Program-made: the position numbers and the translations under genes
Notes under the pieces: model-generated
What the model was told of the DNA's origin: nothing
What the model saw: only the letters and a program-made list of their open reading frames with translations
Database searches by the model: none
In this document: in pieces, positions 1 through 64,000 of the stretch
How positions within the stretch are numbered: position 1 is the stretch's first letter
Layout of the letters: each line of letters opens with the position of its first letter
DNA from: Candidatus Eremiobacteria bacterium
GTDB taxonomy: Bacteria; Vulcanimicrobiota; Vulcanimicrobiia; Vulcanimicrobiales; Vulcanimicrobiaceae
Direction: 5' to 3'
Assembly: GCA_963758295.1 (NCBI GenBank)
Contig: CAVWUU010000002.1
Span: forward strand, 32,001 to 96,000
DNA length: 64,000 bases

Positions 1-11
1 ATTCCCTGCGC

Positions 12-362
12 TTACGTTCCGACCGTTATGCTGCCTGAATTCACGGGCTGTTGGCAAACGACGGCATTAGATCCGCCGTTCGAAAAGCTCCAGCAGTACT
101 TATTGCCGGGGGTCAATCCGCCGAAAACGGTTTGCCCTTGAGAATTGGTGGTTTGCGTCGCAATGACGTTCACCGGCGTATTCGTGGAGCTGTTGTAGTC
201 GCTGGACTCGACGACGGAAAGGCCGCCGGTTGGTGTGCCGCCGACGGTAGCGGTTACGGTAACGCTCGTAATGTTCGGTGGGCCGCTGGAACCCGAGCCG
301 CTTCCGCCGCATGCAGCAAGCGCGAATAAACTCGAGACGATAAATGCGAGACGCAACTTCAT
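12..362 (-). CDS. Putative lipoprotein, Ser/Thr-rich beta domain
   Basis: ATG at 362 gives MKLRLAFIVSSLFALAAC (signal peptide and lipobox LAAC), then a GS linker; 116 aa. Confidence 0.75.
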   Translation of the reverse strand: MKLRLAFIVSSLFALAACGGSGSGSSGPPNITSVTVTATVGGTPTGGLSVVESSDYNSSTNTPVNVIATQTTNSQGQTVFGGLTPGNKYCWSFSNGGSNAVVCQQPVNSGSITVGT

Positions 363-500
363 GATCGCTCCTGTCTGGAACCGTACACGGTAGCAACACC
401 ATACGACATGCAGCCACATCGTGCATGATACGAGCGCTTGGTTAGCATTGCTGAAACGCAACCGTCTCCGCGACAGCGGGAGATGGGGTATAAGTCCGGC

Positions 501-827
501 ATGGCGGACGAAATCAAACATGAAGCCGCAGAGAAGTTGGAACAAGCCCCGCGGCAAGCCAAGAGCGATGCGGTCCGCGACGAGATCGGCAGCCTTCCTC
601 CGGCGGAAATAGCGATGCACGCACAAGCAGCAATTGCTAATCTACGATCTTCGAATCCAAACTTGGCGGCAGAGTTGGAAGACCTCATTCGCGTGGGTCA
701 AGTCAATCCCGACGCTCTCAAACGCGCCGTCATCGGCTTCGTCGAAATACACCCGGAAACGATCGCCGAGTTCGCTCCAAAAGTAGCTAAGGGCGTTTCC
801 GAGAGCTTGGACCGTTCGTCATGGTGA
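501..827 (+). CDS. Hypothetical helical protein
   Basis: ORF MADEIKHE...; GGGTAT 9 nt upstream of ATG; stop codon lies inside the first repeat unit. Confidence 0.6.
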   Translation: MADEIKHEAAEKLEQAPRQAKSDAVRDEIGSLPPAEIAMHAQAAIANLRSSNPNLAAELEDLIRVGQVNPDALKRAVIGFVEIHPETIAEFAPKVAKGVSESLDRSSW

Positions 828-1390
828 GCGTGTCGCAGCATTAGCCGTATGTAAATAGTGCTGATATGCGCCCGTCCTTCGACGAGCTCAGGATGACGGG
901 GTGTTCATCGTCATGGTGAGCGTGTCGAACCATTGGCGTATGTGAACAGTGTTGATATGCGCCCGTCCTTCGACGAGCTCAGGATGACGGGGTGTTCATC
1001 GTCATGGTGAGCGTGTCGAACCATTGGCGTATGTAAACAGTGTTGATATGCGCCCGTCCTTCGACGAGCTCAGGATGACGGGGTGTCATCGTCATGGTGA
1101 GCGTGTCGAACCATTGGCGTATGTAAACGGTGCTGATATGCGCCCGTCCTTCGACGAGCTCAGGATGACGGGGTGTTCATCGTCATGGTGAGCGTGTCGA
1201 ACCACCGGCGTATGTGAACAGTGTTGATATGCGCCCGTCCTTCGACGAGCTCAGGATGACGGGGTGTGCCATCGTCATGGTGAGCGTGTCGAACCATTGG
1301 CGTATGTGAACAGTGTTGATATGCGCGCGTCCTTCGACAAGCTCAGGATGACGGGTGTGTTCATCGTCATGGTGAGCGTGTCGAATCACC
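818..1390. repeat. Tandem array of six ~91-bp units plus a partial seventh, REP/BIME-like
   Basis: GTCATGGTGAGCGTGTCG starts at 818, 910, 1001, 1091, 1182, 1274, 1366; each unit also has CCTTCGACGAGCTCAGGATGAC, an imperfect inverted copy. Confidence 0.95.
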
Positions 1391-1403
1391 GGCGCAACTA
1401 GGT

Positions 1404-2783
1404 TTATACCAAGCGCTCGTGGGTCTTGCGCTTCCAGAAGAACTCGTAGTAGCAGAATTGGAGGATGAGGCCGCTACAGAACGCGATCGGGTACCCCATC
1501 CACACACCATCGAGACCGAAGCGGTGCATCAAGAGATACGCTGCCGGAACTTCGACGCCCCAAATCGAGAAGACGCCGATGATCGTGGGCCACAACACGG
1601 TGCCGCTGCTTCGCATGATGCCGCTCAGCACCGATGTGTTGCCGAAGACGGCGTAAGCCCACAGCGTGATCATCAGCAGCGAGTGCGCGATATTCAGCGT
1701 GTGCGTATCGGTGATGAACCAGCCGAGAATAATCCACGACGCCGCGTAACAGATGACGATGATCACGCCGCTAACGATGTAGTTCATCGTCACGGCGGTA
1801 CGGATCACCGCGCCCAAACGATCCTCGCGACGCGCACCGATGAATTGTGCTCCGAAAATCGATCCCGCAATGCCGATCGAGATTGCCGGAAATTGCACGT
1901 AACTTGCAACTTGATTGACCGCACCGTACGCTGCAGTGGCGCTGGACCCATAGCGATTGACGAAGGAAATAACGGCGATCTCTGCGAGCGACACCATGAT
2001 GACTTGCACGCCGGTCGGCACGCCGATGCGCATGACCGTCCACAGAATCTTCGGATCGAAGATCATGTCGCGCGCCATTTCCTTGTCGAATTTCAGCGGG
2101 TGGTTGCGCACCCGCAGCGTTACGAGCATGGCCAAGAGCGATCCGCCCTGCGCGATGAGCGCTGCCCATGCGGCGCTGGCAACGCCGAGGTGCGGCAAGC
2201 CAATCCAGCCTAAGATAAACGCCGGTGTGAACGCCATCGAGAGCACCGTCGCCACGATGAGAAAATAAAACGGCGTGGTGGAATCGCCGGTTCCGCGCAA
2301 AAACGTCGTGTATACGAGGTAGGGGAACAAGATCGGTGATGTCAGGAAAACGATGCGCGCGTAGTGATCCGCTTCGGGCAGAATATTTGCCGGCGTCCCA
2401 AGCGCCTGAAGCATAATCGGTGAAACGAACTCACCGATGATGCCGACGATGATGCCGAGCAATACCGTTGCGCCCAACACCGTGCCCGCAACTTTTTTCA
2501 CCCGGTGCCCGTCTCCCGCGCCATAAGCTTGCCCGATGAGCACCGTGCTGCCGCTGGCGATGCCGACCAAGAACGAAATCAACAGAAAGATGACCGGGAA
2601 AACCGACGACACGGCGGCGAGCGCATCCGTACCGATCAACCGCCCAAGGTAAATGCTGTTGAACGTCTGCGACGCCGATTGCAGAATGTTGCTCAACATC
2701 AACGGCAGTAAGAAAATCGCAAACGTCTGCCATAGCGGCTTTTGCGATTCCGTGATGTGCTGCCGGGGACGCGGTTGAGCCAT
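1404..2783 (-). CDS. MATE family efflux transporter
   Basis: About 12 TM; GTDALAAV, IGQAYGAGD and LRGTGDSTTP MATE motifs; AGGAG RBS upstream. Confidence 0.92.
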   Translation of the reverse strand: MAQPRPRQHITESQKPLWQTFAIFLLPLMLSNILQSASQTFNSIYLGRLIGTDALAAVSSVFPVIFLLISFLVGIASGSTVLIGQAYGAGDGHRVKKVAGTVLGATVLLGIIVGIIGEFVSPIMLQALGTPANILPEADHYARIVFLTSPILFPYLVYTTFLRGTGDSTTPFYFLIVATVLSMAFTPAFILGWIGLPHLGVASAAWAALIAQGGSLLAMLVTLRVRNHPLKFDKEMARDMIFDPKILWTVMRIGVPTGVQVIMVSLAEIAVISFVNRYGSSATAAYGAVNQVASYVQFPAISIGIAGSIFGAQFIGARREDRLGAVIRTAVTMNYIVSGVIIVICYAASWIILGWFITDTHTLNIAHSLLMITLWAYAVFGNTSVLSGIMRSSGTVLWPTIIGVFSIWGVEVPAAYLLMHRFGLDGVWMGYPIAFCSGLILQFCYYEFFWKRKTHERLV

Positions 2784-2887
2784 CCGATCTCCTTTAGAGG
2801 CGCGTCGAAGACGCACCGGGGTATTCTGCCCGCTTTTTGTTGCCGAGCGGATGCAAGCCTGGCTCGGCTTTGCTATGCTGATGCTTC

Positions 2888-3163
2888 ATGCGGCTAGACA
2901 AGTTCATGAAGGTTGCGCGTCTCTCCAAGCGGCGCACCGAAGCGCACGAAGCGCTCGAACACGGACGAATCACCAAGGACGGCAAGGCGCTAAAGCCGGC
3001 GTACCAAGTGAAGCAAGGCGACGTTCTGGAGATCCACTATGCGACGCGGTACGTAACCGTGCGCGTTCGCGAGGTGCCTTTGCGAATGACGCCCGGCGTG
3101 AAGGCCGCCGACCTGTACGAGATTCTCGAAACCCGTAAGGACGATCCATCGGAGTGGATCTGA
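2888..3163 (+). CDS. S4-domain RNA-binding protein (YabO/Hsp15-like)
   Basis: MRLDKFMKVARLSKRRTEA...KPAYQVKQGD. Confidence 0.9.
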   Translation: MRLDKFMKVARLSKRRTEAHEALEHGRITKDGKALKPAYQVKQGDVLEIHYATRYVTVRVREVPLRMTPGVKAADLYEILETRKDDPSEWI

Positions 3164-3167
3164 CGCT

Positions 3168-4058
3168 GTGACCGCTTCCTCGATCTCGGGCGATACGAAA
3201 GACGCGCTTACCCGGGAGCTTCCCGGAGCGCCTCACTGCCGGGCTGCTTTGGCTGCGGGTCTGGCGCTCTACGGGCGTGATGCCGGCGGCGTTCACTTCG
3301 TCACCCACCGCAATTCGATCGCCCGCCTGTTCTGGTCGCTGCTCGAGGAGCGGAAATCGCACCCCATTCAGACTCGCGCCGTGACCCGCCTGGCGCGGCT
3401 GCCAACGTTCGCAATCGCGCTTCCCGAGCGACACCGGGCGATTCCGCCGAAGCCGCCGCATAAGTGCGACCGGGTAATGGAGATTCGTGCTGCGTTTTTG
3501 GCATCCGGCTCGCTCGCGGCCGGCACGCACGGCTACCACCTGGAATTCGTCCTGCCCTCCGTGGAGGTCGCCGACCGGCTGGTGTGGATGCTGCGGAGCA
3601 CCGGACGCACCCCCAAGCGGACGGTGCGTAAACGCCGCGAGGTGCTGTACTTCAAAGACTTCGAGGCCATCGTGGACGTCCTTACGGTCATCGGCGCCTT
3701 TGGGGCGGTCTTGCGGCTCGAGGACGTCCGGGCGCTACGCGAGACGAAAAACCGCATCCACCGCCTCGTCAACACCGAGGCCGCCAACCTGGAACGCGTG
3801 GCCTCGGCCGCCGCGGCCCAGCGGCGCATCATCGAATACCTCGCGAGCGCCTACGGTTTGCCCCAGCTATCCCCGCCGCTGCGCGAAATTGCGGAGCTGC
3901 GCATGGCGCATCCCGACGAGTCGCTTGCCGAACTTGGAGCGCGGTGCAATCCGGCTATCTCCAAGCCCACGGTTAGCAGCCGGCTTGGTTCGCTTGCCCG
4001 CTTGGCGGGCAAACTCAAGGGCGGAAAGGGCACCGGGAGCACGCCCGGTAAACGATAA
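3168..4058 (+). CDS. whiA: DNA-binding protein WhiA
   Basis: RAAFLASGS..YHLEF, RLVNTEAANL and C-terminal HTH (HPDESLAELG..ISKPTV); upstream of gap. Confidence 0.9.
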   Translation: MTASSISGDTKDALTRELPGAPHCRAALAAGLALYGRDAGGVHFVTHRNSIARLFWSLLEERKSHPIQTRAVTRLARLPTFAIALPERHRAIPPKPPHKCDRVMEIRAAFLASGSLAAGTHGYHLEFVLPSVEVADRLVWMLRSTGRTPKRTVRKRREVLYFKDFEAIVDVLTVIGAFGAVLRLEDVRALRETKNRIHRLVNTEAANLERVASAAAAQRRIIEYLASAYGLPQLSPPLREIAELRMAHPDESLAELGARCNPAISKPTVSSRLGSLARLAGKLKGGKGTGSTPGKR

Positions 4059-4091
4059 GCGTTCCACCTTCAAAACTTCACGGAGTTATGC

Positions 4092-5105
4092 ATGCGCATC
4101 GGTATCAACGGCTTTGGCCGCATTGGTAGAAATTTTGCCAAGGCGCTAATGGAGCGCCATCCCGACATTGAAATCGTCGCGGTGAACGATCTCACGAGCG
4201 CCGCGGAATGCGCGCATCTCTTCAAGTACGATAGCAACTACGGTCCCTACGACGGCGACGTCTCGGTTGAAGGCGACACGATCGCGATCGGCAAGCAGCG
4301 CATCAAAGTGCTCGCCGAACGCGACCCGGCGAAGCTTCCGTGGAAAGACCTCGGCGTGGACGTCGTCATCGAGTCGACCGGGCTCTTCACGGACGCCGCG
4401 AAGGCCCGCGCCCATATCGACGGCGGCGGTGCCAAGAAAGTCATCATCTCGGCGCCCGCCAAGGGTGAGGACGTGACGCTGGTTCTCGGCGTTAACGAAA
4501 GCGACTACGACGCCGAAAAGCACAACGTCATCTCGAACGCTTCGTGCACCACGAACTGCCTCGCAACGGCCGTGAAGCCGCTCGTCGACCATCTCGGGTG
4601 GGTCAAGGGCTTCATGACGACGATCCACTCGTACACGAACGATCAGAACATTCTCGATGCGCCGCATAAAGATATCCGCCGTGCCCGTAACGCCGCAACG
4701 AACATCGTTCCCACGAGTTCGGGGGCAGCGAAGGCACTCTACCTGACGATTCCGGAAGTCAAAGGCACGTTCGACGGCTTCGCACTGCGGGTGCCGACGC
4801 CGACCGTTTCGATGGTGTATCTCGTCGCTCAGGTCAAGAAAGAGACGACCAGGGACGAAGTCAACCAAATCCTGCGCAACGAGGCGCAGGGCGCGCTCAA
4901 AGACTACGTGCAGTTCACGGACGAAGAACTGGTTTCCAGCGACTTCAAAGGCTCACCGTACAGCTCGATCATCGATTCAAAGCTCACCCAAGTCAACGGC
5001 GACCTCGTGCAAATCTGCGCGTGGTACGACAACGAATGGGGCTATTCGTGCCGTCTCGGCGATCTCACGGCGATGATTCTGGAAAAGATTCCCGCTACGG
5101 CTTGA
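4092..5105 (+). CDS. gap: Type I glyceraldehyde-3-phosphate dehydrogenase
   Basis: GINGFGRIGR, ASCTTNCL, WYDNEWGYS. Confidence 0.99.
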   Translation: MRIGINGFGRIGRNFAKALMERHPDIEIVAVNDLTSAAECAHLFKYDSNYGPYDGDVSVEGDTIAIGKQRIKVLAERDPAKLPWKDLGVDVVIESTGLFTDAAKARAHIDGGGAKKVIISAPAKGEDVTLVLGVNESDYDAEKHNVISNASCTTNCLATAVKPLVDHLGWVKGFMTTIHSYTNDQNILDAPHKDIRRARNAATNIVPTSSGAAKALYLTIPEVKGTFDGFALRVPTPTVSMVYLVAQVKKETTRDEVNQILRNEAQGALKDYVQFTDEELVSSDFKGSPYSSIIDSKLTQVNGDLVQICAWYDNEWGYSCRLGDLTAMILEKIPATA

Positions 5106-5123
5106 TCGTCGCGCATAGCAACG

Positions 5124-5196
5124 ATGCGCCTGTCTTTCGACGCGCTCAGCATGACGGGTACGCCGCCGACCTGAGCTTATCGAAGGGCAGGCGCAT
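5124..5196. repeat. Inverted pair of the same REP-like unit, forming a long hairpin between gap and pgk
   Basis: Arms ATGCGCCTGTCTTTCGACGCGCTCAG and CTGAGCTTATCGAAGGGCAGGCGCAT, 21/26 complementary; related to the 818-1390 unit. Confidence 0.85.
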
Positions 5197-5227
5197 AAAA
5201 CTTCTTTACTAGGATGATCGCAAAGAC

Positions 5228-6421
5228 ATGAATTTTCGTACGCTCGAAGATCTCGACGTCGCGGGTAAGCGCGTCCTGGTTCGCGAGGACCTCAACGTTC
5301 CGATGAAGGACGGCGCGATCGCCGATTACACTCGCGTCGATGCGGCGATTCCAACGTTGCGCCGGCTGGTGGATCGCCGTGCACGCGTGATCGTGATGTC
5401 GCATCTCGGGCGTCCCGACGGCACGCCAAACGCGAAGTATTCACTGAGGCCCGTCGCAGCGGCGTTATCGGAGCGCTTGAACAAGCCGGTCGCATTCGCA
5501 GCAGATTGCATCGGTGCGACGGCGCGCAAAGCGGTTGAAAGCCTTTGCGACGGCGACGTGCTGCTGCTCGAGAACGTTCGCTTTCACGGCGAAGAAGAAC
5601 GCAACGATCCGGCCTTCGCCCGCGAATTAGCGTCGCTCGGTGATATTTACGTCAACGATGCTTTCGGAACGGCGCATCGCGCGCACGCTTCAACGGAAGG
5701 CATCGCGCATTTCCTTCCGAGCGCGGCCGGCTTTCTGATGCAAGCGGAATTGCACGCTCTAGGCGCCCTTACCGTGTCGCCGCAGAAACCGTACGTGTGC
5801 GTGATCGGCGGCGCAAAGGTCAAAGACAAGGTCGGCGTCTTCACTAACCTGATGGAACGGATCGATGCGTTTTGCATCGGAGGCGGCATGGCAAATACGT
5901 TCTTGCAAGCGCGCGGCACCGATGTCGGCCGCTCGTTGCGCGACGACGATCTTTCGCCGGCTAAAGTGATTCTCGAACTCGCGGCGACCAAGAGCGTTAC
6001 CCTTCATCTGCCGGTCGATGCGGTAGTTTCGAGCTCGTTCGATGCCGATTCTGAAGCGCACGTCGTGGGAATCGAAGACGTGGGCGACACGATGATTCTC
6101 GACATCGGTCCCGCAACGGCGCGAGCATATGCGCAAGTGATCGAAAACGCGAAAACCATTGTCTTCAATGGCCCGATGGGCGTGTACGAGAAACCCGCCT
6201 ACCAAGGCGGCACAAAGGTCGTTGGTCAAGCGATCGCGCGGGCAACTCAGAACGGCGCTACCAGCGTTGTCGGCGGCGGCGACGCCGCCGCGGCAGCGCA
6301 CATGCTTGGCTTCGCCGCAAGCATGACGCACGTTTCTACCGGCGGCGGCGCGACGCTCGAATTTCTCGAAGGCAAGACGCTCCCCGGCGTCGCTGCTCTC
6401 GAAAGCAAGGCGCATGCCTAG
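5228..6421 (+). CDS. pgk: Phosphoglycerate kinase
   Basis: DLNVP, SHLGRP, NDAFGTAHRAHAS, HVSTGGGA. Confidence 0.99.
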   Translation: MNFRTLEDLDVAGKRVLVREDLNVPMKDGAIADYTRVDAAIPTLRRLVDRRARVIVMSHLGRPDGTPNAKYSLRPVAAALSERLNKPVAFAADCIGATARKAVESLCDGDVLLLENVRFHGEEERNDPAFARELASLGDIYVNDAFGTAHRAHASTEGIAHFLPSAAGFLMQAELHALGALTVSPQKPYVCVIGGAKVKDKVGVFTNLMERIDAFCIGGGMANTFLQARGTDVGRSLRDDDLSPAKVILELAATKSVTLHLPVDAVVSSSFDADSEAHVVGIEDVGDTMILDIGPATARAYAQVIENAKTIVFNGPMGVYEKPAYQGGTKVVGQAIARATQNGATSVVGGGDAAAAAHMLGFAASMTHVSTGGGATLEFLEGKTLPGVAALESKAHA

Positions 6422-7163
6422 AACGCTCATCGCGGGTAATTGGAAGATGCACAAGACGGCAGCTGAAACGCTGTCGTTCTTAGATGCCTTCCTTCCGTTG
6501 GCGGCAGACTTTCCCAAAGAGATCGACGTAATGATTGCGCCGCCGTTCACGGCGCTTGCCGCTGCCGGCAAACGTCTGCGCAACGAATCTCGGGTCGCGC
6601 TTGGTGCACAAACGGTTCACTGGGACAAGCAGGGCGCCTATACCGGCGAGATCAGCGCGCCGATGCTGTTGGAACACGGCGTCACCTACACGATTGTGGG
6701 CCATTCGGAACGCCGCGCGTATTTTTCGGAAACGGATCTCACCGTCAACCTAAAAGTGAAGGGCCTTCTGGGCGCCGGCATTACGCCGATCGTTGCGGTC
6801 GGCGAAACGCTTTCGGAGCGGGAAGCCGGACAGACGGACGCGCGGATCCTGTTGCAGATTAGCGAGGGACTGAAAGACCTTAGCGACGAGCAGCTTGGAA
6901 GAGTCGTCATTGCGTACGAACCCATCTGGGCGATCGGTACGGGGGAGAATTGCAAGCCTGACGAGGCCAACCGCGTGATGGGGAAGATTCGCAATACGCT
7001 CGAGGGCCTGCAAGACGTTCCGATTCTTTACGGCGGCAGCATGAAGGCGGACAATGTCGCGGCCTACATGCAAGAAGAACACATCAACGGCGGGCTCGTG
7101 GGCGGTGCATCGCTCGATGCCGCCACTTTTGCAACGCTCGTCGCAAATGCGGCCGTTCGATAA
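6414..7163 (+). CDS. tpiA: Triosephosphate isomerase
   Basis: [27 protein letters not shown]. Confidence 0.99.
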
Positions 7164-7179
7164 TTCAAGGATGACAACG

Positions 7180-8724
7180 ATGTACAAACCGGTAGTTCTT
7201 GCAGTGCTCGACGGATGGGGCTGCAGCGACGAAACGCATGGCAACGCCATTGCCGCGGCAAAACCGGCGCATTGGAACGCGTTCTTCCAACGCTATCCGT
7301 GGACGAAGCTCGAAGCTTCGGGCGAAGACGTGGGCTTACCAAAAGGCATCATGGGCAACAGCGAAGTCGGCCACATGAATCTCGGCAGCGGACGCGTCGT
7401 TCCGCAAGGCGTCGTTGTGATCGACGCCGACATCGCTTCCGGTGACTTTGCGAAGAACGGGACGCTGCAACACTGCATCGAGCACGTGAAACGCACCGGC
7501 GGGACGCTCCACCTCATGGGGTTACTCTCCGACGGTCAAGTTCATAGCTCGATCGTGCATCTTTTCGCGCTGATCGACGCCGCGGTGGCCGCAGACGTTC
7601 CGTTTGCCGTGCACTGTTTCTTGGACGGGCGCGATACGCCGCCGCGGTCGGCGGCTGCGTACCTCGAACAACTCAACGAGAAACTGGACTCGGTTGGGCG
7701 ACCCGGCGCAATCGCCGGCATCTGCGGCCGTTTCTACGCCATGGACCGCGACAAGCGGTGGGAACGCACGCAGGCCGCTTACGACCTGCTCGCGCGTGGA
7801 GAAGCAAAATACCGTACGGCCGATGCGATTTCGGGATTGGACGACGCCTACGCTCGCGATGAATCCGACGAATTCGTCCTTCCAACGATCGTCGGCGAAA
7901 CGCGAGCGGTAAAGGACGGCGACTCCGTCATCTTCTTCAACTTCCGGCCCGATCGCGCGCGGCAAATCACTTCCGCGTTTGATGGCGATGCTGCCGCCGG
8001 CTTCGAAACGAAGAACTATGAAGATCTGATCTTCGCGACGATGACGAAGTATGACGAGACGTATCCGAATCCGGTCCTGTTCGGTCCACGTCCGCAGTTT
8101 GACACGTTCGGCGAAATCGTGGCAAATGCAGGGCTGAAACAGCTGCGTCTTGCGGAAACCGAAAAGTACGCGCACGTCACCTATTTTTTCAATGGCGGGC
8201 GCGAAGAACAGTTTCCGGGTGAAGATCGCAAGCTCATCGCGTCGGATCGCTCGGTGCCGACCTACGATCTTGCACCGGCGATGCGCGCCCGCGAAATTAC
8301 GGAGTACGCCGTCGAATGCATCGGCGAGCGGAAATATGACGTCATCATCATGAACTACGCGAACGCGGATATGGTCGGACACACCGGCAAGTGGGAGCCG
8401 ACGATCGAAAGCGTGCAAATTCTCGATGAGTGTCTTCAGCGGCTCGCAGATGCGGTAATCAAGGCCGGCGGCCTGCTCGCGATCACCGCCGATCATGGCA
8501 ACGCCGAAGAGAAGCTCGATCCCGAAGGCAATCCGCTTACCGCGCACACCACCAACCCCGTGCCGTTCATTCTCGTGGGCGACCGCGACGACGTTAAACT
8601 GCGCGGCGGCGGCAAATTGGGCGACGTCGCGCCGACGCTCCTCACGATCATGGGACTGCCGGTGCCTAAGGCCATGACGGGAAGAAGCCTCCTGGAATCC
8701 GCCGCCGACAGGACGCCCGCGTGA
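7180..8724 (+). CDS. gpmI: 2,3-BPG-independent phosphoglycerate mutase
   Basis: LDGWG, MGNSEVGH, AETEKYAHVTYFFNGG, DMVGHTG, TADHGN; start at 7171 or 7180. Confidence 0.97.
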   Translation: MYKPVVLAVLDGWGCSDETHGNAIAAAKPAHWNAFFQRYPWTKLEASGEDVGLPKGIMGNSEVGHMNLGSGRVVPQGVVVIDADIASGDFAKNGTLQHCIEHVKRTGGTLHLMGLLSDGQVHSSIVHLFALIDAAVAADVPFAVHCFLDGRDTPPRSAAAYLEQLNEKLDSVGRPGAIAGICGRFYAMDRDKRWERTQAAYDLLARGEAKYRTADAISGLDDAYARDESDEFVLPTIVGETRAVKDGDSVIFFNFRPDRARQITSAFDGDAAAGFETKNYEDLIFATMTKYDETYPNPVLFGPRPQFDTFGEIVANAGLKQLRLAETEKYAHVTYFFNGGREEQFPGEDRKLIASDRSVPTYDLAPAMRAREITEYAVECIGERKYDVIIMNYANADMVGHTGKWEPTIESVQILDECLQRLADAVIKAGGLLAITADHGNAEEKLDPEGNPLTAHTTNPVPFILVGDRDDVKLRGGGKLGDVAPTLLTIMGLPVPKAMTGRSLLESAADRTPA

Positions 8725-9534
8725 TCGATCGGCGCGCTCCCAACGATAAACTGCTTGCGCACGACGCTACGCTCGTGCAAGAGGCCGCCGGCGGCCCAAT
8801 CGACATCGGGATCGTCCTCGGCAGCGGACTCTCGTCTTCGCTTCGCGATCGTTTTGCGGCGAAAGCGCTGCCCTACGATAAGCTTCTCGGGTTTCCGGTC
8901 GCGTCGCTGCGCGGCCACGCCGGCGAAGCGCTGGTGGGCACGTGGCAGGGCAAACGCGTCTGCGTCTTCGCCGGTCGCGTGCATTTGTATCAGGGCTTTT
9001 CGCCTCAGCAAGTAACGGTTAACGTTCGCCTGGCGCAAGCCGCCGGCGCTCGCATGATGATCTTGACGAACGCCGCAGGTGGATTGAATCCCGACTTCGA
9101 GCCGGGCGACTTGATGATGCTCAGCGATCATCTCAATCTCACCGGCCGCAATCCGCTTGTGGGCTTGCAGACCGAGAATCCGTTCGTTGACATGATGGAT
9201 TGCTATGCGTCGCGTCTGCGCGATCTGCTGCGATCTGCGGCGAAACCCGAACATCGTCTACGCGAAGGCGTTTATGCCGGTCTGCTAGGCCCGAATTACG
9301 AGACCGTCGCCGAAGGCGCGCTATCTGCGGGTAATCGGCGCCGATGCCGTTGGCATGTCGACCGTTTTGGAAACGATCGTCGCGCGTTTCCTCGGCATGG
9401 GCGTCACCGGGATCTCGCTCATCACCAACATCGTCGGCGCTCCCGAGACTTCTCACGCCGAAGTTACCGAACAAGCCTCGGCACGCGCTTCCCACTTCGC
9501 AGAACTCCTCGAATCTTTCATCGGAAAACTCTAG
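8721..9534 (+). CDS. punA: Purine-nucleoside phosphorylase (+1 frameshift near 9315, probably a sequence error)
   Basis: GIVLGSGL, GRVHLYQG, TNAAGG, GPNYET; shifted frame continues ARYLRVIGADAVGMST...FIGKL* ending at 9534. Confidence 0.88.
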
Positions 9535-9586
9535 TCATCCTGAGCTTGTCGAAGGACAAGCGCATATCAACAACGCTCACGTACCG
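9534..9586 (-). repeat. Single reverse-oriented copy of the 818-1390 repeat unit
   Basis: GTCATCCTGAGCTTGTCGAAGGACAAGCGCATATCAACA matches the reverse complement of the array unit. Confidence 0.85.
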
Positions 9587-9711
9587 CTCCTCATCATAAC
9601 TCACGGCATTCGACCATCGAGACGGGTGTTTTCAGGGAAATCTCATCGGGTTCCGGAGAAGCTTTCAGGTTTGGGCGCGATACTTGAAAGCGTTGATAAG
9701 GAGGACGACCG

Positions 9712-9828
9712 ATGGTGAAACGCGCGAACCGGGCACTGGATGAGATGCGGCTAGCGACGGCGCTGATTTACTTCGTTTTCGTGGGGGCGATCGCGGTGAT
9801 TGCCACGATCGCCTCTCACGTGCTCTGA
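9712..9828 (+). CDS. 38-aa single-TM small protein
   Basis: TAAGGAGG RBS 7 nt before ATG; MVKRANRALDEMRLATALIYFVFVGAIAVIATIASHVL*. Confidence 0.7.
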   Translation: MVKRANRALDEMRLATALIYFVFVGAIAVIATIASHVL

Positions 9829-9832
9829 AGAG

Positions 9833-12601
9833 TTAATGCCCGAAGCTGCGCGTGATGATGAAGCGCACGGTGGCCGGGCCGTAAGGAACGATGTTCCGTA
9901 AGCCTACCTGCCCGTTGGCCAGCGGAGCCGGTACTGCCGATCCGTACTGGACGTAATTGCCGGCGTCGGCTCCGAAAAGGTTATCCACGGAAACCTGCAC
10001 CGCCGTATCGCGCAGCACCGGCTGGCGATACGAGGCGGAAGCAACGAGAAACACCGGCATGTTGAAGGTGTTGTTCGGACCGTAGTACGTCAGTCCGAAC
10101 TGCGCGAACTGGCCGAAGCTGCCGCGGCGATGCACCTCGGCATAGCCCATGGAATAGGCTTCGCTTTTGTTTGAGATGCCGTTGAATGCGGGTGCGTTGA
10201 AGCCAATGTAATTTAGGCCCGGCACCACGCCGAGATTCGTCGTCAACGGTCCCGCCGCCGAGTCATAGAAGCCCGGCGGAATGTTATACGCATAGGCCCG
10301 TTGGAGCGAACCGGAGACCGTGAAGCCGTAGCCGCGAACCGGATCGTGGCGCAGCGATGCTTCCAAGCCCTCATAGCGGCTGCTCGCGAGGTTGGCGTTC
10401 GTCGTGATATAGACGGGGGTTCCGTTGAAGGACGTTCCGCTCGGATAAACGACGCCGACGAATTGGTTGCGAATGTTCGTTTGGTACGCGTCGACGGAGA
10501 AGATGTTGCCGCCCTTCAGACGCACGTCCGTGCCGAGGTCATAGCCGAATGAAGTCTCCGGCAAGAGCGATCCCGAGTTTTGCGAGATAGTAATCGTTCC
10601 GTTCACCGGTTGGGTCGTAGCCGGGTTGGTGTTCAGATTGTCGATCAGCTGCGGATATGGCGGCGCGATTGCCGAGCCGGCGGAGAAACGTACCGCGACG
10701 TTCGCATTCGGCAAATACGATATGCCCAGGCGAGGGTCGTCGTGCGTTGTCGTCGAGTGCGCGAACGTGAGGACGCCGTTCTCGCTCGAAGGCGTAAACT
10801 GATTCTGATAGACGTTATAGTAATTTGCAAGTGTCAGCTGCACTTTGTCGCTGAACGCGAAAACGCCGCGTAGCAAGTACGTATTAAAATCTTGGCGCGT
10901 GCCGCCCGGAATCGAAAAGGTCGTGGTGCCTGATCCGCCGTTTACCTTGTACGAATTCGTGAGCGACGTATTGCGGTCGTACGCAAACGTGTAGACGTTC
11001 GGCCCGACCGGGTGGTCGTATTGGAACGAAAAGCCATGCAGGTAGTCGTGATCCGACATGTTGTTCACGTAAGCCGACGAAGCCGGAACGGTAATCGTTG
11101 CCGGCCCGCCGGTGAAGAGGGTCGGTACGCTGCCGGCGCTGCCGAGCACCGCCGAACCATACAGGTTCAGCGTAGAGGTATACGGCGCTGTCGGCGACGT
11201 TGCATCGGAATACGTGGCGCGTTCGAGAACAGCGCTGTAGTAACGCGCCAAGATCGTATCGTTGTTGAACGTCGTGCGAAGATTCGCTTCGAACATCGGC
11301 TCGTTGTCGTACGTCCGTTGATTCGGAATCGTCGGGGTCGTATTCAGCGAGAAGAATTGCCCGCGCGAAAACGGTGTTCCCGCCGGATCGTAAGCCGGCG
11401 CCGGCGCAAAGACCGATGCGACCTGCGTCAGGCTTCCCGCGGGCGCATCGTAGTTCGACTGAATGCCGATATAGGCAGCCGAAAGAACAGTGGAGTCCGA
11501 GAAGTGATACTGGAGCTTCGCTAGTTCGCCGCGATTGAGGAAATTTGAATTCACGGTTTGGCAACACGCAATGAGCGACGTATAACCGGCATTCGGACTT
11601 CCGAGCGCGCCCGCAACCGGATACGGTCCGCTAACCCCATTAATGGGCTTGGCGCTCGTCGTTGAACCCGCAACGGTTTGCCCGTTTACGAGCGCGCCTT
11701 TCGGCAAGGAAATGTACGAAGGATACTGCTGCAGCGGCCCGCTGGTGCCGTAGCTCGCGTAATCTAGGAGATAGCCGACTTTCCCGATCGTGTCGGAGAG
11801 CCGCACGCTGCCGATCGTTCCGGAATAGTTATCAAAACCGAGCAACATGGAACCGCTCTGCTGTTGCGTCGGATCGCCGGTGCGGAAATTCAGCGTGCCG
11901 CCGATGCCGTAGTTGATCTCCGGGGCATACGCCGTCGGACCTTTCACGACTTCGACGTTATCGAACAGCAGCGAGTTAACGAGCATCGTCGGATAGTCGC
12001 CACGCGCGCCGTTGATTAGCGGATGGCCATCGATGAGCGTGGCTTTTTCATAATCGAGCGCGCCGCGCAGATTCGGCGACGTGATTGAACCCGGCGCCGC
12101 GGCATTGGCCGAACCCGGCCGTGCGCTCACCACACCCGGAATCTGATCGAGCACGTGACCGATTTGCACTTGCCCTTGATCGATGAACTGCTGGCGGCCG
12201 ACGGTCGCAATAGCGGAAGCGCTGGTATTGTACGTGCTCGTGGCCGACGCCGTAACCGTGGCGATCTGCTGCAACGTGCTCAATGATTCGGCACGCAACG
12301 TGAAGGCAACCGGCGCGGCCTGCGGCACCTGCACCGACGTTACCGTCGACGCAATAAAGCCGGGTTTAGAAGCGGTGACGTGATAGGTGCCGCTCGGAAC
12401 GTTCTCAATTGAGAAGTGCCCGCTTGCGTCGGTTTGCACAGGCTTTACAACCGATGGACGAATCGCGATTGCGACGTTGCCCAATGGCGCGCCCTGCGAA
12501 TCTATGACCGTTCCGCTAAGGGCAACGCTCTGCGCAAATGCAGGCTGCATACTAAATGCCGCGATGAAGGTAAACACGAGTAGATATCGCAGGTACGTCA
12601 C
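9833..12601 (-). CDS. TonB-dependent receptor with N-terminal carboxypeptidase-regulatory-like domain
   Basis: Signal peptide, SGTVIDSQG, plug (LDQIPGV, LRG, LIDGHP, EVVKGP, GGTLNF), barrel strands, VDNLF; start at 12601 or 12631. Confidence 0.9.
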   Translation of the reverse strand: MTYLRYLLVFTFIAAFSMQPAFAQSVALSGTVIDSQGAPLGNVAIAIRPSVVKPVQTDASGHFSIENVPSGTYHVTASKPGFIASTVTSVQVPQAAPVAFTLRAESLSTLQQIATVTASATSTYNTSASAIATVGRQQFIDQGQVQIGHVLDQIPGVVSARPGSANAAAPGSITSPNLRGALDYEKATLIDGHPLINGARGDYPTMLVNSLLFDNVEVVKGPTAYAPEINYGIGGTLNFRTGDPTQQQSGSMLLGFDNYSGTIGSVRLSDTIGKVGYLLDYASYGTSGPLQQYPSYISLPKGALVNGQTVAGSTTSAKPINGVSGPYPVAGALGSPNAGYTSLIACCQTVNSNFLNRGELAKLQYHFSDSTVLSAAYIGIQSNYDAPAGSLTQVASVFAPAPAYDPAGTPFSRGQFFSLNTTPTIPNQRTYDNEPMFEANLRTTFNNDTILARYYSAVLERATYSDATSPTAPYTSTLNLYGSAVLGSAGSVPTLFTGGPATITVPASSAYVNNMSDHDYLHGFSFQYDHPVGPNVYTFAYDRNTSLTNSYKVNGGSGTTTFSIPGGTRQDFNTYLLRGVFAFSDKVQLTLANYYNVYQNQFTPSSENGVLTFAHSTTTHDDPRLGISYLPNANVAVRFSAGSAIAPPYPQLIDNLNTNPATTQPVNGTITISQNSGSLLPETSFGYDLGTDVRLKGGNIFSVDAYQTNIRNQFVGVVYPSGTSFNGTPVYITTNANLASSRYEGLEASLRHDPVRGYGFTVSGSLQRAYAYNIPPGFYDSAAGPLTTNLGVVPGLNYIGFNAPAFNGISNKSEAYSMGYAEVHRRGSFGQFAQFGLTYYGPNNTFNMPVFLVASASYRQPVLRDTAVQVSVDNLFGADAGNYVQYGSAVPAPLANGQVGLRNIVPYGPATVRFIITRSFGH

Positions 12602-12604
12602 CCT

Positions 12605-14971
12605 ATGAAGCGCTCCGTCGGAAAAAAGCAACTACTCGCTGCTATCATTTTAAACTTAGCCTTTGCTGTGAGTGCGGTGTCGCCGGCGGCGGGGGCAGAG
12701 AAAGTTCGCATTGCAATAACTGACGATTCAGGCCGCCCCGTGGCTTCGGCGGCAGTCGTCGTATCCGGCGAAACGACCGTGCGCGCGATATCCGACGGCA
12801 ATGGTATAGCCACCATTGGACCGGTAGAAACACCCGCTACCGTCACGGTGAGCGCACCATCGTTTAAGGTGGAGCACCGGGCCATCGCGGCAGGCACGAC
12901 GAGCGTTTCAATCACACTAACGCCTTCCGCCGGCGCGCTGCACATCATCGGGTCCGTTACGGGGCACGGACGCACGCCTTTTAACGCGACGCCGGTCGCG
13001 CAAAAGGTTTTTCCGCGAGAAGCCTACCGCGATCAAGGCCAGCCATCCGCGCGTACCGTCATCGACCAAACACCGGGTGTGCTTGCCGCGCCGGCCGCAT
13101 CCGGAGGCGCAGGATCGCCATATGCTCCGAGCTCTGTCATCGTCCGCGGGAGTTTGCCGTACGAAACACCGGTGTCGCTCGATGGCGAGCCGGTATGGTT
13201 CGGCTCAACCGGAACCTTCGACCTGAACCTCGTGCCGACGTTCGATCTTCAGGAAGTGGAAATTGTGAAGGGCCCCGGCGACGTCGCGGGACTCGGGTCG
13301 GGCGTCGGCGGGGCGGTGAATTTTCGGACCTCGGAGCCCACCGCGGTGCGTCGCGCATTTCCGGAGACCGAGGTCGATTCGCACGGCGGGTCCTTCAGCG
13401 ACATTTCGTACGTCGGAACCGTGCCGGGCGGCAAGCTCGCATTCTCGTCGATGGCCGAGGTTGACGGAACGCCGTGCTGCGGGCCGCTTCCCGCCGATGC
13501 GGTGCGAAAGTCGTTGCTCCTGAAATTGCGGTACATGCCTTCGCAAGCGCTAACCGTGACCGGCACGTTTCTCGGAACCAATCTCGACCGGTCGCTCGGT
13601 GCAAGCAATTCCGCAGAATCGGCCGGCACGTTCTTCTCGCTGCTTCCCTCAACGAACGTTCGGGAGAACGAACGGTTCCGCTTTGAAGACGTTGTAACGT
13701 CGCTCGATCGGGGCGACGACGCCTACGCATTTCACCTTTATGATTCAGCGACGACGCGCGAACGGTACGACGGCCTTAATACGAATGCTACGGATCGTGC
13801 AAGCGGCGCAAGCCTGGAGTGGCAGCATGCCGCGGGAAAAAACTCGTATGGACTACTTGCGCGATCCACGTATTTCACGAGCGACAACAACGATCCGTAC
13901 GAACAGCCCTTAGCCGGCGGATCATCGGAAACGCTAACGTATTTGCGCGGGTCCGCTACGCTTCGTCCATCGTCGCGCGATGAAGTCGATCTCTCCGGCG
14001 GCGGCATCTTCACGGGCATGCGCACTGCAGCGTTTGCGACGGTGAATGAACAACGCACCGGTACTGCCCCTGAGGGGCGTATTGCCTTTTCCCATCTCAT
14101 GCGGCCGGGAGTATCGCTGCGTGGAAGCTATGGTGTTGATGCCATTGCACCGCCGCTCGATGCACTCTCGGGCAGCGACCCGGCCACTCGCACGCCGCTG
14201 AATCTTCCCTCAACCGAAGTTCCATTTCGCTCCTCCGTCGATCGTTTTGAAACCGCCGGTGGCGGCGACGTCGGCGTGGAATGGCGCCTGCACGGCGGAA
14301 GCACCACGTTTTCGGCCGACTGGTATTCGTCCGTGACCCATGATGCCTATATGCTCGAGCGTTCGCAGGTCGCCGGACCGCTGGAAAGCGATACCTGGTT
14401 CAACGGACCGCCGGTCGAGGAGAGCGGCATCGAACTCGCCCTACAGCAATTCAAACCGGTCGGCATGGGCTATATCGCGCAGATAGCCTTTCCGCGTACG
14501 ACCGTTCGTGGAAATCTCGATCCGTCGTTTTACAGCAACGGGAATCTTGCGATCGTTCCCGGCCCAAACATCGGCGGCGGCGCCTGGTTCACGCCCGGTG
14601 AGAACGATATCGCTGCGGAGCGCGTGCCTTACGCGCAAGGCTATACGGAAATCAGTTACAAGTGGCCGCGCGGCTCTCGTGCGTCGCTCGGCATGCTGTA
14701 CGTTGGATCGAACAATCCCTACGGGCAGCGCGCCTTCGCAACATTCAACAGCAATCTCGAGCTTTCGGTCGCCTCGCGCTCGAAGTTTCAGATCTCGGTA
14801 GAGAACCTGTTCAACAATCTCGACATTCCCGTCCCGCTTTTTGGCGGTGGAATCGGCGTACCGCTTGTAACCGGGACGTTGGCGATGCAGAACGCGCAGG
14901 GATTGGCTCCGCGCACGATTCGCTTCATGTACCGGCAATCGTTCGGCGAGGGCTCGATCTACGAACACTAA
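12605..14971 (+). CDS. TonB-dependent receptor
   Basis: IDQTPGV, VRG, LDGEP, EIVKGP, GGAVNF plug motifs; VENLFN near the C-terminus. Confidence 0.88.
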   Translation: MKRSVGKKQLLAAIILNLAFAVSAVSPAAGAEKVRIAITDDSGRPVASAAVVVSGETTVRAISDGNGIATIGPVETPATVTVSAPSFKVEHRAIAAGTTSVSITLTPSAGALHIIGSVTGHGRTPFNATPVAQKVFPREAYRDQGQPSARTVIDQTPGVLAAPAASGGAGSPYAPSSVIVRGSLPYETPVSLDGEPVWFGSTGTFDLNLVPTFDLQEVEIVKGPGDVAGLGSGVGGAVNFRTSEPTAVRRAFPETEVDSHGGSFSDISYVGTVPGGKLAFSSMAEVDGTPCCGPLPADAVRKSLLLKLRYMPSQALTVTGTFLGTNLDRSLGASNSAESAGTFFSLLPSTNVRENERFRFEDVVTSLDRGDDAYAFHLYDSATTRERYDGLNTNATDRASGASLEWQHAAGKNSYGLLARSTYFTSDNNDPYEQPLAGGSSETLTYLRGSATLRPSSRDEVDLSGGGIFTGMRTAAFATVNEQRTGTAPEGRIAFSHLMRPGVSLRGSYGVDAIAPPLDALSGSDPATRTPLNLPSTEVPFRSSVDRFETAGGGDVGVEWRLHGGSTTFSADWYSSVTHDAYMLERSQVAGPLESDTWFNGPPVEESGIELALQQFKPVGMGYIAQIAFPRTTVRGNLDPSFYSNGNLAIVPGPNIGGGAWFTPGENDIAAERVPYAQGYTEISYKWPRGSRASLGMLYVGSNNPYGQRAFATFNSNLELSVASRSKFQISVENLFNNLDIPVPLFGGGIGVPLVTGTLAMQNAQGLAPRTIRFMYRQSFGEGSIYEH

Positions 14972-16499
14972 ATCCAGGAGTGCAACCACATCCGTTGCAT
15001 CCATGCCCCATACGAGATCGTCATGCCGCTTAGGATCGGATAGAAGTAAATAAACCAGAGGACGGCAACGCCAAAATAGCCGCCGACAAACACACGCACG
15101 GCATTGACGTCCCACGCTCGGACGTTTCGCCATAGCCACTGCATTGCCACCGCCGTGCAGATGCACACGAGCGGGATGTCGACGTAAAAATGGTACTCCC
15201 AAGCAATGCGCGGCGAAAGCGGGCCCACGGCAACCACTGCGCGAGATAGGTCAGGACGACCAGTGCGTAGGCGCGACTACGCTCCCGAAACGCCAGGAAA
15301 CCGACGAACGGTACCGTCACGAGCCCCATCCACAGGATGATGGGATTCGGCAAAGACGTAATGATCGCAGCGGTGCGTACGTCTCCCATTTGGCCATAAT
15401 TGGCGTAGTACAAAATCGGCCGCAGATCGAGCGGCCAGGTCCACCACAACGAGGCATATGGGTGCGTCGCGGTGAGCGTGGAATGGTATTTATAGGCATT
15501 CACTTGCATCGTGATGATGTCGCTCAGCGTATAAGGGCGCGGCGCGAGCTGTGGCAAATCGCGAAGTCCCACGAAGTGCGGAATGTATGCAAGCGCGTAA
15601 ACGATGCCGATAGCGGCAATCATGCCGGCTGCAACAAGATCGACCGGAAAGAGCGCGCGCCGGTGCTTTGCGATCGCATAGACGGTCGCATAAGTTACTA
15701 CGCTGAACGCAACGAAGTACGCCATGACGCCGTACCATTTGCTCGCAACGAGCAGTGCGGCCGAAAATGCGAACAGCGTCAGCCATAATGCGCCGGCAGG
15801 CGGCCTAACGTAGACCCGATAGGCTACGTACAAAATACACGCAATAACGATGCCCGCGACGATTTTCGCTGCAACGATCTCATGCGGGAAGCGCAACAGC
15901 ACGATCGCTATCGAAAGCACCACCGCGACTGCGCCGCCGGCAAGCAGCCGTTTCAACGGGAAGAGTTGCCGCTCGGACGTTCGTTCGACGAGAGCGTCCC
16001 AATAACGCATGAACGTGTATAGCGTGGCAAGCGAGAAGACGACAACGAAACTTTCCGGTGTCGCGATGCGCGATTGCACGAAGTGCATGCCGTCGAACGC
16101 GAACAGGCCTGCAGCGTAGGCGCCGAAGAGCGTCGATCCCGTAACCCGCCGTGCGAGCACGTACAAGAGCCACACGGCGATCGCGCCCGCGACGACGTCT
16201 AAAAATCGCCATCCGGCCGATGTGTCGCCATTCGGCAATCCGCCAAAGAGGATAGTGGAGAGCGTGACGAGGAGCTTCGTGACCGGCGGATGCGTATTTT
16301 CGTAGATATACCGCCGTTGCAAATACTCTTCGGCCGCTCGCGCGAAGTAGACTTCGTCGAAAATCTTCTCCGGTGGAAACCAATAGCGGTACACCAACAT
16401 GAGGAACGACCCGACTGCCAGTCCAATTCCGACCAGCCGGTCGATGGTGCGCGTCCGGGTAGAAGAACGCGACATCGCGGCAGTTTCATAGCTTGCCAT
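14968..16499 (-). CDS. Dolichyl-phosphate-mannose-protein mannosyltransferase (PMT/GT39) family, frameshift near 15222
   Basis: FDEVYF, HPPVTK, SRIA, HPYASLWWTWP, NPIILW; C-terminus (SPRIAWEYHFY...WLHSWI) is in the adjacent frame. Confidence 0.85.
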
Positions 16500-16756
16500 A
16501 CAGAAGCTACAAATAGCCGATTCAACGCTTCGCTCCTTGCCCGGGCATCAAAATCTTTTCGGAAGCGGCTGTCAAAAATGCTTACAGTTCTCGCTGCGGC
16601 TCGGCCTTTGGGGACCGTCGCCCGGCTTGCCGGCAATTATTCTTGGGCGTATCTTGTGCCCCCAAGCCCTCTTTGGCGCGCAACGGATTCGACGCCGTCA
16701 TTAGCCGGCTCGCTTCGTGGACGAACATGGCAACGTCGTAGACCTCGACGATTAGC

Positions 16757-17062
16757 TCATTCGCATCGGTAACTTCCGCTTGGATCGATCGAAAGACGCG
16801 TACCCGACACGACGATCGAGCGAATACGGTGATCCCAAAACGATAAGATCTTCACGGCAACGCGCGGAAGCCCGGCAATGATTTCACGCGCCCGGCGCGA
16901 TAGCGTCAAAGTGTCTTTGACCCACGGCGGATGATCGTGCGGCAGAAACGGTGTTTCAAGATCCGGCTCGCCGACAGCCGAAACAATCGGCTCGCTATGC
17001 GCGGTTTCGAGCGAAGCCGCAAGCGACGCAGCGCGATGTTCGCTTTCAATGCGACGAAGCAC
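16757..17062 (-). CDS. Hypothetical protein coupled to the sigma factor (may extend to 16582 via a frameshift near 16777)
   Basis: Overlaps the sigma stop; another frame continues EVTDANELIVEVYDVAMF. Confidence 0.45.
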   Translation of the reverse strand: MLRRIESEHRAASLAASLETAHSEPIVSAVGEPDLETPFLPHDHPPWVKDTLTLSRRAREIIAGLPRVAVKILSFWDHRIRSIVVSGTRLSIDPSGSYRCE

Positions 17063-17723
17063 GCAAGGCCTTTCTCATACGGCTAACAGCCGCGAGATGC
17101 AATTGCGACGCGCGCTGCGGCGAGATCTGCATCGACTTCCCGATCTCGCGCAGAGAGCGATCGAAAAAATAGTGAGCGCGTACGAGCTTTTGCTGGCGCT
17201 CCGGCAGTTGCTCGATCGCTTTGTGCACCGCGGATCGTTCGAGGTTTTCGATGAACTCGCACGCCGGGTCGTTGCGCCGGTCGCGTGCGAGCGATTCGCC
17301 ATCCGGAAGCGGAGCGTCTAACGAAAGCGGTTGGGTACGATGCGCAACAAGCGTTGCCCGCGCAAATCCTGGACAAATGGCGTCCACTTCTTTCACCGAG
17401 GGCACCTCGCCGCGCTCGACCGCGATTCGATAGCGTTCAGCTTCGCCCTCACGGACGGTGCGGCGGGCGCGCTCCGAGACGGGATCCATACGTCGAATCC
17501 CGTTGAGCATGGCGCCGGCTATAACACCGCTTGCATATTGCTCGAGCGTCGGCCCGCGCGTGGGATCGAAATTGTCGACGGCCCGAATGAGGCCGATACT
17601 GCCGTCGCCCACAAGGTCGTCGACATCGACGCCGGCAACCAGCCGGCGTATGCGACGCGCAATTCGCCTTACAAGAGGAAATAGCTCGCGGATCCGGCGC
17701 TCGCGGACCGTTTCAGCGGACAC
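17046..17723 (-). CDS. fliA: FliA/WhiG (sigma-28) family RNA polymerase sigma factor
   Basis: PLVRRIARRI, DDLVGDGSIGLIRAVDNFDP, LSLDAP, LPERQQ..SLREIG..ISPQRASQLH; flagellar neighbours. Confidence 0.78.
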   Translation of the reverse strand: MSAETVRERRIRELFPLVRRIARRIRRLVAGVDVDDLVGDGSIGLIRAVDNFDPTRGPTLEQYASGVIAGAMLNGIRRMDPVSERARRTVREGEAERYRIAVERGEVPSVKEVDAICPGFARATLVAHRTQPLSLDAPLPDGESLARDRRNDPACEFIENLERSAVHKAIEQLPERQQKLVRAHYFFDRSLREIGKSMQISPQRASQLHLAAVSRMRKALRASSH

Positions 17724-17910
17724 GATCGCCCAGCTGCGCCGCAAGTGCGGCGCCAAACCCCGCTTTATCTTGCTCTGCTATCGACTGCGCCAGCGACGTG
17801 ATCCCGAACGAGGCAACGGGGTCGCCATCCTTCGCCAAGGGCGCCAGGCACTGTTCGAGTAACATCGATTCGAGCGCGGCGCCCAGGCGGTTAACTCCTA
17901 CCGTATCCAT
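17713..17910 (-). CDS. Minimal FlgJ-like rod-binding domain protein
   Basis: AALESMLLEQCL...LAQSIAEQ..GFGAALAAQL resembles the FlgJ N-terminal rod-binding pattern; overlaps the sigma start. Confidence 0.55.
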   Translation of the reverse strand: MDTVGVNRLGAALESMLLEQCLAPLAKDGDPVASFGITSLAQSIAEQDKAGFGAALAAQLGDRVR

Positions 17911-17982
17911 GCGTCGACGCTATCAGCCGGCTGTTGCCAAATCGCTATGGACGCGTTACATATTCTCTAACGAGGTGTTGTT

Positions 17983-18417
17983 ATGGCAAGCGCAATCAAT
18001 GCTGAGCTCCAGGCTCCGCTTAATGGATTAGAGCAGGCGTGGAAACATGGCGACGGCGCAGCCTTCGCCGAACAGTGCACCGAGGACGTCGATTTCATCA
18101 ACATCCTCGGCATGCACGTTCAAGGGCGGCCGGCTGTCGCGGAGCTTCACAACAAGATCTTCAACGGTCCGTATAGGGGCAGCACCGTTACGTTCACCAT
18201 TGAAAGTGCTCGCGCAATCGGTTCCGATGCCGTGCTTGCCATCGTGCCAGGTCATCTCGAAATTCCGGAGGGTCCGGTAAAAGGCGCCGTCTTAACGGTT
18301 GCGAGCGTTTTGCTCCTCCGCGACGGCAGCGAATGGAAGATCGCCAACTTCCACAACACCCGGCGCGATTCCACACAACCGAGTCACCTCTCCGTAATGC
18401 GCGACGCAGTTAAATAA
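17983..18417 (+). CDS. SnoaL/NTF2-like (SgcJ/EcaC family) protein
   Basis: AWKHGDGAAFAE..TEDVDF..G..GR..H, WKIANFHNT; GAGGTG RBS. Confidence 0.85.
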   Translation: MASAINAELQAPLNGLEQAWKHGDGAAFAEQCTEDVDFINILGMHVQGRPAVAELHNKIFNGPYRGSTVTFTIESARAIGSDAVLAIVPGHLEIPEGPVKGAVLTVASVLLLRDGSEWKIANFHNTRRDSTQPSHLSVMRDAVK

Positions 18418-18757
18418 TATCCGCGATTGGCGCATCTCCCCTACCCGCACGACGGCAACGATCGTCTATTCGCTGAGGCCGTCATCAACAAATGGGTGCA
18501 GGTACCGTTTCCTATCATCAGCCGCCGTGCGGTCCTCATCAAGAGACACCGCATTCCATCTATCATCGTGTCCCACGTGATCAAACCCCTCGATAGGAAA
18601 TACAGAAACACGAAAGCACAATCGCGGACGCAATTGCCAAGGGCGGCCTAATGCTGGAAACTTTGCCTTCTCGACGGAACGCGAGTTAAGCGCTTTCAAA
18701 ACGCCAACGAAGCGGCCGCGAAAGCGCTGAAACGGATTTAAAACGCGAGAGCTAGTT

Positions 18758-19193
18758 ATGCCGCACATAGAGATTGACGCTAAATCATGGGGCGGGGTTT
18801 TTATTTACCCCCTTACATCCGCCATAGAAATTGAAGCCGACCCGTTGGCCGCGACATTCGCCGTTGGCTTTGTTTTTCGGCAATTGCCGGACTTGCGGTG
18901 GCTCAAAGAATCGGTCCATTTCCTCATTGAAAAAGGCGCGAGCTTTTGGCTTATTCGGGCCTGAGGCAAGTAAGGCGCATGCCGTGGTAGATGAGATCGT
19001 CGTCCGATTGAGTCTTGAAGAGACCATACTAAGCATGGACTTTGAGGACGAGCTACATAATGTCGTTCTGTCGTTCTTTGGTATTGCTCAAGGAAGCACC
19101 CAGTCGGGTGTCGACAGGTTTGCCTTTTTCGTGCCCATTTCTATGATGAGCGAGGTCGATGAATCGATAATGCAGGGACTCAATTTACGCTGA
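18758..19193 (+). CDS. Hypothetical cargo protein, apparently frameshifted at the T-run near 18945
   Basis: ORF 18758-18964 joins 18831-19193 (...EKGASF/GLFGPEASKAHAVVDE...) if one T is removed; lower GC. Confidence 0.5.
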
Positions 19194-19201
19194 ACGTTAG
19201 A

Positions 19202-19251
19202 CTAGCCGCTCTCTAGATTATTAGCAACGTCTCCTCTGCGCGCGCGGTGAT
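19202..19251 (-). pseudogene. Decayed displaced copy C of the flgG 3' end
   Basis: Minus strand ATCACCGCG...GCAGAGGAG..GTT GCT AAT AAT CTA GAG AGC GGC TAG = VANNLESG* versus IANNLQRG*. Confidence 0.6.
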
Positions 19252-19436
19252 CGCAACAAATCAACGCCACCGTTAGTCCGGCAGATTAACGCAACCTGCG
19301 AACCAGAGATCCATTGCTCGACATGGTAAATGGAGTCTATGCGTGTCGAGTCGCTCACACGACCGCGTTCGCTTCGCCTAAGCGTAACAGCTGCCGCTTC
19401 GTCGTGGCCGCGGTTTCATCTGCACGTTGGGCCTAC

Positions 19437-19506
19437 CTAGCCACGCTGAAGATTGTCGGCAATACGCAGCATTTGATCCTCTGCCTCGACGCCTTTAGCG
19501 GTGCAT
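19437..19506 (-). pseudogene. Displaced copy A of the flgG 3' end
   Basis: 19499-19437 encodes AKGVEAEDQMLRIADNLQRG*, 16/20 aa identical to the FlgG terminus; preceded by ATGCACC. Confidence 0.9.
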
Positions 19507-19591
19507 GCGAAATGCGGAGCGGAGCTCCTTCATCTTGAGATTTTCCGCTGGCGCAAAGCGCGCAAGGCTGCCGCGTCGAACACGTCATACG

Positions 19592-19906
19592 GTGAGAGAA
19601 CGCACTAGTACGAACGGGAAGGCTGCGGTGTCCTTATTCTGCGCACTGGTCTTGCTGATGATACCAGTGGTCGCGATGATAGCGCACTGGGGATTTTCGT
19701 ACGTGACCTACGGCTTGACAAATCTGCCGCTGGCGTCAGCTTCTGTCGCTGCTTCTCTTAGCATATTGGCTGCCGCACTGCTTCGTAACAGTCTCCGTAA
19801 AAGCGAACTGCGGATAATGACGATCTGCCTCATTTGGCTTATCGCTATAGTTGTTGGAGGTCTCGGCGAGACATATCTCTACCTCACCTTGGCTGGATGT
19901 TGCTAG
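19592..19906 (+). CDS. Small ~3-TM membrane protein (cargo)
   Basis: Three hydrophobic segments, AT-richer codons; start uncertain. Confidence 0.6.
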   Translation: MRERTSTNGKAAVSLFCALVLLMIPVVAMIAHWGFSYVTYGLTNLPLASASVAASLSILAAALLRNSLRKSELRIMTICLIWLIAIVVGGLGETYLYLTLAGCC

Positions 19907-20032
19907 CGCCCCGGCAGCTGGGCGTATCTTTCCGGATCGATTTCCTCGGTGGGCCATAGCAGGCCCACAATCGTTTTTCGAGCGTTCGCTATCGGATGAC
20001 GACTGGCGGCTGTTGATAGCCGCGATGCGCAT

Positions 20033-20102
20033 CTATCCTCGCTGCAGGTTATTCGCAATACGAAGCATCTCATCCGCGGCCTGTACGCCTTTAGCGGTGC
20101 AT
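20033..20102 (-). pseudogene. Displaced copy B of the flgG 3' end
   Basis: 20095-20033 encodes AKGVQAADEMLRIANNLQRG*, identical in aa to 22138-22076; preceded by ATGCACC. Confidence 0.95.
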
Positions 20103-20213
20103 ACAAGATGCAGATGCACGAAGAAACGTTAGCAAGCGGTTATCGCCGGCGAACGACGCGAGATTACATATGTCGGGTGCGGCAGAGGCCGCAAGATACG
20201 CGAGCCGGAACGT

Positions 20214-22074
20214 ATGATGTGCCGGGCTCTAGTAGAGGTGCCCATCTTGAGTGATCGAGCGCGCGCTCTTTGGCGAATCTGGCTACTGACGTTCTGCGCA
20301 TTGACCGCGCTGCTATCGATCGCGGAACTGCTTGATGTAACAGGCGCTATCGGTAAGGCCCCTTGGTATGGGTTATGGGGAGCCACTATGGGCGTCGCGG
20401 CGTCACAACCCTATATGGCCGAGGTAATGAGCATCGATCCGGGAAGAGCTTCGGATCGCGGCGGCCTTCGCCGAGGGCGACCTGCTTGACGTGCGCGCAA
20501 ACAACCTCGTCGATCGCTTCGCGATTCTAACGAATTCGGCGCAACCTCTGGCCGGGAAGACGATACTCGTCTCGGTAACGCGCGGCACCCGCCATATGCC
20601 CCTTCGCGTCGTGCCGCTCCCTGTAAACGTCATGCGGCGCTTGGATCAAATCATCGCGCCGATTGCCGTTCTCTGGCTCACGCTTTTTGCATCAGTCGTC
20701 GCGTGGCGGCGTGGGTACGTTCCCGGAAATCTTCTTCTATCGTCGGTGCTGCTTCTCACGGCGATTGTAAGCGGTGCGCCGAGCCACGGTTTTGCCGCGC
20801 CCTGGGCTTGGGCATATGTCGTCCTCGCGATCTGTGTATTTGCAGCGCCTTTAGGTGTGGCAATGTGGGCGACGTACGCAAGCGGCTTCGCGCATCCTCT
20901 TTCCCGGACACGCCGCGTCGCGCTATGGACATGCTATGTGTTCGTTGCATCTGCGGTTGTAATCGGCTGCGCCGAACTTCTAGGAACCATCACACTCTGG
21001 TTCGATCCGGTCGGCTTGTCGTTTCGGCCAATTTTGGCCCTACCAATGTTTGCAGCGATTCTGGCTGCATTGGCCTGTAGTTTACTGGCAATAGCCGAAT
21101 GCCGCGGAATCGATCGTCAGCGCGCGGCTTGGTCGCTCATTCCGTTGCCGATTGTCTATTTATCTTTGCAGGCGTTCGCCTTTATAAACTTTACATCATC
21201 ATCTTACGCCGCATACATTGGCTTTGCGTATCTCTATAGCACGCTTACGTTTATCGCGCCGCTCGCGCTTACGTACGCTGCCGTGAACCGCAGACTCATA
21301 GATCTCGGTTTTGTGTTAAACCGAACGCTGGTCTTCGCCATTGTGTCGGCGATCGTGATTGGTGCCTTTGTTGTCGCAGAGTGGGCGGCAAGCGAATGGT
21401 TCGTGAGCGCGAGTCATACGAGCAGCGTCGTCGTCGGCATGGTAGTAGCGCTGGCGCTTGGCGTGTCGATGCGCTACATTCACAGGTCTGTGGATAGCTT
21501 CGTCGATCGGGTTTTCTTTCGGAAGCGACATGAGGATGAAGCGGCGCTACGCAATTTTGCGCATGAGTCGTCATACATTACGGATCGATCGGTGTTATTG
21601 GAGCGATGCGCTCAGATCGTCCGGCAGCACACGGATACAGATGAGGTGGCGATCCTCATGCGTGGCGGATCCGGTTCATATTTGCAATATTCTAACGGGC
21701 GATCCGCCACCTCAGAGAACGACTCCGGAATCATTGCCCTGCGTGCTTGGGGCAAGCCCCTAGATTTACACGATGCAACGAATTCCGAATTGCAGGGATC
21801 TGTCGCGTTTCCGATGATGGCACGCGGTGTGCTGGTCGGGGCACTCGTCTGCGGGTCAAAAAAAGGCGGTGAGTCGTTTGCGCCTGATGAGATCGAAGCG
21901 CTCATGGCGCTTGCGCATGGCGTGGGCGTTGCGCTCGACTCTTTGAATCGCGAATCCGGCGACTCAATCGCATCGCTGCACGAAGCCGTGATCGGATTAC
22001 AAGCCAGCGTCGACACGATGCAAGAGAGTATCGCCGCTGAGTTTCGTGGATTCAGAAACCTGCTTCGACCATAA
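20214..22074 (+). CDS. Membrane sensor-like protein: TM + PDZ-like + multi-TM + GAF-like domain (frameshift near 20471)
   Basis: IDPGRASDRGGLR/EGDLLDV PDZ-like motif spans the shift; ~9 TM; C-terminal AFPMMARGVLVGALVCG..FAPDEIEALMALA. Confidence 0.7.
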
Positions 22075-22075
22075 G

Positions 22076-22804
22076 CTATCCGCGCTGCAAATTGTTCGCG
22101 ATCCGCAACATCTCGTCAGCTGCCTGAACCCCCTTGGCATTTGCTTCATAGGCGCGCTGCGCGCTGAGGATTTCCATCATGGATTCGATGATGGAAACGT
22201 TGGATTGTTCGAGCATGCCGAAGCGAATTTTCGGACCGTTGTCAGTGCCGGCATTGACGTAATGCGGAGCGCCGGAATGGGGGGTGGCATAGAACAACGT
22301 TCCGCCGATGGCACGCAAGTGTTCGGGTGATGGGAACTCGGCCACGCGGATATGCGCGATGCGCTGGGTGCCTTTAGGCGTATTCACCGTAAGCATCCCG
22401 TCTTCGGCGACCGTCGCGGAAAGCGCGTCGGCGGGTATGCGAAACCCATCGAGGCGCCAACCATCGCCGTTGCGCAATGCGCCATCGGAACCGCGTGAGA
22501 ATTCACCGCCGCGGGAGTAAGCCCGATGACCGGCCGAATCGACAACGGCGAAAAATCCGGGTCCGTCTATAGCAAGATCGAAGGAGCCGCCACTCTTCTC
22601 GAGTTTGCCTTGTTTGAAGAAGACTTGTTCGCCGGTCGCGATTGTTCCGAGCCCGTTCTCGCCCGGAGCAGCGAGCGCGGCAAAGCTTTCCGACGAACCT
22701 TTGAAACCGTTCACCTCCGAGTTGGCGAGATTGTTGGCGATTACGTCGAGGTTCTTTTGTTGCGCAGCCATGCCGGTCGCGGCGGCGAAAAGCGCGCGAT
22801 CCAC
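22076..22804 (-). CDS. flgG: Flagellar basal-body rod protein FlgG-like
   Basis: ATGMAAQQKNLDVIANNLAN..GFK, DLAIDGPGFF, LEQSNV..M.EI..AQRAYE; GTG overlaps the flgF stop (TAGTG). Confidence 0.88.
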   Translation of the reverse strand: MDRALFAAATGMAAQQKNLDVIANNLANSEVNGFKGSSESFAALAAPGENGLGTIATGEQVFFKQGKLEKSGGSFDLAIDGPGFFAVVDSAGHRAYSRGGEFSRGSDGALRNGDGWRLDGFRIPADALSATVAEDGMLTVNTPKGTQRIAHIRVAEFPSPEHLRAIGGTLFYATPHSGAPHYVNAGTDNGPKIRFGMLEQSNVSIIESMMEILSAQRAYEANAKGVQAADEMLRIANNLQRG

Positions 22805-23406
22805 TAGCGTACCCTCGCAACGTCGTTTGCAGCCTTTTGGCGCGCTTGATCGATAGCGCCGGCGACTTTCTCCTCGCTTTCGAAGGCACGCTGGGCCGAA
22901 AGCACAGTCACCATTTCTTGCACCGCATTGACGTCGGCGCACTCGAGAAAGCCGGTACGCACCGTCGCGCCGGGATCGACCGGAATGCGATCGAGCTGGC
23001 GGCCGGAAAGCATGACGCGGCCGCGTTCGTCGATCTCGGCCCCGTCCGGAACTCGCAGACGCCCATGAAGTCCGAGAAGTGCCCGTCCTTCCACGTCGCG
23101 CAAGACCCCGTCGCGATCGCGCGAGAAGTGTCCGTCCCGCGTACCGGTTACGTTGCCGCTGGAACCTTGAACGCGAAAGCAGCCTCCGCCGACGATCGCC
23201 AGATCGAAGGGCTCGCCGGTTCGTCGCAAAGCGCCATGTTCGGGCGACGTAGTGCGTTGGATTTCCACGCCACGCTGCGTTAACGCGCCACGTGCAAGCG
23301 CTTTGCGAAAACCGTCGGTCGAGACGTTCGCGAGATTTGAGGTTGCGATTTCCAAGCGCGTGCGTGCCGCCGCCATAGCGCTAAAGGCCCATTCGATGCC
23401 GTCCAT
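22804..23406 (-). CDS. flgF: Flagellar rod protein FlgF-like (short)
   Basis: NLANVSTDGFR, TGEPFDLAIVGGGCF, TRDGHF, GFLECADVNAVQEMV..AQRAFE. Confidence 0.75.
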   Translation of the reverse strand: MDGIEWAFSAMAAARTRLEIATSNLANVSTDGFRKALARGALTQRGVEIQRTTSPEHGALRRTGEPFDLAIVGGGCFRVQGSSGNVTGTRDGHFSRDRDGVLRDVEGRALLGLHGRLRVPDGAEIDERGRVMLSGRQLDRIPVDPGATVRTGFLECADVNAVQEMVTVLSAQRAFESEEKVAGAIDQARQKAANDVARVR

Positions 23407-23447
23407 CTGCGAATGATAGGCCGCCCTTGTGACCGAAAGGTTACAAG

Positions 23448-23807
23448 ATGATGGTCAGGCTGTGCATTATGGTGGCGGCATTTTCCGTGTTGGCCGCGTG
23501 TGCTCAAACGCCGTCGCCGCAAGCGCAGACCGAACAGCGCGAGCGCGACGCGATGGCGCAAGTCAAAACGAAATACCCCGACGTGGTCGAGGGGTTCGAT
23601 TTTAAAGGCAATGCGCTCGATGTCTCCATCGACGCAAACGGTCTCGTGTCCATGGATGAAGACGCGGAAGATGCGCTCAAAGCCGACGTTGCGAAACGCT
23701 GGCGAATGGCCTGGGCAGCAACGCATCCGGGTGCGCATGGGACGATCACCCTCCGCCTGATCGACTTTCGGGGGACGCCCTACTACAAGGCCGCGATCCG
23801 CGTTTAG
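23448..23807 (+). CDS. Putative lipoprotein
   Basis: Hydrophobic signal and LAAC lipobox. Confidence 0.7.
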   Translation: MMVRLCIMVAAFSVLAACAQTPSPQAQTEQRERDAMAQVKTKYPDVVEGFDFKGNALDVSIDANGLVSMDEDAEDALKADVAKRWRMAWAATHPGAHGTITLRLIDFRGTPYYKAAIRV

Positions 23808-24077
23808 CTAGACGACTTCATCGGGAGAGGCTTCGTGCTCGTCGCGCACGTCGTCGGCATTCGGATTCATGTCCGTGTCCCCGTAGACGGCCTCGTTGCG
23901 CCGTACGTTCTTCGGAACGGCGGGCGCCGGCGTCACGGAGTCGAGAATTCCGGTGAGCGTATCGCGGCGCTCGATGTCGTTGTCGGCATTTTCGTCTAAG
24001 TCAGCCGGATCTTTCTGCGAAAGATCCGCGTCCTGACGGTTGTACGCTTGCGGGTCTTCGGGCCAATCCTTATCCAT
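23808..24077 (-). CDS. Small acidic, probably disordered protein
   Basis: Asp/Glu-rich 89 aa; GGGTAT 9 nt upstream of ATG. Confidence 0.6.
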   Translation of the reverse strand: MDKDWPEDPQAYNRQDADLSQKDPADLDENADNDIERRDTLTGILDSVTPAPAVPKNVRRNEAVYGDTDMNPNADDVRDEHEASPDEVV

Positions 24078-24113
24078 GACCACCCTATACCCGGGAGCTG
24101 CCGGTTTAGCGCC

Positions 24114-24986
24114 CTAACGCATGCGCCGGAAAATCGGCTGCTCTGCGACGACGTGACGGAACGCTCGCTCGTGCACGGTGTTTGCAAGCGATTCATGCTG
24201 CCCGAGCCCAAGAAACCCAAGATGCATCAGGCTGTCGAAATACAGGCGGTGCATGCGGTACTGAATCGCGCCGTTGTACAAGGGCAGAATTCCTCGGGCC
24301 ACGATGGCGTGGAATTCGTTGATCGAACCGTCTTCCACCGGATTGTGCCGCGCAAACATTACATTCTGGCGAAGACGCTGGCCCGCGACCGCAAAGCGGT
24401 CCTGAATGTCGAAATGCTGCGATAGCGGTGAAACGAGTCCCGCTTGGCGGCCAAGGGCAATTAAGTCGTTCTCCGTGCGGTGCTCGAAGACGCCTGCCTT
24501 CGCGATTGCCGCCGCAACGTCGGTAATGCACGTGGCGTAGATAATTGTCTTCTCCAGCATGCCCGCTTCATCGAGCAAAGCGGCAAGGGAGTAGGCGTCG
24601 CCGCCGGTCCCGCCTCCCGGGATCCAAATGCGCACGAACGAGTACGTCTGCAACAACGGTACGACGTGCGAAATGAAGGCCTTGAAAAAGAGCGGATCGT
24701 GGAAGAGTTCGGCGCTGCCGCCGCTCATTGACACGATGAACGACACAAGCGCGCGCTCGTCGTGCAACAGCCGGTCCTGCAGCCCCGAGATGGTGTCTAT
24801 GCCTTCTGCACGCATCGAATCGGCGATGCGCCGGCGGAGCACCGATTGGTTGAAGTTTCGGAAGTCGTAGCCGCCGTAACGCATGAGGGCGTCAAGGAAG
24901 AGCTGGAGCTCGATGTCCGCCAGTTCGTCCCTGCGGAGGTTCAACGCCGTCAATCCGGCGTCTACGCCCCCTACTTGTTCAACCAT
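24114..24986 (-). CDS. CheR-like SAM-dependent methyltransferase fold protein with degenerate motifs
   Basis: [41 protein letters not shown]; overlaps the kinase stop. Confidence 0.85.
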
Positions 24987-27900
24987 ATCTTCAACAACGA
25001 CGTGAGCTGGTCGATGTCGACCGGCTTACTTACGTATTCGGAGGCGCCTGCCGCGATGCACGCGTCACGATCGCCCTTCATCGCTTTAGCAGTAAGCGCG
25101 ATGATCGGGATGTTGCTGATACGTTCCTCCGCGCGAATTCGGCGGATCGTCTCGAAGCCGTCCATTTCCGGCATCATGATGTCCATCAAAACCACGTCGA
25201 TGTCGCCGCGGGTTCGCAGCGTCGTAATGCCCTGCAGACCCGATTCCGCGCTGACGACGTCCATGCCGTAGGAACGCAATGCCGCTTCGAGGGCGAAGAT
25301 GTTGCGCGAGTCGTCGTCGACGATGAGTACGCGCTTGCTGTGCAACGACACCAGGGACGGATCGCCGCCCGACGGCGCCTTCTTCGCGCTTCCGAGATCG
25401 GCTTCGACGCGATGCAAGAAGAAGTTCAGTTCGTCGAGCAACCGCTCCGGCGCGTGTCCGTCTTTGACGATAATCGTCGATGAGAGGCGCCGCAAACGTG
25501 CTTCTTCGTCACGAGTCAGATCGCGGCCGGTATACACGATGACCGGAACGTTGCTCGAGCCCGGACGCGAGCGCATTTCTTCGATGAACGAATCGCCGGC
25601 CATATCGGGCAAGCCGAGGTCGACGACGACGCAGTCGAACGTCTGCGCCGCGAGCGCTGAAAGCGCCGCTTCGGCGGAACCGACGGCTTTGACGCTCATT
25701 TCGCCCGTTCCGATAAGATTGACCATCGCATTGAGCTGCGTCAGGTCATCTTCGACGACGAGCACGTTCTTGCCGCGATTTTCCGCAAACCCGAGCAGCC
25801 GGTCGAAGGTGTCCATCAACGCTTCTTCCGACACCGGCTTCTGCAAGTGCGCCACCGCGCCCGCTGCAATGGCGCGCTGCTGATGCTCGTCTCCGGAGAT
25901 GACGTGCACCGGAATGTGCGACGTTGCGCTCGTGCGCTTCAGACTGTCAAGTAACTGCCACCCGTCCATGTCGGGCAAGCCAACGTCGAGCGTGATGGCA
26001 TCAGGCACGTAACGGTTCGCCAGCTCGAGCGCTTCGCGCCCGTTATGCGCGACGATGCCTTTGAAGCCGCGCTCGCGTGCAAACGTGAGCAACAGTTTCG
26101 CGAACGTCGGATCGTCCTCCACGACGAGCAACGTCCGTTGATCCGGCGTGATCGTTTCGCGATCGTCCGCTTCGGTAACGGCTCGTGTAACGCGATGTTC
26201 CAGACGTTCGACCACTTCGTGCACGTGCGCGCCCGTTTGGGGACGAGCCTCGTGAACCACCGTGACCTCCGCGCGTTGCGCGGTCGCGGCGCGTTGCGCC
26301 GGGTGGAAGAGCGTGAACGTGCTGCCAACGCCGACGGCGCTTTCGACCCCGATTTCGCCGCCCAGCAAACCGGCGATTTCGCGGCTGATCGCGAGACCGA
26401 GACCGGTACCGCCGAACTTGCGCGACGTTCCCATGTCCGCTTGTTGGAACGCTTCGAAGATGACGTTGAACTTATCGCTCGGGATGCCGATGCCGGTATC
26501 CGTTACCGCGAAGGACACTGCCGGTCCGGGAACCGGCAACGTGCGGTCGTTCGTCATGCTGATGTGCAGCGTGATCGCGCCTTCGGTGGTGAACTTGAAC
26601 GCGTTGGAGAGCAGGTTCTTCAGAACTTGCTGCAAGCGCGTCGGATCTGTCACGATCGAGTTCGGCACGTCGCCGTCTCGGGCAACGACGAACTTGAGGT
26701 TCTTGTCCGCGGCGATTTGGCTGAACGTACGCTTGACTTCACGCTCGATCGAATCGATCGAAACATCCAGCAAGTCGATTGCCGTCGTTCCCGATTCGAT
26801 CTTCGAAAGGTCGAGAATGTCGTTGATAAGCGTGAGCAAATCCGTACCGGCCGAGCGAATCGTTTGCGCGAATTCGATCTGTTTGCCCGTCATGTTGCCT
26901 TCCTGGTTCTCTGCAAGCTGCTTGGAGAGAATGAGGAGCGAGTTGAGCGGCGTGCGCAACTCGTGCGACATGTTCGCGAGGAACTGCGACTTGTATTTCG
27001 ACGTAAGGGAAAGCTGCTCGGCCTTCTTTTCGAGTTCCGTTCGCGCTTCTTCGATTTCGCGCGTCCGGCGTTCGACTTCGGCGTTGCGTTCCTGAAGGAG
27101 ACGCGCCTTTTCTTCGAGCTCGTCGTTCGTCTGTTTGAGCTCGAGCTGCTGGCTTTGCAGTTCGGTCGTGAGCGACTGCGACTGCTTGAGAAGCTCCTCC
27201 GTACGCATCGACGCCGAAATCGTGTTCAGCATGACGCCGATCGACTGCATGAGTTGATCGAGGAACAGCAAGTGAATTTCGCTGAAGCGTTCGAGCGATG
27301 CGAGCTCGATGACGGCCTTGATTTCGCCTTCGAACAGCACCGGCAGTACGACCACGGACACCGCGTTCATGGAGCCGAGCCCCGAACCGATCTTGAGGTA
27401 ATCGCTCGGGACTTCCGTGAGCGCTATGCGCGCCTTCTCAACGGCACATTGCCCCACGAGGCCTTCGCCGAACGGCACGGCGCGGTTCAGGCGGCGATGA
27501 CGCGGCAACGCGTAACTTGCGATGAGTCGCAGGCTCGCCTCGCCGTCGGTCACGTCGGTCATGTAGAATCCGCCGGCCTGCGCGTTGACCAGCGGAACGA
27601 GTTCCGACATGATGAGCTGCGTGACGGCCGTAATGTCGCGCTGGCCCTGGAGCATGGAGGTAAAGCGCGCGAGGTTCGACTTGAACCAGTCTTGCTCGGT
27701 GTTCTTTCGCGTCGTGTCGCGAAGGTTCTGAATCATTTCGTTAACGTTGCGCGTCAACTCGCCGACTTCGCCGCGGGCTTCGATGTCGATCGTTCGCGAA
27801 AGGTCGCCCTTCGTAACGGCCGTCGAAACCTCGGAGATGGCGCGAATCTGGTTCGTGAGCTGCGCGGCAAGCTGGTTGACGTTATCCGTCAAGTCACGCC

Positions 27901-30900
27901 ACAAGCCGGCCGCACCAGGCACAGCGGCCTGGCCGCCGAGTTTTCCTTCGAAACCGACTTCGCGCGCAACCGTCGTAACCTGATCGGCGAACGTTGCGAG
28001 CGTGTCGATCATCCCGTTGATCGTCTCGGCGAGCTGGGCGATTTCACCGCGCGCCTGCAGCGTGAGCTTACGCTTCAGGTCGCCGTTTGCCACGCCGGTA
28101 ACGACTTCAGCAATACCGCGGACTTGGTTCGTCAAGTTGGCGGCCATCGAGTTGACGTTATCCGTCAAATCTTTCCAAACGCCGCTGACGCCCTGCACGT
28201 GCGCTTGTCCACCGAGCACGCCTTCTGAACCGACTTCACGAGCGACGCGCGTCACTTCCGATGCGAAGGCGTTGAGCTGGTCGACCATGACGTTGATCGT
28301 GTCTTTCAGCTCGGCGATTTCACCGCGAACGTCGACGGTAATCTTCTTCGACAGGTCGCCGTTTGCGACGGCGGTCGTAACCTTCGCAATGTTACGAACT
28401 TGCGACGTAAGGTTCGACGCCATGAAGTTCACGGAGTCGGTCAAGTCTTTCCACGTACCGGAAACACCGCGAACCTGCGCCTGACCGCCCAGAATACCTT
28501 CGGAGCCGACTTCACGCGCGACGCGCGTAACTTCGGAGGCGAAGGCGTTCAGCTGATCGACCATCGTGTTGACGGTGTTCTTCAGCTCGGCGATTTCACC
28601 GCGAACGTCGACGGTGATCTTCTTCGACAAGTCGCCGTTTGCAACGGCGGTCGTGACCGAAGCAATGTTACGCACCTGAGACGTCAGGTTCGACGCCATG
28701 AAGTTCACGGAGTCGGTCAAGTCTTTCCACGTACCGGAAACACCGCGGACCTCGGCCTGACCGCCGAGTTTGCCTTCGGAACCGACTTCACGGGCGACAC
28801 GCGTAACTTCTGAAGCGAACGCGTTGAGCTGGTCGACCATGACGTTGATGGTGTTCTTCAACTCGAGAATTTCGCCGCGAACGTCGACGGTGATCTTCTT
28901 CGACAAGTCGCCGTTTGCGACGGCCGTCGTGACCGACGCGATGTTACGAACTTGCGACGTCAGGTTCGACGCCATGAAGTTCACGGAGTCGGTCAAGTCT
29001 TTCCACGTGCCGCTCACGCCTTTGACGTCGGCCTGGCCGCCGAGTTTGCCTTCGGAACCGACTTCACGAGCGACGCGCGTGACTTCGGATGCGAACGCGT
29101 TCAACTGGTCGACCATGACGTTGATCGTGTTCTTGAGTTCGAGGATTTCGCCGCGAACCGGAACGGTAATCTTCTTCGACAAGTCGCCGTTGGCAACCGC
29201 AGTCGTCACTTCGGCGATGTTACGAACCTGCGACGTGAGGTTCGACGCCATGAAGTTCACGGAGTCCGTCAAGTCTTTCCACGTACCGCTGACGCCGGCA
29301 ACCTGCGCCTGGCCGCCGAGGATCCCTTCGGAACCGACTTCACGGGCGACGCGCGTGACTTCCGAAGCGAAGCCGTTGAGCTGATCGACCATGACGTTGA
29401 TCGTGTCTTTCAGCTCGGCGATTTCGCCGCGAACGTCGACGGTAATCTTCTTCGACAAGTCGCCGTTGGCAACGGCAGTCGTCACTTCGGCGATGTTACG
29501 AACCTGCGACGTGAGGTTCGACGCCATGATGTTGACCGAGTCCGTGAGATCTTTCCACGTCCCCGATACACCGCGAACGTCGGCCTGGCCGCCGAGCATG
29601 CCTTCCGATCCGACTTCGCGAGCGACGCGCGTGACTTCGGATGCGAAGGCGTTCAGCTGGTCGACCATCGTGTTGATCGTGCGTTTGAGGTCGAGAATTT
29701 CGCCTTTAACGTCGACCGTGATCTTCTTCGACAAGTCGCCGTTCGCAACGGCCGTCGTAACGTCGGCGATGTTACGAACCTGCGCGGTGAGGTTCGAAGC
29801 CATCGTGTTGACGGAGTCCGTCAAATCTTTCCACGTACCGGCGACACCTTGCACCTCGGCTTGTCCGCCGAGCTTGCCTTCCGAGCCCACTTCGCGAGCG
29901 ACGCGCGTGACTTCCGACGCGAAGCCGTTCAACTGGTCGACCATCGTGTTGACGGTGTTTTTCAGTTCGAGAATTTCGCCCTTAACGTCGACCGTGATCT
30001 TCTTCGACAAGTCGCCGCGAGCAACGGCCGTCGTGACTTCGGCGATGTTACGAACCTGCGACGTCAGGTTACCGGCCATGGTGTTCACCGAGTCGGTGAG
30101 ATCTTTCCACGTACCGGCGACGCCTTCGACGGCCGCCTGACCGCCGAGTTTTCCTTCGGAGCCGACTTCGCGAGCGACGCGCGTAACTTCCGACGCGAAC
30201 GCGTTCAGCTGGTCGACCATGACGTTGATGGTGTCTTTGAGCTCGGCGATTTCGCCGCGAACGTCGACGGTGATCTTCTTCGACAAGTCGCCGCGAGCAA
30301 CGGCCGTAGTAACGTCGGCGATGTTACGAACCTGCGCCGTAAGGTTACCGGCCATCGTGTTCACCGAGTCGGTGAGATCTTTCCACGTTCCGGCGACGCC
30401 CGTGACCTGCGCCTGGCCGCCGAGGATACCTTCGGAACCCACTTCGCGAGCAACGCGCGTAACTTCGGATGCGAAGGCGTTTAGCTGGTCGACCATCGTG
30501 TTGATGGTGCCTTTGAGCTGGCGAATTTCGCCGCGCGCTTCGACCGTAATTTTCTTTGAAAGATCGCCGTTGGCGACGGCGGTCGTCACTTCAGCGATGT
30601 TACGAACCTGCGCCGTCAGGTTACCGGCCATCGTGTTCACCGAGTCGGTGAGGTCTTTCCACGTACCGGCCACGCCCTTCACGAGCGCCTGTCCGCCGAG
30701 CTTTCCTTCGGAACCGACTTCGCGCGCGACGCGCGTCACTTCGGACGCGAAGCCGTTCAACCGATCGACCATTGTGTTGATCGTGCGGCTCGACTTTAAA
30801 AACTCGCCTTTGAGCGGATGATTCTCGGTCTCCAGCGGCATTCGTTGACTCAAGTCACCATTGGCGACCGCGCCGAGCACACGGCCAGCTTCCGACATCG

Positions 30901-31234
30901 GGAAAACGAGATCGTCGACCAGTTGGTTGACCGACTCGATGCAACCGCGCCACGCACCCTTCGCGCCTTCCGAACCCGCGCGCTTGCCGATTTGGCCTTC
31001 GCGCCCAACCACCTCACTGATACGTCCGAGCTCTTGATGCAGTTCTTGACCGTGTCCGATACAATCGTTGAATGCCTGTGCGATCTCACCGTCGATTCCG
31101 GTGAGATTTCCGGGCAAGCGCACGCTAAAATCACCGTCGCGCGCGGCTCGCAAAGCAGCAAGCAGAGCCGTCATTCTAAGACGGCCCGGCTCCGAATCGT
31201 GCGGTTCGGTGGGCTCAATAGTGACTGTCGACAT
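24971..31234 (-). CDS. Poly-HAMP GAF hybrid histidine kinase with three receiver domains (OsaA/group III HK-like)
   Basis: About 11-12 92-aa HAMP units, [37 protein letters not shown], three REC domains. Confidence 0.96.
27800..31050 (-). repeat. Intragenic 276-bp tandem repeats encoding the HAMP array
   Basis: [10 protein letters not shown] x10 plus one [10 protein letters not shown] and a degenerate N-terminal unit; boundaries approximate. Confidence 0.9.
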
Positions 31235-31321
31235 CCTGCGCAGGTGCCTCCAACGATTCAATTAGACGGACAAAGCCGAGGCTGTGGTCAGAAGACTCAC
31301 CCTCGGTCAGCATGCACGGTT

Positions 31322-31348
31322 TTACCCTAATGTCTCGTGAAATGAAAC
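31322..31348 (-). promoter_or_regulatory. SigB/SigF-type promoter for the HAMP kinase
   Basis: GTTT-N17-GGGTAA. Confidence 0.6.
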
Positions 31349-31370
31349 AGGCAAGCGGGAAAAAGCTTAC

Positions 31371-31397
31371 GTTTGAACTTGCAAGCAGCCAGGGCAT
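31371..31397 (+). promoter_or_regulatory. SigB/SigF-type promoter for the SpoIIE gene
   Basis: GTTT-N17-GGGCAT. Confidence 0.5.
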
Positions 31398-31427
31398 ACT
31401 GCCTGTAGCGTTCCCGCGAGGTTTTAT

Positions 31428-32951
31428 TTGCTGAGCGATTTGCCAGGCGAGCTGTTTGCAGGCCTTGGCGCGTTTCCGGCTGAGGAAGCGCCGGTCCAAA
31501 CAGAAGGTGGCTACTCTCAATCGATTGCGGCGCAGATTAGCCGTCTGTGCACCGACGCTTTTGCCGACTTTTGTGCGGTGTATTTGCGCGCGTCGGGACC
31601 CGAGCCGGTTGCCTTCGACGCGCGTACTGAGGGACTGCGCTCGGCGCTCGGCCGCCTTCCGTTCGATGATGTGTTTGAGGCCGCCGCGCACGCTGCCGGC
31701 ATCAGCACCGTCGTTTACGAACCGCTGGCCGTCAACGACCGCCGGATCGGCACGATCGTCACGGGCATGTCGGACGAAAAAGGGTTGGGCGCTGAAGGGC
31801 GTCGCAGCTTCTCGGTCGTTTCTTCGGTGCTCTCGATGGCCGTCGAGCAAGCTCAGCAGCTGGAGCACCACTACCGGGTTTCCAAACGGCTGCAGCGCGC
31901 AATGCTTCCGGCCCAGCTTGCGATTGTCGAAGGCGCCCGGTTCGACGCGGCATACCGGCCGGCAAGTGACGAAGCCGATGTCGGGGGCGACTGGTACGAC
32001 GCGTTCGACATAGGCGACGGCACAGTCGGAATTTCCGTGGGTGACGTGACGGGGCATGGACTCGAAGCCGCCGTCGCCATGAGTGAGATCCGCCGTGCCA
32101 TCCGCGCCGCCGCCGCGAGCCACGATTCGCCGGCAGCGTTGCTCAATTACGTGGACACCATGGTCGCCTCGCAGGGCATCGGCATGGCCACGGCCATCGT
32201 TGGCCTTTACGACCCGGAGAACAACACGCTCAAATATGCGAGCGCCGGACATCCAAATCCCGTGCTGCTCTCCGCGAGCGGGCGCGCGCTGTTCTTGCCG
32301 GGCGGCGGACTGCTGCTTGGACTGGGCATGAATCCGGCGTCGCAAGACTGGACGGTAACGCTTCCGCCGTCTTCGACGTGTTTTCTTTACACGGACGGAC
32401 TGCTGGAATATAGCCGCGACGTGATCGCCGGCGAACGGGATTTGCTGCGCGCCGTGGAGGCGCTGCACCGAGCGCCCGAACAAACCGCGGACGCGCTGCA
32501 CACGGAAATCTTCAACGGCTCAATCCAGAACACGGACGATTGCGCGACGCTCGCGCTGCATCACACGGAAGTGATGGATCGAAATCACTTCGTGCTGCAT
32601 TACAGCTCGTTTCCGCTTTCGGCAGCGCTCGCGCGCGAAGCATTGCGGTCATTCTTCAGCAACCTCGATCTATCGGAAGACCGCGGGTTCGAAATTCTTG
32701 CCGCCTCGGGCGAGGCCATCGCGAATGCGATCGAGCACGGCGAACACGAGCCTTCGAGCACGTTCGTCGTTGAAGGGTCGATCGATGAATCGTTCATCAC
32801 GCTCAGCATCGAGAATCGCGGACACTGGCGTCCGTTCGTAGCGCGGGAAGAGCGCGGCCGGGGCGTGCCGATCATGCGCGCGTGTTCGCAAGGATTCGAA
32901 ATTTCGTCCACGAGCGATTTCACGCGCGTGACGCTGACCTTCAAGCATTAG
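31428..32951 (+). CDS. SpoIIE/PP2C phosphatase fused to an RsbW-like anti-sigma ATPase domain
   Basis: LQRAMLP, VGGDWYD, GDVTGHG, YTDGL, DDCA; EAIANAIEHG..RGRGV. Confidence 0.92.
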   Translation: MLSDLPGELFAGLGAFPAEEAPVQTEGGYSQSIAAQISRLCTDAFADFCAVYLRASGPEPVAFDARTEGLRSALGRLPFDDVFEAAAHAAGISTVVYEPLAVNDRRIGTIVTGMSDEKGLGAEGRRSFSVVSSVLSMAVEQAQQLEHHYRVSKRLQRAMLPAQLAIVEGARFDAAYRPASDEADVGGDWYDAFDIGDGTVGISVGDVTGHGLEAAVAMSEIRRAIRAAAASHDSPAALLNYVDTMVASQGIGMATAIVGLYDPENNTLKYASAGHPNPVLLSASGRALFLPGGGLLLGLGMNPASQDWTVTLPPSSTCFLYTDGLLEYSRDVIAGERDLLRAVEALHRAPEQTADALHTEIFNGSIQNTDDCATLALHHTEVMDRNHFVLHYSSFPLSAALAREALRSFFSNLDLSEDRGFEILAASGEAIANAIEHGEHEPSSTFVVEGSIDESFITLSIENRGHWRPFVAREERGRGVPIMRACSQGFEISSTSDFTRVTLTFKH

Positions 32952-33945
32952 TAGACGAAGACGTTTGCGGCCGTGACGAGGCCGCCGCCGAACCCAATCT
33001 GTAAAATCGTATCGCCGCGCCGCACTCGCCCGTCGCGAATCGCGGGCACGAGCGCAAGCGGGATTGAAACCGCCGAAGTATTTCCATACTCGCTCACGCT
33101 GACGAGCGTCTTTTCCATCGGGATGTTCAGCCGCTTGTTCAGCGCTTCGATCATGCGCAAGTTCGCGCTGTGCGGCGCGAACCAATCGATCTCGTCGACC
33201 ATTTTCCCGGCGCGCTCCAGCGTACGAAACACGGTGCCCGGAATATTTTCCATCACCCAGCGATAGACGTCTTGCCCCTTCTGCCGCAGCTTGCCGGAGG
33301 GATCTACAACGCCGTTGATGTCGGTACGTAATCCGGTGCGGAACAACGCCGGGCCGCCGCTGCCGTCCACGCCCGCCGTCATGCCGAAAAGCTGCGGCGT
33401 TTCGCTACGCTCCAACAGTGCCACGCCGGCCCCGTCGCCGAAGAGCACCGCGGTCGCCCGATCGCTATAATCGGCCGAAAGCGACAACGCTTCCGATGCA
33501 ACGACGAGCACGCGTTCGGCTTGCCGGCTGGAAATGAGTCCCGCGGCCAAATTCACGGCATACGCAAATCCCGCGCACGTCGCGGAAATGTCGACCGCGC
33601 CAGCGTTGTTCGAAAGTCCGAAATGCAGCTGAATCATCGCCGCTAAACTCGGATACACGTAGTCAGGCGTCGTCGAAGCGACGATGATGTAATCTATCGT
33701 GGAGCGGTCGATGTCGGGATGGTGCGCGAAAAGATCGTCGATAGCCCCGAACGCGAGCGTGCTGGCGTACTCGCCTTCGCTCACAACATGGCGCTTATGG
33801 ATACCGGTGCGTTGAACGATCCACTCGTCGCTCGTATCCATCATGCGCTCTAAATCGGCGTTCGCAAGAACGCGCGGCGGAACGTAGATGCCGAAACCGG
33901 CGATGCGCGCGGGAGCCTCAATTCGCGCCGGCGCGCCGTTGTCCG

Positions 33946-33949
<4 letters not shown>
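32948..33949 (-). CDS. fabH: 3-oxoacyl-ACP synthase III
   Basis: DTSDEWIVQRTGI, ATCAGF, LFGDGAG, PHSAN, GNTSA, GFGGG. Confidence 0.93.
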
Positions 33950-35016
<1,067 letters not shown>

Positions 35017-35019
35017 CGC

Positions 35020-35580
35020 CTAATAAACGGTGATGCGCGAGGTATCTTCGGACGGCGGCTCTCCGCGCTGCGCGGTGCTCTCCCCGTTCGTACGCGATCC
35101 GCTCATGGCCTCATGCGCGGCCGGAAGCGGCGGCGTTGCCGTGTTCTCCAACAACGCCAGGTGGGTCGTCAGGATCGTGCGCAGTTCGCTCTTCGCTTTT
35201 TCGGCGGCTTCAGTCGTGCGCTGATGTTCGCGGCGTACTTCCGACATTGCGTCGTTGTAACTCGCGATCTCGCGTTCGGCCGCCATACGCGCCTGTTCGC
35301 GAATGAGGTCGGCTTCTTTGTGAGCCGAAGCCTTCACTTCGTCGGCGGTCCGCTGCGCCAGCAACAGCGTGTTTTGCAACGATTCTTCCATCGCCTTGAA
35401 ATGGCTGATTCGTTCTTTCAAGTCGGCGATGTCTGCTTCAAGTGCCGCGCGATGATGCGCGTCGTCCTCTAGCGTCTCGATGACTTCGTCGAGAAACTGA
35501 TCGACTTCCGTGCGATCGTAGCCCTGCAGCGCCTTTTTGAAGGTTTTATGCTGGATATCGATCGGAGTGATCTTTTCCAC
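35020..35580 (-). CDS. divIVA: DivIVA domain protein
   Basis: ITPIDIQHKTF...GYDRTEVDQFLD followed by coiled coil. Confidence 0.92.
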   Translation of the reverse strand: MEKITPIDIQHKTFKKALQGYDRTEVDQFLDEVIETLEDDAHHRAALEADIADLKERISHFKAMEESLQNTLLLAQRTADEVKASAHKEADLIREQARMAAEREIASYNDAMSEVRREHQRTTEAAEKAKSELRTILTTHLALLENTATPPLPAAHEAMSGSRTNGESTAQRGEPPSEDTSRITVY

Positions 35581-35587
35581 GATTCCG

Positions 35588-36001
35588 TTAGCCTCTATTC
35601 GTAATGAAGTCGAGTGAGCCGTCGGTCGTCATCGTGTCTCGAAGACCGGCAGCATTTACAACAACACCCGCTGGAACGATCAGATAGATCGCTTCGGCCA
35701 ATTTCTGAATCTTCCCATCGATGGTGTACGCGACACCCGACGTAAAATCGACCACGCGTTGCAGCAACGTGCGATCGGCGTTTTGGAGATTCACGATAAC
35801 GACTTGACGATTGCGTAGCGCGTCGGCGATTTCGACGACATCTTGAAAACCGCGCGGTGAATAGACGCTGACCTCGGTTCCGCTACGCCGTCCCGCATTC
35901 GAAAGTGGGACGACCCGGCCGCCCGCGGGTTCGTCGTCGTAGATCTCTTCTTCGTCATCGCGGATCGAGAAGAACGATCCAATCCTGTCGAACATGCTCA
36001 T
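35588..36001 (-). CDS. sepF: Cell division protein SepF
   Basis: IADALRNRQVVIVNL..RVVDFTSGVAY.IDGKIQK; synteny with yggS and divIVA. Confidence 0.92.
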   Translation of the reverse strand: MSMFDRIGSFFSIRDDEEEIYDDEPAGGRVVPLSNAGRRSGTEVSVYSPRGFQDVVEIADALRNRQVVIVNLQNADRTLLQRVVDFTSGVAYTIDGKIQKLAEAIYLIVPAGVVVNAAGLRDTMTTDGSLDFITNRG

Positions 36002-36018
36002 AGAAGAAGGTGCCTCCG

Positions 36019-36687
36019 TCACGCACGGCGCTCGCCGAAGAGCGCGGTGCCGATGCGGATCATCGTCGATCCGGCGCGCACTGCCTCGCGCCAATCGCCC
36101 GACATCCCAATTGAGAGCGTGCTTCCACCTATGCGGTCAAACGTCTTTGCGGCAAGGTCGAATGCGCGCGCGATTTCTTCGCGACTTTCCGTAATGGGAC
36201 CAATGGCCATCACGCCTTCCAGGCGCAGCCCCGCGGTCTCGCGGACAAGCCCGGCTAGGCGGTCGGCTTCCAAGGGCGGACATCCGAAACGCTCGGCGGG
36301 CGAAACGTTCAGCTGCAGTAGCACCGGCAGAAGGACGCCTGCGTTACTAGCCGCTTTGCCGAGGGCCTTCGCCGCGCCGGGCCGGTCGACGGTCTGCACC
36401 ACATCAAAGAGCCGCACCAGGGCCGCGGCCTTATTCGTTTGCACGTGCCCGATGTAGTGCTTTCGAACCGGCATGTCGATCGTGGCGAACTTTGCCGTCG
36501 CCTCCTGAACGTAGTTCTCGCCGATGTCGTCGAGGCCGGCGGCCGCCGCTTCCACGATCGCTTCGGCCGGCTGCTTCTTGCTGACGCCCAGGATGGCGAC
36601 CTGGTCGCCTGCCCGGCCGCATGCAGCTAGCTCGCGTCCGAGCTCGGCTCGCAGTGCGGCCAAACGGTCGCGCAGGGCGTCGGACAT
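36019..36687 (-). CDS. yggS: YggS family PLP homeostasis protein
   Basis: VSKKQ, GENYVQE, HYIGHVQTNK, LSIGMSGD, IRIGTALFG. Confidence 0.95.
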   Translation of the reverse strand: MSDALRDRLAALRAELGRELAACGRAGDQVAILGVSKKQPAEAIVEAAAAGLDDIGENYVQEATAKFATIDMPVRKHYIGHVQTNKAAALVRLFDVVQTVDRPGAAKALGKAASNAGVLLPVLLQLNVSPAERFGCPPLEADRLAGLVRETAGLRLEGVMAIGPITESREEIARAFDLAAKTFDRIGGSTLSIGMSGDWREAVRAGSTMIRIGTALFGERRA

Positions 36688-37526
36688 CAGGCCGCGGTCG
36701 CGGGGATCGTTACGTCCGTACGGCGTCCGCGGCGCAAGCAGTACACGAGGCCGATAATTCCGATGACGATCATGGGCATGGCGTAAAGCTGGCCGCCCGT
36801 GATGGGACCCAAGTGGAAATCGGCATACCGCCAGATCTCCGCAATTGTCCGGGTGATGCCGTAAATCGTGAACCATGTCCAGCCGACTACGCCGTCCGGC
36901 GGCCGCTTTTTATACACGTAGAGCACGATAGGAAGCGTGAGAATATCGAGGATAGCTTCGTAAATCTGAGCCGGATGCCGGTATGCGAGCGGATCTGGAG
37001 CCGTCGGAAACTGCAAGCACCAGGGCCGGTCGGGATTGCAGATATCGCCCCACAGTTCGTCATTGATGTAATTCACGATGCGCGTGAGCGTGATGCCGAT
37101 CGGCAACAGCACCACGACTTCATCGCCTAACACCGTGTATTTCAAGCCCGGGTGCTTGCGCACGAAAAGCCAGATCGCGATGAGGACGCCGACCATGCCG
37201 CCGTGGAACGCCATTCCGCCTTGCCATACGGCAATGAAATTGATCGGATTGGCGAGATACTGCGCGAGATCGTGCTTGCTGATGATGTCGTTGATGACGA
37301 AGAACGTTCGTCCGCCGATCAGCACGCCTAGGAGCGCATAGAATAGAAAATCCTGAATCTGCTCGCGCGTAAGTCCAAGCCGGCGCCGACCCTCCGGGCG
37401 GCTCATCCACAGATACACGCAGATAAACCCGACCAGATAGGCAATACCGTACCAATGAACCTTAATTGGTCCAAGGTGAATCGCCACCGGGTCGACATTT
37501 GTCGGATAGCTAAACCAGTGCTGCAT
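36687..37526 (-). CDS. lgt: Prolipoprotein diacylglyceryl transferase
   Basis: HWYG, IGGR, WQGGMAFHGG, RHPAQIYE. Confidence 0.95.
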   Translation of the reverse strand: MQHWFSYPTNVDPVAIHLGPIKVHWYGIAYLVGFICVYLWMSRPEGRRRLGLTREQIQDFLFYALLGVLIGGRTFFVINDIISKHDLAQYLANPINFIAVWQGGMAFHGGMVGVLIAIWLFVRKHPGLKYTVLGDEVVVLLPIGITLTRIVNYINDELWGDICNPDRPWCLQFPTAPDPLAYRHPAQIYEAILDILTLPIVLYVYKKRPPDGVVGWTWFTIYGITRTIAEIWRYADFHLGPITGGQLYAMPMIVIGIIGLVYCLRRGRRTDVTIPATAA

Positions 37527-37546
37527 CGAGTATCGTTAACTCTATC

Positions 37547-38278
37547 GTGAGCTCGACTTCACATATAACCGTCGGCATCGCGTTTCTCGCGGGCCTCGTT
37601 TCCTTCGTATCGCCGTGCGTCCTTCCGCTCGTTCCGGCGTACCTATCGCTTTTGACCGGTTCCAGCTTGGAAGATTTGCGCGAGGGCGCGAGCGCGTCGA
37701 CGCGCGCAAACGCCACGGCGCACGCCGGTGCATTCATCACCGGATTCACGATCGTCTTCGTTGCTCTGGGCTTAACGGCCAGCGCCATCGGCGGCGTATT
37801 GAGCGACAACCGCGTGCTCATTGCGCAGGTCGGCGGCTGCCTCGTTGTGATACTCGGGCTGCAAATGATGGGCATGCTGCGCATTCCCTTTCTTATGATG
37901 GATACGCGCGTCCATGTCCAAAGCGAACGGCGCACGTACTGGGCCTCGGGCCTTGTCGGCATCGCCTTCGCCGCCGGGTGGTCGCCATGCATCGGACCTA
38001 TTCTAGCGGGAATTCTGGCCATCGCGTCGCAGCAGCACAACGGCGAAGCGGCGATTCTGCTTCTTTGCTACTCCTTGGGCCTGGCCGTTCCGTTTTTCTT
38101 GACCGCACTTGCGGTGGGAGCGGTGCTGCCGGTGCTAAACCGCATCAAGCGGTTTCTGCCGGCGATCGAATTCGTCGCGGGACTGTTCTTGGTCGCAGTA
38201 GGGCTCGTGCTCGTAAATAACGCTTTCCTCACCGTCGCCGGATGGTTCTATCAATTTGTCCCGCAACCGAAGATTTAA
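37547..38278 (+). CDS. ccdA: Cytochrome c biogenesis protein CcdA
   Basis: SFVSPCVLPLVPAY, GWSPCIGPIL. Confidence 0.93.
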   Translation: MSSTSHITVGIAFLAGLVSFVSPCVLPLVPAYLSLLTGSSLEDLREGASASTRANATAHAGAFITGFTIVFVALGLTASAIGGVLSDNRVLIAQVGGCLVVILGLQMMGMLRIPFLMMDTRVHVQSERRTYWASGLVGIAFAAGWSPCIGPILAGILAIASQQHNGEAAILLLCYSLGLAVPFFLTALAVGAVLPVLNRIKRFLPAIEFVAGLFLVAVGLVLVNNAFLTVAGWFYQFVPQPKI

Positions 38279-38709
38279 TCCGACCATTATCATCCTGATC
38301 GTTGCCGCGATCGCTCTCGCGCTCGATCAGTGGAGCAAACGCGCTCTCATTTCATCCTTCATGCCGGGCGAAAGCCGCCTGGTGGTTCCGCGCCTGTTGC
38401 GCTGGACGTATGAAAGAAATTTTCACGGCGCGTTTGGGCTCTTCGGAAGCAACGGCGCGCTGCTCATTGCGCTCGCGGTAGCGGTCCTTTTCGTTTTTTG
38501 GCTGAGCTTCCGCGATTCGGCGGCGCGCTCGCGTCTCGTCTGCGTCGCGTTCGGCATGATCGTCGGCGGAGCGATCGGCAACATTCTCGACCGTCTGCAT
38601 TTCGGCTACGTCGTCGATTTCATCGACTTCTACAAAATTTGGCCGAACATTTTCAACGTCGCGGACTCGTGCATCACCGTCGGCGTAATTCTGCTGCTGC
38701 TCTCTAGCC

Positions 38710-38735
<26 letters not shown>
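38256..38735 (+). CDS. lspA: Signal peptidase II
   Basis: DQWSK, N.GAFG, GAIGNILDR, VVDFI, FNVADS. Confidence 0.95.
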
Positions 38736-40687
<1,952 letters not shown>

Positions 40688-40794
40688 GCGCGCCGCCGGC
40701 TATCGCGACAACTTCTTGCGGCACACTCCCACGTTTCGCGGGATGGGGAACGCGCCTACTGTGAATCCCGAACGGGTTCGGGTAACGTAGGCGT

Positions 40795-41463
40795 ATGCCG
40801 AAGATTTTGATGATCGTCACCGGCCATTCGCAAATCGACAGCGACCATCCGACCGGTTTGTGGCTTGAAGAGTTCAGCATCCCGTGGCGCGCGTTTCGCG
40901 ATGCGGGCTTCGAAGTAATGGTGACCTCACCCCACGGCGGCAAAGCGCCGATCGACCCGCGCAGTCTCGAAAACGCAGAGACCGACGAGGAAGCGATGCG
41001 GGAATTAGAAGCGACGAAGACGCTGCTCGAAGCCGGCGACGCGGAAACGTACGAAGCGGTATTCATTCCGGGCGGACACGGCACGATGTTCGATCTCGCT
41101 ACCTTTCAGCCCGTAAAAACACTGCTTAGCGAGTTCGATGCGGAAGGGAAGATCGTTGCGGCCGTTTGTCACGGTCCGGCAGCCTTCGTCGATGCAATTC
41201 GCACCGGCGAAGCGGAAACGCTCGTCGCAGGCAAACGCATCACGTGCTTCACCGACTCCGAGGAGCGTGGCGTAAAACTAGACAAGCTCATGCCGTTTCT
41301 CCTTGCTGGTAAACTGCGCGAGCAAGGTGCAACCGTAATTGAAAATGCCGACTGGGCCGATCACGTAGAGATCGACGGCAACTGGATCACGGGCCAAAAT
41401 CCACAATCAAGTGCGAGTACGGCGAAGGCCGTAATCGATGCGTTAAAAGGGCGAACCACTTAG
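40795..41463 (+). CDS. DJ-1/PfpI (type 1 glutamine amidotransferase-like) protein
   Basis: GLWLEE, PGGHG, AVCHGP, TGQNPQS. Confidence 0.93.
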   Translation: MPKILMIVTGHSQIDSDHPTGLWLEEFSIPWRAFRDAGFEVMVTSPHGGKAPIDPRSLENAETDEEAMRELEATKTLLEAGDAETYEAVFIPGGHGTMFDLATFQPVKTLLSEFDAEGKIVAAVCHGPAAFVDAIRTGEAETLVAGKRITCFTDSEERGVKLDKLMPFLLAGKLREQGATVIENADWADHVEIDGNWITGQNPQSSASTAKAVIDALKGRTT

Positions 41464-44253
41464 CCGAGGTCGCGCACGACCCCGGCGCAATCGCTACAAA
41501 TGGACGGATGTTGCGGGTCCGAGCCGAGATCCCGAAACTTCCAGCAGCGCGCGCACTTTTCACCGTGCGCGCCGAAGAGCTTGAGTTCCACTTGCTGCGG
41601 ACGCGCTTCGAACGACCCGTCTTCGACTTTGCTAAGGTGCAAGTGCGAAAGTACCAGCGCCTCACGCAGGTTGTCGCCGAGCGATTCGAGACGCGCGTAC
41701 AACGCCGGCGCCGCGAAAACCTCGCCGCCGAGTTCGAAGTCGCGGCCGCTCGGGTTTGCGGCCACTTGCGCGCGCAACGTTCGTAACACTTCCCACAGCG
41801 CCAGATCGTCCCGCAGCGCTTCGACTTTGATACGCGCCGCGTCGAATGACGAATCGAAAACGCTGGCTTCGTCGCCTCGCAAGTCAGCGGGAATCTCTTG
41901 CCACGCCTCTTCGGCCGTGAACGATAGGATCGGGGCGATCGCGGTCAACAGGCGGCGCAATGCATATAAGAGCGCCGACTGCGCGCTCCGGCGCCGCGAA
42001 TCGTTTTCAGCGCGCGAATAGAGCGGGTCTTTCAAGCGCATCGAAATAGAAACTGGACATAGCGCTCTCGAACTCTACGATGCGCAAGTACGCGTCGTGA
42101 ATCTCGAATCTGTCGTAAAGCTGCTTTACGTCGGCAACGAACGCATCGGTCACGTTGCAAGCCAGTGCGTCGAGCGGCTGCATTTGCGCTCGTGGAACGA
42201 CTTGCGACGGCGTGAGATCGTCCAAATTGGAGAGCATGAACCGGATGCGATTGCGGACGTTACGGTAAACGCGGCCGACCTGCTCGACAACGTTCGGGCC
42301 GAAGCGCACGTCGTCGACGAACTCCACCGACGCAGACCACAGGCGAAGCACATCGGCGCCCCACTTGTTCATGGCGTCTTTGGCGTCGATGCCGGTGCCT
42401 CTGGACTTCGACATCGGACGCCCTTGCTCGTCGTTCACCCAGCCGTTTTTCACGACGTGCTTGTACGAGGCAGCGCCTTTAACGGCCGTTGCAGTCACGA
42501 TAGAACTGCGGAACCACCCGCGGTATTGGTCGCCGCCTTCGAGCACGAGATCGGCCGGCCACGGTAATCCGTCGTGTCCCAGGACCGCGAGATGCGTGCA
42601 TCCCGACTCGAACCAGATGTCGACGATGTTGTACTCTTTTTCAAACGAGGTTCCGCCGCACTTCGCGCAGGCGAAGTTCTTTGGAAGGTACTTTTCGACC
42701 GGATCGCTCCACCATGACCCGGCGCCGGCTTCGACGAAGCGTTGCGCAGCGGTCCGCGCGATCTTCGGGTCGAGAATCGATTCGTTACACGCCTTGCATA
42801 CGACGGCCGGGATCGGCGTTCCCCACGTGCGTTGCCGTGAGATGCACCACTCGGGATGATTCTCGAGCATCTGCACGAGGCGCGTCTTGCCCCATTCGGG
42901 CGTAAAATCAACGCCTTCCGCCGCTTCGATAGCCCGCGCGCGAAGACGGTTTTGATCCATCGCGATGAACCACTGCGCGGTCGCGCGGAAGATCACGGGG
43001 TTGTGGCAACGCCAGCAGTGCGGATACGAATGTTCGTATTCGTGGGAGCGGAAAAGCGCGCCGCTCGCCTGCAGATCTTCGACGATGCGTTTGTTGGCCT
43101 TGAAGATGAACGTGCCTGCGTACGGCCCGGCTTCGCTCGTGAAGTGTCCCGACGCGTCGACCGGATTGAGAATCGGTAATCCGTACTTGATGCCGGTTTC
43201 GAAGTCGTCGGCGCCGTGTCCGGGAGCCGTGTGCACGGCGCCCGTGCCGGTTTCGAGATCGACGTAGTCCGCCAGCACGATTACGGAGTCGCGATCGAGG
43301 AACGGATGCCGCACGGCGAGCCCGTCGAGTTTTTCTCCCGTAGTAGTCGCAAGCAATTCGGCTTCCGCAAATCGTTCGCCCAGCGCTTGAGACGCAAGCG
43401 CCGTAGCGAGCACGAGCGCTTCGTCGCCTATACGGTACAGTCCGTAGGTCGCGTCGTGGCGCAACGCGATGGCAACGTTCGCCGGAAGCGTCCAAGGCGT
43501 CGTGGTCCAGATCAGGATCGACAGACCGGCGGGCGCATTTTCAACCGGTCCGAATGCCGCTTGCAGCGCCTCGCGCTGCGCTTGGCTCGCGCGAAAGCGA
43601 ACGTAAATTGACGGCGAAACTTTCTGTTCGTATTCGATTTCCGCTTCCGCAAGCGCGGTTTCGTCGTGAACGCACCACAGCGTCGAACGCAAGCCTTTAT
43701 AGATCTGCTCTTTCTCCGCGAGATCGGCGATGGCGTTCACGATAGCCGCTTCGAACGTCGGGTCGATCGTGCGGTACGGATGCGCGTAATCGCCGAACGT
43801 TCCCATGCGCATGCGCGTGTCGCGCTGGCGGTCTAGCCAGTAGAGCGCGCGTTCCTTACATTTCTCCCGAAGTTCAAGCGGATCTACCGCGTGGAAATCC
43901 TTGATGCCGAGATGCTTGAGCGTTTCCAGCTCGATCGGCAAGCCGTGCATGTCCCAGCCGGGAACGAACGGCGTCCACTTCCCATCGAGCAGCGCGATCT
44001 TCACGAACATGTCTTTGAGAACCATGTTCAAGAAGTGCCCCATGTGAAGCTCGCCGTTCGCATACGGCGGCCCGTCGTGCAGCACCCACGGATCGTTCTT
44101 CCGATTTCGCTCGAGGCGCTTTGCGAACGTGTCTTGCTCGGTCCACCACGCAACGCGGTCCGGCTCACGCTTCGGCAGCTCGGCCTTCATCGGGAATGCG
44201 GTTTTTGGCAAACGTAAGGTGTCGCGATAATCGCGTTCGACGGTTTCGCTCAT
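41460..44253 (-). CDS. ileS: Isoleucine-tRNA ligase (+1 frameshift near 42035, probably a sequence error)
   Basis: HDGPPYANG.HMGH, WTTTPWT, WCISRQR, PMSKS; C-terminal LKDPLY and CARCW zinc finger in the adjacent frame. Confidence 0.95.
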
Positions 44254-45333
44254 GACTCGCCCAACAGTTCGCCAAGGACGTCGAAATTTCGTTCAGCCGA
44301 CGCGCGGACCGGTTCAACGGCCGCTGCGAGGAAAGTCGAAAGCTCGTCGCGTTGCGAGACAAGTCGCTCGAGAAGCGCGTCGACGTCTCCCGGCAGCGGC
44401 GCGCCGTGCCCGGGCCTCCACAACGGATCCAACGGGTAAGCAAGGTCGGCGCAAAGCGAGCTCACTTTCGGATCGTAGGGAATCGCTAAAAACGGCACGG
44501 CAAACCTCGCAGCGATAATCAGTGCGTGCAAGCGCATGCCGATCACAACCCGTGCGCCGCGGATAACCGCAGCCGCGCGAGCGAGCGAACATTCCGGAAG
44601 AAGCATCGGGGCGGACGAACACGCACGGATGATATTCGTTGAGACCTCGGCGTCGGAAACGCCGCCAAGCGGCAAAAATGCGCTCGCGGATTCCGTACCG
44701 GTCGTGCAGCGCATCGACCGCCCGCACCAACGCGGCGGTGCCCTCTTTAAGCGCCGGAATCTTCCGCACGCTGATGATCGCGTACGGCTCCGGCGCGAGG
44801 CCTTCGGCTTGAAGATCGATCTCGTCCACCGGCAGATCGTATAGGAAAACCGGATCGGCTGTCTGTTCCACTGGCGTCCCCGGAAGGAGTGAATGCAATA
44901 GTTGAACCGACCGCGCATCGCGAACCGTTGCACGATCGACGCCTCGGCAGAAGCGCTTGACGATGAACCGCCCGAGCGTATCAAGCGGTCCGATGGATTG
45001 CGCGAAAATCATACTGCGCCGGCGTTGCTTTACGGCCTCACGCAAGATCGACGCATAGTAAAACGCGCTCCGCGCGCTCGTGGCGCTTTGCAGCAGGCCG
45101 CCTCCGCCGGAAAGAACGGCATCTGCCCTTGCGATGGATGCACGCACCTCGCGCCTATTCCATCGGGCCGTCGCGTCCACGCCGTACGTCTTCGCCGTTG
45201 CCTCCGGCGTTGCGGAAAGGACGTCGATCGTAATCCCGGGGAACCGGCGACGAATCTGCGCGACGATTACCTCGAGCAACGCTTCGTCGCCGAGATTTCC
45301 GAAACCGTAGTACCCCGAGAGCAGCACCCGCAT
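44250..45333 (-). CDS. csaB: Polysaccharide pyruvyl transferase CsaB (frameshift near 44686)
   Basis: SGYYGFGNLGDEA, SGGGGLLQ, AQSIGP, VRD, ADPV; second frame has GMRLHALI..YDPKV. Confidence 0.88.
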
Positions 45334-45345
45334 GGCGTGAAGTCG

Positions 45346-47374
45346 TTAGGCTCGCACCGGCGCGAGCTTTGCCACGATGGCGCGATAGACGGCGATGACG
45401 ATTACGCCGATGATGATGCCGATCACGAGCCCGTTGAAGATGCGCCAGAGCGAAATCGCAATCGGCGTGTGCAGATGCGAAAACGTGTCGATTACGTCGC
45501 CGATGCCGACGCCGATCGCGAGCGCAAATAACCATCCTACGATGCGGCGGTGCACGATTGTGAGCGCCGGAAGCAGCATCAACGCCGGGAAGCCGATTGC
45601 AAATTCTTTGAGCGCGGCCGAACGCTGAGAACCGCCGTCAAGCTGTGCCGGATGAAAAGCTCGAACTGCGAGGGTGCGACGTCGCTTTGGTTGCCGCTGC
45701 GCATCAGAAGCAGTCCCCCTGCGCCGACGATGACGATGCCGACGAACAACTGGTAGGCAAGTACCGGCGACGCAAGCACGTCGCGCGGACGCTCGATGCC
45801 GGAGTTGAAGCGACCGCTGAACAGGTAGGCGAGGAGCGCTATAAGCGGCGGAAGCGCAAGCACCAGTTTGACGCCACGGAAGCGTTCGATTTCTTCCATC
45901 GTAAGAGGCGAGCTCATGAATCCAACGACGACCAGCGCGCCGAGCAACGCTATGCCGACGACAAGCAACGTCCAACCGATGCTGCGAACGAGTTGATCCC
46001 CGAATTTCGCGGCCGGTGCTTCAGCAAAGGCCGGCGCGAGCGCAAAAAAAGCGGCGGTTGCGAACAGCAGCGCGCCTAAGAGCGCCAGAACGGATCGAGC
46101 GAAAAGATCGTGATGGCTCACGAGGCCGCCGATATAAAGCAGAATCGTAAGCGCGTACGCTGCGACGGCCCACGACGGGCGATAGACACCGAAGAGCCCG
46201 AGCAGCAGGATGAAGACGGATGGAACGGCCAGCGCCGCCAGGCCGACGAGAATGCGATTATCACCGCGATAGAGCGGAATCGGCGTCGCTCGTCCGAGCC
46301 TGAAGCCGTGCGATTTTAAGTCGTCGGCAAGCTGTTTCACGAACTCGACGTTCGTCTTCTCGATCGAAAGCGTGCCATCTTGATGCGGCCACGTACGCAG
46401 ATACACTACCCGAACGTTGCGTTCGCGGACGCCGAGTTCGTAACGCGCGATCGCTTCATCGATCTTGATCTTGTCGTACTCGCCCTTCGCAATCGCTTGA
46501 ACGCGCACGGTTTGGCCGGGAATCGAGCGCGCGAGCGTATCATTCCCTTTTTGAACCTGGCTTTCGTCGTACGTTTCGATCTCGCCGAAGTTGAACGGCC
46601 GTGCCGATTTGGCATCATGCTCCTTGAAGAGCGCGGCCGCTTCGGGCAGGTGATCCGGATAACCGTACACTTCGTTGCGTAGCCCAAAAAACATGACGGT
46701 CGAGACCAAACGGTCCTGGCGCAAAACGTCGTCGATTGCGGCTTCCATTTGCGGTTTACCGAAGCGTTCGTCGTTTTGGAAACGCGGGATCACGAGCAGT
46801 CCCAGACGCTTGGCTATGGCGATTTGGTCGGCACCGATTCCAAGCGACGTGTTATTGAAGTAATCGATCTGCGTGCGCACTTCGATGATCCACGGCTCGT
46901 GGTCGCGCAAGACGCGGATCGTCTTCGGCTCAAAATGCAGCGGTAATTGCTGCCGGTAGCGCTCGTAGCTCGAGCGGTCGTTTACGATTAGGTAGACCGC
47001 GTCGGAAGCGATTTGCTTGCGCGAAACGAGTTGGGCGAGCGTCGGATCCGAAATCGGCGCGAGATCTTGGCCTGGTTGACGAGCGCGGCTCCGGTCGTTG
47101 CATACGCCTTACCGCTGTCCCCGACGTTCGCACCCAATTCTTCGGTTAGCGCGAGCGACGTGAGTCCCGCACGCCGTAAGGCAATGAGGAAGGCGGCCGT
47201 ATTATAGTTGTACGATCGGGCGGTCTGAACGAAATCGCCGAAATCCATGGCGATCTCCACGCGTCGGGCGTGCGACTCCGTCCGCACCCGGAAGACCGCC
47301 ACGGCCAGCGAGGCCAGCAAGGCAACAAGCAAGATCAACGCCGCATAGCGCGTTTTTCCATCAATTCGGATCAC
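45346..47374 (-). CDS. DUF5693 family membrane protein (frameshifts near 47062 and 45611)
   Basis: ERNVRVVYLR, FRGVKL, RSGN, RPR/KEFAIG.P, TFSHLHTP; adjacent to csaB. Confidence 0.8.
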
Positions 47375-47394
47375 GGGGGAGAGGGGTTCTCTAT

Positions 47395-47430
47395 AAAAAC
47401 AATCGAGCCCGCTAAAAGCGAGCTCGACTG
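47395..47430 (-). terminator. Intrinsic terminator
   Basis: CAGTCGAGCTCGC-TTTTA-GCGGGCTCGATTG-TTTTT. Confidence 0.85.
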
Positions 47431-47531
47431 CCGTCGCGTATGCGGTTTCCCGCATACCGGGTGTGGGCGACGCTTTTCAACCACTCAAGCGACGTTTGCC
47501 CACGGATATACGTCGCGAGTATCGGCCAGGG
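47395..47531 (-). ncRNA. Candidate structured ncRNA or 5' leader, family unassigned
   Basis: Extended -10 TGgTAGGCT (47544-47536), several stems including a GAAA tetraloop hairpin, ends in a terminator. Confidence 0.55.
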
Positions 47532-47610
47532 TTCTAGCCTACCAGATTCCGTCCTGCCGGAAAAGTAACCGGCTGTAGTCTTTACAGACTAGGGCGCGAC
47601 GCCGGCGGCT

Positions 47611-48384
47611 CTAGTCCCACTTGGGCTGCCGCTTTTCGATGAAGGCTGCGATGCCTTCTTGCGCGTCGCCGTCTTGCGCATTCCCTGTCATTACTTCTTT
47701 CGTAAAGGCGTAGGCGTCGCTCTGAGAGAGATCCAGCTGCTTGTAAAAAGCAGCCTTGCCGAGCCCGACCACCCTTCGGCTGGCTTCGGCGATTTGGTTC
47801 GCGAACTCCAAGGACGACCGGCGAAGATCTTCCGGCTCGACGACCCGATTTACCAGTCCCCACTCAAGCGCCGTTTTTGCATCGATGGCATTGCCGGTAA
47901 GTAACATCTCCATGGCGCGTTTGCGGCCGATGTCCCGGCTCAACGCCACCATCGGGGTGCTGCAAAAGAGCCCGATGCGAACTCCGGGCGTCGCAAACTT
48001 AGCCGCGCTGGAAGCGACGGCGAGATCGCAAGCAGCCACAAGCTGACAGCCGGCCGCCGTCGCAATGGCGCCGACTTCGGCGATGACCGGTTGCGGAATC
48101 GATTCGATCGTCGACATCAGCGTTACGCATCGATCGAAAATCTCGCGGTATACGTCTTCGCTTCTATCGCGCAACTCCCGCAAATCGTGTCCGGCAGAAA
48201 ACGCCGGACCTTCCGCTGCGACAATGACCGCGTGTACCGAGCTGTCCTTACCGATAGCGACAAACGCTTCGTCGAGTTCGCGCATCATGTCAAGCGACAG
48301 TGCGTTGCGCCGGTCGGGACGCCGCATCGTTACGATGGCAACGACGCCTTCACGTTCTACACTTACGTACTCAGTTGTTTGCAT
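47611..48384 (-). CDS. Enoyl-CoA hydratase/isomerase family protein
   Basis: RPDRRNALS, FSAGHDL, ATAAGCQLVAACD, GLFCSTP; ATG at 48384. Confidence 0.93.
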   Translation of the reverse strand: MQTTEYVSVEREGVVAIVTMRRPDRRNALSLDMMRELDEAFVAIGKDSSVHAVIVAAEGPAFSAGHDLRELRDRSEDVYREIFDRCVTLMSTIESIPQPVIAEVGAIATAAGCQLVAACDLAVASSAAKFATPGVRIGLFCSTPMVALSRDIGRKRAMEMLLTGNAIDAKTALEWGLVNRVVEPEDLRRSSLEFANQIAEASRRVVGLGKAAFYKQLDLSQSDAYAFTKEVMTGNAQDGDAQEGIAAFIEKRQPKWD

Positions 48385-48433
48385 TTCGCGCTCCGAAAAA
48401 TGCAACGGGTTCCGACTTACGCCGCAACCCGTC

Positions 48434-48711
48434 TTATACTTGGGCGATGACGGGCTCGAACCGCCGACATCATTCCCCAATGTGCTGCGCACACCGGGGA
48501 CCCCTATCGTTGAAAACAATTCGCGGCGCCCCGGCGTCCGCGAATTGCCGTCTTTATACTTGGGCGATGACGGGCTCGAACCGCCGACATCATTCCCCAA
48601 TGTGCTGCGCACACCGGGGACCCCTATCGTTGAACGCAATTCGCGGCGCCCCGGCGTCCGCGAATTGCCGTCTTTATACTTGGGCGATGACGGGCTCGAA
48701 CCGCCGACATC
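48434..48711 (-). repeat. tRNA-linked 120-bp tandem repeats, each ending in a copy of the tRNA-Val 3' end
   Basis: 38-nt TTATACTTGGGCGATGACGGGCTCGAACCGCCGACATC at 48434, 48554, 48674; period exactly 120. Confidence 0.95.
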
Positions 48712-48753
48712 CTCCTTGTAAGGGAGGCGCTCTCCCAGCTGAGCTAATCGCCC
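48681..48753 (-). tRNA. tRNA-Val (anticodon TAC), CCA not encoded
   Basis: GGGCGATTAGCTCAGCTGGGAGAGCGCCTCCCTTACAAGGAGGATGTCGGCGGTTCGAGCCCGTCATCGCCCA cloverleaf; TAGAAT at 48780-48775. Confidence 0.98.
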
Positions 48754-48884
48754 GTGCGTAGTAGTGTATGCCTTATTCTAGACCGATTTCCCTCGGCGTC
48801 GTCTCTACAGGCCTCTTAAGCCTTCGCGACTCGCTCCGCCTCCAGGCGAACTCCTGCTGCCGGCGACAGCTTCAACCGTTGCGA

Positions 48885-49208
48885 TCAGCCGCCGGAATCG
48901 ATCTTCAAGCCGGCCTTCTTCACCTCACCCGCACAGGCGTAGAAACCGCCGACGCGCGTTTGTTGTCCGTCTCTAGCAGAATAAGGGCCCGCACGGCTAG
49001 TGTAAAAAATGCCGCGATTCGCGCTGCTACCCCAAACAACCGTATCGCCGGCGCAATGCTTCTTCGCATCGGCTTCAGAGCGAAATTGTTGAAGGCTAAC
49101 GCCTGGCATTCCGCTGGTGGCAGAGCCATTGCCCATGGAGCCGGCCCAGCTCTGAGACTGGAGCAGCAGCAAGAACGCAATGATCCCAACCGGAAGTGTC
49201 TTATGCAT
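48885..49208 (-). CDS. Small secreted two-Cys protein
   Basis: AGGAGG RBS, signal peptide, FRSEADAKKHC..DTVVW...YAC. Confidence 0.75.
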   Translation of the reverse strand: MHKTLPVGIIAFLLLLQSQSWAGSMGNGSATSGMPGVSLQQFRSEADAKKHCAGDTVVWGSSANRGIFYTSRAGPYSARDGQQTRVGGFYACAGEVKKAGLKIDSGG

Positions 49209-49537
49209 TGGTCTTCCTCCTTTTACAGCGCTCATCTCGTCCGAAAAAGCAACAGGTTGGAGGCCATTTGCGACGTCCGACAGTTAGAGCCGCGTCGTCC
49301 CTCGGCTCAGGCAGCACAACGAACCCGCCGTTAATGAACAGTCCTCAATTTATGATACCAGCCCCGGCGCTTAGAATCCATGTCAGAGCCTCTCGAAATA
49401 CGGATGGAACAAGACGCCGATTTCTGACCCCTGCCGAGCCCTGCATTTCGATCTATTCTCGATTAACATACTTCTACGCAAGATCTAAACACGTCAGCTA
49501 TACAATGTTCTCGAAGATGCCCACAACAAGATAACCA

Positions 49538-50233
49538 TTGCCGAAAAGACGTTTCCGTCCCAGCCGCGTGCTGGTGGTTGAAGATGATGCAAAAACGTCG
49601 GAGACCGTAGCGCTTTATCTGCGTCACGCGGGATACGAGGTCGCACAAGCATTCGACGGCATGACGGCGCTGGAAGTGGCGGCGTCGTTTGAGCCCGACC
49701 TTGTCATCCTCGATTTAATGCTGCCCATCAAAAGCGGCCTGGAAGTATGTGCAGCCTTGCGTGCGCAAACCGACGTTCCGATCATCATGCTAAGCGCGCG
49801 TACCACGGAAGTGGACCGTCTGCGCGGGCTGGATGCCGGTGCCGACGACTATGTCTGTAAGCCGTTCAGTCCCCGGGAAGTTGCCGCCCGCGTACGGGCG
49901 ATTCTGCGCCGCGGACCCGTGGGCGATGAACGCGTCGTCTGCGGCGCCCTTACGCTCGACAGCGCCTCGCACGAAGCAACCGTCGGCGGAACACCGTTGG
50001 TGCTCACACTCAGCGAATTTCGCCTGCTGTTCTCGCTTTGTCGCGCGTCCGGGAAGGTGCGCACGCGTGACGATCTCATCAGCGAAGTGTATGGCGTCGA
50101 GTATACCGGCACGGAGCGCGCGATCGACGTCCACGTCCGCAACCTCCGGAAGAAGATCGCAGAAGCCGGAGGACCGCCGGACTGCATACGTACCATTTTC
50201 GGCGTGGGGTACAAAATGTCGGCCCATGCGTAG
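49538..50233 (+). CDS. OmpR-family response regulator
   Basis: VVEDD, LDLMLP, GADDYVCKPF, winged helix RAIDVHVRNLRKK..TIFGVGY. Confidence 0.95.
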   Translation: MPKRRFRPSRVLVVEDDAKTSETVALYLRHAGYEVAQAFDGMTALEVAASFEPDLVILDLMLPIKSGLEVCAALRAQTDVPIIMLSARTTEVDRLRGLDAGADDYVCKPFSPREVAARVRAILRRGPVGDERVVCGALTLDSASHEATVGGTPLVLTLSEFRLLFSLCRASGKVRTRDDLISEVYGVEYTGTERAIDVHVRNLRKKIAEAGGPPDCIRTIFGVGYKMSAHA

Positions 50234-51614
50234 TCTGCAGGCTCGACTATTGCTGGCCATCCTGCTCGTGACGTCGTGCGCGCTCATCGCAGTCGGCGTG
50301 TTTTCGATGCGAACGACGGCGATGCAGTTCCAGCTTTTGGAACAATCGCGCCTGGCCTCGCGCCCGATATCGCCTGCAGCGGCGAAAGCGCTGGGGTTGT
50401 GGTATTCCAAACATGGCTCTTGGCGCGGCGTCGATGTCGAGCTGCGCACGCTTTCGCCATCGGCGATGTTGTTCTCGCCCCAAGGTGTCTTTCTGGCGGC
50501 TGCGCTCCCGGGAGTCGAAGCCGTAACACTCGACGCTCGCGACCATTCGATCGCGCGTTTAACGTTTTCGCGCGGCGGCAAAGTGGCGCAAGTTTTGTTG
50601 AGCGATTGGCACGGCATTCCCGTCACGGATCGCCGCCGGCGCGTCGTCGCGCAAATCTTCGAGGTTCCGATTCCGGCCGTCCGCGCGGAGGAGCCGTTAC
50701 AGGTTTTAGCGCGGCAGTTGTGGCTTGCAATACTTTGCGCGATCATCGCGGCGCTACTGGTCGCCGCGATACTGGCGCGGAACATCCTCGCACCCGTGTA
50801 CCGGCTACGCGATGCGGCAACTGCCTTGCACGGCGGCGATCTCTCGCGGCGTGTGCACGCCGGCGGCCCCGCAGAGATAGAAGAACTAGCGCACCATTTT
50901 AACGCCATGGCCGAGCATCTCGAACGTTCGGAAGAGCTGCGTAAGCGGATGATTTCCGACCTCGCCCACGAGTTGCGTACGCCCCTTACGAATATCCGCG
51001 CTATGCTTGAGGCGATGGAAGACGGTCACATGGCGCCAACCAAAACGACGCTGCATTCACTTTCAGAAGAAGCGATGCTGCTCGCGCGCTTGGTCAACGA
51101 TCTGCAAGATATGTCGCTCGCTGATGCCGGCCAATTTTCGTTCCAGATTTCAAACGTTTCGATGCTCGATTGCGCAGAGTCGGCAGTGGCCTCGCTCGAG
51201 GCCGCCGCATTAGAAAAGAAGATCGAAATTACCGTGCAGTCGAACGGCGTAAACGGCATGGTTTTAGCGGATGAAACGCGGCTACGCCAGGTCATCGTAA
51301 ACATGCTCTCAAATGCGATTCGCCTCTCGCCCAAGCGCTCAAAGATAACGATCGCCGTTTCGCACGCCGGTTCTTTTGTCAAGGTCGCGGTGCACGACGA
51401 AGGTCCGGGCCTCTCACAGGAGGCGCTAACGAGCGCATTCGAGCGGTTTTATCGCGCCGACGAGTCGCGCGCGCGCGCGAGCGGGGGCGCCGGCTTGGGC
51501 CTCGCTATTGCGAAACAACTGGTTGAAGCGCTAGGCGGCACGATCGGCGCTGAGAATAACGCAGGCAAAGGCGCAACGTTTTGGTTTACGCTGCCGGCGG
51601 CACACGCGGTATGA
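50226..51614 (+). CDS. BaeS-like HAMP sensor histidine kinase
   Basis: 2 [33 protein letters not shown]. Confidence 0.93.
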   Translation: MRSLQARLLLAILLVTSCALIAVGVFSMRTTAMQFQLLEQSRLASRPISPAAAKALGLWYSKHGSWRGVDVELRTLSPSAMLFSPQGVFLAAALPGVEAVTLDARDHSIARLTFSRGGKVAQVLLSDWHGIPVTDRRRRVVAQIFEVPIPAVRAEEPLQVLARQLWLAILCAIIAALLVAAILARNILAPVYRLRDAATALHGGDLSRRVHAGGPAEIEELAHHFNAMAEHLERSEELRKRMISDLAHELRTPLTNIRAMLEAMEDGHMAPTKTTLHSLSEEAMLLARLVNDLQDMSLADAGQFSFQISNVSMLDCAESAVASLEAAALEKKIEITVQSNGVNGMVLADETRLRQVIVNMLSNAIRLSPKRSKITIAVSHAGSFVKVAVHDEGPGLSQEALTSAFERFYRADESRARASGGAGLGLAIAKQLVEALGGTIGAENNAGKGATFWFTLPAAHAV

Positions 51615-51825
51615 CGCCTCAGCGCGCAGTACGGCTCCTTGTTGGAGCCCCCTTCAACTTTGTTATCGTGAGCGCTGTATAGCGCGGCTGTACCTCGATT
51701 CGGCCAAAAGAAGCGCTGAGTTCCGCAGCACGGTTCTACTCTAGCGCAGGCTTGTTGTTAAGATCGATCGAGCATCCCGTCGATTCCTCGAAAGATCCTA
51801 ACACCGGCGTTTTATACTTCGAGTC

Positions 51826-53208
51826 GTGATAATGCAAACGTTGTTCCTCACTCTCATGTCAATGCAACTCCTCGCCGCATCGAGTGCACACGTCGTTACC
51901 GATCTGCAACAGACGCTTTCGACCCTCGCCGCTCAAGATAAATTTTCAGGAGCGACGCTGTTGGCAAAACGCAGCCATGTGCTCTTCCAGCGAGCTTACG
52001 GTTACGCGGACCATTCGTTCGGCGTCAAAAACACCGTCAACACGAAATTTAATATTGGTTCCATGGGCAAAATGTTCACGGGCGTCGCGATTCTTCAACT
52101 CGCGCAGGCCGGCAAGCTCTCCCTCGACGACCGCCTCATCAAGGACCTTCCGTCGTACCCGAACCACGCAGTGTCACGATCGATCACTATTCGTCAGCTG
52201 CTCACGCACACGTCAGGCCTCAGCGACTTTTTCGGCCCGCAGTTTATCGCAAACAACATGAGCCGGTTCGATTCGCTCGAATCTCTGCTGCCGTTCTTCG
52301 TAAACAAGCCGCTACTTTTCAAACCCGGATCGTCGTGGCGATACAGCAACGCCGGATTCATCGTCCTTGGTATGGTTGTCGCGCACGTTTCGGGACAGTC
52401 CTATTACGATTACGTTCAGCGTCACATATTCGACGTCGCGGGCATGCGCGATACGGGCAATTGGGCCGCCGACGAAGACATTCCAAACCGTGCGATCGGT
52501 TATACCAACATGACCGGCGCTCCAGGCGCGCCGCGCAAATCAAATGTGTTTTTTCTTCAACGCGGTGGCTCGGCCGGCGGCGGCTATTCAACCGTGGGCG
52601 ACCTTTGGCGTTTTGCTCGAGCGCTTCAAAACAACAAACTTCTGAGCCGCGCGTATACGAAACTGGAACTGGAAGGGCATGCTGACACGGGGCGGCCCGG
52701 CGTTCGATACGGCTTCGGCATGGAAGAGCGAGTCGTGAACGGCGTGCGCATCGTCGGCCATTCCGGCGGCGGCCCCGGTATTCAAGGCGTTCTCGAGATG
52801 TATCCGGATTCGGGATATGTCGTATCGATTCTCACGAACTATGATAACGCAATGTCGGAAGTCGATCCGCACATTCGTGCCGCGCTCACCGGCGAACGAA
52901 AACCCAAAGCCCTCGCCTTGTCGCCCGATCAGATCCGAGCCGTGCTCGGCACGTACGTGCCGGTACTGCCGCCGGGCACCGGCATGACGCCGCCTCCGAT
53001 CGTTATCACGGCCGAAAAAGACGGTCTCAAGGTCGATCCCGGAATGGGTCCTGCGTTTCACTTCGTGCCGGTATCTTCAACCGATTTCGTCGGCATCGAC
53101 GATGCGACGCTGCACATTACGTTTCTGAAAGACGCGAGGGGCGTCGTGACGGGCCTAAAAACTACGGGCTTTGGACCGGTGCCACCAATTTCCGCGAGGA
53201 AGCAATGA
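51826..53208 (+). CDS. Secreted serine hydrolase, beta-lactamase/AmpC-like family
   Basis: GSMGK (SxxK), LLTHTSG, YSN, GHSGG; extra C-terminal domain. Confidence 0.9.
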   Translation: MIMQTLFLTLMSMQLLAASSAHVVTDLQQTLSTLAAQDKFSGATLLAKRSHVLFQRAYGYADHSFGVKNTVNTKFNIGSMGKMFTGVAILQLAQAGKLSLDDRLIKDLPSYPNHAVSRSITIRQLLTHTSGLSDFFGPQFIANNMSRFDSLESLLPFFVNKPLLFKPGSSWRYSNAGFIVLGMVVAHVSGQSYYDYVQRHIFDVAGMRDTGNWAADEDIPNRAIGYTNMTGAPGAPRKSNVFFLQRGGSAGGGYSTVGDLWRFARALQNNKLLSRAYTKLELEGHADTGRPGVRYGFGMEERVVNGVRIVGHSGGGPGIQGVLEMYPDSGYVVSILTNYDNAMSEVDPHIRAALTGERKPKALALSPDQIRAVLGTYVPVLPPGTGMTPPPIVITAEKDGLKVDPGMGPAFHFVPVSSTDFVGIDDATLHITFLKDARGVVTGLKTTGFGPVPPISARKQ

Positions 53209-53402
53209 ATCCGGCGCTCCTATCGGCTATTGAGAACGGCACGCGGCCGGCGGAAACATTGGCGGACTACATACTCGCTATCTCTTCAGCGCCGAACAAA
53301 TCCGAATCGGCGATACGTCGCTCGAGTACGCACGTGCTATCGCTCGGGAACGAGTCCAAGGCGCTTCAATTCCTTTTTATAGTCTCAGGCGCAGTACGCT
53401 AA
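53205..53402 (+). CDS. Short hypothetical ORF or gene fragment
   Basis: ATGA overlap with the serine hydrolase stop; no recognised motif. Confidence 0.35.
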   Translation: MNPALLSAIENGTRPAETLADYILAISSAPNKSESAIRRSSTHVLSLGNESKALQFLFIVSGAVR

Positions 53403-53553
53403 GGCATCTACGGCAACGCGATACAAACAGGGTGCTGGTCCGTTCTCCCTATTCGCCAACCAACGTAGCGCCGGTCGCGCCATGCATACAAGCAGCTTCT
53501 TGCTTTATGGACAATTGAGGCCATATCGACGAAGCGTCGAACGTGCTGGAGAT

Positions 53554-54273
53554 ATGGAAACACGCCTCGATGAGATCGCGCCGCAGATTTACCGCATTTC
53601 CACGTATGTTCCACAGGCCGGTATGGTGTTCAACCAGTTCTTGATCGACGCGGAAGAACCGCTGATTTTTCACACCGGCATGCGGGCGTTATTTCCGGTG
53701 GTCGCCGAACAAGTCGCACAAGTCCTGACGCCAGCGAGATTGCGATGGATTATGTTCGGCCACTATGAAGCGGACGAATGCGGCGCGATGAACGAGTGGC
53801 TTTCACTAGCACCGGGCTCAACTGTAGCGCACGGCGCGATTGGCGTCATGGTCTCGGTCAACGATCAGGCGATTCGCCCGGCGCGTCCCATGAAGAGTTC
53901 GGAAACGATTGATTTGGGCGGCAAATGCATTCGCTACATCGCGACGCCCCACGTTCCCCACGGTTGGGACGCCGGGGTGATCTACGAAGAAACGACGCGC
54001 ACTCTATTTGCCGGTGACCTCTTTACGTGCACGGGCCCAACGGCAGCCGTGACCGAAAGCGGCCTCATTGAACCGGCGATGCAGGCAGAGGATCGCTTTG
54101 GTGCGACCGCTCTTACCGCTCTAACCGCGCCCACCATCCGCTCACTGGCCGACCTCGAAATTTCGTGCATGGCGCTCATGCATGCACCGGCGTTCACGGG
54201 CGACGCGAAGCACGAACTTCACGATTTGGCGAATGCCTACGAAAGCCGCTGCAATCCAAGTTTGATTGTGTAG
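53554..54273 (+). CDS. MBL-fold metallo-hydrolase (FprA/ODP-like)
   Basis: HYEADE, TPHVPHGW, LFAGDLF, MH; GGAG RBS. Confidence 0.88.
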   Translation: METRLDEIAPQIYRISTYVPQAGMVFNQFLIDAEEPLIFHTGMRALFPVVAEQVAQVLTPARLRWIMFGHYEADECGAMNEWLSLAPGSTVAHGAIGVMVSVNDQAIRPARPMKSSETIDLGGKCIRYIATPHVPHGWDAGVIYEETTRTLFAGDLFTCTGPTAAVTESGLIEPAMQAEDRFGATALTALTAPTIRSLADLEISCMALMHAPAFTGDAKHELHDLANAYESRCNPSLIV

Positions 54274-54522
54274 ACTCGCCGGCAAACGTCAATCGAACGG
54301 CGCACTCAGTGCGCGTTCCCTGACCGGTTTCTGCGGGTTCAAACCGACGGCCCGTTCGCGATTTTTTCAAACATGTCGCGTGGGCGCAATCACCGGGATA
54401 GGACGCCGAGAATGGGTACAGCGGCATTTTTTTGATCACGGCCGGGCACGGCCGGGCAGAGAGAAGCGCCGACTCATGAGGAAACGGCGCTATCTCGAAG
54501 CGGTCAATGTCGCGAATCCCAT

Positions 54523-54560
54523 TTGTAAGGGTGGCGCTCTCGCAGCTGAGCGAATGGCCC
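54523..54560 (-). pseudogene. Degenerate 5' half of tRNA-Val(TAC)
   Basis: GGGCCATTCGCTCAGCTGCGAGAGCGCCACCCTTACAA, 34/38 identical to tRNA nt 1-38; TAGAAT at 54585-54580. Confidence 0.85.
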
Positions 54561-54650
54561 GAGTTTGAAGACCCCTGGCATTCTAACGAAGCAGGCCCTC
54601 GTACGTTCCCCGTACTCTACTATACTCGGACGAATTCGCCATTCGGCCTC

Positions 54651-54675
54651 GTTTACTACCTGGGGAACCGGGTAC
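54651..54675 (+). promoter_or_regulatory. SigB-type promoter for the anti-sigma gene
   Basis: GTTT-N15-GGGTAC. Confidence 0.55.
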
Positions 54676-54687
54676 GGAACAACGCGT

Positions 54688-55083
54688 GTGAGTCCGAATT
54701 ATCGTGCCGCTTTCAGCGGCGATCGTAAGAACGTTCCGTTAGCGCGAAATGCAATCGCCAGTTTCGCGCGAATTTGCGGCTTCTCGCAAGAAGAAGTCGC
54801 CGATATCAGGCTGGCGGCCGGCGAGGCGCTCAGCAATGCTGTCGAACACGGAATAAGCGAGCGGTCGAACGGCTTTTCCGTCCGTTGCATCTTTGAAGAC
54901 GACGAACTAACGATTGAGATTCGGGACAACGGACAAGGCTTCACACTCGAAAAGCGCGATCAGACGCCGATCGAAGAGCGAAATCGCGGGTTCGGCATCT
55001 TCTTGATGCGCCGCCTTATGGACGGCGTTCAGTTCGATCGCAACGGAACGATGGTGCGGCTGACGCGCCGTCACGTAAGCTAA
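54688..55083 (+). CDS. RsbW-like anti-sigma factor/Ser kinase
   Basis: DIRLAAGEALSNAVEHG, IRDNGQGF, RGFGIFLMRRLMD. Confidence 0.9.
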   Translation: MSPNYRAAFSGDRKNVPLARNAIASFARICGFSQEEVADIRLAAGEALSNAVEHGISERSNGFSVRCIFEDDELTIEIRDNGQGFTLEKRDQTPIEERNRGFGIFLMRRLMDGVQFDRNGTMVRLTRRHVS

Positions 55084-56417
55084 GGCTTAGCTTCGGCGAT
55101 CTTCTTCTGCAGCACCGATATCGCGGCGCGCAGTTGGGCGTCTTTCGAGATGTCGCCGAAGCGCGCGTTCTCATTTTCGTCGATGCGCACGTCGGGATCG
55201 ATGCCCTTGAGGTTGATGTCGCGTTTGAGCGGCGTGAGGTAGTGCGCCGTCGTAATTTTGATCGCCGCACCGTCGGGTAGCGGCGTAAGCGTTTGCATAA
55301 CGCCTTTGCCGTACGTGCGCGTGCCGACGATGGCGCCGACGCCGTCGTCTTGCAGCGCGCCCGCGGTAATCTCCGATGCCGAAGCCGTGTTTTGGTTCAC
55401 GAGGATTGAAACCGGCACGCCCGACATGACGCTATCTTCAGCGCGGTAGGTCGTATCTGGAACGCCCCGTTGCTGCACGGTCAAAATTGGCTTGTGCGAA
55501 ACGAAGCGCGAGACGATGTCCAACGCCGAGTCGACGTAACCGCCGCCGTCGTTGCGTAAATCCAAGACGATTGCGCGCGCTCCCGCTTCTTTTACTCGGC
55601 TCAACGCCAGATCGAACTCGCTCGGCGTCGCACGGCCGAAAGCCAGGACGTCGATGTAGCCGATATCATCAGGCAACATATGGAAGACAACCGTGGGCGG
55701 CTGCACTTCCGAACGCGTCACGGCAAGATCGCGCGGTTCGTCACCCGTTTGCTGCACGGTCATGCGGACCGTGGTGCCGGCTTTACCACGCAAAAGGCGG
55801 CTGGCGTTTTCGGTGGTCAACCCTTTGGTCGCGGTCCCGTCGATCGCGGCGATGACGTCACCTTGACGTAATCCGGCACGGTCGGCGGGCGTCCCGGGAA
55901 TCACGTAGGCGAGACGAATCATCCCCGACGCATTGTCCGGCTCAACGAGCACCCCGATGCCCGAAATGCGCTCGGGGTCGAGCGCTTCATTGAATCTTTT
56001 AAATTCATCCGGCGTGAAAAACGCGGTGTATTTATCGCCGACGGCTTTCGCCATGCCGTCGATCGCCGCGTAGGCAAACTCCGTTGGCGACACGTGCGCT
56101 TGATCCGCGAGCTGCGCGATGGCATCGTCGAGCGAGTCCGTCGTCGTGTCGTCGTTCGCGGCAGCATGTAAATCCGGAAGGGCGATCTTCACGTTATGCC
56201 GCTTCGCCGCATCGAGCAGGGCACGGCGGGCGCCATCCACGATCGCCTGCTCGGATACCGGCGAAAAGTACGTCGTGCGCAACAACCGGTAGCTCTCGTT
56301 CACGTCGACGGTGAGTTGAGCCGGCAAGGGCTGGGCGGCCAACGCGGGCGTTGCCGAAACAGCGAAGAGCGCAACGCTAAATCCGGCGCGCAGAATACTA
56401 AGAGCGGGTCGAGTCAT
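55080..56417 (-). CDS. S41 family C-terminal processing peptidase
   Basis: GIG, PDZ, LDLRNDGGG, TASASEI, RTYGKG. Confidence 0.94.
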   Translation of the reverse strand: MTRPALSILRAGFSVALFAVSATPALAAQPLPAQLTVDVNESYRLLRTTYFSPVSEQAIVDGARRALLDAAKRHNVKIALPDLHAAANDDTTTDSLDDAIAQLADQAHVSPTEFAYAAIDGMAKAVGDKYTAFFTPDEFKRFNEALDPERISGIGVLVEPDNASGMIRLAYVIPGTPADRAGLRQGDVIAAIDGTATKGLTTENASRLLRGKAGTTVRMTVQQTGDEPRDLAVTRSEVQPPTVVFHMLPDDIGYIDVLAFGRATPSEFDLALSRVKEAGARAIVLDLRNDGGGYVDSALDIVSRFVSHKPILTVQQRGVPDTTYRAEDSVMSGVPVSILVNQNTASASEITAGALQDDGVGAIVGTRTYGKGVMQTLTPLPDGAAIKITTAHYLTPLKRDINLKGIDPDVRIDENENARFGDISKDAQLRAAISVLQKKIAEAKP

Positions 56418-56627
56418 CGTGTTTTTTATCGGTTCAATCCAAACAGAGATTGAAGCGGTGAGGCTCCCAAGTTTCGAAAACAGCAAACCAAGCAGCGTCT
56501 TTTGATCGCGACCCGCGCACGAGAAGGACGCCAGGCTGCTGCCGTATCGTTGGGAACATCGCAGCCCAGTTCCTCGGACACGCCTTGCTTTGGACGGCAA
56601 AGCCGCCTAGCCGGCAATCTCGCCGCC

Positions 56628-57779
56628 CTAGTGCCGCTCCATGGCAACGTGTGCCGGCTCGTCGGCCGAGTGGTGACAGCAGTGCTCGGTAGGATTGCGC
56701 CGGTATATCTGCCACAGCCAAAGGGCGAGCGCGCCGAAGACGAGATTCAGCCACAAGGTGTAGTTGATGCGGAAGACCGGCTGCGTCACGGCTGAAACCG
56801 GCGGGTGCGCCGGCACGAGATGGAATGCGTTGAACGCAACGTTCATGACGATCGCGGCGATGACCATCGTGCAGTAAAAGATTGCGCCGATGTACGAGGC
56901 CATCTTCCATCCGTAGTACTTGCGATAGACGTCGAGCAGCGGCAAGACGATTAAATCGCCATACAAAAACGCGAGCACGCCGCCGAATCCCGCGCCGCCC
57001 GCCCACAACACCGCCGCCATCGGAACATTGCCGATCGAACAAACGAAAGTTATTACGGCGACGAGCGGCCCTACCAACGCACCACCGATTATCTGCGCCG
57101 CGGGCGGCGAGTGTTGAAAGAACAGCGCGCTCCAGATGCCGTCGGGAACGAATGCCGCAAGAACTCCCGCAACGATGAACCCGACCAGCAGATCTTTCCA
57201 CAACATCGACAAATCCATGGCAGCGTTTTGTGCGACGATCACGGGCGTACGCGTGTCGCGCAAGCGTTCCCAAACCGAGCGGCCTTCCACGACGTTGTCG
57301 CCGTGCTCGTTGCCGGAGGTTTCATCCAAACGCGCGCGAGCTTCTTCGACGAGCTTCTTGGGATAGGTCCCTTTCACCAAGAGCGACAGAATAATTACCA
57401 GCAGGACGCCGCCGATCCACTCCCCGGCCGTGAATTCCCAGCCCATCAAAAAATAGAGAATCAATCCGAGCTCTATCACCAGGTTGGTTGATGAGAACAG
57501 AAACGCGAGCGACGGAACGAGCCCGGCGCCTTTTTTGAATAACGTCTTGCTCAGCGCCGAAGCGGCATACGAACAGCTCGAACTGGCTGCCCCATAAAGC
57601 GTGGCCAGCGCGATTTCGCGCGCGCCGTCGCGTCCGAGCGCGCGCTGCATGCGATCGCGAGGCACAACGGCCTGCACCAAGCCGGAAAGAATGAGGCCTA
57701 AAACCAGGCTCCAGCCGACTTGCCAAGCCATGCCCGCCGCGATTTCAAGCGCACGTAAGAGGGCCGAGAAAAACGCCAT
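56628..57779 (-). CDS. Permease, ArsP/DUF318-like
   Basis: Multi-TM; SSSCSY and TFVCSIGNVP motifs; C-terminal HCCHH. Confidence 0.8.
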   Translation of the reverse strand: MAFFSALLRALEIAAGMAWQVGWSLVLGLILSGLVQAVVPRDRMQRALGRDGAREIALATLYGAASSSCSYAASALSKTLFKKGAGLVPSLAFLFSSTNLVIELGLILYFLMGWEFTAGEWIGGVLLVIILSLLVKGTYPKKLVEEARARLDETSGNEHGDNVVEGRSVWERLRDTRTPVIVAQNAAMDLSMLWKDLLVGFIVAGVLAAFVPDGIWSALFFQHSPPAAQIIGGALVGPLVAVITFVCSIGNVPMAAVLWAGGAGFGGVLAFLYGDLIVLPLLDVYRKYYGWKMASYIGAIFYCTMVIAAIVMNVAFNAFHLVPAHPPVSAVTQPVFRINYTLWLNLVFGALALWLWQIYRRNPTEHCCHHSADEPAHVAMERH

Positions 57780-57809
57780 ACCGCTCTTCTTAACCCCCTT
57801 TTTGGGCTT

Positions 57810-58688
57810 TTAGCTGCTTTTTCGGTCGGCGAAGACCAAAGCGACTAATCCAACGAGCACGAGTGCCATGCCGCCGCCCTCGAGCCATGTTGGCACTTCT
57901 CCGAGTTGCAACCATGCCGCAAATACGCCGACGATGGGATTCGCGAGGGTTCCCATGCTGGCATCGCGTGCGGGCAGCTTCGCCAAGATGAACGTCCACA
58001 AAAAGTATGCAAGCGCCGTCGCTAGCACGATATTGTAAGCCACGGCAAAGTCGAACGACATGGTCCATGCGGTTAGATGCGAGGGCACGAACCACGCGAT
58101 TGCGGCCAGCGCAACGCCGCCTGCGACCATCTGCCACATCGTGAGCGAATAGACGTCGACGTTATGTTCTTGCTGAACGCGCTTGGTAACGATTACTCCG
58201 ATAGCCCAAGCGATGCCGGCTGCAAGTGCGAGCATCGAAGGGAGCAATCCGTGCTTTAGCGGTCCGATCATGCAGGCAACGCCCGCAAAGGCAATTGCGA
58301 TTGCACCCGCCTGCCGCCAATTCAACTTTTCCCCGAGCGTCGGCCACGCAAGGAGACAGACCCACAGCGGCATGGTGTACGCAAGCATCGCGACTTGTCC
58401 CGCGCCGGCCGTAACCACTGCCCACGTAACAAGCCCGACAAACGCGGTTGTTTGGAAAAGCCCGATCCACACGTATTGCCATGGATACTCCGGGCGGAGA
58501 TTTCTCTTCGCAATCATCGCACCGAGCAACAGGGCACATCCGCCGCCGAGAGTGCGCAATGCGGCAAACGCAAACGGCGATGCGTCTTGCACCGCTATTT
58601 TCATGACGACCCAGTTGTAGCCCCAAATCAATGAGAGCAGGGCGAGCGCTAAAAACGCGACGCGGCGATTGTTATCGAGTTGAGGCAC
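57810..58688 (-). CDS. EamA/DMT family transporter
   Basis: 10 TM; IWGYNW, YTMPLW, LGEK, LGE. Confidence 0.9.
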   Translation of the reverse strand: MPQLDNNRRVAFLALALLSLIWGYNWVVMKIAVQDASPFAFAALRTLGGGCALLLGAMIAKRNLRPEYPWQYVWIGLFQTTAFVGLVTWAVVTAGAGQVAMLAYTMPLWVCLLAWPTLGEKLNWRQAGAIAIAFAGVACMIGPLKHGLLPSMLALAAGIAWAIGVIVTKRVQQEHNVDVYSLTMWQMVAGGVALAAIAWFVPSHLTAWTMSFDFAVAYNIVLATALAYFLWTFILAKLPARDASMGTLANPIVGVFAAWLQLGEVPTWLEGGGMALVLVGLVALVFADRKSS

Positions 58689-59603
58689 GCCGGAGACGAT
58701 CCATGATCGCGACGCCGATTCCTTTTTCCGGAACCGGGTCGGCATCGATGCGCTCCAATCCCAATTCATCCAACTCGTGCAGACACTCGAAAAGATGCGA
58801 TGCCGCTTCGCGAATGTCGCCATTTTCAGACAATATTCGCACCGCATCGTATCCCGGTTGCGCTTCGCGAAAAGCCAGAAGCCCGGCTCCGCGCCGCTCT
58901 TCCATCGGTGCGTTGGGGTCTAGAATGTTGATCGGCGTGCGCGGCGCGTAGTGCTGCGGCAGTCTTCCCGGTGCGAGCGGTTTCGCTTCATCTGAAAGTT
59001 CTCGTGAGAGCGGTCCGACGATCGCCTCGATCGATTCCGCGGCAATCGCGCCGGCGCGTAACAGCGTTGGCTGCGGCTCGAGCATCACAATCGTCGACTC
59101 AACGCCGTATTCCGTTGGGCCGCCGTCGACGATCATATCGACGCGACTTCCAAGCATGCGTTCTACGTGCTGCGCGCGCGTCGGGCTCAGATACCCGAAC
59201 GGATTTGCGCTTGGCGCCGCAAGCGGCACGGCAGCGCGCGACAGAAGTTCTCGAGCAACCGGATGCGCCGGCATTCGAACGGCAACCGTCGGCAGACCCG
59301 ACGTGACGAGGCTCGGAATGCTTGGTTGTTTCTGTAGAACAAGTGTAAGCGGCCCGGGCCAAAAAGCGTCGATCAACGCACGCGCGGGTTCGGACACCGA
59401 ACTTACCACGGTATTAAGCATCTCTTCGTCGACGACGTGCACGATCAGCGGATCGAACGTAGGACGCGCTTTGATTTCGAAGATGCGCGCGACGGCAGTA
59501 GCATCAAACGCGCAGGCACCGAGCCCATAAACGGTCTCGGTTGGAAACGCGACGACCGCGCCGCCGCGTAAGAGCGCGGCAGCACGATCGAGCGTATCGC
59601 TAT
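58672..59603 (-). CDS. tsaC: L-threonylcarbamoyladenylate synthase, Sua5-type (start codon missing in this sequence)
   Basis: VAFPTETVYGLGA, K.RP..PLIVH, FWPGPLT, AAPSAN, PG...HYAP Sua5 domain. Confidence 0.9.
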
Positions 59604-59606
59604 CGG

Positions 59607-60164
59607 CTAGTGCGATTGGCGGCGCGTGACCGAGTTCACGCGAACCTGGATGACGGTGCCGTGCGTGACGTTCACGTTCTGCTTGTTATTTTTCGCAAGC
59701 AAGAATCCGCCCGCGGCGCCCAAGAAGCCGCCTGCACCTGTGTGAAAAACCGTTTTACCGATCATGTTTCCGACCAGCATGCCGGCAAGTGCGCCGCCAA
59801 CTTCTTTGGCGGTATTGTTCTTCGTGCTGGTTTTCGTTTGCGTCACGGTCGTGTCGACGGAATACGTCGCGCGACTCGTCACCAAACGAGAGAATGTAAG
59901 AGCGATCTTTCCGGGGCGTCCTTGTCCCGCAGGTTGCACTGCCGACACACGACCGTAGAGCGTGCCGCCCGTAACCGAGCCGCTGCCGTCAGCGGAGGTA
60001 ACGTTCGATAGCGTCACCGACTCACCGACGTACGCGTGGTTGCTGGACAAATCTTGATTGATCGTGCCGTTCAGGAGCGATCCTGAAGTAAGAGCCGCCT
60101 GCGCCGCAATCGCCGTAGAAGCGATAAGGGCGAGCATGGTTCCTCCGGCGATGCGAAGTCGCAT
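59607..60164 (-). CDS. Secreted beta-rich protein with a glycine-zipper-like segment
   Basis: GGAGG RBS, signal peptide, GGALAGMLVG..GGFLGAAGG. Confidence 0.75.
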   Translation of the reverse strand: MRLRIAGGTMLALIASTAIAAQAALTSGSLLNGTINQDLSSNHAYVGESVTLSNVTSADGSGSVTGGTLYGRVSAVQPAGQGRPGKIALTFSRLVTSRATYSVDTTVTQTKTSTKNNTAKEVGGALAGMLVGNMIGKTVFHTGAGGFLGAAGGFLLAKNNKQNVNVTHGTVIQVRVNSVTRRQSH

Positions 60165-60186
60165 ACGATGCTTGACCTCCAAACGA

Positions 60187-60211
60187 AAAAGGGTTCGATG
60201 TGAACCCTTTT
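60187..60211 (-). terminator. Hairpin, probable intrinsic terminator
   Basis: AAAAGGGTTC-N5-GAACCCTTTT. Confidence 0.55.
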
Positions 60212-60250
60212 CCCATTTTTGCCCGGTTTCTTGCACTAGGGGCAAGCGTG

Positions 60251-60529
60251 CTACTGAATGGCGTAAACCGGAACTTTGCCCTTGATCAGCGAGATCTTAA
60301 TCGTCTGGTTCGCTTGAACGCGGGAGAAATCGGCGGAACCTTGGGCGATGAGGATCGTCTCAACGCCGTTGTCCATCAGCACGGTCGCGTGCTTCGCATC
60401 CTGCACTTTTTCGACTTTGACGGTGTAGGTGCCGTCGGGAACGAGGGACGGGTCAACGGTAGCGGCGCTCGCGAGCACCGGGGCTGCGACGGCAGCGGCA
60501 AAAAGGGCGGAAACCAGAAGTTTGGGCAC
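60251..60529 (-). CDS. Small secreted beta protein
   Basis: GAGGAG RBS, signal peptide ending ASA, 92 aa. Confidence 0.75.
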   Translation of the reverse strand: MPKLLVSALFAAAVAAPVLASAATVDPSLVPDGTYTVKVEKVQDAKHATVLMDNGVETILIAQGSADFSRVQANQTIKISLIKGKVPVYAIQ

Positions 60530-60562
60530 GGGGTAGGGCTCCTCAATGAATGAAATTGGCGC

Positions 60563-61318
60563 CTATGGATTCTCGACACTGACCTTCACGTTGCCTGTCT
60601 CAGTTAGCAGAAAAACTAGTGCTGAACGGCCCACAGATGGTAAAGGATTGGTAACGGTGCCCGTTCCGGCCGTGGCGTCGTACCTCGCACGGAAATTTTT
60701 CGGGACGCTCAGGGCGAGATTTCCGGTCTGCGCCTCGAGCCTGACCAGGTTTCCGGAGAAGCCCGGAGCCAAGGCTGCCTCAACGTTCCCGGCCCGCGCG
60801 GTAAGCGCGAGCGCCGCATGCGCTCCGTAGACGCGCACGCTGCCCGTTTCGGCCAGTGCCGTCACGGAACCGAGAGGATTCATCACCGTGATGCCGCCAC
60901 TGCTGCTGTAAATCTCCACGGGCGTCCGCGGCTTCGTTACAAAAACCGTGCCGCCGAATTGCCGCACGCGCAACGAAAGGCCCGGCGGATAACGGACTTC
61001 GAAAACATGTCCGTTGCTGCCGGAAAACGGCAAAGCCAGGGGACCGCGTGCCTTGATCGTAAGCTTCAACGTTTTTCCGTCACGCGCAATCTCGTACGCC
61101 GGCGCGGTCGCAATGGTGCCGGAGGCCTTCACGTGTACCTGAACGGCCTTCAGCCATGGATCGGGAACAGCAACGAGATCGCCGGAGCGCACGTCGATCT
61201 CCAGCGCGGACGCGCCGTTGACTGCGAAGTTTCTCTCGGCCGAAGGTTGCGCTATAGCGCAAACCGTCGCGGCGGCAAGCGCAAACGCGCCTGCGAGAAG
61301 GAAGCGGCGCAATTTCAT
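60563..61318 (-). CDS. DUF4097-like beta-strand repeat (adhesin-like) protein
   Basis: Signal peptide; repeated xSG/TG-x-V motifs. Confidence 0.7.
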   Translation of the reverse strand: MKLRRFLLAGAFALAAATVCAIAQPSAERNFAVNGASALEIDVRSGDLVAVPDPWLKAVQVHVKASGTIATAPAYEIARDGKTLKLTIKARGPLALPFSGSNGHVFEVRYPPGLSLRVRQFGGTVFVTKPRTPVEIYSSSGGITVMNPLGSVTALAETGSVRVYGAHAALALTARAGNVEAALAPGFSGNLVRLEAQTGNLALSVPKNFRARYDATAGTGTVTNPLPSVGRSALVFLLTETGNVKVSVENP

Positions 61319-61333
61319 CTCAGTGATTGTATC

Positions 61334-62458
61334 ATGCTCGCCGAATTTCGTTTAGAATCGTTTTTCGCCGAATGGGAATTCAAAGCGCGCTATCACTTAA
61401 CCGCCTCGGACGCGGAAACGATGACGCTACGCGAACTCCTTGCGCTCGCGGACGATGAAGACGCCGCGCGCTGGGACCGGCTCGCCCTCGGCTACGTAGA
61501 AACGCAAGGGACACCGGCACTTCGCGCCGCCATTGCCGCCACGTACGAATCAATCGGCGCGGAGGAACTTCTTTGCTTTGCCGGTGCGGAAGAAGGATTG
61601 TACTGCGCCCTGAACGCGCTATTGAGTGCGGGCGATCACGCCGTGATCACCATTCCAAATTACCAGTCGATGGAAACGGTGCCGCTCGCGATTTGCGACG
61701 TAACGGGCATTCCATTACGTCCGGAAAACGACTGGGAGCTGGATGTCGAGGAAGTGCGAAAAGCGCTGCGGCCCAACACGCGGCTCGTTGCGATAAACTT
61801 TCCGCATAATCCAACAGGCAAAGTGCTTTCGCACGAGGCGTTTGACCGGCTCGTTGCGCTCTGCGCCGAACGAGAACTCTATCTTTTCAGCGACGAAGTC
61901 TATCGCGGCATCGAACGCGACGATGCGTTGCGTCTACCACAAGCCGCGGATCGGTACGATCGTGCTTTCTCGCTAAACGTCGTCTCCAAAGCGTACGGCT
62001 TGCCGGGTCTGCGTGTCGGCTGGATCGCGTCCAAAGATCGAGCTGCGCTTGCGAAGATGCTGCATCTCAAGCATTATCTTTCGATTTGCAACGCCGCGCC
62101 AAGCGAAGTTCTTGCGACGGTCGCGTTGAAGGCGCAGCCGCAAATTTTCACGCGCGTTCGATCGCTCGTAACGGAGAATTTGCGCCAGCTCAATTCGTTC
62201 TTCGCGCGCCATGCGCAGTGGTTCGAATGGCATGAGCCCGGCGGCGGCTGTGTCGCGTTCCCGCGCTATCTCGGCGCGGACGGCGTGGAGTCGTTTTGCC
62301 GCGCGGTGCTCGAGCGCGAAGGCGTGCTCTTACTGCCGGCCTCGGTTTATCGCTCGGAACTCGGCCCCGTTCCTATAGACCGATTCCGCATTGGATACGG
62401 CCGCAAGGCGATGCGTGAAGCCCTCGAAGCCTTGGAGCGCGCGATGCCTCCGCGCTAA
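61334..62458 (+). CDS. PLP-dependent aminotransferase class I/II
   Basis: NFPHNPTG, SDEVYR, SKAYGLPGLRVGW. Confidence 0.93.
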   Translation: MLAEFRLESFFAEWEFKARYHLTASDAETMTLRELLALADDEDAARWDRLALGYVETQGTPALRAAIAATYESIGAEELLCFAGAEEGLYCALNALLSAGDHAVITIPNYQSMETVPLAICDVTGIPLRPENDWELDVEEVRKALRPNTRLVAINFPHNPTGKVLSHEAFDRLVALCAERELYLFSDEVYRGIERDDALRLPQAADRYDRAFSLNVVSKAYGLPGLRVGWIASKDRAALAKMLHLKHYLSICNAAPSEVLATVALKAQPQIFTRVRSLVTENLRQLNSFFARHAQWFEWHEPGGGCVAFPRYLGADGVESFCRAVLEREGVLLLPASVYRSELGPVPIDRFRIGYGRKAMREALEALERAMPPR

Positions 62459-62784
62459 GACGCAACGGCAACGGCGGCGCGGGCGGCATGCACGTGACCG
62501 ATCATGCGGACGACGCGCCGTTCTAAACCGGGCGCCTCCGGATCGGCAAGCACCGACCGTCCGCAGTGCAACGCTTCTTCCAGTTCGCTCAACAGTTCCC
62601 GAATTGTCGCTGTATCGCCGGGTACAGCGACAACACGCGCTTCCATAAGAAGCTCGTCAATGTCTCGTGCCGCGGTGGCGACACTATCGAGTGATTGCGA
62701 TGCCGTCCGCTGGATCGACGTGGCAAGCTCGTCCTCAATGCTGCGAAGACGCGTCGCTAGACGCGCCAATATCGCCGTGGTCAT
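62455..62784 (-). CDS. Hypothetical helical protein
   Basis: GGAGG RBS; 109 aa. Confidence 0.6.
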   Translation of the reverse strand: MTTAILARLATRLRSIEDELATSIQRTASQSLDSVATAARDIDELLMEARVVAVPGDTATIRELLSELEEALHCGRSVLADPEAPGLERRVVRMIGHVHAARAAVAVAS

Positions 62785-62862
62785 TGTCCCTCCGGTGTTC
62801 CCCGCGCTTCCAGTGTACCGCTTATTATGAAAAAGGTCAGTATGGGACCGAGCTAGAGTTTT

Positions 62863-63495
62863 TTAAAGGGACTGCGCCGCCCGAGCGATCTGCTTGAGAT
62901 CGTCTACGAAACGGGCCAGTTCCGCGTGCCGGGACTCGTCGTCCATGGCCCGCAGGATCGACGAGGGATGCACCGTCGCGATGACGTGCCCCGCCAGCTC
63001 CGACGAAAAGACCTCGCCCCGGTGCTCCGTCAAACGGAATGCCGGCCCTAAGAGCGCCTGCGCGGCCGTTGCCCCGAGCGCGACTACGATCTCCGGCCGG
63101 ACCGTCTTGATCTCAGCCTCCAGCCACGGCCGGCACGCGCGGATTTCGATGACGCGCGGCTTACTGTGAATGCGCCGCTTTCCTCGCTCGATGAACTTGA
63201 AGTGCTTCACCGCGTTGGTGATGTACACGTTACGCTCATCGATCCCGGCGTCGCTCATGGCCTTGCGCAACAATTTCCCGGCCGGTCCGACAAACGGATG
63301 GCCTTCGCGGTCTTCGCTATCGCCGGGTTGTTCGCCGACGAACATTAACTTCGCGCGCGCCTTGCCTTCTCCGAAAACCGTTTGCGTTGCGTACTTGTAC
63401 AAATCGCAGCCGTGGCAATGCGAAGCGGCTTCCCGCAAGCTCTTCAAGGAGTATTTCGCGGGAAGAAAGCCGGCCGCCGATTCGCGCACTGCCAT
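62863..63495 (-). CDS. udgX: UdgX-type family 4 uracil-DNA glycosylase
   Basis: CHGC 4Fe-4S, GEQPG, AVKHFKF, KRRIH R-loop, HPS. Confidence 0.88.
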   Translation of the reverse strand: MAVRESAAGFLPAKYSLKSLREAASHCHGCDLYKYATQTVFGEGKARAKLMFVGEQPGDSEDREGHPFVGPAGKLLRKAMSDAGIDERNVYITNAVKHFKFIERGKRRIHSKPRVIEIRACRPWLEAEIKTVRPEIVVALGATAAQALLGPAFRLTEHRGEVFSSELAGHVIATVHPSSILRAMDDESRHAELARFVDDLKQIARAAQSL

Positions 63496-63498
63496 AGG

Positions 63499-64000
63499 TT
63501 ATAAATTAATACCCAGTGCCGAACGCAGCCAACGCGCGCCCGATTCAGACACGGTCAGGGCACGCGTGCCGTCCTTTCGTGCAATCCACCGGCGATGGAG
63601 AAATGCCGTGCATAGGGCGGCGCCGAGCGCGCCTGCCAAATGCGGACGCCGCTCGCTCCAGTCGACGCACTGATAAGCAAAACGGCGGCGCGCCGTGCGA
63701 ATCGCCGGCATGTCTATCCCGAGTTCGGCGAAGAACACTTCGCCTACGGGGGTCGGCCGGAACGATTCATTGCGAACGGGTGTGATGAAGGATCGTTCCA
63801 TAAGACTTTCCGTTACCGCGACTCCGAGCCGTCCCGCAAGGTGATCGTAGCAGCGTCGCGCGTAACGCAACTCGTGTGAAATTCGAGCTTGCGAGAATCC
63901 GGTAACCGGTGTGGGCGGTGCGACGACGGCAAGCGCCTCGAGCGCGCGCGCGACGTCCGCGTTTGCGATCCGGAAGAACCGCCGCCGCCCCTCCGGACGC
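63499..64000 (-). CDS. ArsR-family winged-helix regulator, 5' end outside the window
   Basis: GRRRFFRIA..VARALEAL, ARRCYDHLAGRLGV, CVDWSERRPHLAG. Confidence 0.85.
   Translation of the reverse strand, partial: RPEGRRRFFRIANADVARALEALAVVAPPTPVTGFSQARISHELRYARRCYDHLAGRLGVAVTESLMERSFITPVRNESFRPTPVGEVFFAELGIDMPAIRTARRRFAYQCVDWSERRPHLAGALGAALCTAFLHRRWIARKDGTRALTVSESGARWLRSALGINL

Follow-up and report, generated by a model that had tools for sequence, protein, structure and literature searches.

The region between 17.9 and 22.1 kb of the 64-kb window (the whole stretch of 64,000 nucleotides that was analysed) is best read as a tandem series of recombinase-less cassettes that accreted at the attB of a large serine recombinase (LSR) specific for flgG, and we put the probability of this reading at roughly 0.6. 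The last 20 codons of flgG are the recombination target, with the attB positioned at the start of these codons. Each recognisable cassette is made up of a flgG-proximal tail, a conserved arm of 24 nt and, between them, a cargo gene that in most cases runs antisense. The tail completes flgG when the cassette stands first in line, and beyond the arm comes the tail which that cassette displaced. The array is a fresh example of the known piling-up of mobile DNA at one site.

The window belongs to genome G000, an assembly of six contigs that is 82% complete, and its features are collected in Table 1. The flgG gene was read from a GTG start at 22804 and its product ends in AKGVQAADEMLRIANNLQRG, followed by the stop; orthologs in relatives are 53–85% identical. 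In relatives with an empty site the flgJ-like ORF and fliA lie directly after flgG (synteny in 20 relatives). As a Pfam search with this 65-aa ORF returned no match, flgJ-like is a provisional name. The ORF layout shows that the block separates flgF and flgG from these two genes, as a preliminary description of the sequence had proposed. The same description placed the cassette ORFs on the strand opposite to flgG and considered the block to be AT-richer than its flanks. Both points hold, the second modestly: all four accepted candidate genes in the block are on the plus strand, antisense to flgG, and the GC content is 0.50–0.58 over 18350–20300 and 0.51–0.56 over 20900–21800, compared to 0.60–0.65 in the flagellar and fliA flanks.

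Table 1. Features of the flgG array and its surroundings, in window coordinates.
Position	Strand	Feature	Support or remark
22076–22804	-	flgG, distal rod protein, 242 aa	Pfam Flg_bb_rod, LlgE_F_G_D1, Flg_bbr_C
22076–22142	-	Live flgG tail, attB-like (gene-side arm and tail), without element arm	att profile and alignment
20491–22074	+	Cassette A cargo: 527-aa membrane protein with C-terminal GAF domain	GAF E 4.2e-9
20033–20119	-	att site 2, attR-type: 24-nt element arm (20096–20119), then displaced tail (20033–20095)	Tail 20/20 aa; arm-only profile E 1.5e-7
19505–19906	+	Cassette B cargo: orf133, predicted membrane ORF	
19437–19523	-	att site 3: element arm, then displaced tail (19437–19499), attR-type	Tail 16/20 aa; arm-only profile E 1.1e-7
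17911–19436		Older array part, without recognisable att sites	att profile: no match
19202–19239	-	Possible decayed tail fragment VANNLESG and stop, without statistical support	Score 30, profile E 1.5
18831–19193	+	orf120	Older array part
17983–18417	+	DUF4440/SnoaL gene	DUF4440 E 4.2e-9
17713–17910	-	65-aa ORF called flgJ-like	Native gene downstream of flgG
17046–17756	-	fliA	Sigma70_r2/r4

The last 20 residues of FlgG and the stop are repeated on the same strand at att sites 2 and 3, with start-to-start distances between the tail copies of 2043 and 596 nt. In a scoring scan these displaced copies reached 97 and 83, compared to a maximum of 36 over 105 shuffled loci, and the recurrence of the flgG terminus that was originally claimed stands for these two. 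The fragment VANNLESG and its stop (19202–19228), originally counted as a fourth tail copy, is not supported, as its score of 30 falls within the shuffle range and its profile E value is at the level of noise matches elsewhere in the window. An att DNA profile built solely from 36 sites of other genomes was run over the whole window and matched at just three places, 20033–20118 (E 2.4e-24), 19437–19518 (E 7.6e-19) and the live end at 22077–22142 (E 5.3e-18), where the match begins only at profile position 23. Both displaced copies have in common approximately 24 extra bases upstream of AKGV, reading ..CT before AKGV, which are absent from live flgG. This conserved 24-nt arm before the displaced copies was missing from the preliminary description.

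The GAF protein gene of cassette A runs towards flgG, and a single base parts their stop codons; its homologs in G003 (76% identical) and G214 (73%) also lie directly after flgG. The orf133 of cassette B gave no Pfam match and no tblastn match among the 40 loci compared; its listed start overlaps att site 3 and the real start may therefore be further in, while a terminator-like hairpin (19949–19968) follows its stop. The distal part of the array has already decayed. Homologs of its SnoaL gene (52–64% identity) are cassette cargo in eight other genomes, and in all nine of its occurrences the SnoaL cassette takes the most distal position. A search for recombinases in the four window cassette ORFs and in 57 array ORFs of other genomes found none, which agrees with the earlier view of the cassettes as integrase-less.

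The array architecture was read in 23 other species, with one to five cassettes and varying cargo. Among 21 loci, namely that of the window and those of the 20 closest relatives in which a flgG locus is present, five have extra tails (scores 79–99 compared to the shuffle maximum of 36), 13 have an empty site with a flgG-to-fliA gap of 110–313 nt, including G005 from the same genus, and the remaining three hold other content between flgG and fliA. Every one of 20 further chosen loci has one to five displaced tails. By hand count, displaced tails are found in at least 39 of the 353 genomes of the order, spread over 11 genera, and the array of G212 has up to five of them, hence at least four cassettes. 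Comparison of the flgG–flgJ intervals, as originally envisaged, thus revealed relatives with empty sites and with variable cassette content. The flank DNA of G095 and G110 is 89–92% identical, yet they carry different cassettes at the site, while G000 and G003 have the first and last cassette in common and differ in the second. Between G000 and G214 the identity is 73% for the GAF protein, 65% for FlgG, 57% for FliA and 45% for FlgF. Insertions that have no tail are also seen in the same gap: G022 has a Uma2 gene there, and G019 has genes for Uma2, DUF411 and TnpB.

The arm consensus of 40 displaced sites is cCgTCgGCTTTTtGTATGCACtcCTAAAGG, and none of the 24 live sites has this arm. The junction falls at one and the same codon in 38 of the 40 displaced sites; the other two (the fourth of G212 and the second of G064) have a hybrid arm, in which the outer part is from the element and the inner part from the gene. 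Over 41 loci (528 kb) the arm matched 40 times in the flgG sense and never inverted, and the arrays therefore consist only of attR-type sites and the attB-like live site. For the window cassettes the right site is attR-type and the left site is either attB-like or another attR-type site. In four arrays the tail furthest from flgG overlaps the start of the flgJ-like ORF, as the flgG end does at empty sites. The fixed point in the flgG end across many species, together with the conserved arm beside every displaced tail, supports site-specific insertion and is in keeping with the single site first proposed. It had also been suggested that each incoming unit carries a replacement flgG tail, and indeed the stop codon and the bases beyond it travel with the cargo that follows them; the tail preceding the SnoaL cassette ends in GGATGA in four of five cases, while most other tails end in TAG or TAA. 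Comparing displaced and live tails of the same genome (34 comparisons) gave a pS of 0.69 and a pN of 0.054, a ratio of 0.078, and the displaced tails are former coding ends that stem from other lineages.

A recombinase had been expected to co-occur with such arrays and to serve them in trans. An LSR does occur at the same site in four related genomes (G149, G115, G079 and G103), but it is absent from G000. In G149 there is a 13.2-kb insertion in flgG, the only one of the four LSR elements to be assembled whole. It codes for a protein of 620 aa in which Resolvase, Recombinase and Zn-ribbon domains are recognised (the zinc ribbon at 24.4 bits, slightly below the 25.3 cut-off), and the start of this gene abuts the arm. 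Orthologs (61–65% identity) were found in only three other genomes of the 353, and all four genes are at most a few tens of bases away from a flgG att site. The protein matches solved LSRs weakly, namely the TP901-1 integrase (E 5e-13) and also SPbeta YokA and TnpX. The G149 element is flanked by attL and attR, as are those of G115 and G079 across contigs. The attP rebuilt for these three elements from attR-left and attL-right has 18, 19 and 19 dyad matches of 25, compared to a maximum of 17 in 20,000 random 58-mers, with its centre within CCTA/AAGG. An arm profile made from the 36 mini-cassette sites matches the three LSR attR sites (E 1.7e-8 to 9.7e-7) and, at two attL sites, falls exactly on the partner arm in inverted orientation (E 0.29 and 0.38). 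The arm beside the displaced tails makes up half of the palindromic attP of the LSR elements.

The tails of the LSR elements are poor flgG copies (for example AKGVHTKMQRSFWP and stop), whereas those of the mini-cassettes are near-perfect; past the arm, the G149 element tail is still flgG-like (..M.LR..LQR..). A composite in which an LSR element adjoins mini-cassettes was sought and none was found, each of the four LSR genomes having a single displaced tail. In the 82% complete G000 there is no PF07508 or PF00239 match, no LSR and no resolvase-family gene, and service in trans is not borne out in a genome without any serine recombinase. A Recombinase-domain gene is also absent from G003, G214 and G014, the latter two being single contigs that are 94–95% complete. 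The Phage_integrase matches of G000 lie on other contigs; one is an intact Xer-like gene and the other a broken gene.

If the arrays accreted at an LSR attB, LSR elements would integrate into the live attB, and their excision via a more distant attR would pick up cassettes, while excision via a nearer attR would leave behind cassettes that each have a functional flgG tail. The cassettes would then move by cis-mobilisation, as described for CIMEs. From such a cycle it would follow that the array grows at its flgG-proximal end, with the oldest cassette beside the flgJ-like ORF. Some cassettes are probably also lost or swapped by homologous recombination, for which the tails offer 63 nt. This route of mobility is inferred. 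As G000 has no serine recombinase, its own array is currently non-autonomous and probably static.

Several observations count against accretion at an LSR attB. The LSR is present in 4 of 353 genomes, compared to at least 35 that hold arrays but no LSR. Neither a gene with a Recombinase domain in G000, G003, G214 and G014 nor a composite of LSR element and mini-cassettes was found. The mini-cassette tails are better flgG copies than the LSR tails, and the origin of the first mini-unit is not explained. Under the usual rules for serine integrases, attR-type and attB-like sites do not recombine with each other, and arrays of attR-type sites alone beside an attB-like live site do not fit this pairing. 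Hybrid arms in 2 of 40 sites are not predicted by a simple crossover at one dinucleotide, and strictly proximal, chronological growth alone does not explain the middle-cassette difference between G000 and G003.

A doubtful alternative, which spells out the original proposal, is an integron-like platform. Each cassette would be a separate circle with one site, formed by the arm and the flgG tail of that cassette, and an LSR acting in trans would recombine this site with the live attB in a direct reaction. As a flgG tail is what enters as the right half, an attB-like site and an arm-plus-tail site would again result, and the reaction would be reversible and repeatable. This agrees with array sites of one type and one orientation, a live site that always resembles an intact attB, single-gene-sized units and the long array of G212. 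The displaced tails also keep a three-base periodic, coding-type conservation, as expected if tails are live at times, and the flgG-like tail of G149 makes elements with a true tail as right arm plausible. However, in canonical serine integrases a site that is half attP and half attB counts as attR and does not react unless a directionality factor is present; the arm-plus-tail sites are attR by these rules, no circular form was encountered, and most array genomes have no LSR. A shade more doubtful is a full serine-recombinase counterpart of the integron, where single-gene circles of a half-attP and a working flgG end would enter and leave one by one, attB would be regenerated and spare tails would periodically be live. 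Spare tails that were at times the real FlgG end would explain the protein-level selection on displaced tails.

It is improbable that the arrays were built without this LSR, either by another recombinase or by homologous recombination between tails after DNA uptake, the LSR elements merely using the same conserved spot. The rarity of the LSR (4 of 353 genomes) and its restriction to one genus (g44), when arrays span 11 genera, would fit such an origin, as would the tail itself, which is 63 nt of portable homology, the differing middle cassettes of G000 and G003 and the tail-less insertions of G022 and G019. Against this, the arm by the displaced tails matches the LSR attP arm and has the palindromic partner that an LSR site should have, and a same-codon junction in 38 of 40 sites would not result from homologous recombination. 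Between tails of the same array, 69% of the synonymous sites differ, which makes them a poor RecA substrate, while the sole intact tyrosine recombinase of G000, the Xer-like gene, is also present in the empty-site genome G005. An assembly artefact, in which the repeated tails came from sequences wrongly joined or collapsed when the metagenome-assembled genome was built and which the preliminary description had named as fatal to its proposal, can be dismissed despite the incompleteness and six contigs of G000 and a 100-N gap exactly at the flgG tail start of G002 that shows the repeat to trouble assemblers, since the architecture recurs in independent assemblies of 23 other species, single-contig G014, G175 and G214 included, and the tail copies differ at many bases and so are not collapsed duplicates.

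Accretion at an LSR attB would provide a natural attB/attP pair for an LSR in a poorly studied, mostly uncultured lineage, for which the nearest Atlas clusters alone point to Vulcanimicrobiota. It would also mean that recombinase-less cassette accretion, known from SCC and streptococcal CIMEs, takes place at single-gene scale in a flagellar rod gene. Arrays of attR-type sites only, a regenerated attB at the live site and coding-type conservation of spare gene ends are unusual for serine integrases. Should the recombinase act directly on the array sites, they would form a reversible, repeatable docking system.

The array resembles an integron in that small, mostly single-gene cassettes of mixed function gather at one site, with new entries proximal. 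The integron-like character originally suggested does not amount to membership of the integrons. The ORFs that surround the array in the window include no intI and no other recombinase gene, and there is no attI and no common promoter. Folding of both sites on both strands as DNA gave no attC-type hairpin (z -0.62 to +0.22 compared to 200 shuffles), and the window att sites have no local inverted repeat. The cassette genes run antisense to flgG as anchor (4 of 4 ORFs, one with 370 nt of its own upstream DNA) rather than being co-oriented and promoterless, and the boundary repeat is a piece of a protein-coding gene. Likeness to phage and island LSRs (phiC31, TP901-1, SPbeta SprA) lies in the domain set, the attP dyad of approximately 50 bp around a non-palindromic central pair and the hybrid attL and attR that bound the 13-kb element. 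These gene-inserting integrases typically leave one element per site, unlike the flgG arrays with their many attR-type sites and regenerated attB.

In the classic CIME, ICESt1 and ICESt3 cases the recombinases are tyrosine recombinases and the targets are fda or tRNA gene ends. The window cassettes have no recombinase genes, and their right-hand site matches the LSR element attR, but their left site is attB-like, without the element arm expected of attL, and no autonomous element resides at the window array. No described system had been recognised as similar; judged from excerpts of the sources, CIMEs (PMC5704250) and SCC (PMC12648241) are comparable. The excerpted text on CIMEs describes decayed recombinase-less elements that accrete in tandem where the target gene has its 3' end, with composite excision and cis-mobilisation observed (PMC5704250). 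In the excerpt on SCC, the serine recombinases (Ccr) move cassettes bounded by direct repeats at an attB within the 3' end of rlmH/orfX, a strongly conserved gene (PMC12648241), and SCC islands, in a further excerpt, can hold several tandem elements, some without recombinase genes, such as psi-SCC (bioRxiv 10.1101/336396). The likeness to SCC is confined to the working principle. The target is flgG rather than rlmH, in a host of a different phylum, and the units are single genes of 0.6–2 kb rather than islands of many kilobases. Unlike in SCC, what is repeated in the flgG array is an entire gene end of 20 codons, on which coding constraint acts.

The end of flgG (the last 20 codons and the stop, here called the tail) recurs twice in the window on the same strand as the gene, at spacings of 2043 and 596 nt. 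In a position-scoring scan these displaced copies scored 97 and 83, against 36 for the best of 105 shuffled loci. A DNA profile for the att sites, made from 36 sites in other genomes and searched on the 64-kb window, found only three places: 20033-20118 (E = 2.4e-24), 19437-19518 (7.6e-19) and the live end at 22077-22142 (5.3e-18). The recurrence claimed in the preliminary description is thus upheld for three flgG ends, while the fourth that it listed, at 19202, is not above chance because its scan score was 30 and its profile E-value 1.5. Every base difference between the live tail and the nearer displaced copy is silent at the protein level, and about 24 extra bases directly upstream of AKGV are common to both displaced copies and absent in live flgG. 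No flgG tail was found in the rest of this genome (G000), and the profile found no decayed att sites in 17911-19436; the distal 1.5 kb of the array appears to have lost its att sites. As described previously, all four accepted ORFs of the block are opposite in strand to flgG and the block is richer in AT than its flanks, although the GC difference is modest. Past the block lie a 65-aa ORF without a Pfam hit and then fliA.

Features of the flgG block and its surroundings in the window
Feature	Position	Strand	Remarks
flgG	22076-22804	minus	GTG start read; Pfam rod domains; C-terminal end AKGVQAADEMLRIANNLQRG, then stop
GAF-domain membrane protein, 527 aa	20491-22074	plus	stop one base from flgG stop
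Displaced tail, copy 2	20033-20095	minus	20/20 residues of flgG end
orf133	19505-19906	plus	accepted ORF
Displaced tail, copy 3	19437-19499	minus	16/20 residues of flgG end
orf120	18831-19193	plus	accepted ORF
DUF4440/SnoaL protein	17983-18417	plus	accepted ORF
CheR gene	24114-24986		CheR Pfam hits; adjoins 2096-aa ORF
2096-aa ORF	24971-31261	minus	by eye, many near-identical repeats of ~92 residues, then GAF-like, histidine-kinase and several receiver-like parts

FlgG is present in 37 of the 41 genomes searched (G000 counted), and 20 loci from near relatives were compared with the window. Genes usually run flgF, flgG, the 65-aa ORF (if it can be recognised), fliA and a 101-aa ORF. The gap from flgG to fliA is 110-313 nt in 13 of these 21 loci, and as they include the same-genus genome G005 and both sister-family genomes the empty site is likely to be the ancestral state. 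Extra tails scoring 79-99 are found in five loci (G000, G003, G001, G012 and G014). The empty sites and varying cassette content anticipated for relatives do occur. The other three loci hold different content. In two (G019, L051; G022, L055) a Uma2-family putative endonuclease gene begins at the stop of flgG, and neither an extra tail nor an arm (the element-side stretch described below) is present; the 3.2-kb gap of G019 also carries genes for a DUF411 protein and a TnpB-type (OrfB_IS605) protein. In the third (G002, L041, contig C16, oriented ~2910) 100 N begin exactly past ...AQRAYEANAKG of flgG, which looks like an assembly break at a repeated tail. The flgG of G014 (L054, contig C1) matches in two pieces in different frames, residues 1-102 and 109-232, which may reflect a frameshift; this genome is a single contig and carries an array as well. 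At four loci (L188, L189 and L196 from G153, G099 and G084, and L046 from G008) the FlgF match to that of the window is limited to residues 1-66 and 159-200, and these genomes seem to encode a short FlgF without the middle domain. Elsewhere in G000 (contig C4, 9693-11077) lies another flgF-flgG pair with 35-39% identity to that of the window, and several relatives also have two sets.

A 25-residue query from copy 2 matched 324 of 353 genomes of the order, with many extra matches beginning at the two junction residues in open frames of less than 100 aa. Defining an array as two or more matches overcounts, as the second matches in G050 and G201 had E-values of 0.1-0.4 and lay elsewhere in the genome; we therefore used a conservative hand count, which gave clear displaced tails in at least 39 of the 353 genomes, from 11 genera. 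These tallies take in 10 unpublished genomes, none of which is the source of a described array. A further 20 loci, picked from this search for showing the feature, all have one to five displaced tails between flgG and fliA. An 18-nt degenerate motif of arm and tail start was too loose to serve as an array finder, giving at least 120 chance matches in unrelated taxa across the whole collection and a FlgG-type tail in none of 80 loci examined.

Every displaced tail is preceded by a conserved 24-nt stretch, the arm (consensus of 40 sites cCgTCgGCTTTTtGTATGCACtcCTAAAGG), which occurs in none of 24 live sites; across 41 loci (528 kb) all 40 hits are in the flgG sense and none is inverted. In four arrays the most distal tail and the start of the 65-aa ORF overlap, precisely the arrangement found at empty sites, and this tail is therefore the original flgG end of the host. 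The tail ends GGATGA and is followed by similar bases in four of five SnoaL cassettes: the tail preceding a cargo moves together with it. The arm region at the rear of a cargo runs on from the upstream DNA of that cargo. The cassette unit is thus tail, cargo and arm, in that order. This organisation supports the earlier proposal of site-specific insertion with a replacement flgG tail.

The cargo comprises glyoxalases, alpha/beta hydrolases, SnoaL/DUF4440 proteins, cupins, metallo-beta-lactamase-fold proteins, a GNAT, an NmrA-like protein, ArsR-type regulators, GAF membrane proteins, a TMEM175-type channel and a bactofilin; none of the 57 scanned array ORFs is a recombinase. Three comparisons point to turnover of cassettes. 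The SnoaL cassette is most distal in all nine of its occurrences. Between G000 and G214 the GAF cassette is 73% identical, compared with 65% for FlgG, 57% for FliA and 45% for FlgF, which points to horizontal movement of the cassette. G095 and G110 have flanks of 89-92% identical DNA and different cassettes. Crossover mapping from this closest pair was uninformative, as all tails are 84-89% alike and alignments pass through regardless of ancestry. The middle cassette is not the same in G000 and G003. Two of the 40 sites have a hybrid arm (L178 from G212, oriented 4139-4219; L179 from G064, oriented 4829-4909), reading RRLFIAN before AKGV, with element arm in its outer portion and gene-side sequence in its inner portion.

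When 34 displaced tails were each compared with the live tail in its own genome, the synonymous difference was 0.69 (near the 0.79 between live tails of different genomes) and the non-synonymous difference 0.054, a ratio of 0.078, and conservation in the displaced tails follows a three-base period. The displaced tails are therefore not recent duplicates of the resident tail, and each was for most of its past a working FlgG end, in another lineage or earlier in its own. Distal tails behind the apparently old SnoaL cassette are still well kept.

In four genomes of genus g44 (G149, G079, G115 and G103) the FlgG matches stop at residues 220-227 of 234. G149 (97% complete, 3 contigs) has 13.2 kb between flgG and an arm-bearing displaced tail that abuts the 65-aa ORF. 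This insertion encodes a 620-aa large serine recombinase (LSR; Resolvase E = 2e-20, Recombinase E = 3e-25, zinc ribbon slightly below cut-off), the gene start of which adjoins the arm, together with a second, smaller serine recombinase, a methylase-Mrr-type nuclease fusion and an ImmA/IrrE-HTH protein. Among solved proteins the 620-aa LSR comes closest to TP901-1 integrase, SPbeta YokA and TnpX, every match being weak. Orthologs with 61-65% identity occur in exactly three more genomes (G079, G115 and G103), and in all four the LSR lies beside a flgG att site; the G103 element (L202, contig C222, 6456-8958) is reversed relative to the others, its LSR gene following flgG on the same strand by attL. 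Six other genomes with matches at E = 1e-20 or better hold only distant relatives (identity at most 42%), which, where both genes could be placed (G121 left out), lie 87-97 kb away from flgG or on a different contig. One partial locus, truncated on its arm side, was the only further LSR candidate in metagenomes, and none was found in the viral collection. The LSR elements supply FlgG with poor substitute ends, such as AKGVHTKMQRSFWP followed by a stop.

For three elements attP was rebuilt from the left part of attR and the right part of attL. It forms an inverted repeat in which 18, 19 and 19 of 25 positions match, with its centre in CCTA/AAGG; the best of 20,000 random 58-mers reached 17. The arm profile from 36 mini-cassette sites found the three LSR attR sites (E = 1.7e-8 to 9.7e-7) and, at precisely the right place in two attL sites, the inverted partner arm (E = 0.29 and 0.38). 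The arm next to each displaced tail in the window is thus an attP arm of this LSR family. Sequence comparison shows a site-specific target at the K codon of AKGV, the same target as that of the LSR family, and arrays in which the live site is attB-like and every further site is of attR type. The site-specific, replacement-tail reading can now be tied to a recombinase family.

The most likely route is accretion driven by the LSR element, which would need canonical reactions only and would yield exactly the observed unit. The element would integrate at the live attB and, with a directionality factor, could excise via a farther attR, carrying off the intervening cassettes. In a new host it could then excise via the nearer, internal attR and leave a cassette in place, preceded by a good tail and followed by the old tail of the host. 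No resolvase-family gene was found in G000, and its array is therefore non-autonomous. A bolder reading, in which an arm-plus-tail site recombines directly with attB as in an integron, would fit the finding that all array sites are of one type and that coding constraint on the tails has persisted, but clashes with the usual rules of serine integrases. A tyrosine recombinase or Xer was rejected as the agent, as G000 has one intact Xer-like gene that is common to the empty-site genome G005 and one broken gene, with no link to the site.

At the abstract level, with subscription journals outside the coverage, literature on flgG as an integration site for an integrase gave only engineering work in E. 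coli; flgG was absent among the matches listed for 'serine recombinase' and attB, and none of the matches listed joined the phylum names to flgG, 'serine recombinase' or 'genomic island'. The preliminary description saw an integron-like array and recognised no such described system. The flgG array differs from an integron in having no intI, no attC hairpin and no common promoter, and its working principle is that of two known systems. CIMEs grow by tandem accretion, in which integration is followed by decay with the att sites kept and by new integration at the att site holding the gene end, and their composites undergo cis-mobilisation (PMC5704250). SCC elements use serine recombinases, insert at an attB in the 3' end of rlmH/orfX and are bounded by repeats (PMC12648241), and composite SCC islands include elements without a recombinase (bioRxiv 10.1101/336396). 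The system is not without precedent but a variant of the accretion at a gene end already known from CIMEs and SCC, whether as an ordinary accretion island or, less probably, as an integron analogue built on a serine recombinase.

Follow-up and report, generated by a model that had tools for sequence, protein, structure and literature searches.

How can the end of a gene come to stand a second time further downstream, recoded throughout, while the gene itself remains whole? This question is raised by a flgG-like gene in the window, the 64,000-nt stretch of DNA analyzed here, which was taken from a Candidatus Eremiobacteria bacterium (assembly GCA_963758295.1, contig CAVWUU010000002.1, positions 32,001 to 96,000). 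The last 20 codons and the stop codon of this gene, which we call its live tail, recur in recoded form on the same strand as a second set of 63 nt, displaced tail 1 (Table 1). In this report, we compare the locus with those of related genomes and propose that it was probably formed by the tandem accretion of small cassettes at a serine-recombinase attachment site (attB) inside flgG, in the way that SCC elements accumulate at rlmH. The genome to which the window belongs (3.03 Mb in 6 contigs, 82% complete) is denoted G000, its relatives in the family, a group of uncultured soil bacteria, are denoted by other G numbers, and the loci that were fetched are denoted by L numbers.

Results

Recoded copies of the flgG tail in the window

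The live tail and displaced tail 1 both translate to AKGVQAADEMLRIANNLQRG followed by a stop codon. The first-pass annotation, which had quoted the two sequences correctly, had reported 15 differences in 63 nt, affecting 14 codons and no amino acid, and a count by script bore this out. Because only 42 of the 189 single-base changes possible in the live tail are synonymous, the chance that 15 of 15 substitutions would all be of this kind is about 1.6e-10, and in a simulation none of 200000 random draws of 15 substitutions left the protein unchanged. Two more copies, both absent from that annotation, were found. Displaced tail 2 encodes AKGVEAEDQMLRIADNLQRG and a stop codon, differing from the live tail at 19 nucleotides and in 4 amino acids, and a third, degenerate copy was read by eye. 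In addition, an identical 18-mer precedes displaced tails 1 and 2 and runs into their first 11 nucleotides (two matches in the window, with 0.01 expected), and no further tail copies were found elsewhere in the 3.03 Mb of G000. The gap between flgG and the sigma factor gene in this genome is 4.3 kb.

Table 1. Features of the flgG locus in the window, listed from flgG to the sigma factor gene
Feature	Coordinates	Strand	Evidence or remark
flgG-like distal-rod gene, 243 aa	22076..22807	-	Pfam, NCBIfam
Live tail, last 20 codons and stop	22076..22138	-	Site profile: tail part only, no P arm
Cassette 1, 1980 bp	20096..22075	.	Cargo: GAF-domain membrane protein gene, + strand
Cassette 1 ORF	20491-22074	+	Pfam GAF 4.2e-09; stop 1 nt from flgG stop
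P arm 1, putative element-side half attachment site	20096..20119	-	Directly upstream of displaced tail 1; with this tail, nhmmer hit 20033-20117, profile positions 3-87, E=2.7e-24
Displaced tail 1	20033..20095	-	Read as earlier working flgG end
Cassette 2, 533 bp	19500..20032	.	+ strand ORF and terminator-like hairpin
Cassette 2 ORF	19505-19906	+	133 aa, hydrophobic, no family
Cassette 2 terminator-like hairpin	19949-19968		
P arm 2	19500..19523	-	With displaced tail 2, nhmmer hit 19437-19518, profile positions 6-87, E=6.6e-18
Displaced tail 2, older, 4 aa changes	19437..19499	-	
Degenerate tail remnant 3, internal deletion	about 19202..19245	-	nhmmer E=1.6, profile positions 43-87; weak, tentative
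Further inserted DNA, no recognizable tail	17757..19201	.	
DUF4440/SnoaL-like gene in inserted DNA	17983-18417	+	Commonest cargo type elsewhere
FliA/WhiG-like sigma factor gene	17046..17756	-	Ancestral direct downstream neighbor of flgG

The gene that bears the live tail has the Flg_bb_rod, LlgE_F_G_D1 and Flg_bbr_C domains (Pfam); it scores 199.6 bits against the NCBIfam FlgEFG subfamily, above the cut-off of 70.25, and 198.3 against the flgG equivalog, below the cut-off of 252.75. A flgF-like gene (22804-23406) directly precedes it. G000 contains two flgF/flgG pairs, and the other pair (G000:C4:9696-11077) is about 40% identical to the targeted one. The targeted pair is the second set, and it lies beside a CheR gene and the gene of a 2096-aa hybrid histidine kinase (24114-31261, minus strand) with 11-12 HAMP repeats, one GAF domain and three receiver domains.

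Recurrence of the junction across the family

We compared 89 family loci, comprising the window, 8 regions and 80 more fetched regions. Among the 83 loci with the sigma gene in view, its distance downstream of flgG is 71-490 bp in 57 and 0.56-8.8 kb in the remaining 26; the comparison indicates that in the ancestral state flgG was followed directly by the FliA-like sigma gene, as it is in uninserted relatives. Extra tails were detected by tblastn with the tail in 18 of the 89 loci, all of them on the flgG strand and downstream of the gene. A motif of about 22 nt, hereafter the P arm, stands before each displaced tail, and the consensus of 56 distinct sites reads cgTC.gCtTTTtgTATGCACtc, followed by CTAAaGGcGT. 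A 30-nt junction pattern, searched with up to 3 mismatches through 348 family genomes, matched 54 places in 41 of them, versus 4 for the reversed control pattern. A tail is present at 29 of the 30 pattern sites that were fetched, the remaining one being a chance match, and flgG and/or the sigma gene lies within 1.5 kb of all tail-bearing fetched sites except L259, which is inside the G104 array already covered by L098.

The repeat architecture is thereby defined: by the site profile, no P arm ever stands before the first tail of a locus, and all later full tails consist of P arm plus tail. Arrays hold 1 to 5 cassettes, the largest, in G046, having five arm-plus-tail sites in a row, and the sigma gene follows the last tail of an array at about its native distance. 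All junctions are at the AKG codons of flgG, and cassettes occur at this site in at least 11 genera. Metagenome contigs yielded 51 pattern matches and 11 loci with tails, all in arrays and none in a new context; the single match in viral contigs had no FlgG tail, and only 2 of the 44 matches to the first pattern in species-representative contigs were relevant. Among sequencing runs, only 2 shared as much as 5-6% of the words of the stretch.

Several loci deserve separate mention. In L042, from G002 of the same genus as G000, an N run begins exactly at the junction, right after the flgG AKG codons; it reflects either masking or a gap in the scaffold brought about by the repeat, and the locus was therefore left unscored. 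In L097 (G112), L111 (G083) and L103 (G014), flgG appears interrupted: either the match stops around residue 190 and the tail follows after another 80-92 nt, or the gene falls into two parts. Frameshifts or assembly errors may account for these interruptions. Gaps of 3.5-8.8 kb between flgG and the sigma gene, with no recognizable tail or arm, are present in L100, L110, L169, L164 and L124, where the cargo includes a Dyp peroxidase, a subtilase and a TonB-type receptor; they represent either older insertions with decayed marks or a different process. Finally, a repeat starting GTCATCCTGAGCG stands right after tail stop codons in different genera (L093, L135, L121 and L039) and looks like a dispersed REP/MITE-like element that is unrelated to the P arm.

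Origin of the live and displaced tails

The first-pass annotation had proposed that both tails evolved under selection as working FlgG ends. This is supported by the pooled divergence between live and displaced tails (23 displaced tails from 16 genomes, the decayed G199_d2 being omitted), with a pS of 0.74, a pN of 0.039 and a pN/pS of 0.053. Its view that the copy is neither a recent duplication nor an assembly repeat likewise agrees with our finding that only the motif of about 22 nt, and no flgG body, stands upstream of the displaced tails, where identity to flgG amounts to 42 of 150 positions; nor did the copy prove to be a paralog remnant, which would have refuted that view.

The proposal that each cassette brings its own tail gained support from comparisons with uninserted relatives. 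G208, which has no insert, and G277, which has one cassette, share flgG bodies that are identical at 140 of 150 positions. The displaced tail of G277 matches the G208 tail at 58 of 63 positions and the next 60 nt match at 53, whereas the live tail matches at 54 of 63 and the DNA after it at 15 of 60. The switch between the two falls within the first 11 nt of the tail, at nucleotides 7-11 or, if one synonymous change is allowed, at the AA of the Lys codon. This clean genome pair shows that the live tail of G277 is foreign, and that its displaced tail belongs to the chromosome. A nearest-relative test covered the seven inserted loci for which an uninserted relative reaches at least 78% identity; this relative was closer to the displaced tail in 5, to the live tail in 1 and to neither in 1. 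In addition, the live tail of G199 is of an 'ML..N' form, versus 'MM' in its genus mates G012 and G159 and in its own first displaced tail. By these three lines of evidence, the cassette is the source of the new tail, and the live tail of the window would have come in with cassette 1.

A sharp rise in synonymous divergence at the AKG codons, which the first-pass annotation had expected of tail replacement, was looked for in two comparisons. Between G000 and its closest relative, G003, synonymous changes affect 12 of 19 codons in the tail and 101 of 183 in the rest, a profile that is uninformative because synonymous sites are saturated. Closer pairs, when pooled, show a modest shift, with a tail-to-rest ratio of 0.82 in 29 uninserted pairs and of 1.12-1.23 in 7 pairs with an insertion, the pairs being non-independent.

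Exchange within tails also appears to occur. Between G000 and G003, the live and the displaced tail seem to have traded their first halves, which hints at crossovers or conversion inside the tail and thus at some homologous exchange, and the live and displaced tails of G095 are nearly identical. Since the latter differ at only 4 of 63 nt, recoding is not universal. It is plausible, as had been suggested from the window, that recoding blocks loop-out or re-targeting, the longest identical run between the live tail and displaced tail 1 being 7 nt.

Size, cargo and spread of the cassettes

Between successive tails, the cassettes measure 0.37-2.5 kb; they have no integrase and usually carry a single gene. 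In 18 of 24 of them, the longest ORF runs antisense to flgG. Among the 116 ORFs of 30 inserted loci, Pfam identified no recombinase, transposase or nuclease. DUF4440/SnoaL-like proteins are recurrent cargo; GAF membrane proteins, cupins, glyoxalases, metallo-beta-lactamase-fold, GNAT, alpha/beta hydrolase and HTH proteins, among others, were also found. A consensus promoter scan of the P arm found none. Homologs of cassette 1 of the window are present in G003, in G163 and on one metagenome contig. The GAF membrane-protein gene of this cassette is split in the window into parts in different frames (20214-20489 and 20491-22074, plus strand), and the homologous proteins are unsplit in G003 (664 aa) and G163 (645 aa); the split reflects either a frameshift (a pseudogene) or an assembly indel.

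Cassettes are common to several genera. The 55 cassette entries, several of which are one locus fetched twice, form 31 clusters, and several clusters span genera and array positions. Cassettes may be more similar than the genes around them, as in G164_c2 and G242 (90.5% over 878 nt, with 78% for the flanking flgG and 76% for sigma) and in G000_c1 and G163_c1 (75.5%, with 68% for flgG), and the reverse case is found in G012_c1 and G199_c2 (70.6%, with 81.6% for flgG). The position-1 cassette of G014 is 93% identical to the position-3 cassette of G104, and the position-1 cassette of G012 corresponds to the position-2 cassette of G199; because the same types are shifted in array position, these pairs indicate growth of the arrays at the proximal, flgG side.

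Large serine recombinases and symmetry of the site

In G293, G250 and G261, which belong to one genus, the flgG body is without a tail match after it. In these genomes and in G228, flgG reads AKGVQ/H and then passes into unrelated sequence that is the reverse complement of the arm. The elements at these four sites are larger than the cassettes and encode a large serine recombinase (LSR) with Resolvase, Recombinase and Zn_ribbon_recom domains; among PDB entries, it is related in sequence to TP901-1 integrase, SPbeta YokA and TnpX. The LSR orthologs are 61-65% identical to one another and occur in 4 of the 348 family genomes, in one genus only and always at the flgG site; a 37% relative in G051 lies elsewhere. 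About 27-32 nt separate the start of the LSR gene from the P arm in G293, G228 and G261; in G250, where the element is reversed, the start is 56 nt past the AKG junction. LSR genes thus stand beside the same arm and at the same position in four relatives. The G293 element, about 13 kb long, is bordered on one side by flgG and on the other by an arm-plus-tail site, with the sigma gene next; it also encodes (L319, about 2050-15290) a shorter second serine recombinase, a fusion of a DNA methylase with an Mrr-like endonuclease domain and, on the flgG side, an HTH and ImmA/IrrE-type regulator pair. None of the four LSR elements supplies a proper tail, and FlgG ends there in unrelated residues; for this reason they do not qualify as simple precursors of cassettes that bear tails. 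Neither an LSR nor a fragment of one (E<1e-6) was detected in any cassette, and no serine recombinase of any kind was detected in the 82%-complete G000.

In the attP and attB sites of serine recombinases, two inverted-repeat half-sites flank a central dinucleotide at which crossover takes place. Each LSR element has ends that form an inverted repeat centered on the AA of the Lys codon, with agreement at 15-17 of 22 positions, and the P arm of the cassettes is the arm found beside the LSR genes. The best dyad center of the 56 cassette sites is likewise between the two A's of the Lys codon. Dyad symmetry between this conserved P arm and the start of the tail amounts to 4.5-4.9 of 8 inner and 4.1-4.3 of 7 outer positions, versus 2.77 and 1.85 with shuffled arms, and 0 of 1000 shuffles reached the observed values. 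Covariation of the arm with the cassette's own tail did not differ from that with the neighboring tail. Judged from these comparisons, the flgG site and the element ends have the anatomy of LSR attP and attB sites with a central dinucleotide, and of the LSR-type features that we looked for, both inverted-repeat half-sites and one precise insertion position were found.

Discussion

Our data suggest a model whereby successive elements land at an attB inside the flgG paralog. The crossover would fall at the AKG lysine codon, 20 codons short of the gene end, and integration would place the P arm of about 22 nt directly before the resident flgG end and push that end downstream, while the small cassettes would bear at their other end a complete working copy of the last 20 flgG codons. 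Because of this full copy, flgG would stay intact and the junction would resemble a fresh attB; the next element could therefore land there, building a tandem array in which the newest cassette adjoins flgG and the oldest tail is farthest off. Displaced tail 1 would then be the earlier end of flgG, shifted by the landing of a cassette, with repeated insertions in the family, and the 15 synonymous differences would be due to both tails having evolved as working FlgG ends in separate lineages. The array in G000 would by now be a relic, in a genome without a detected serine recombinase.

In this model, the LSR is the likely maker of the cassette junctions and the central AA the presumed place of crossover, and cassettes that lack a recombinase would have been moved in trans or would be remnants. 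To our knowledge, a hybrid of a half-element and a half-chromosomal site is not a normal substrate for LSR integration. A circularized cassette would have such a hybrid site, which calls for a permissive enzyme or another route; either the LSR may thus be permissive, or the cassettes may spread otherwise, through decay or through homologous exchange via the conserved flanks. CcrAB acts on several att combinations. A further point against the model is that cassettes occupy at least 11 genera versus one genus for the LSR orthologs. We regard as doubtful, if conceivable, the further idea that the cassettes are not relics and constitute an active integron-like gene-capture system, with the LSR acting in trans on circles that carry an arm/tail hybrid site. 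If this were true, each event would regenerate flgG and a fresh attB and so stack accessory genes beside the flagellar operon, and synonymous recoding would keep neighboring tails from recombining.

Cassettes surely can spread between relatives by homologous recombination, and exchange inside the tail is suggested by the apparent half-tail swap of G000 with G003 and by the small difference between the two tails of G095. The whole arrangement might be explained in these terms, with no dedicated enzyme, as scars of homologous or homology-facilitated illegitimate recombination with the DNA of relatives, for which flgG and the sigma gene served as anchors. This seems to us improbable, since it leaves unexplained the motif of about 22 nt before all displaced tails whatever their cargo (56 distinct sites), its dyad symmetry and identity with the arm beside the LSR genes, and the constant position of the junction at AKG. 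Local tandem duplication can yield direct repeats, and in G002 the N run stands exactly at the junction, as an assembly artifact might; nevertheless, we give practically no credence to a duplication, a flgG paralog remnant or an artifact, all of which are refuted by the 24% nucleotide divergence with an unchanged protein, by the missing flgG body upstream of the copies and by the same architecture in dozens of independent assemblies, single-contig genomes included. The layout also resembles the carboxy-terminal duplications made by mobile ORFs, and the recoded tail could confer immunity to re-cutting in a nuclease-driven homing process (TnpB, a homing endonuclease or similar). We consider such homing extremely unlikely; the 116 ORFs of the 30 loci and 18 ORFs of the LSR elements include no nuclease, TnpB or homing-endonuclease family, and non-coding conservation extends over only about 22 nt.

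In their small size, their mostly single genes, their lack of an integrase and their GNAT, glyoxalase, cupin and SnoaL/DUF4440 cargo, the cassettes bring integrons to mind, and all 11 genomes checked encode one strong Xer-like recombinase. An integron-like or tyrosine recombinase (Xer or a lost integrase), for which motif plus tail would be an attC-like or core site, is nevertheless very unlikely in our estimation. The arrays and their surroundings are free of tyrosine recombinases, and PF00589 is absent from the 116 and 18 ORFs; no IntI was found at the arrays, and neither an element integrase nor a remnant of one, only the Xer-like gene elsewhere. Cargo orientation is mixed, with the longest ORF antisense to flgG in most cassettes. 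As a single strand the site folds no better than shuffled sequences (z from -1.3 to +1.0 in 14 sequences), which leaves a hairpin of the attC or HUH type unsupported. We rejected Xer/dif because flgG is situated 11-16% of the chromosome away from dnaA and not at the terminus (10 single-contig genomes), and because G000 has no dif-like palindrome with these arms. As a separate observation, the single-contig genomes G045, G020 and G144 gave one tyrosine recombinase hit each, Xer-like, with no dif site found, and one such hit per genome suggests a single-recombinase Xer system in the family.

Among known systems, the closest to accretion at a serine-recombinase site in flgG is that of the SCC elements (SCCmec and others) of staphylococci, which the available part of the source describes at the 3' end of rlmH/orfX and as moved by the CcrAB and CcrC LSRs (PMC13739063). 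As far as that text goes, the likeness to the flgG cassettes comprises LSR integration into the 3' end of a conserved gene; degenerate inverted-repeat half-sites with a central dinucleotide, one of them in the coding frame; tandem 'composite' arrays with internal att sites; and units that have att sites and no recombinase gene (PMC13739063). In contrast to SCC as portrayed there, the flgG system belongs to the phylum Eremiobacterota, targets a flgG paralog and involves a single LSR, no CcrA/CcrB pair having been seen; its repeated unit is a full 20-codon replacement tail and not a short core, and most of its units are single-gene cassettes of 0.4-2.5 kb. Moreover, the LSR elements at flgG leave the gene end unrestored, and the flgG system is known from sequence alone.

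Phage 21 is one of the elements that integrate at icd in E. coli. The e14 prophage, another, is accompanied by the C-terminal pseudogene icdC and, similarly to the flgG cassettes, carries an alternative 3' end for its host gene and strands the original at its far side; in the portion of the source at hand, its excision is visible as a block of synonymous changes (PMC13626634). Unlike the cassettes, e14 is described there as a 15-kb prophage with its own tyrosine integrase, a single element that forms no array (PMC13626634). CIMEs, too, keep att sites, have lost integration genes and accrete in tandem at the 3' ends of genes, according to the available sections on them (PMC5704250). They are presented there as decayed ICEs or IMEs (PMC5704250), whereas about 50 flgG cassettes include no decay intermediates or recombinase fragments. 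Integron arrays and the dif modules of Acinetobacter resemble the flgG cassettes, within the accessible text, in that their modules are small, lack a recombinase, bring varied accessory genes and are each delimited by a conserved recombination site (PMC6449649). Unlike modules of these two kinds as outlined there, the flgG cassettes have no IntI or attC-like fold, are mixed in cargo orientation and are not at dif, and they offer no evidence for Xer.

In the literature, supplements aside, we found no description of such a flgG cassette system, and as an integration site flgG turned up only in engineering work on E. coli. New are the phylum, the target gene, the recombinase/att pair, the full-length, synonymously diverged tails and the dominance of tiny single-gene cassettes. 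The model provides a concrete mechanism, with an enzyme family, a putative attP, an attB and a crossover position, for displaced and synonymously recoded gene ends, and it does so in a phylum without a cultured model. A natural serine-integrase/att pair that lands in a coding sequence while the gene stays whole may also be of use as an integration tool. For the family, a flagellar rod gene would thus be a long-lived hot spot of gene gain, in at least 11 genera.
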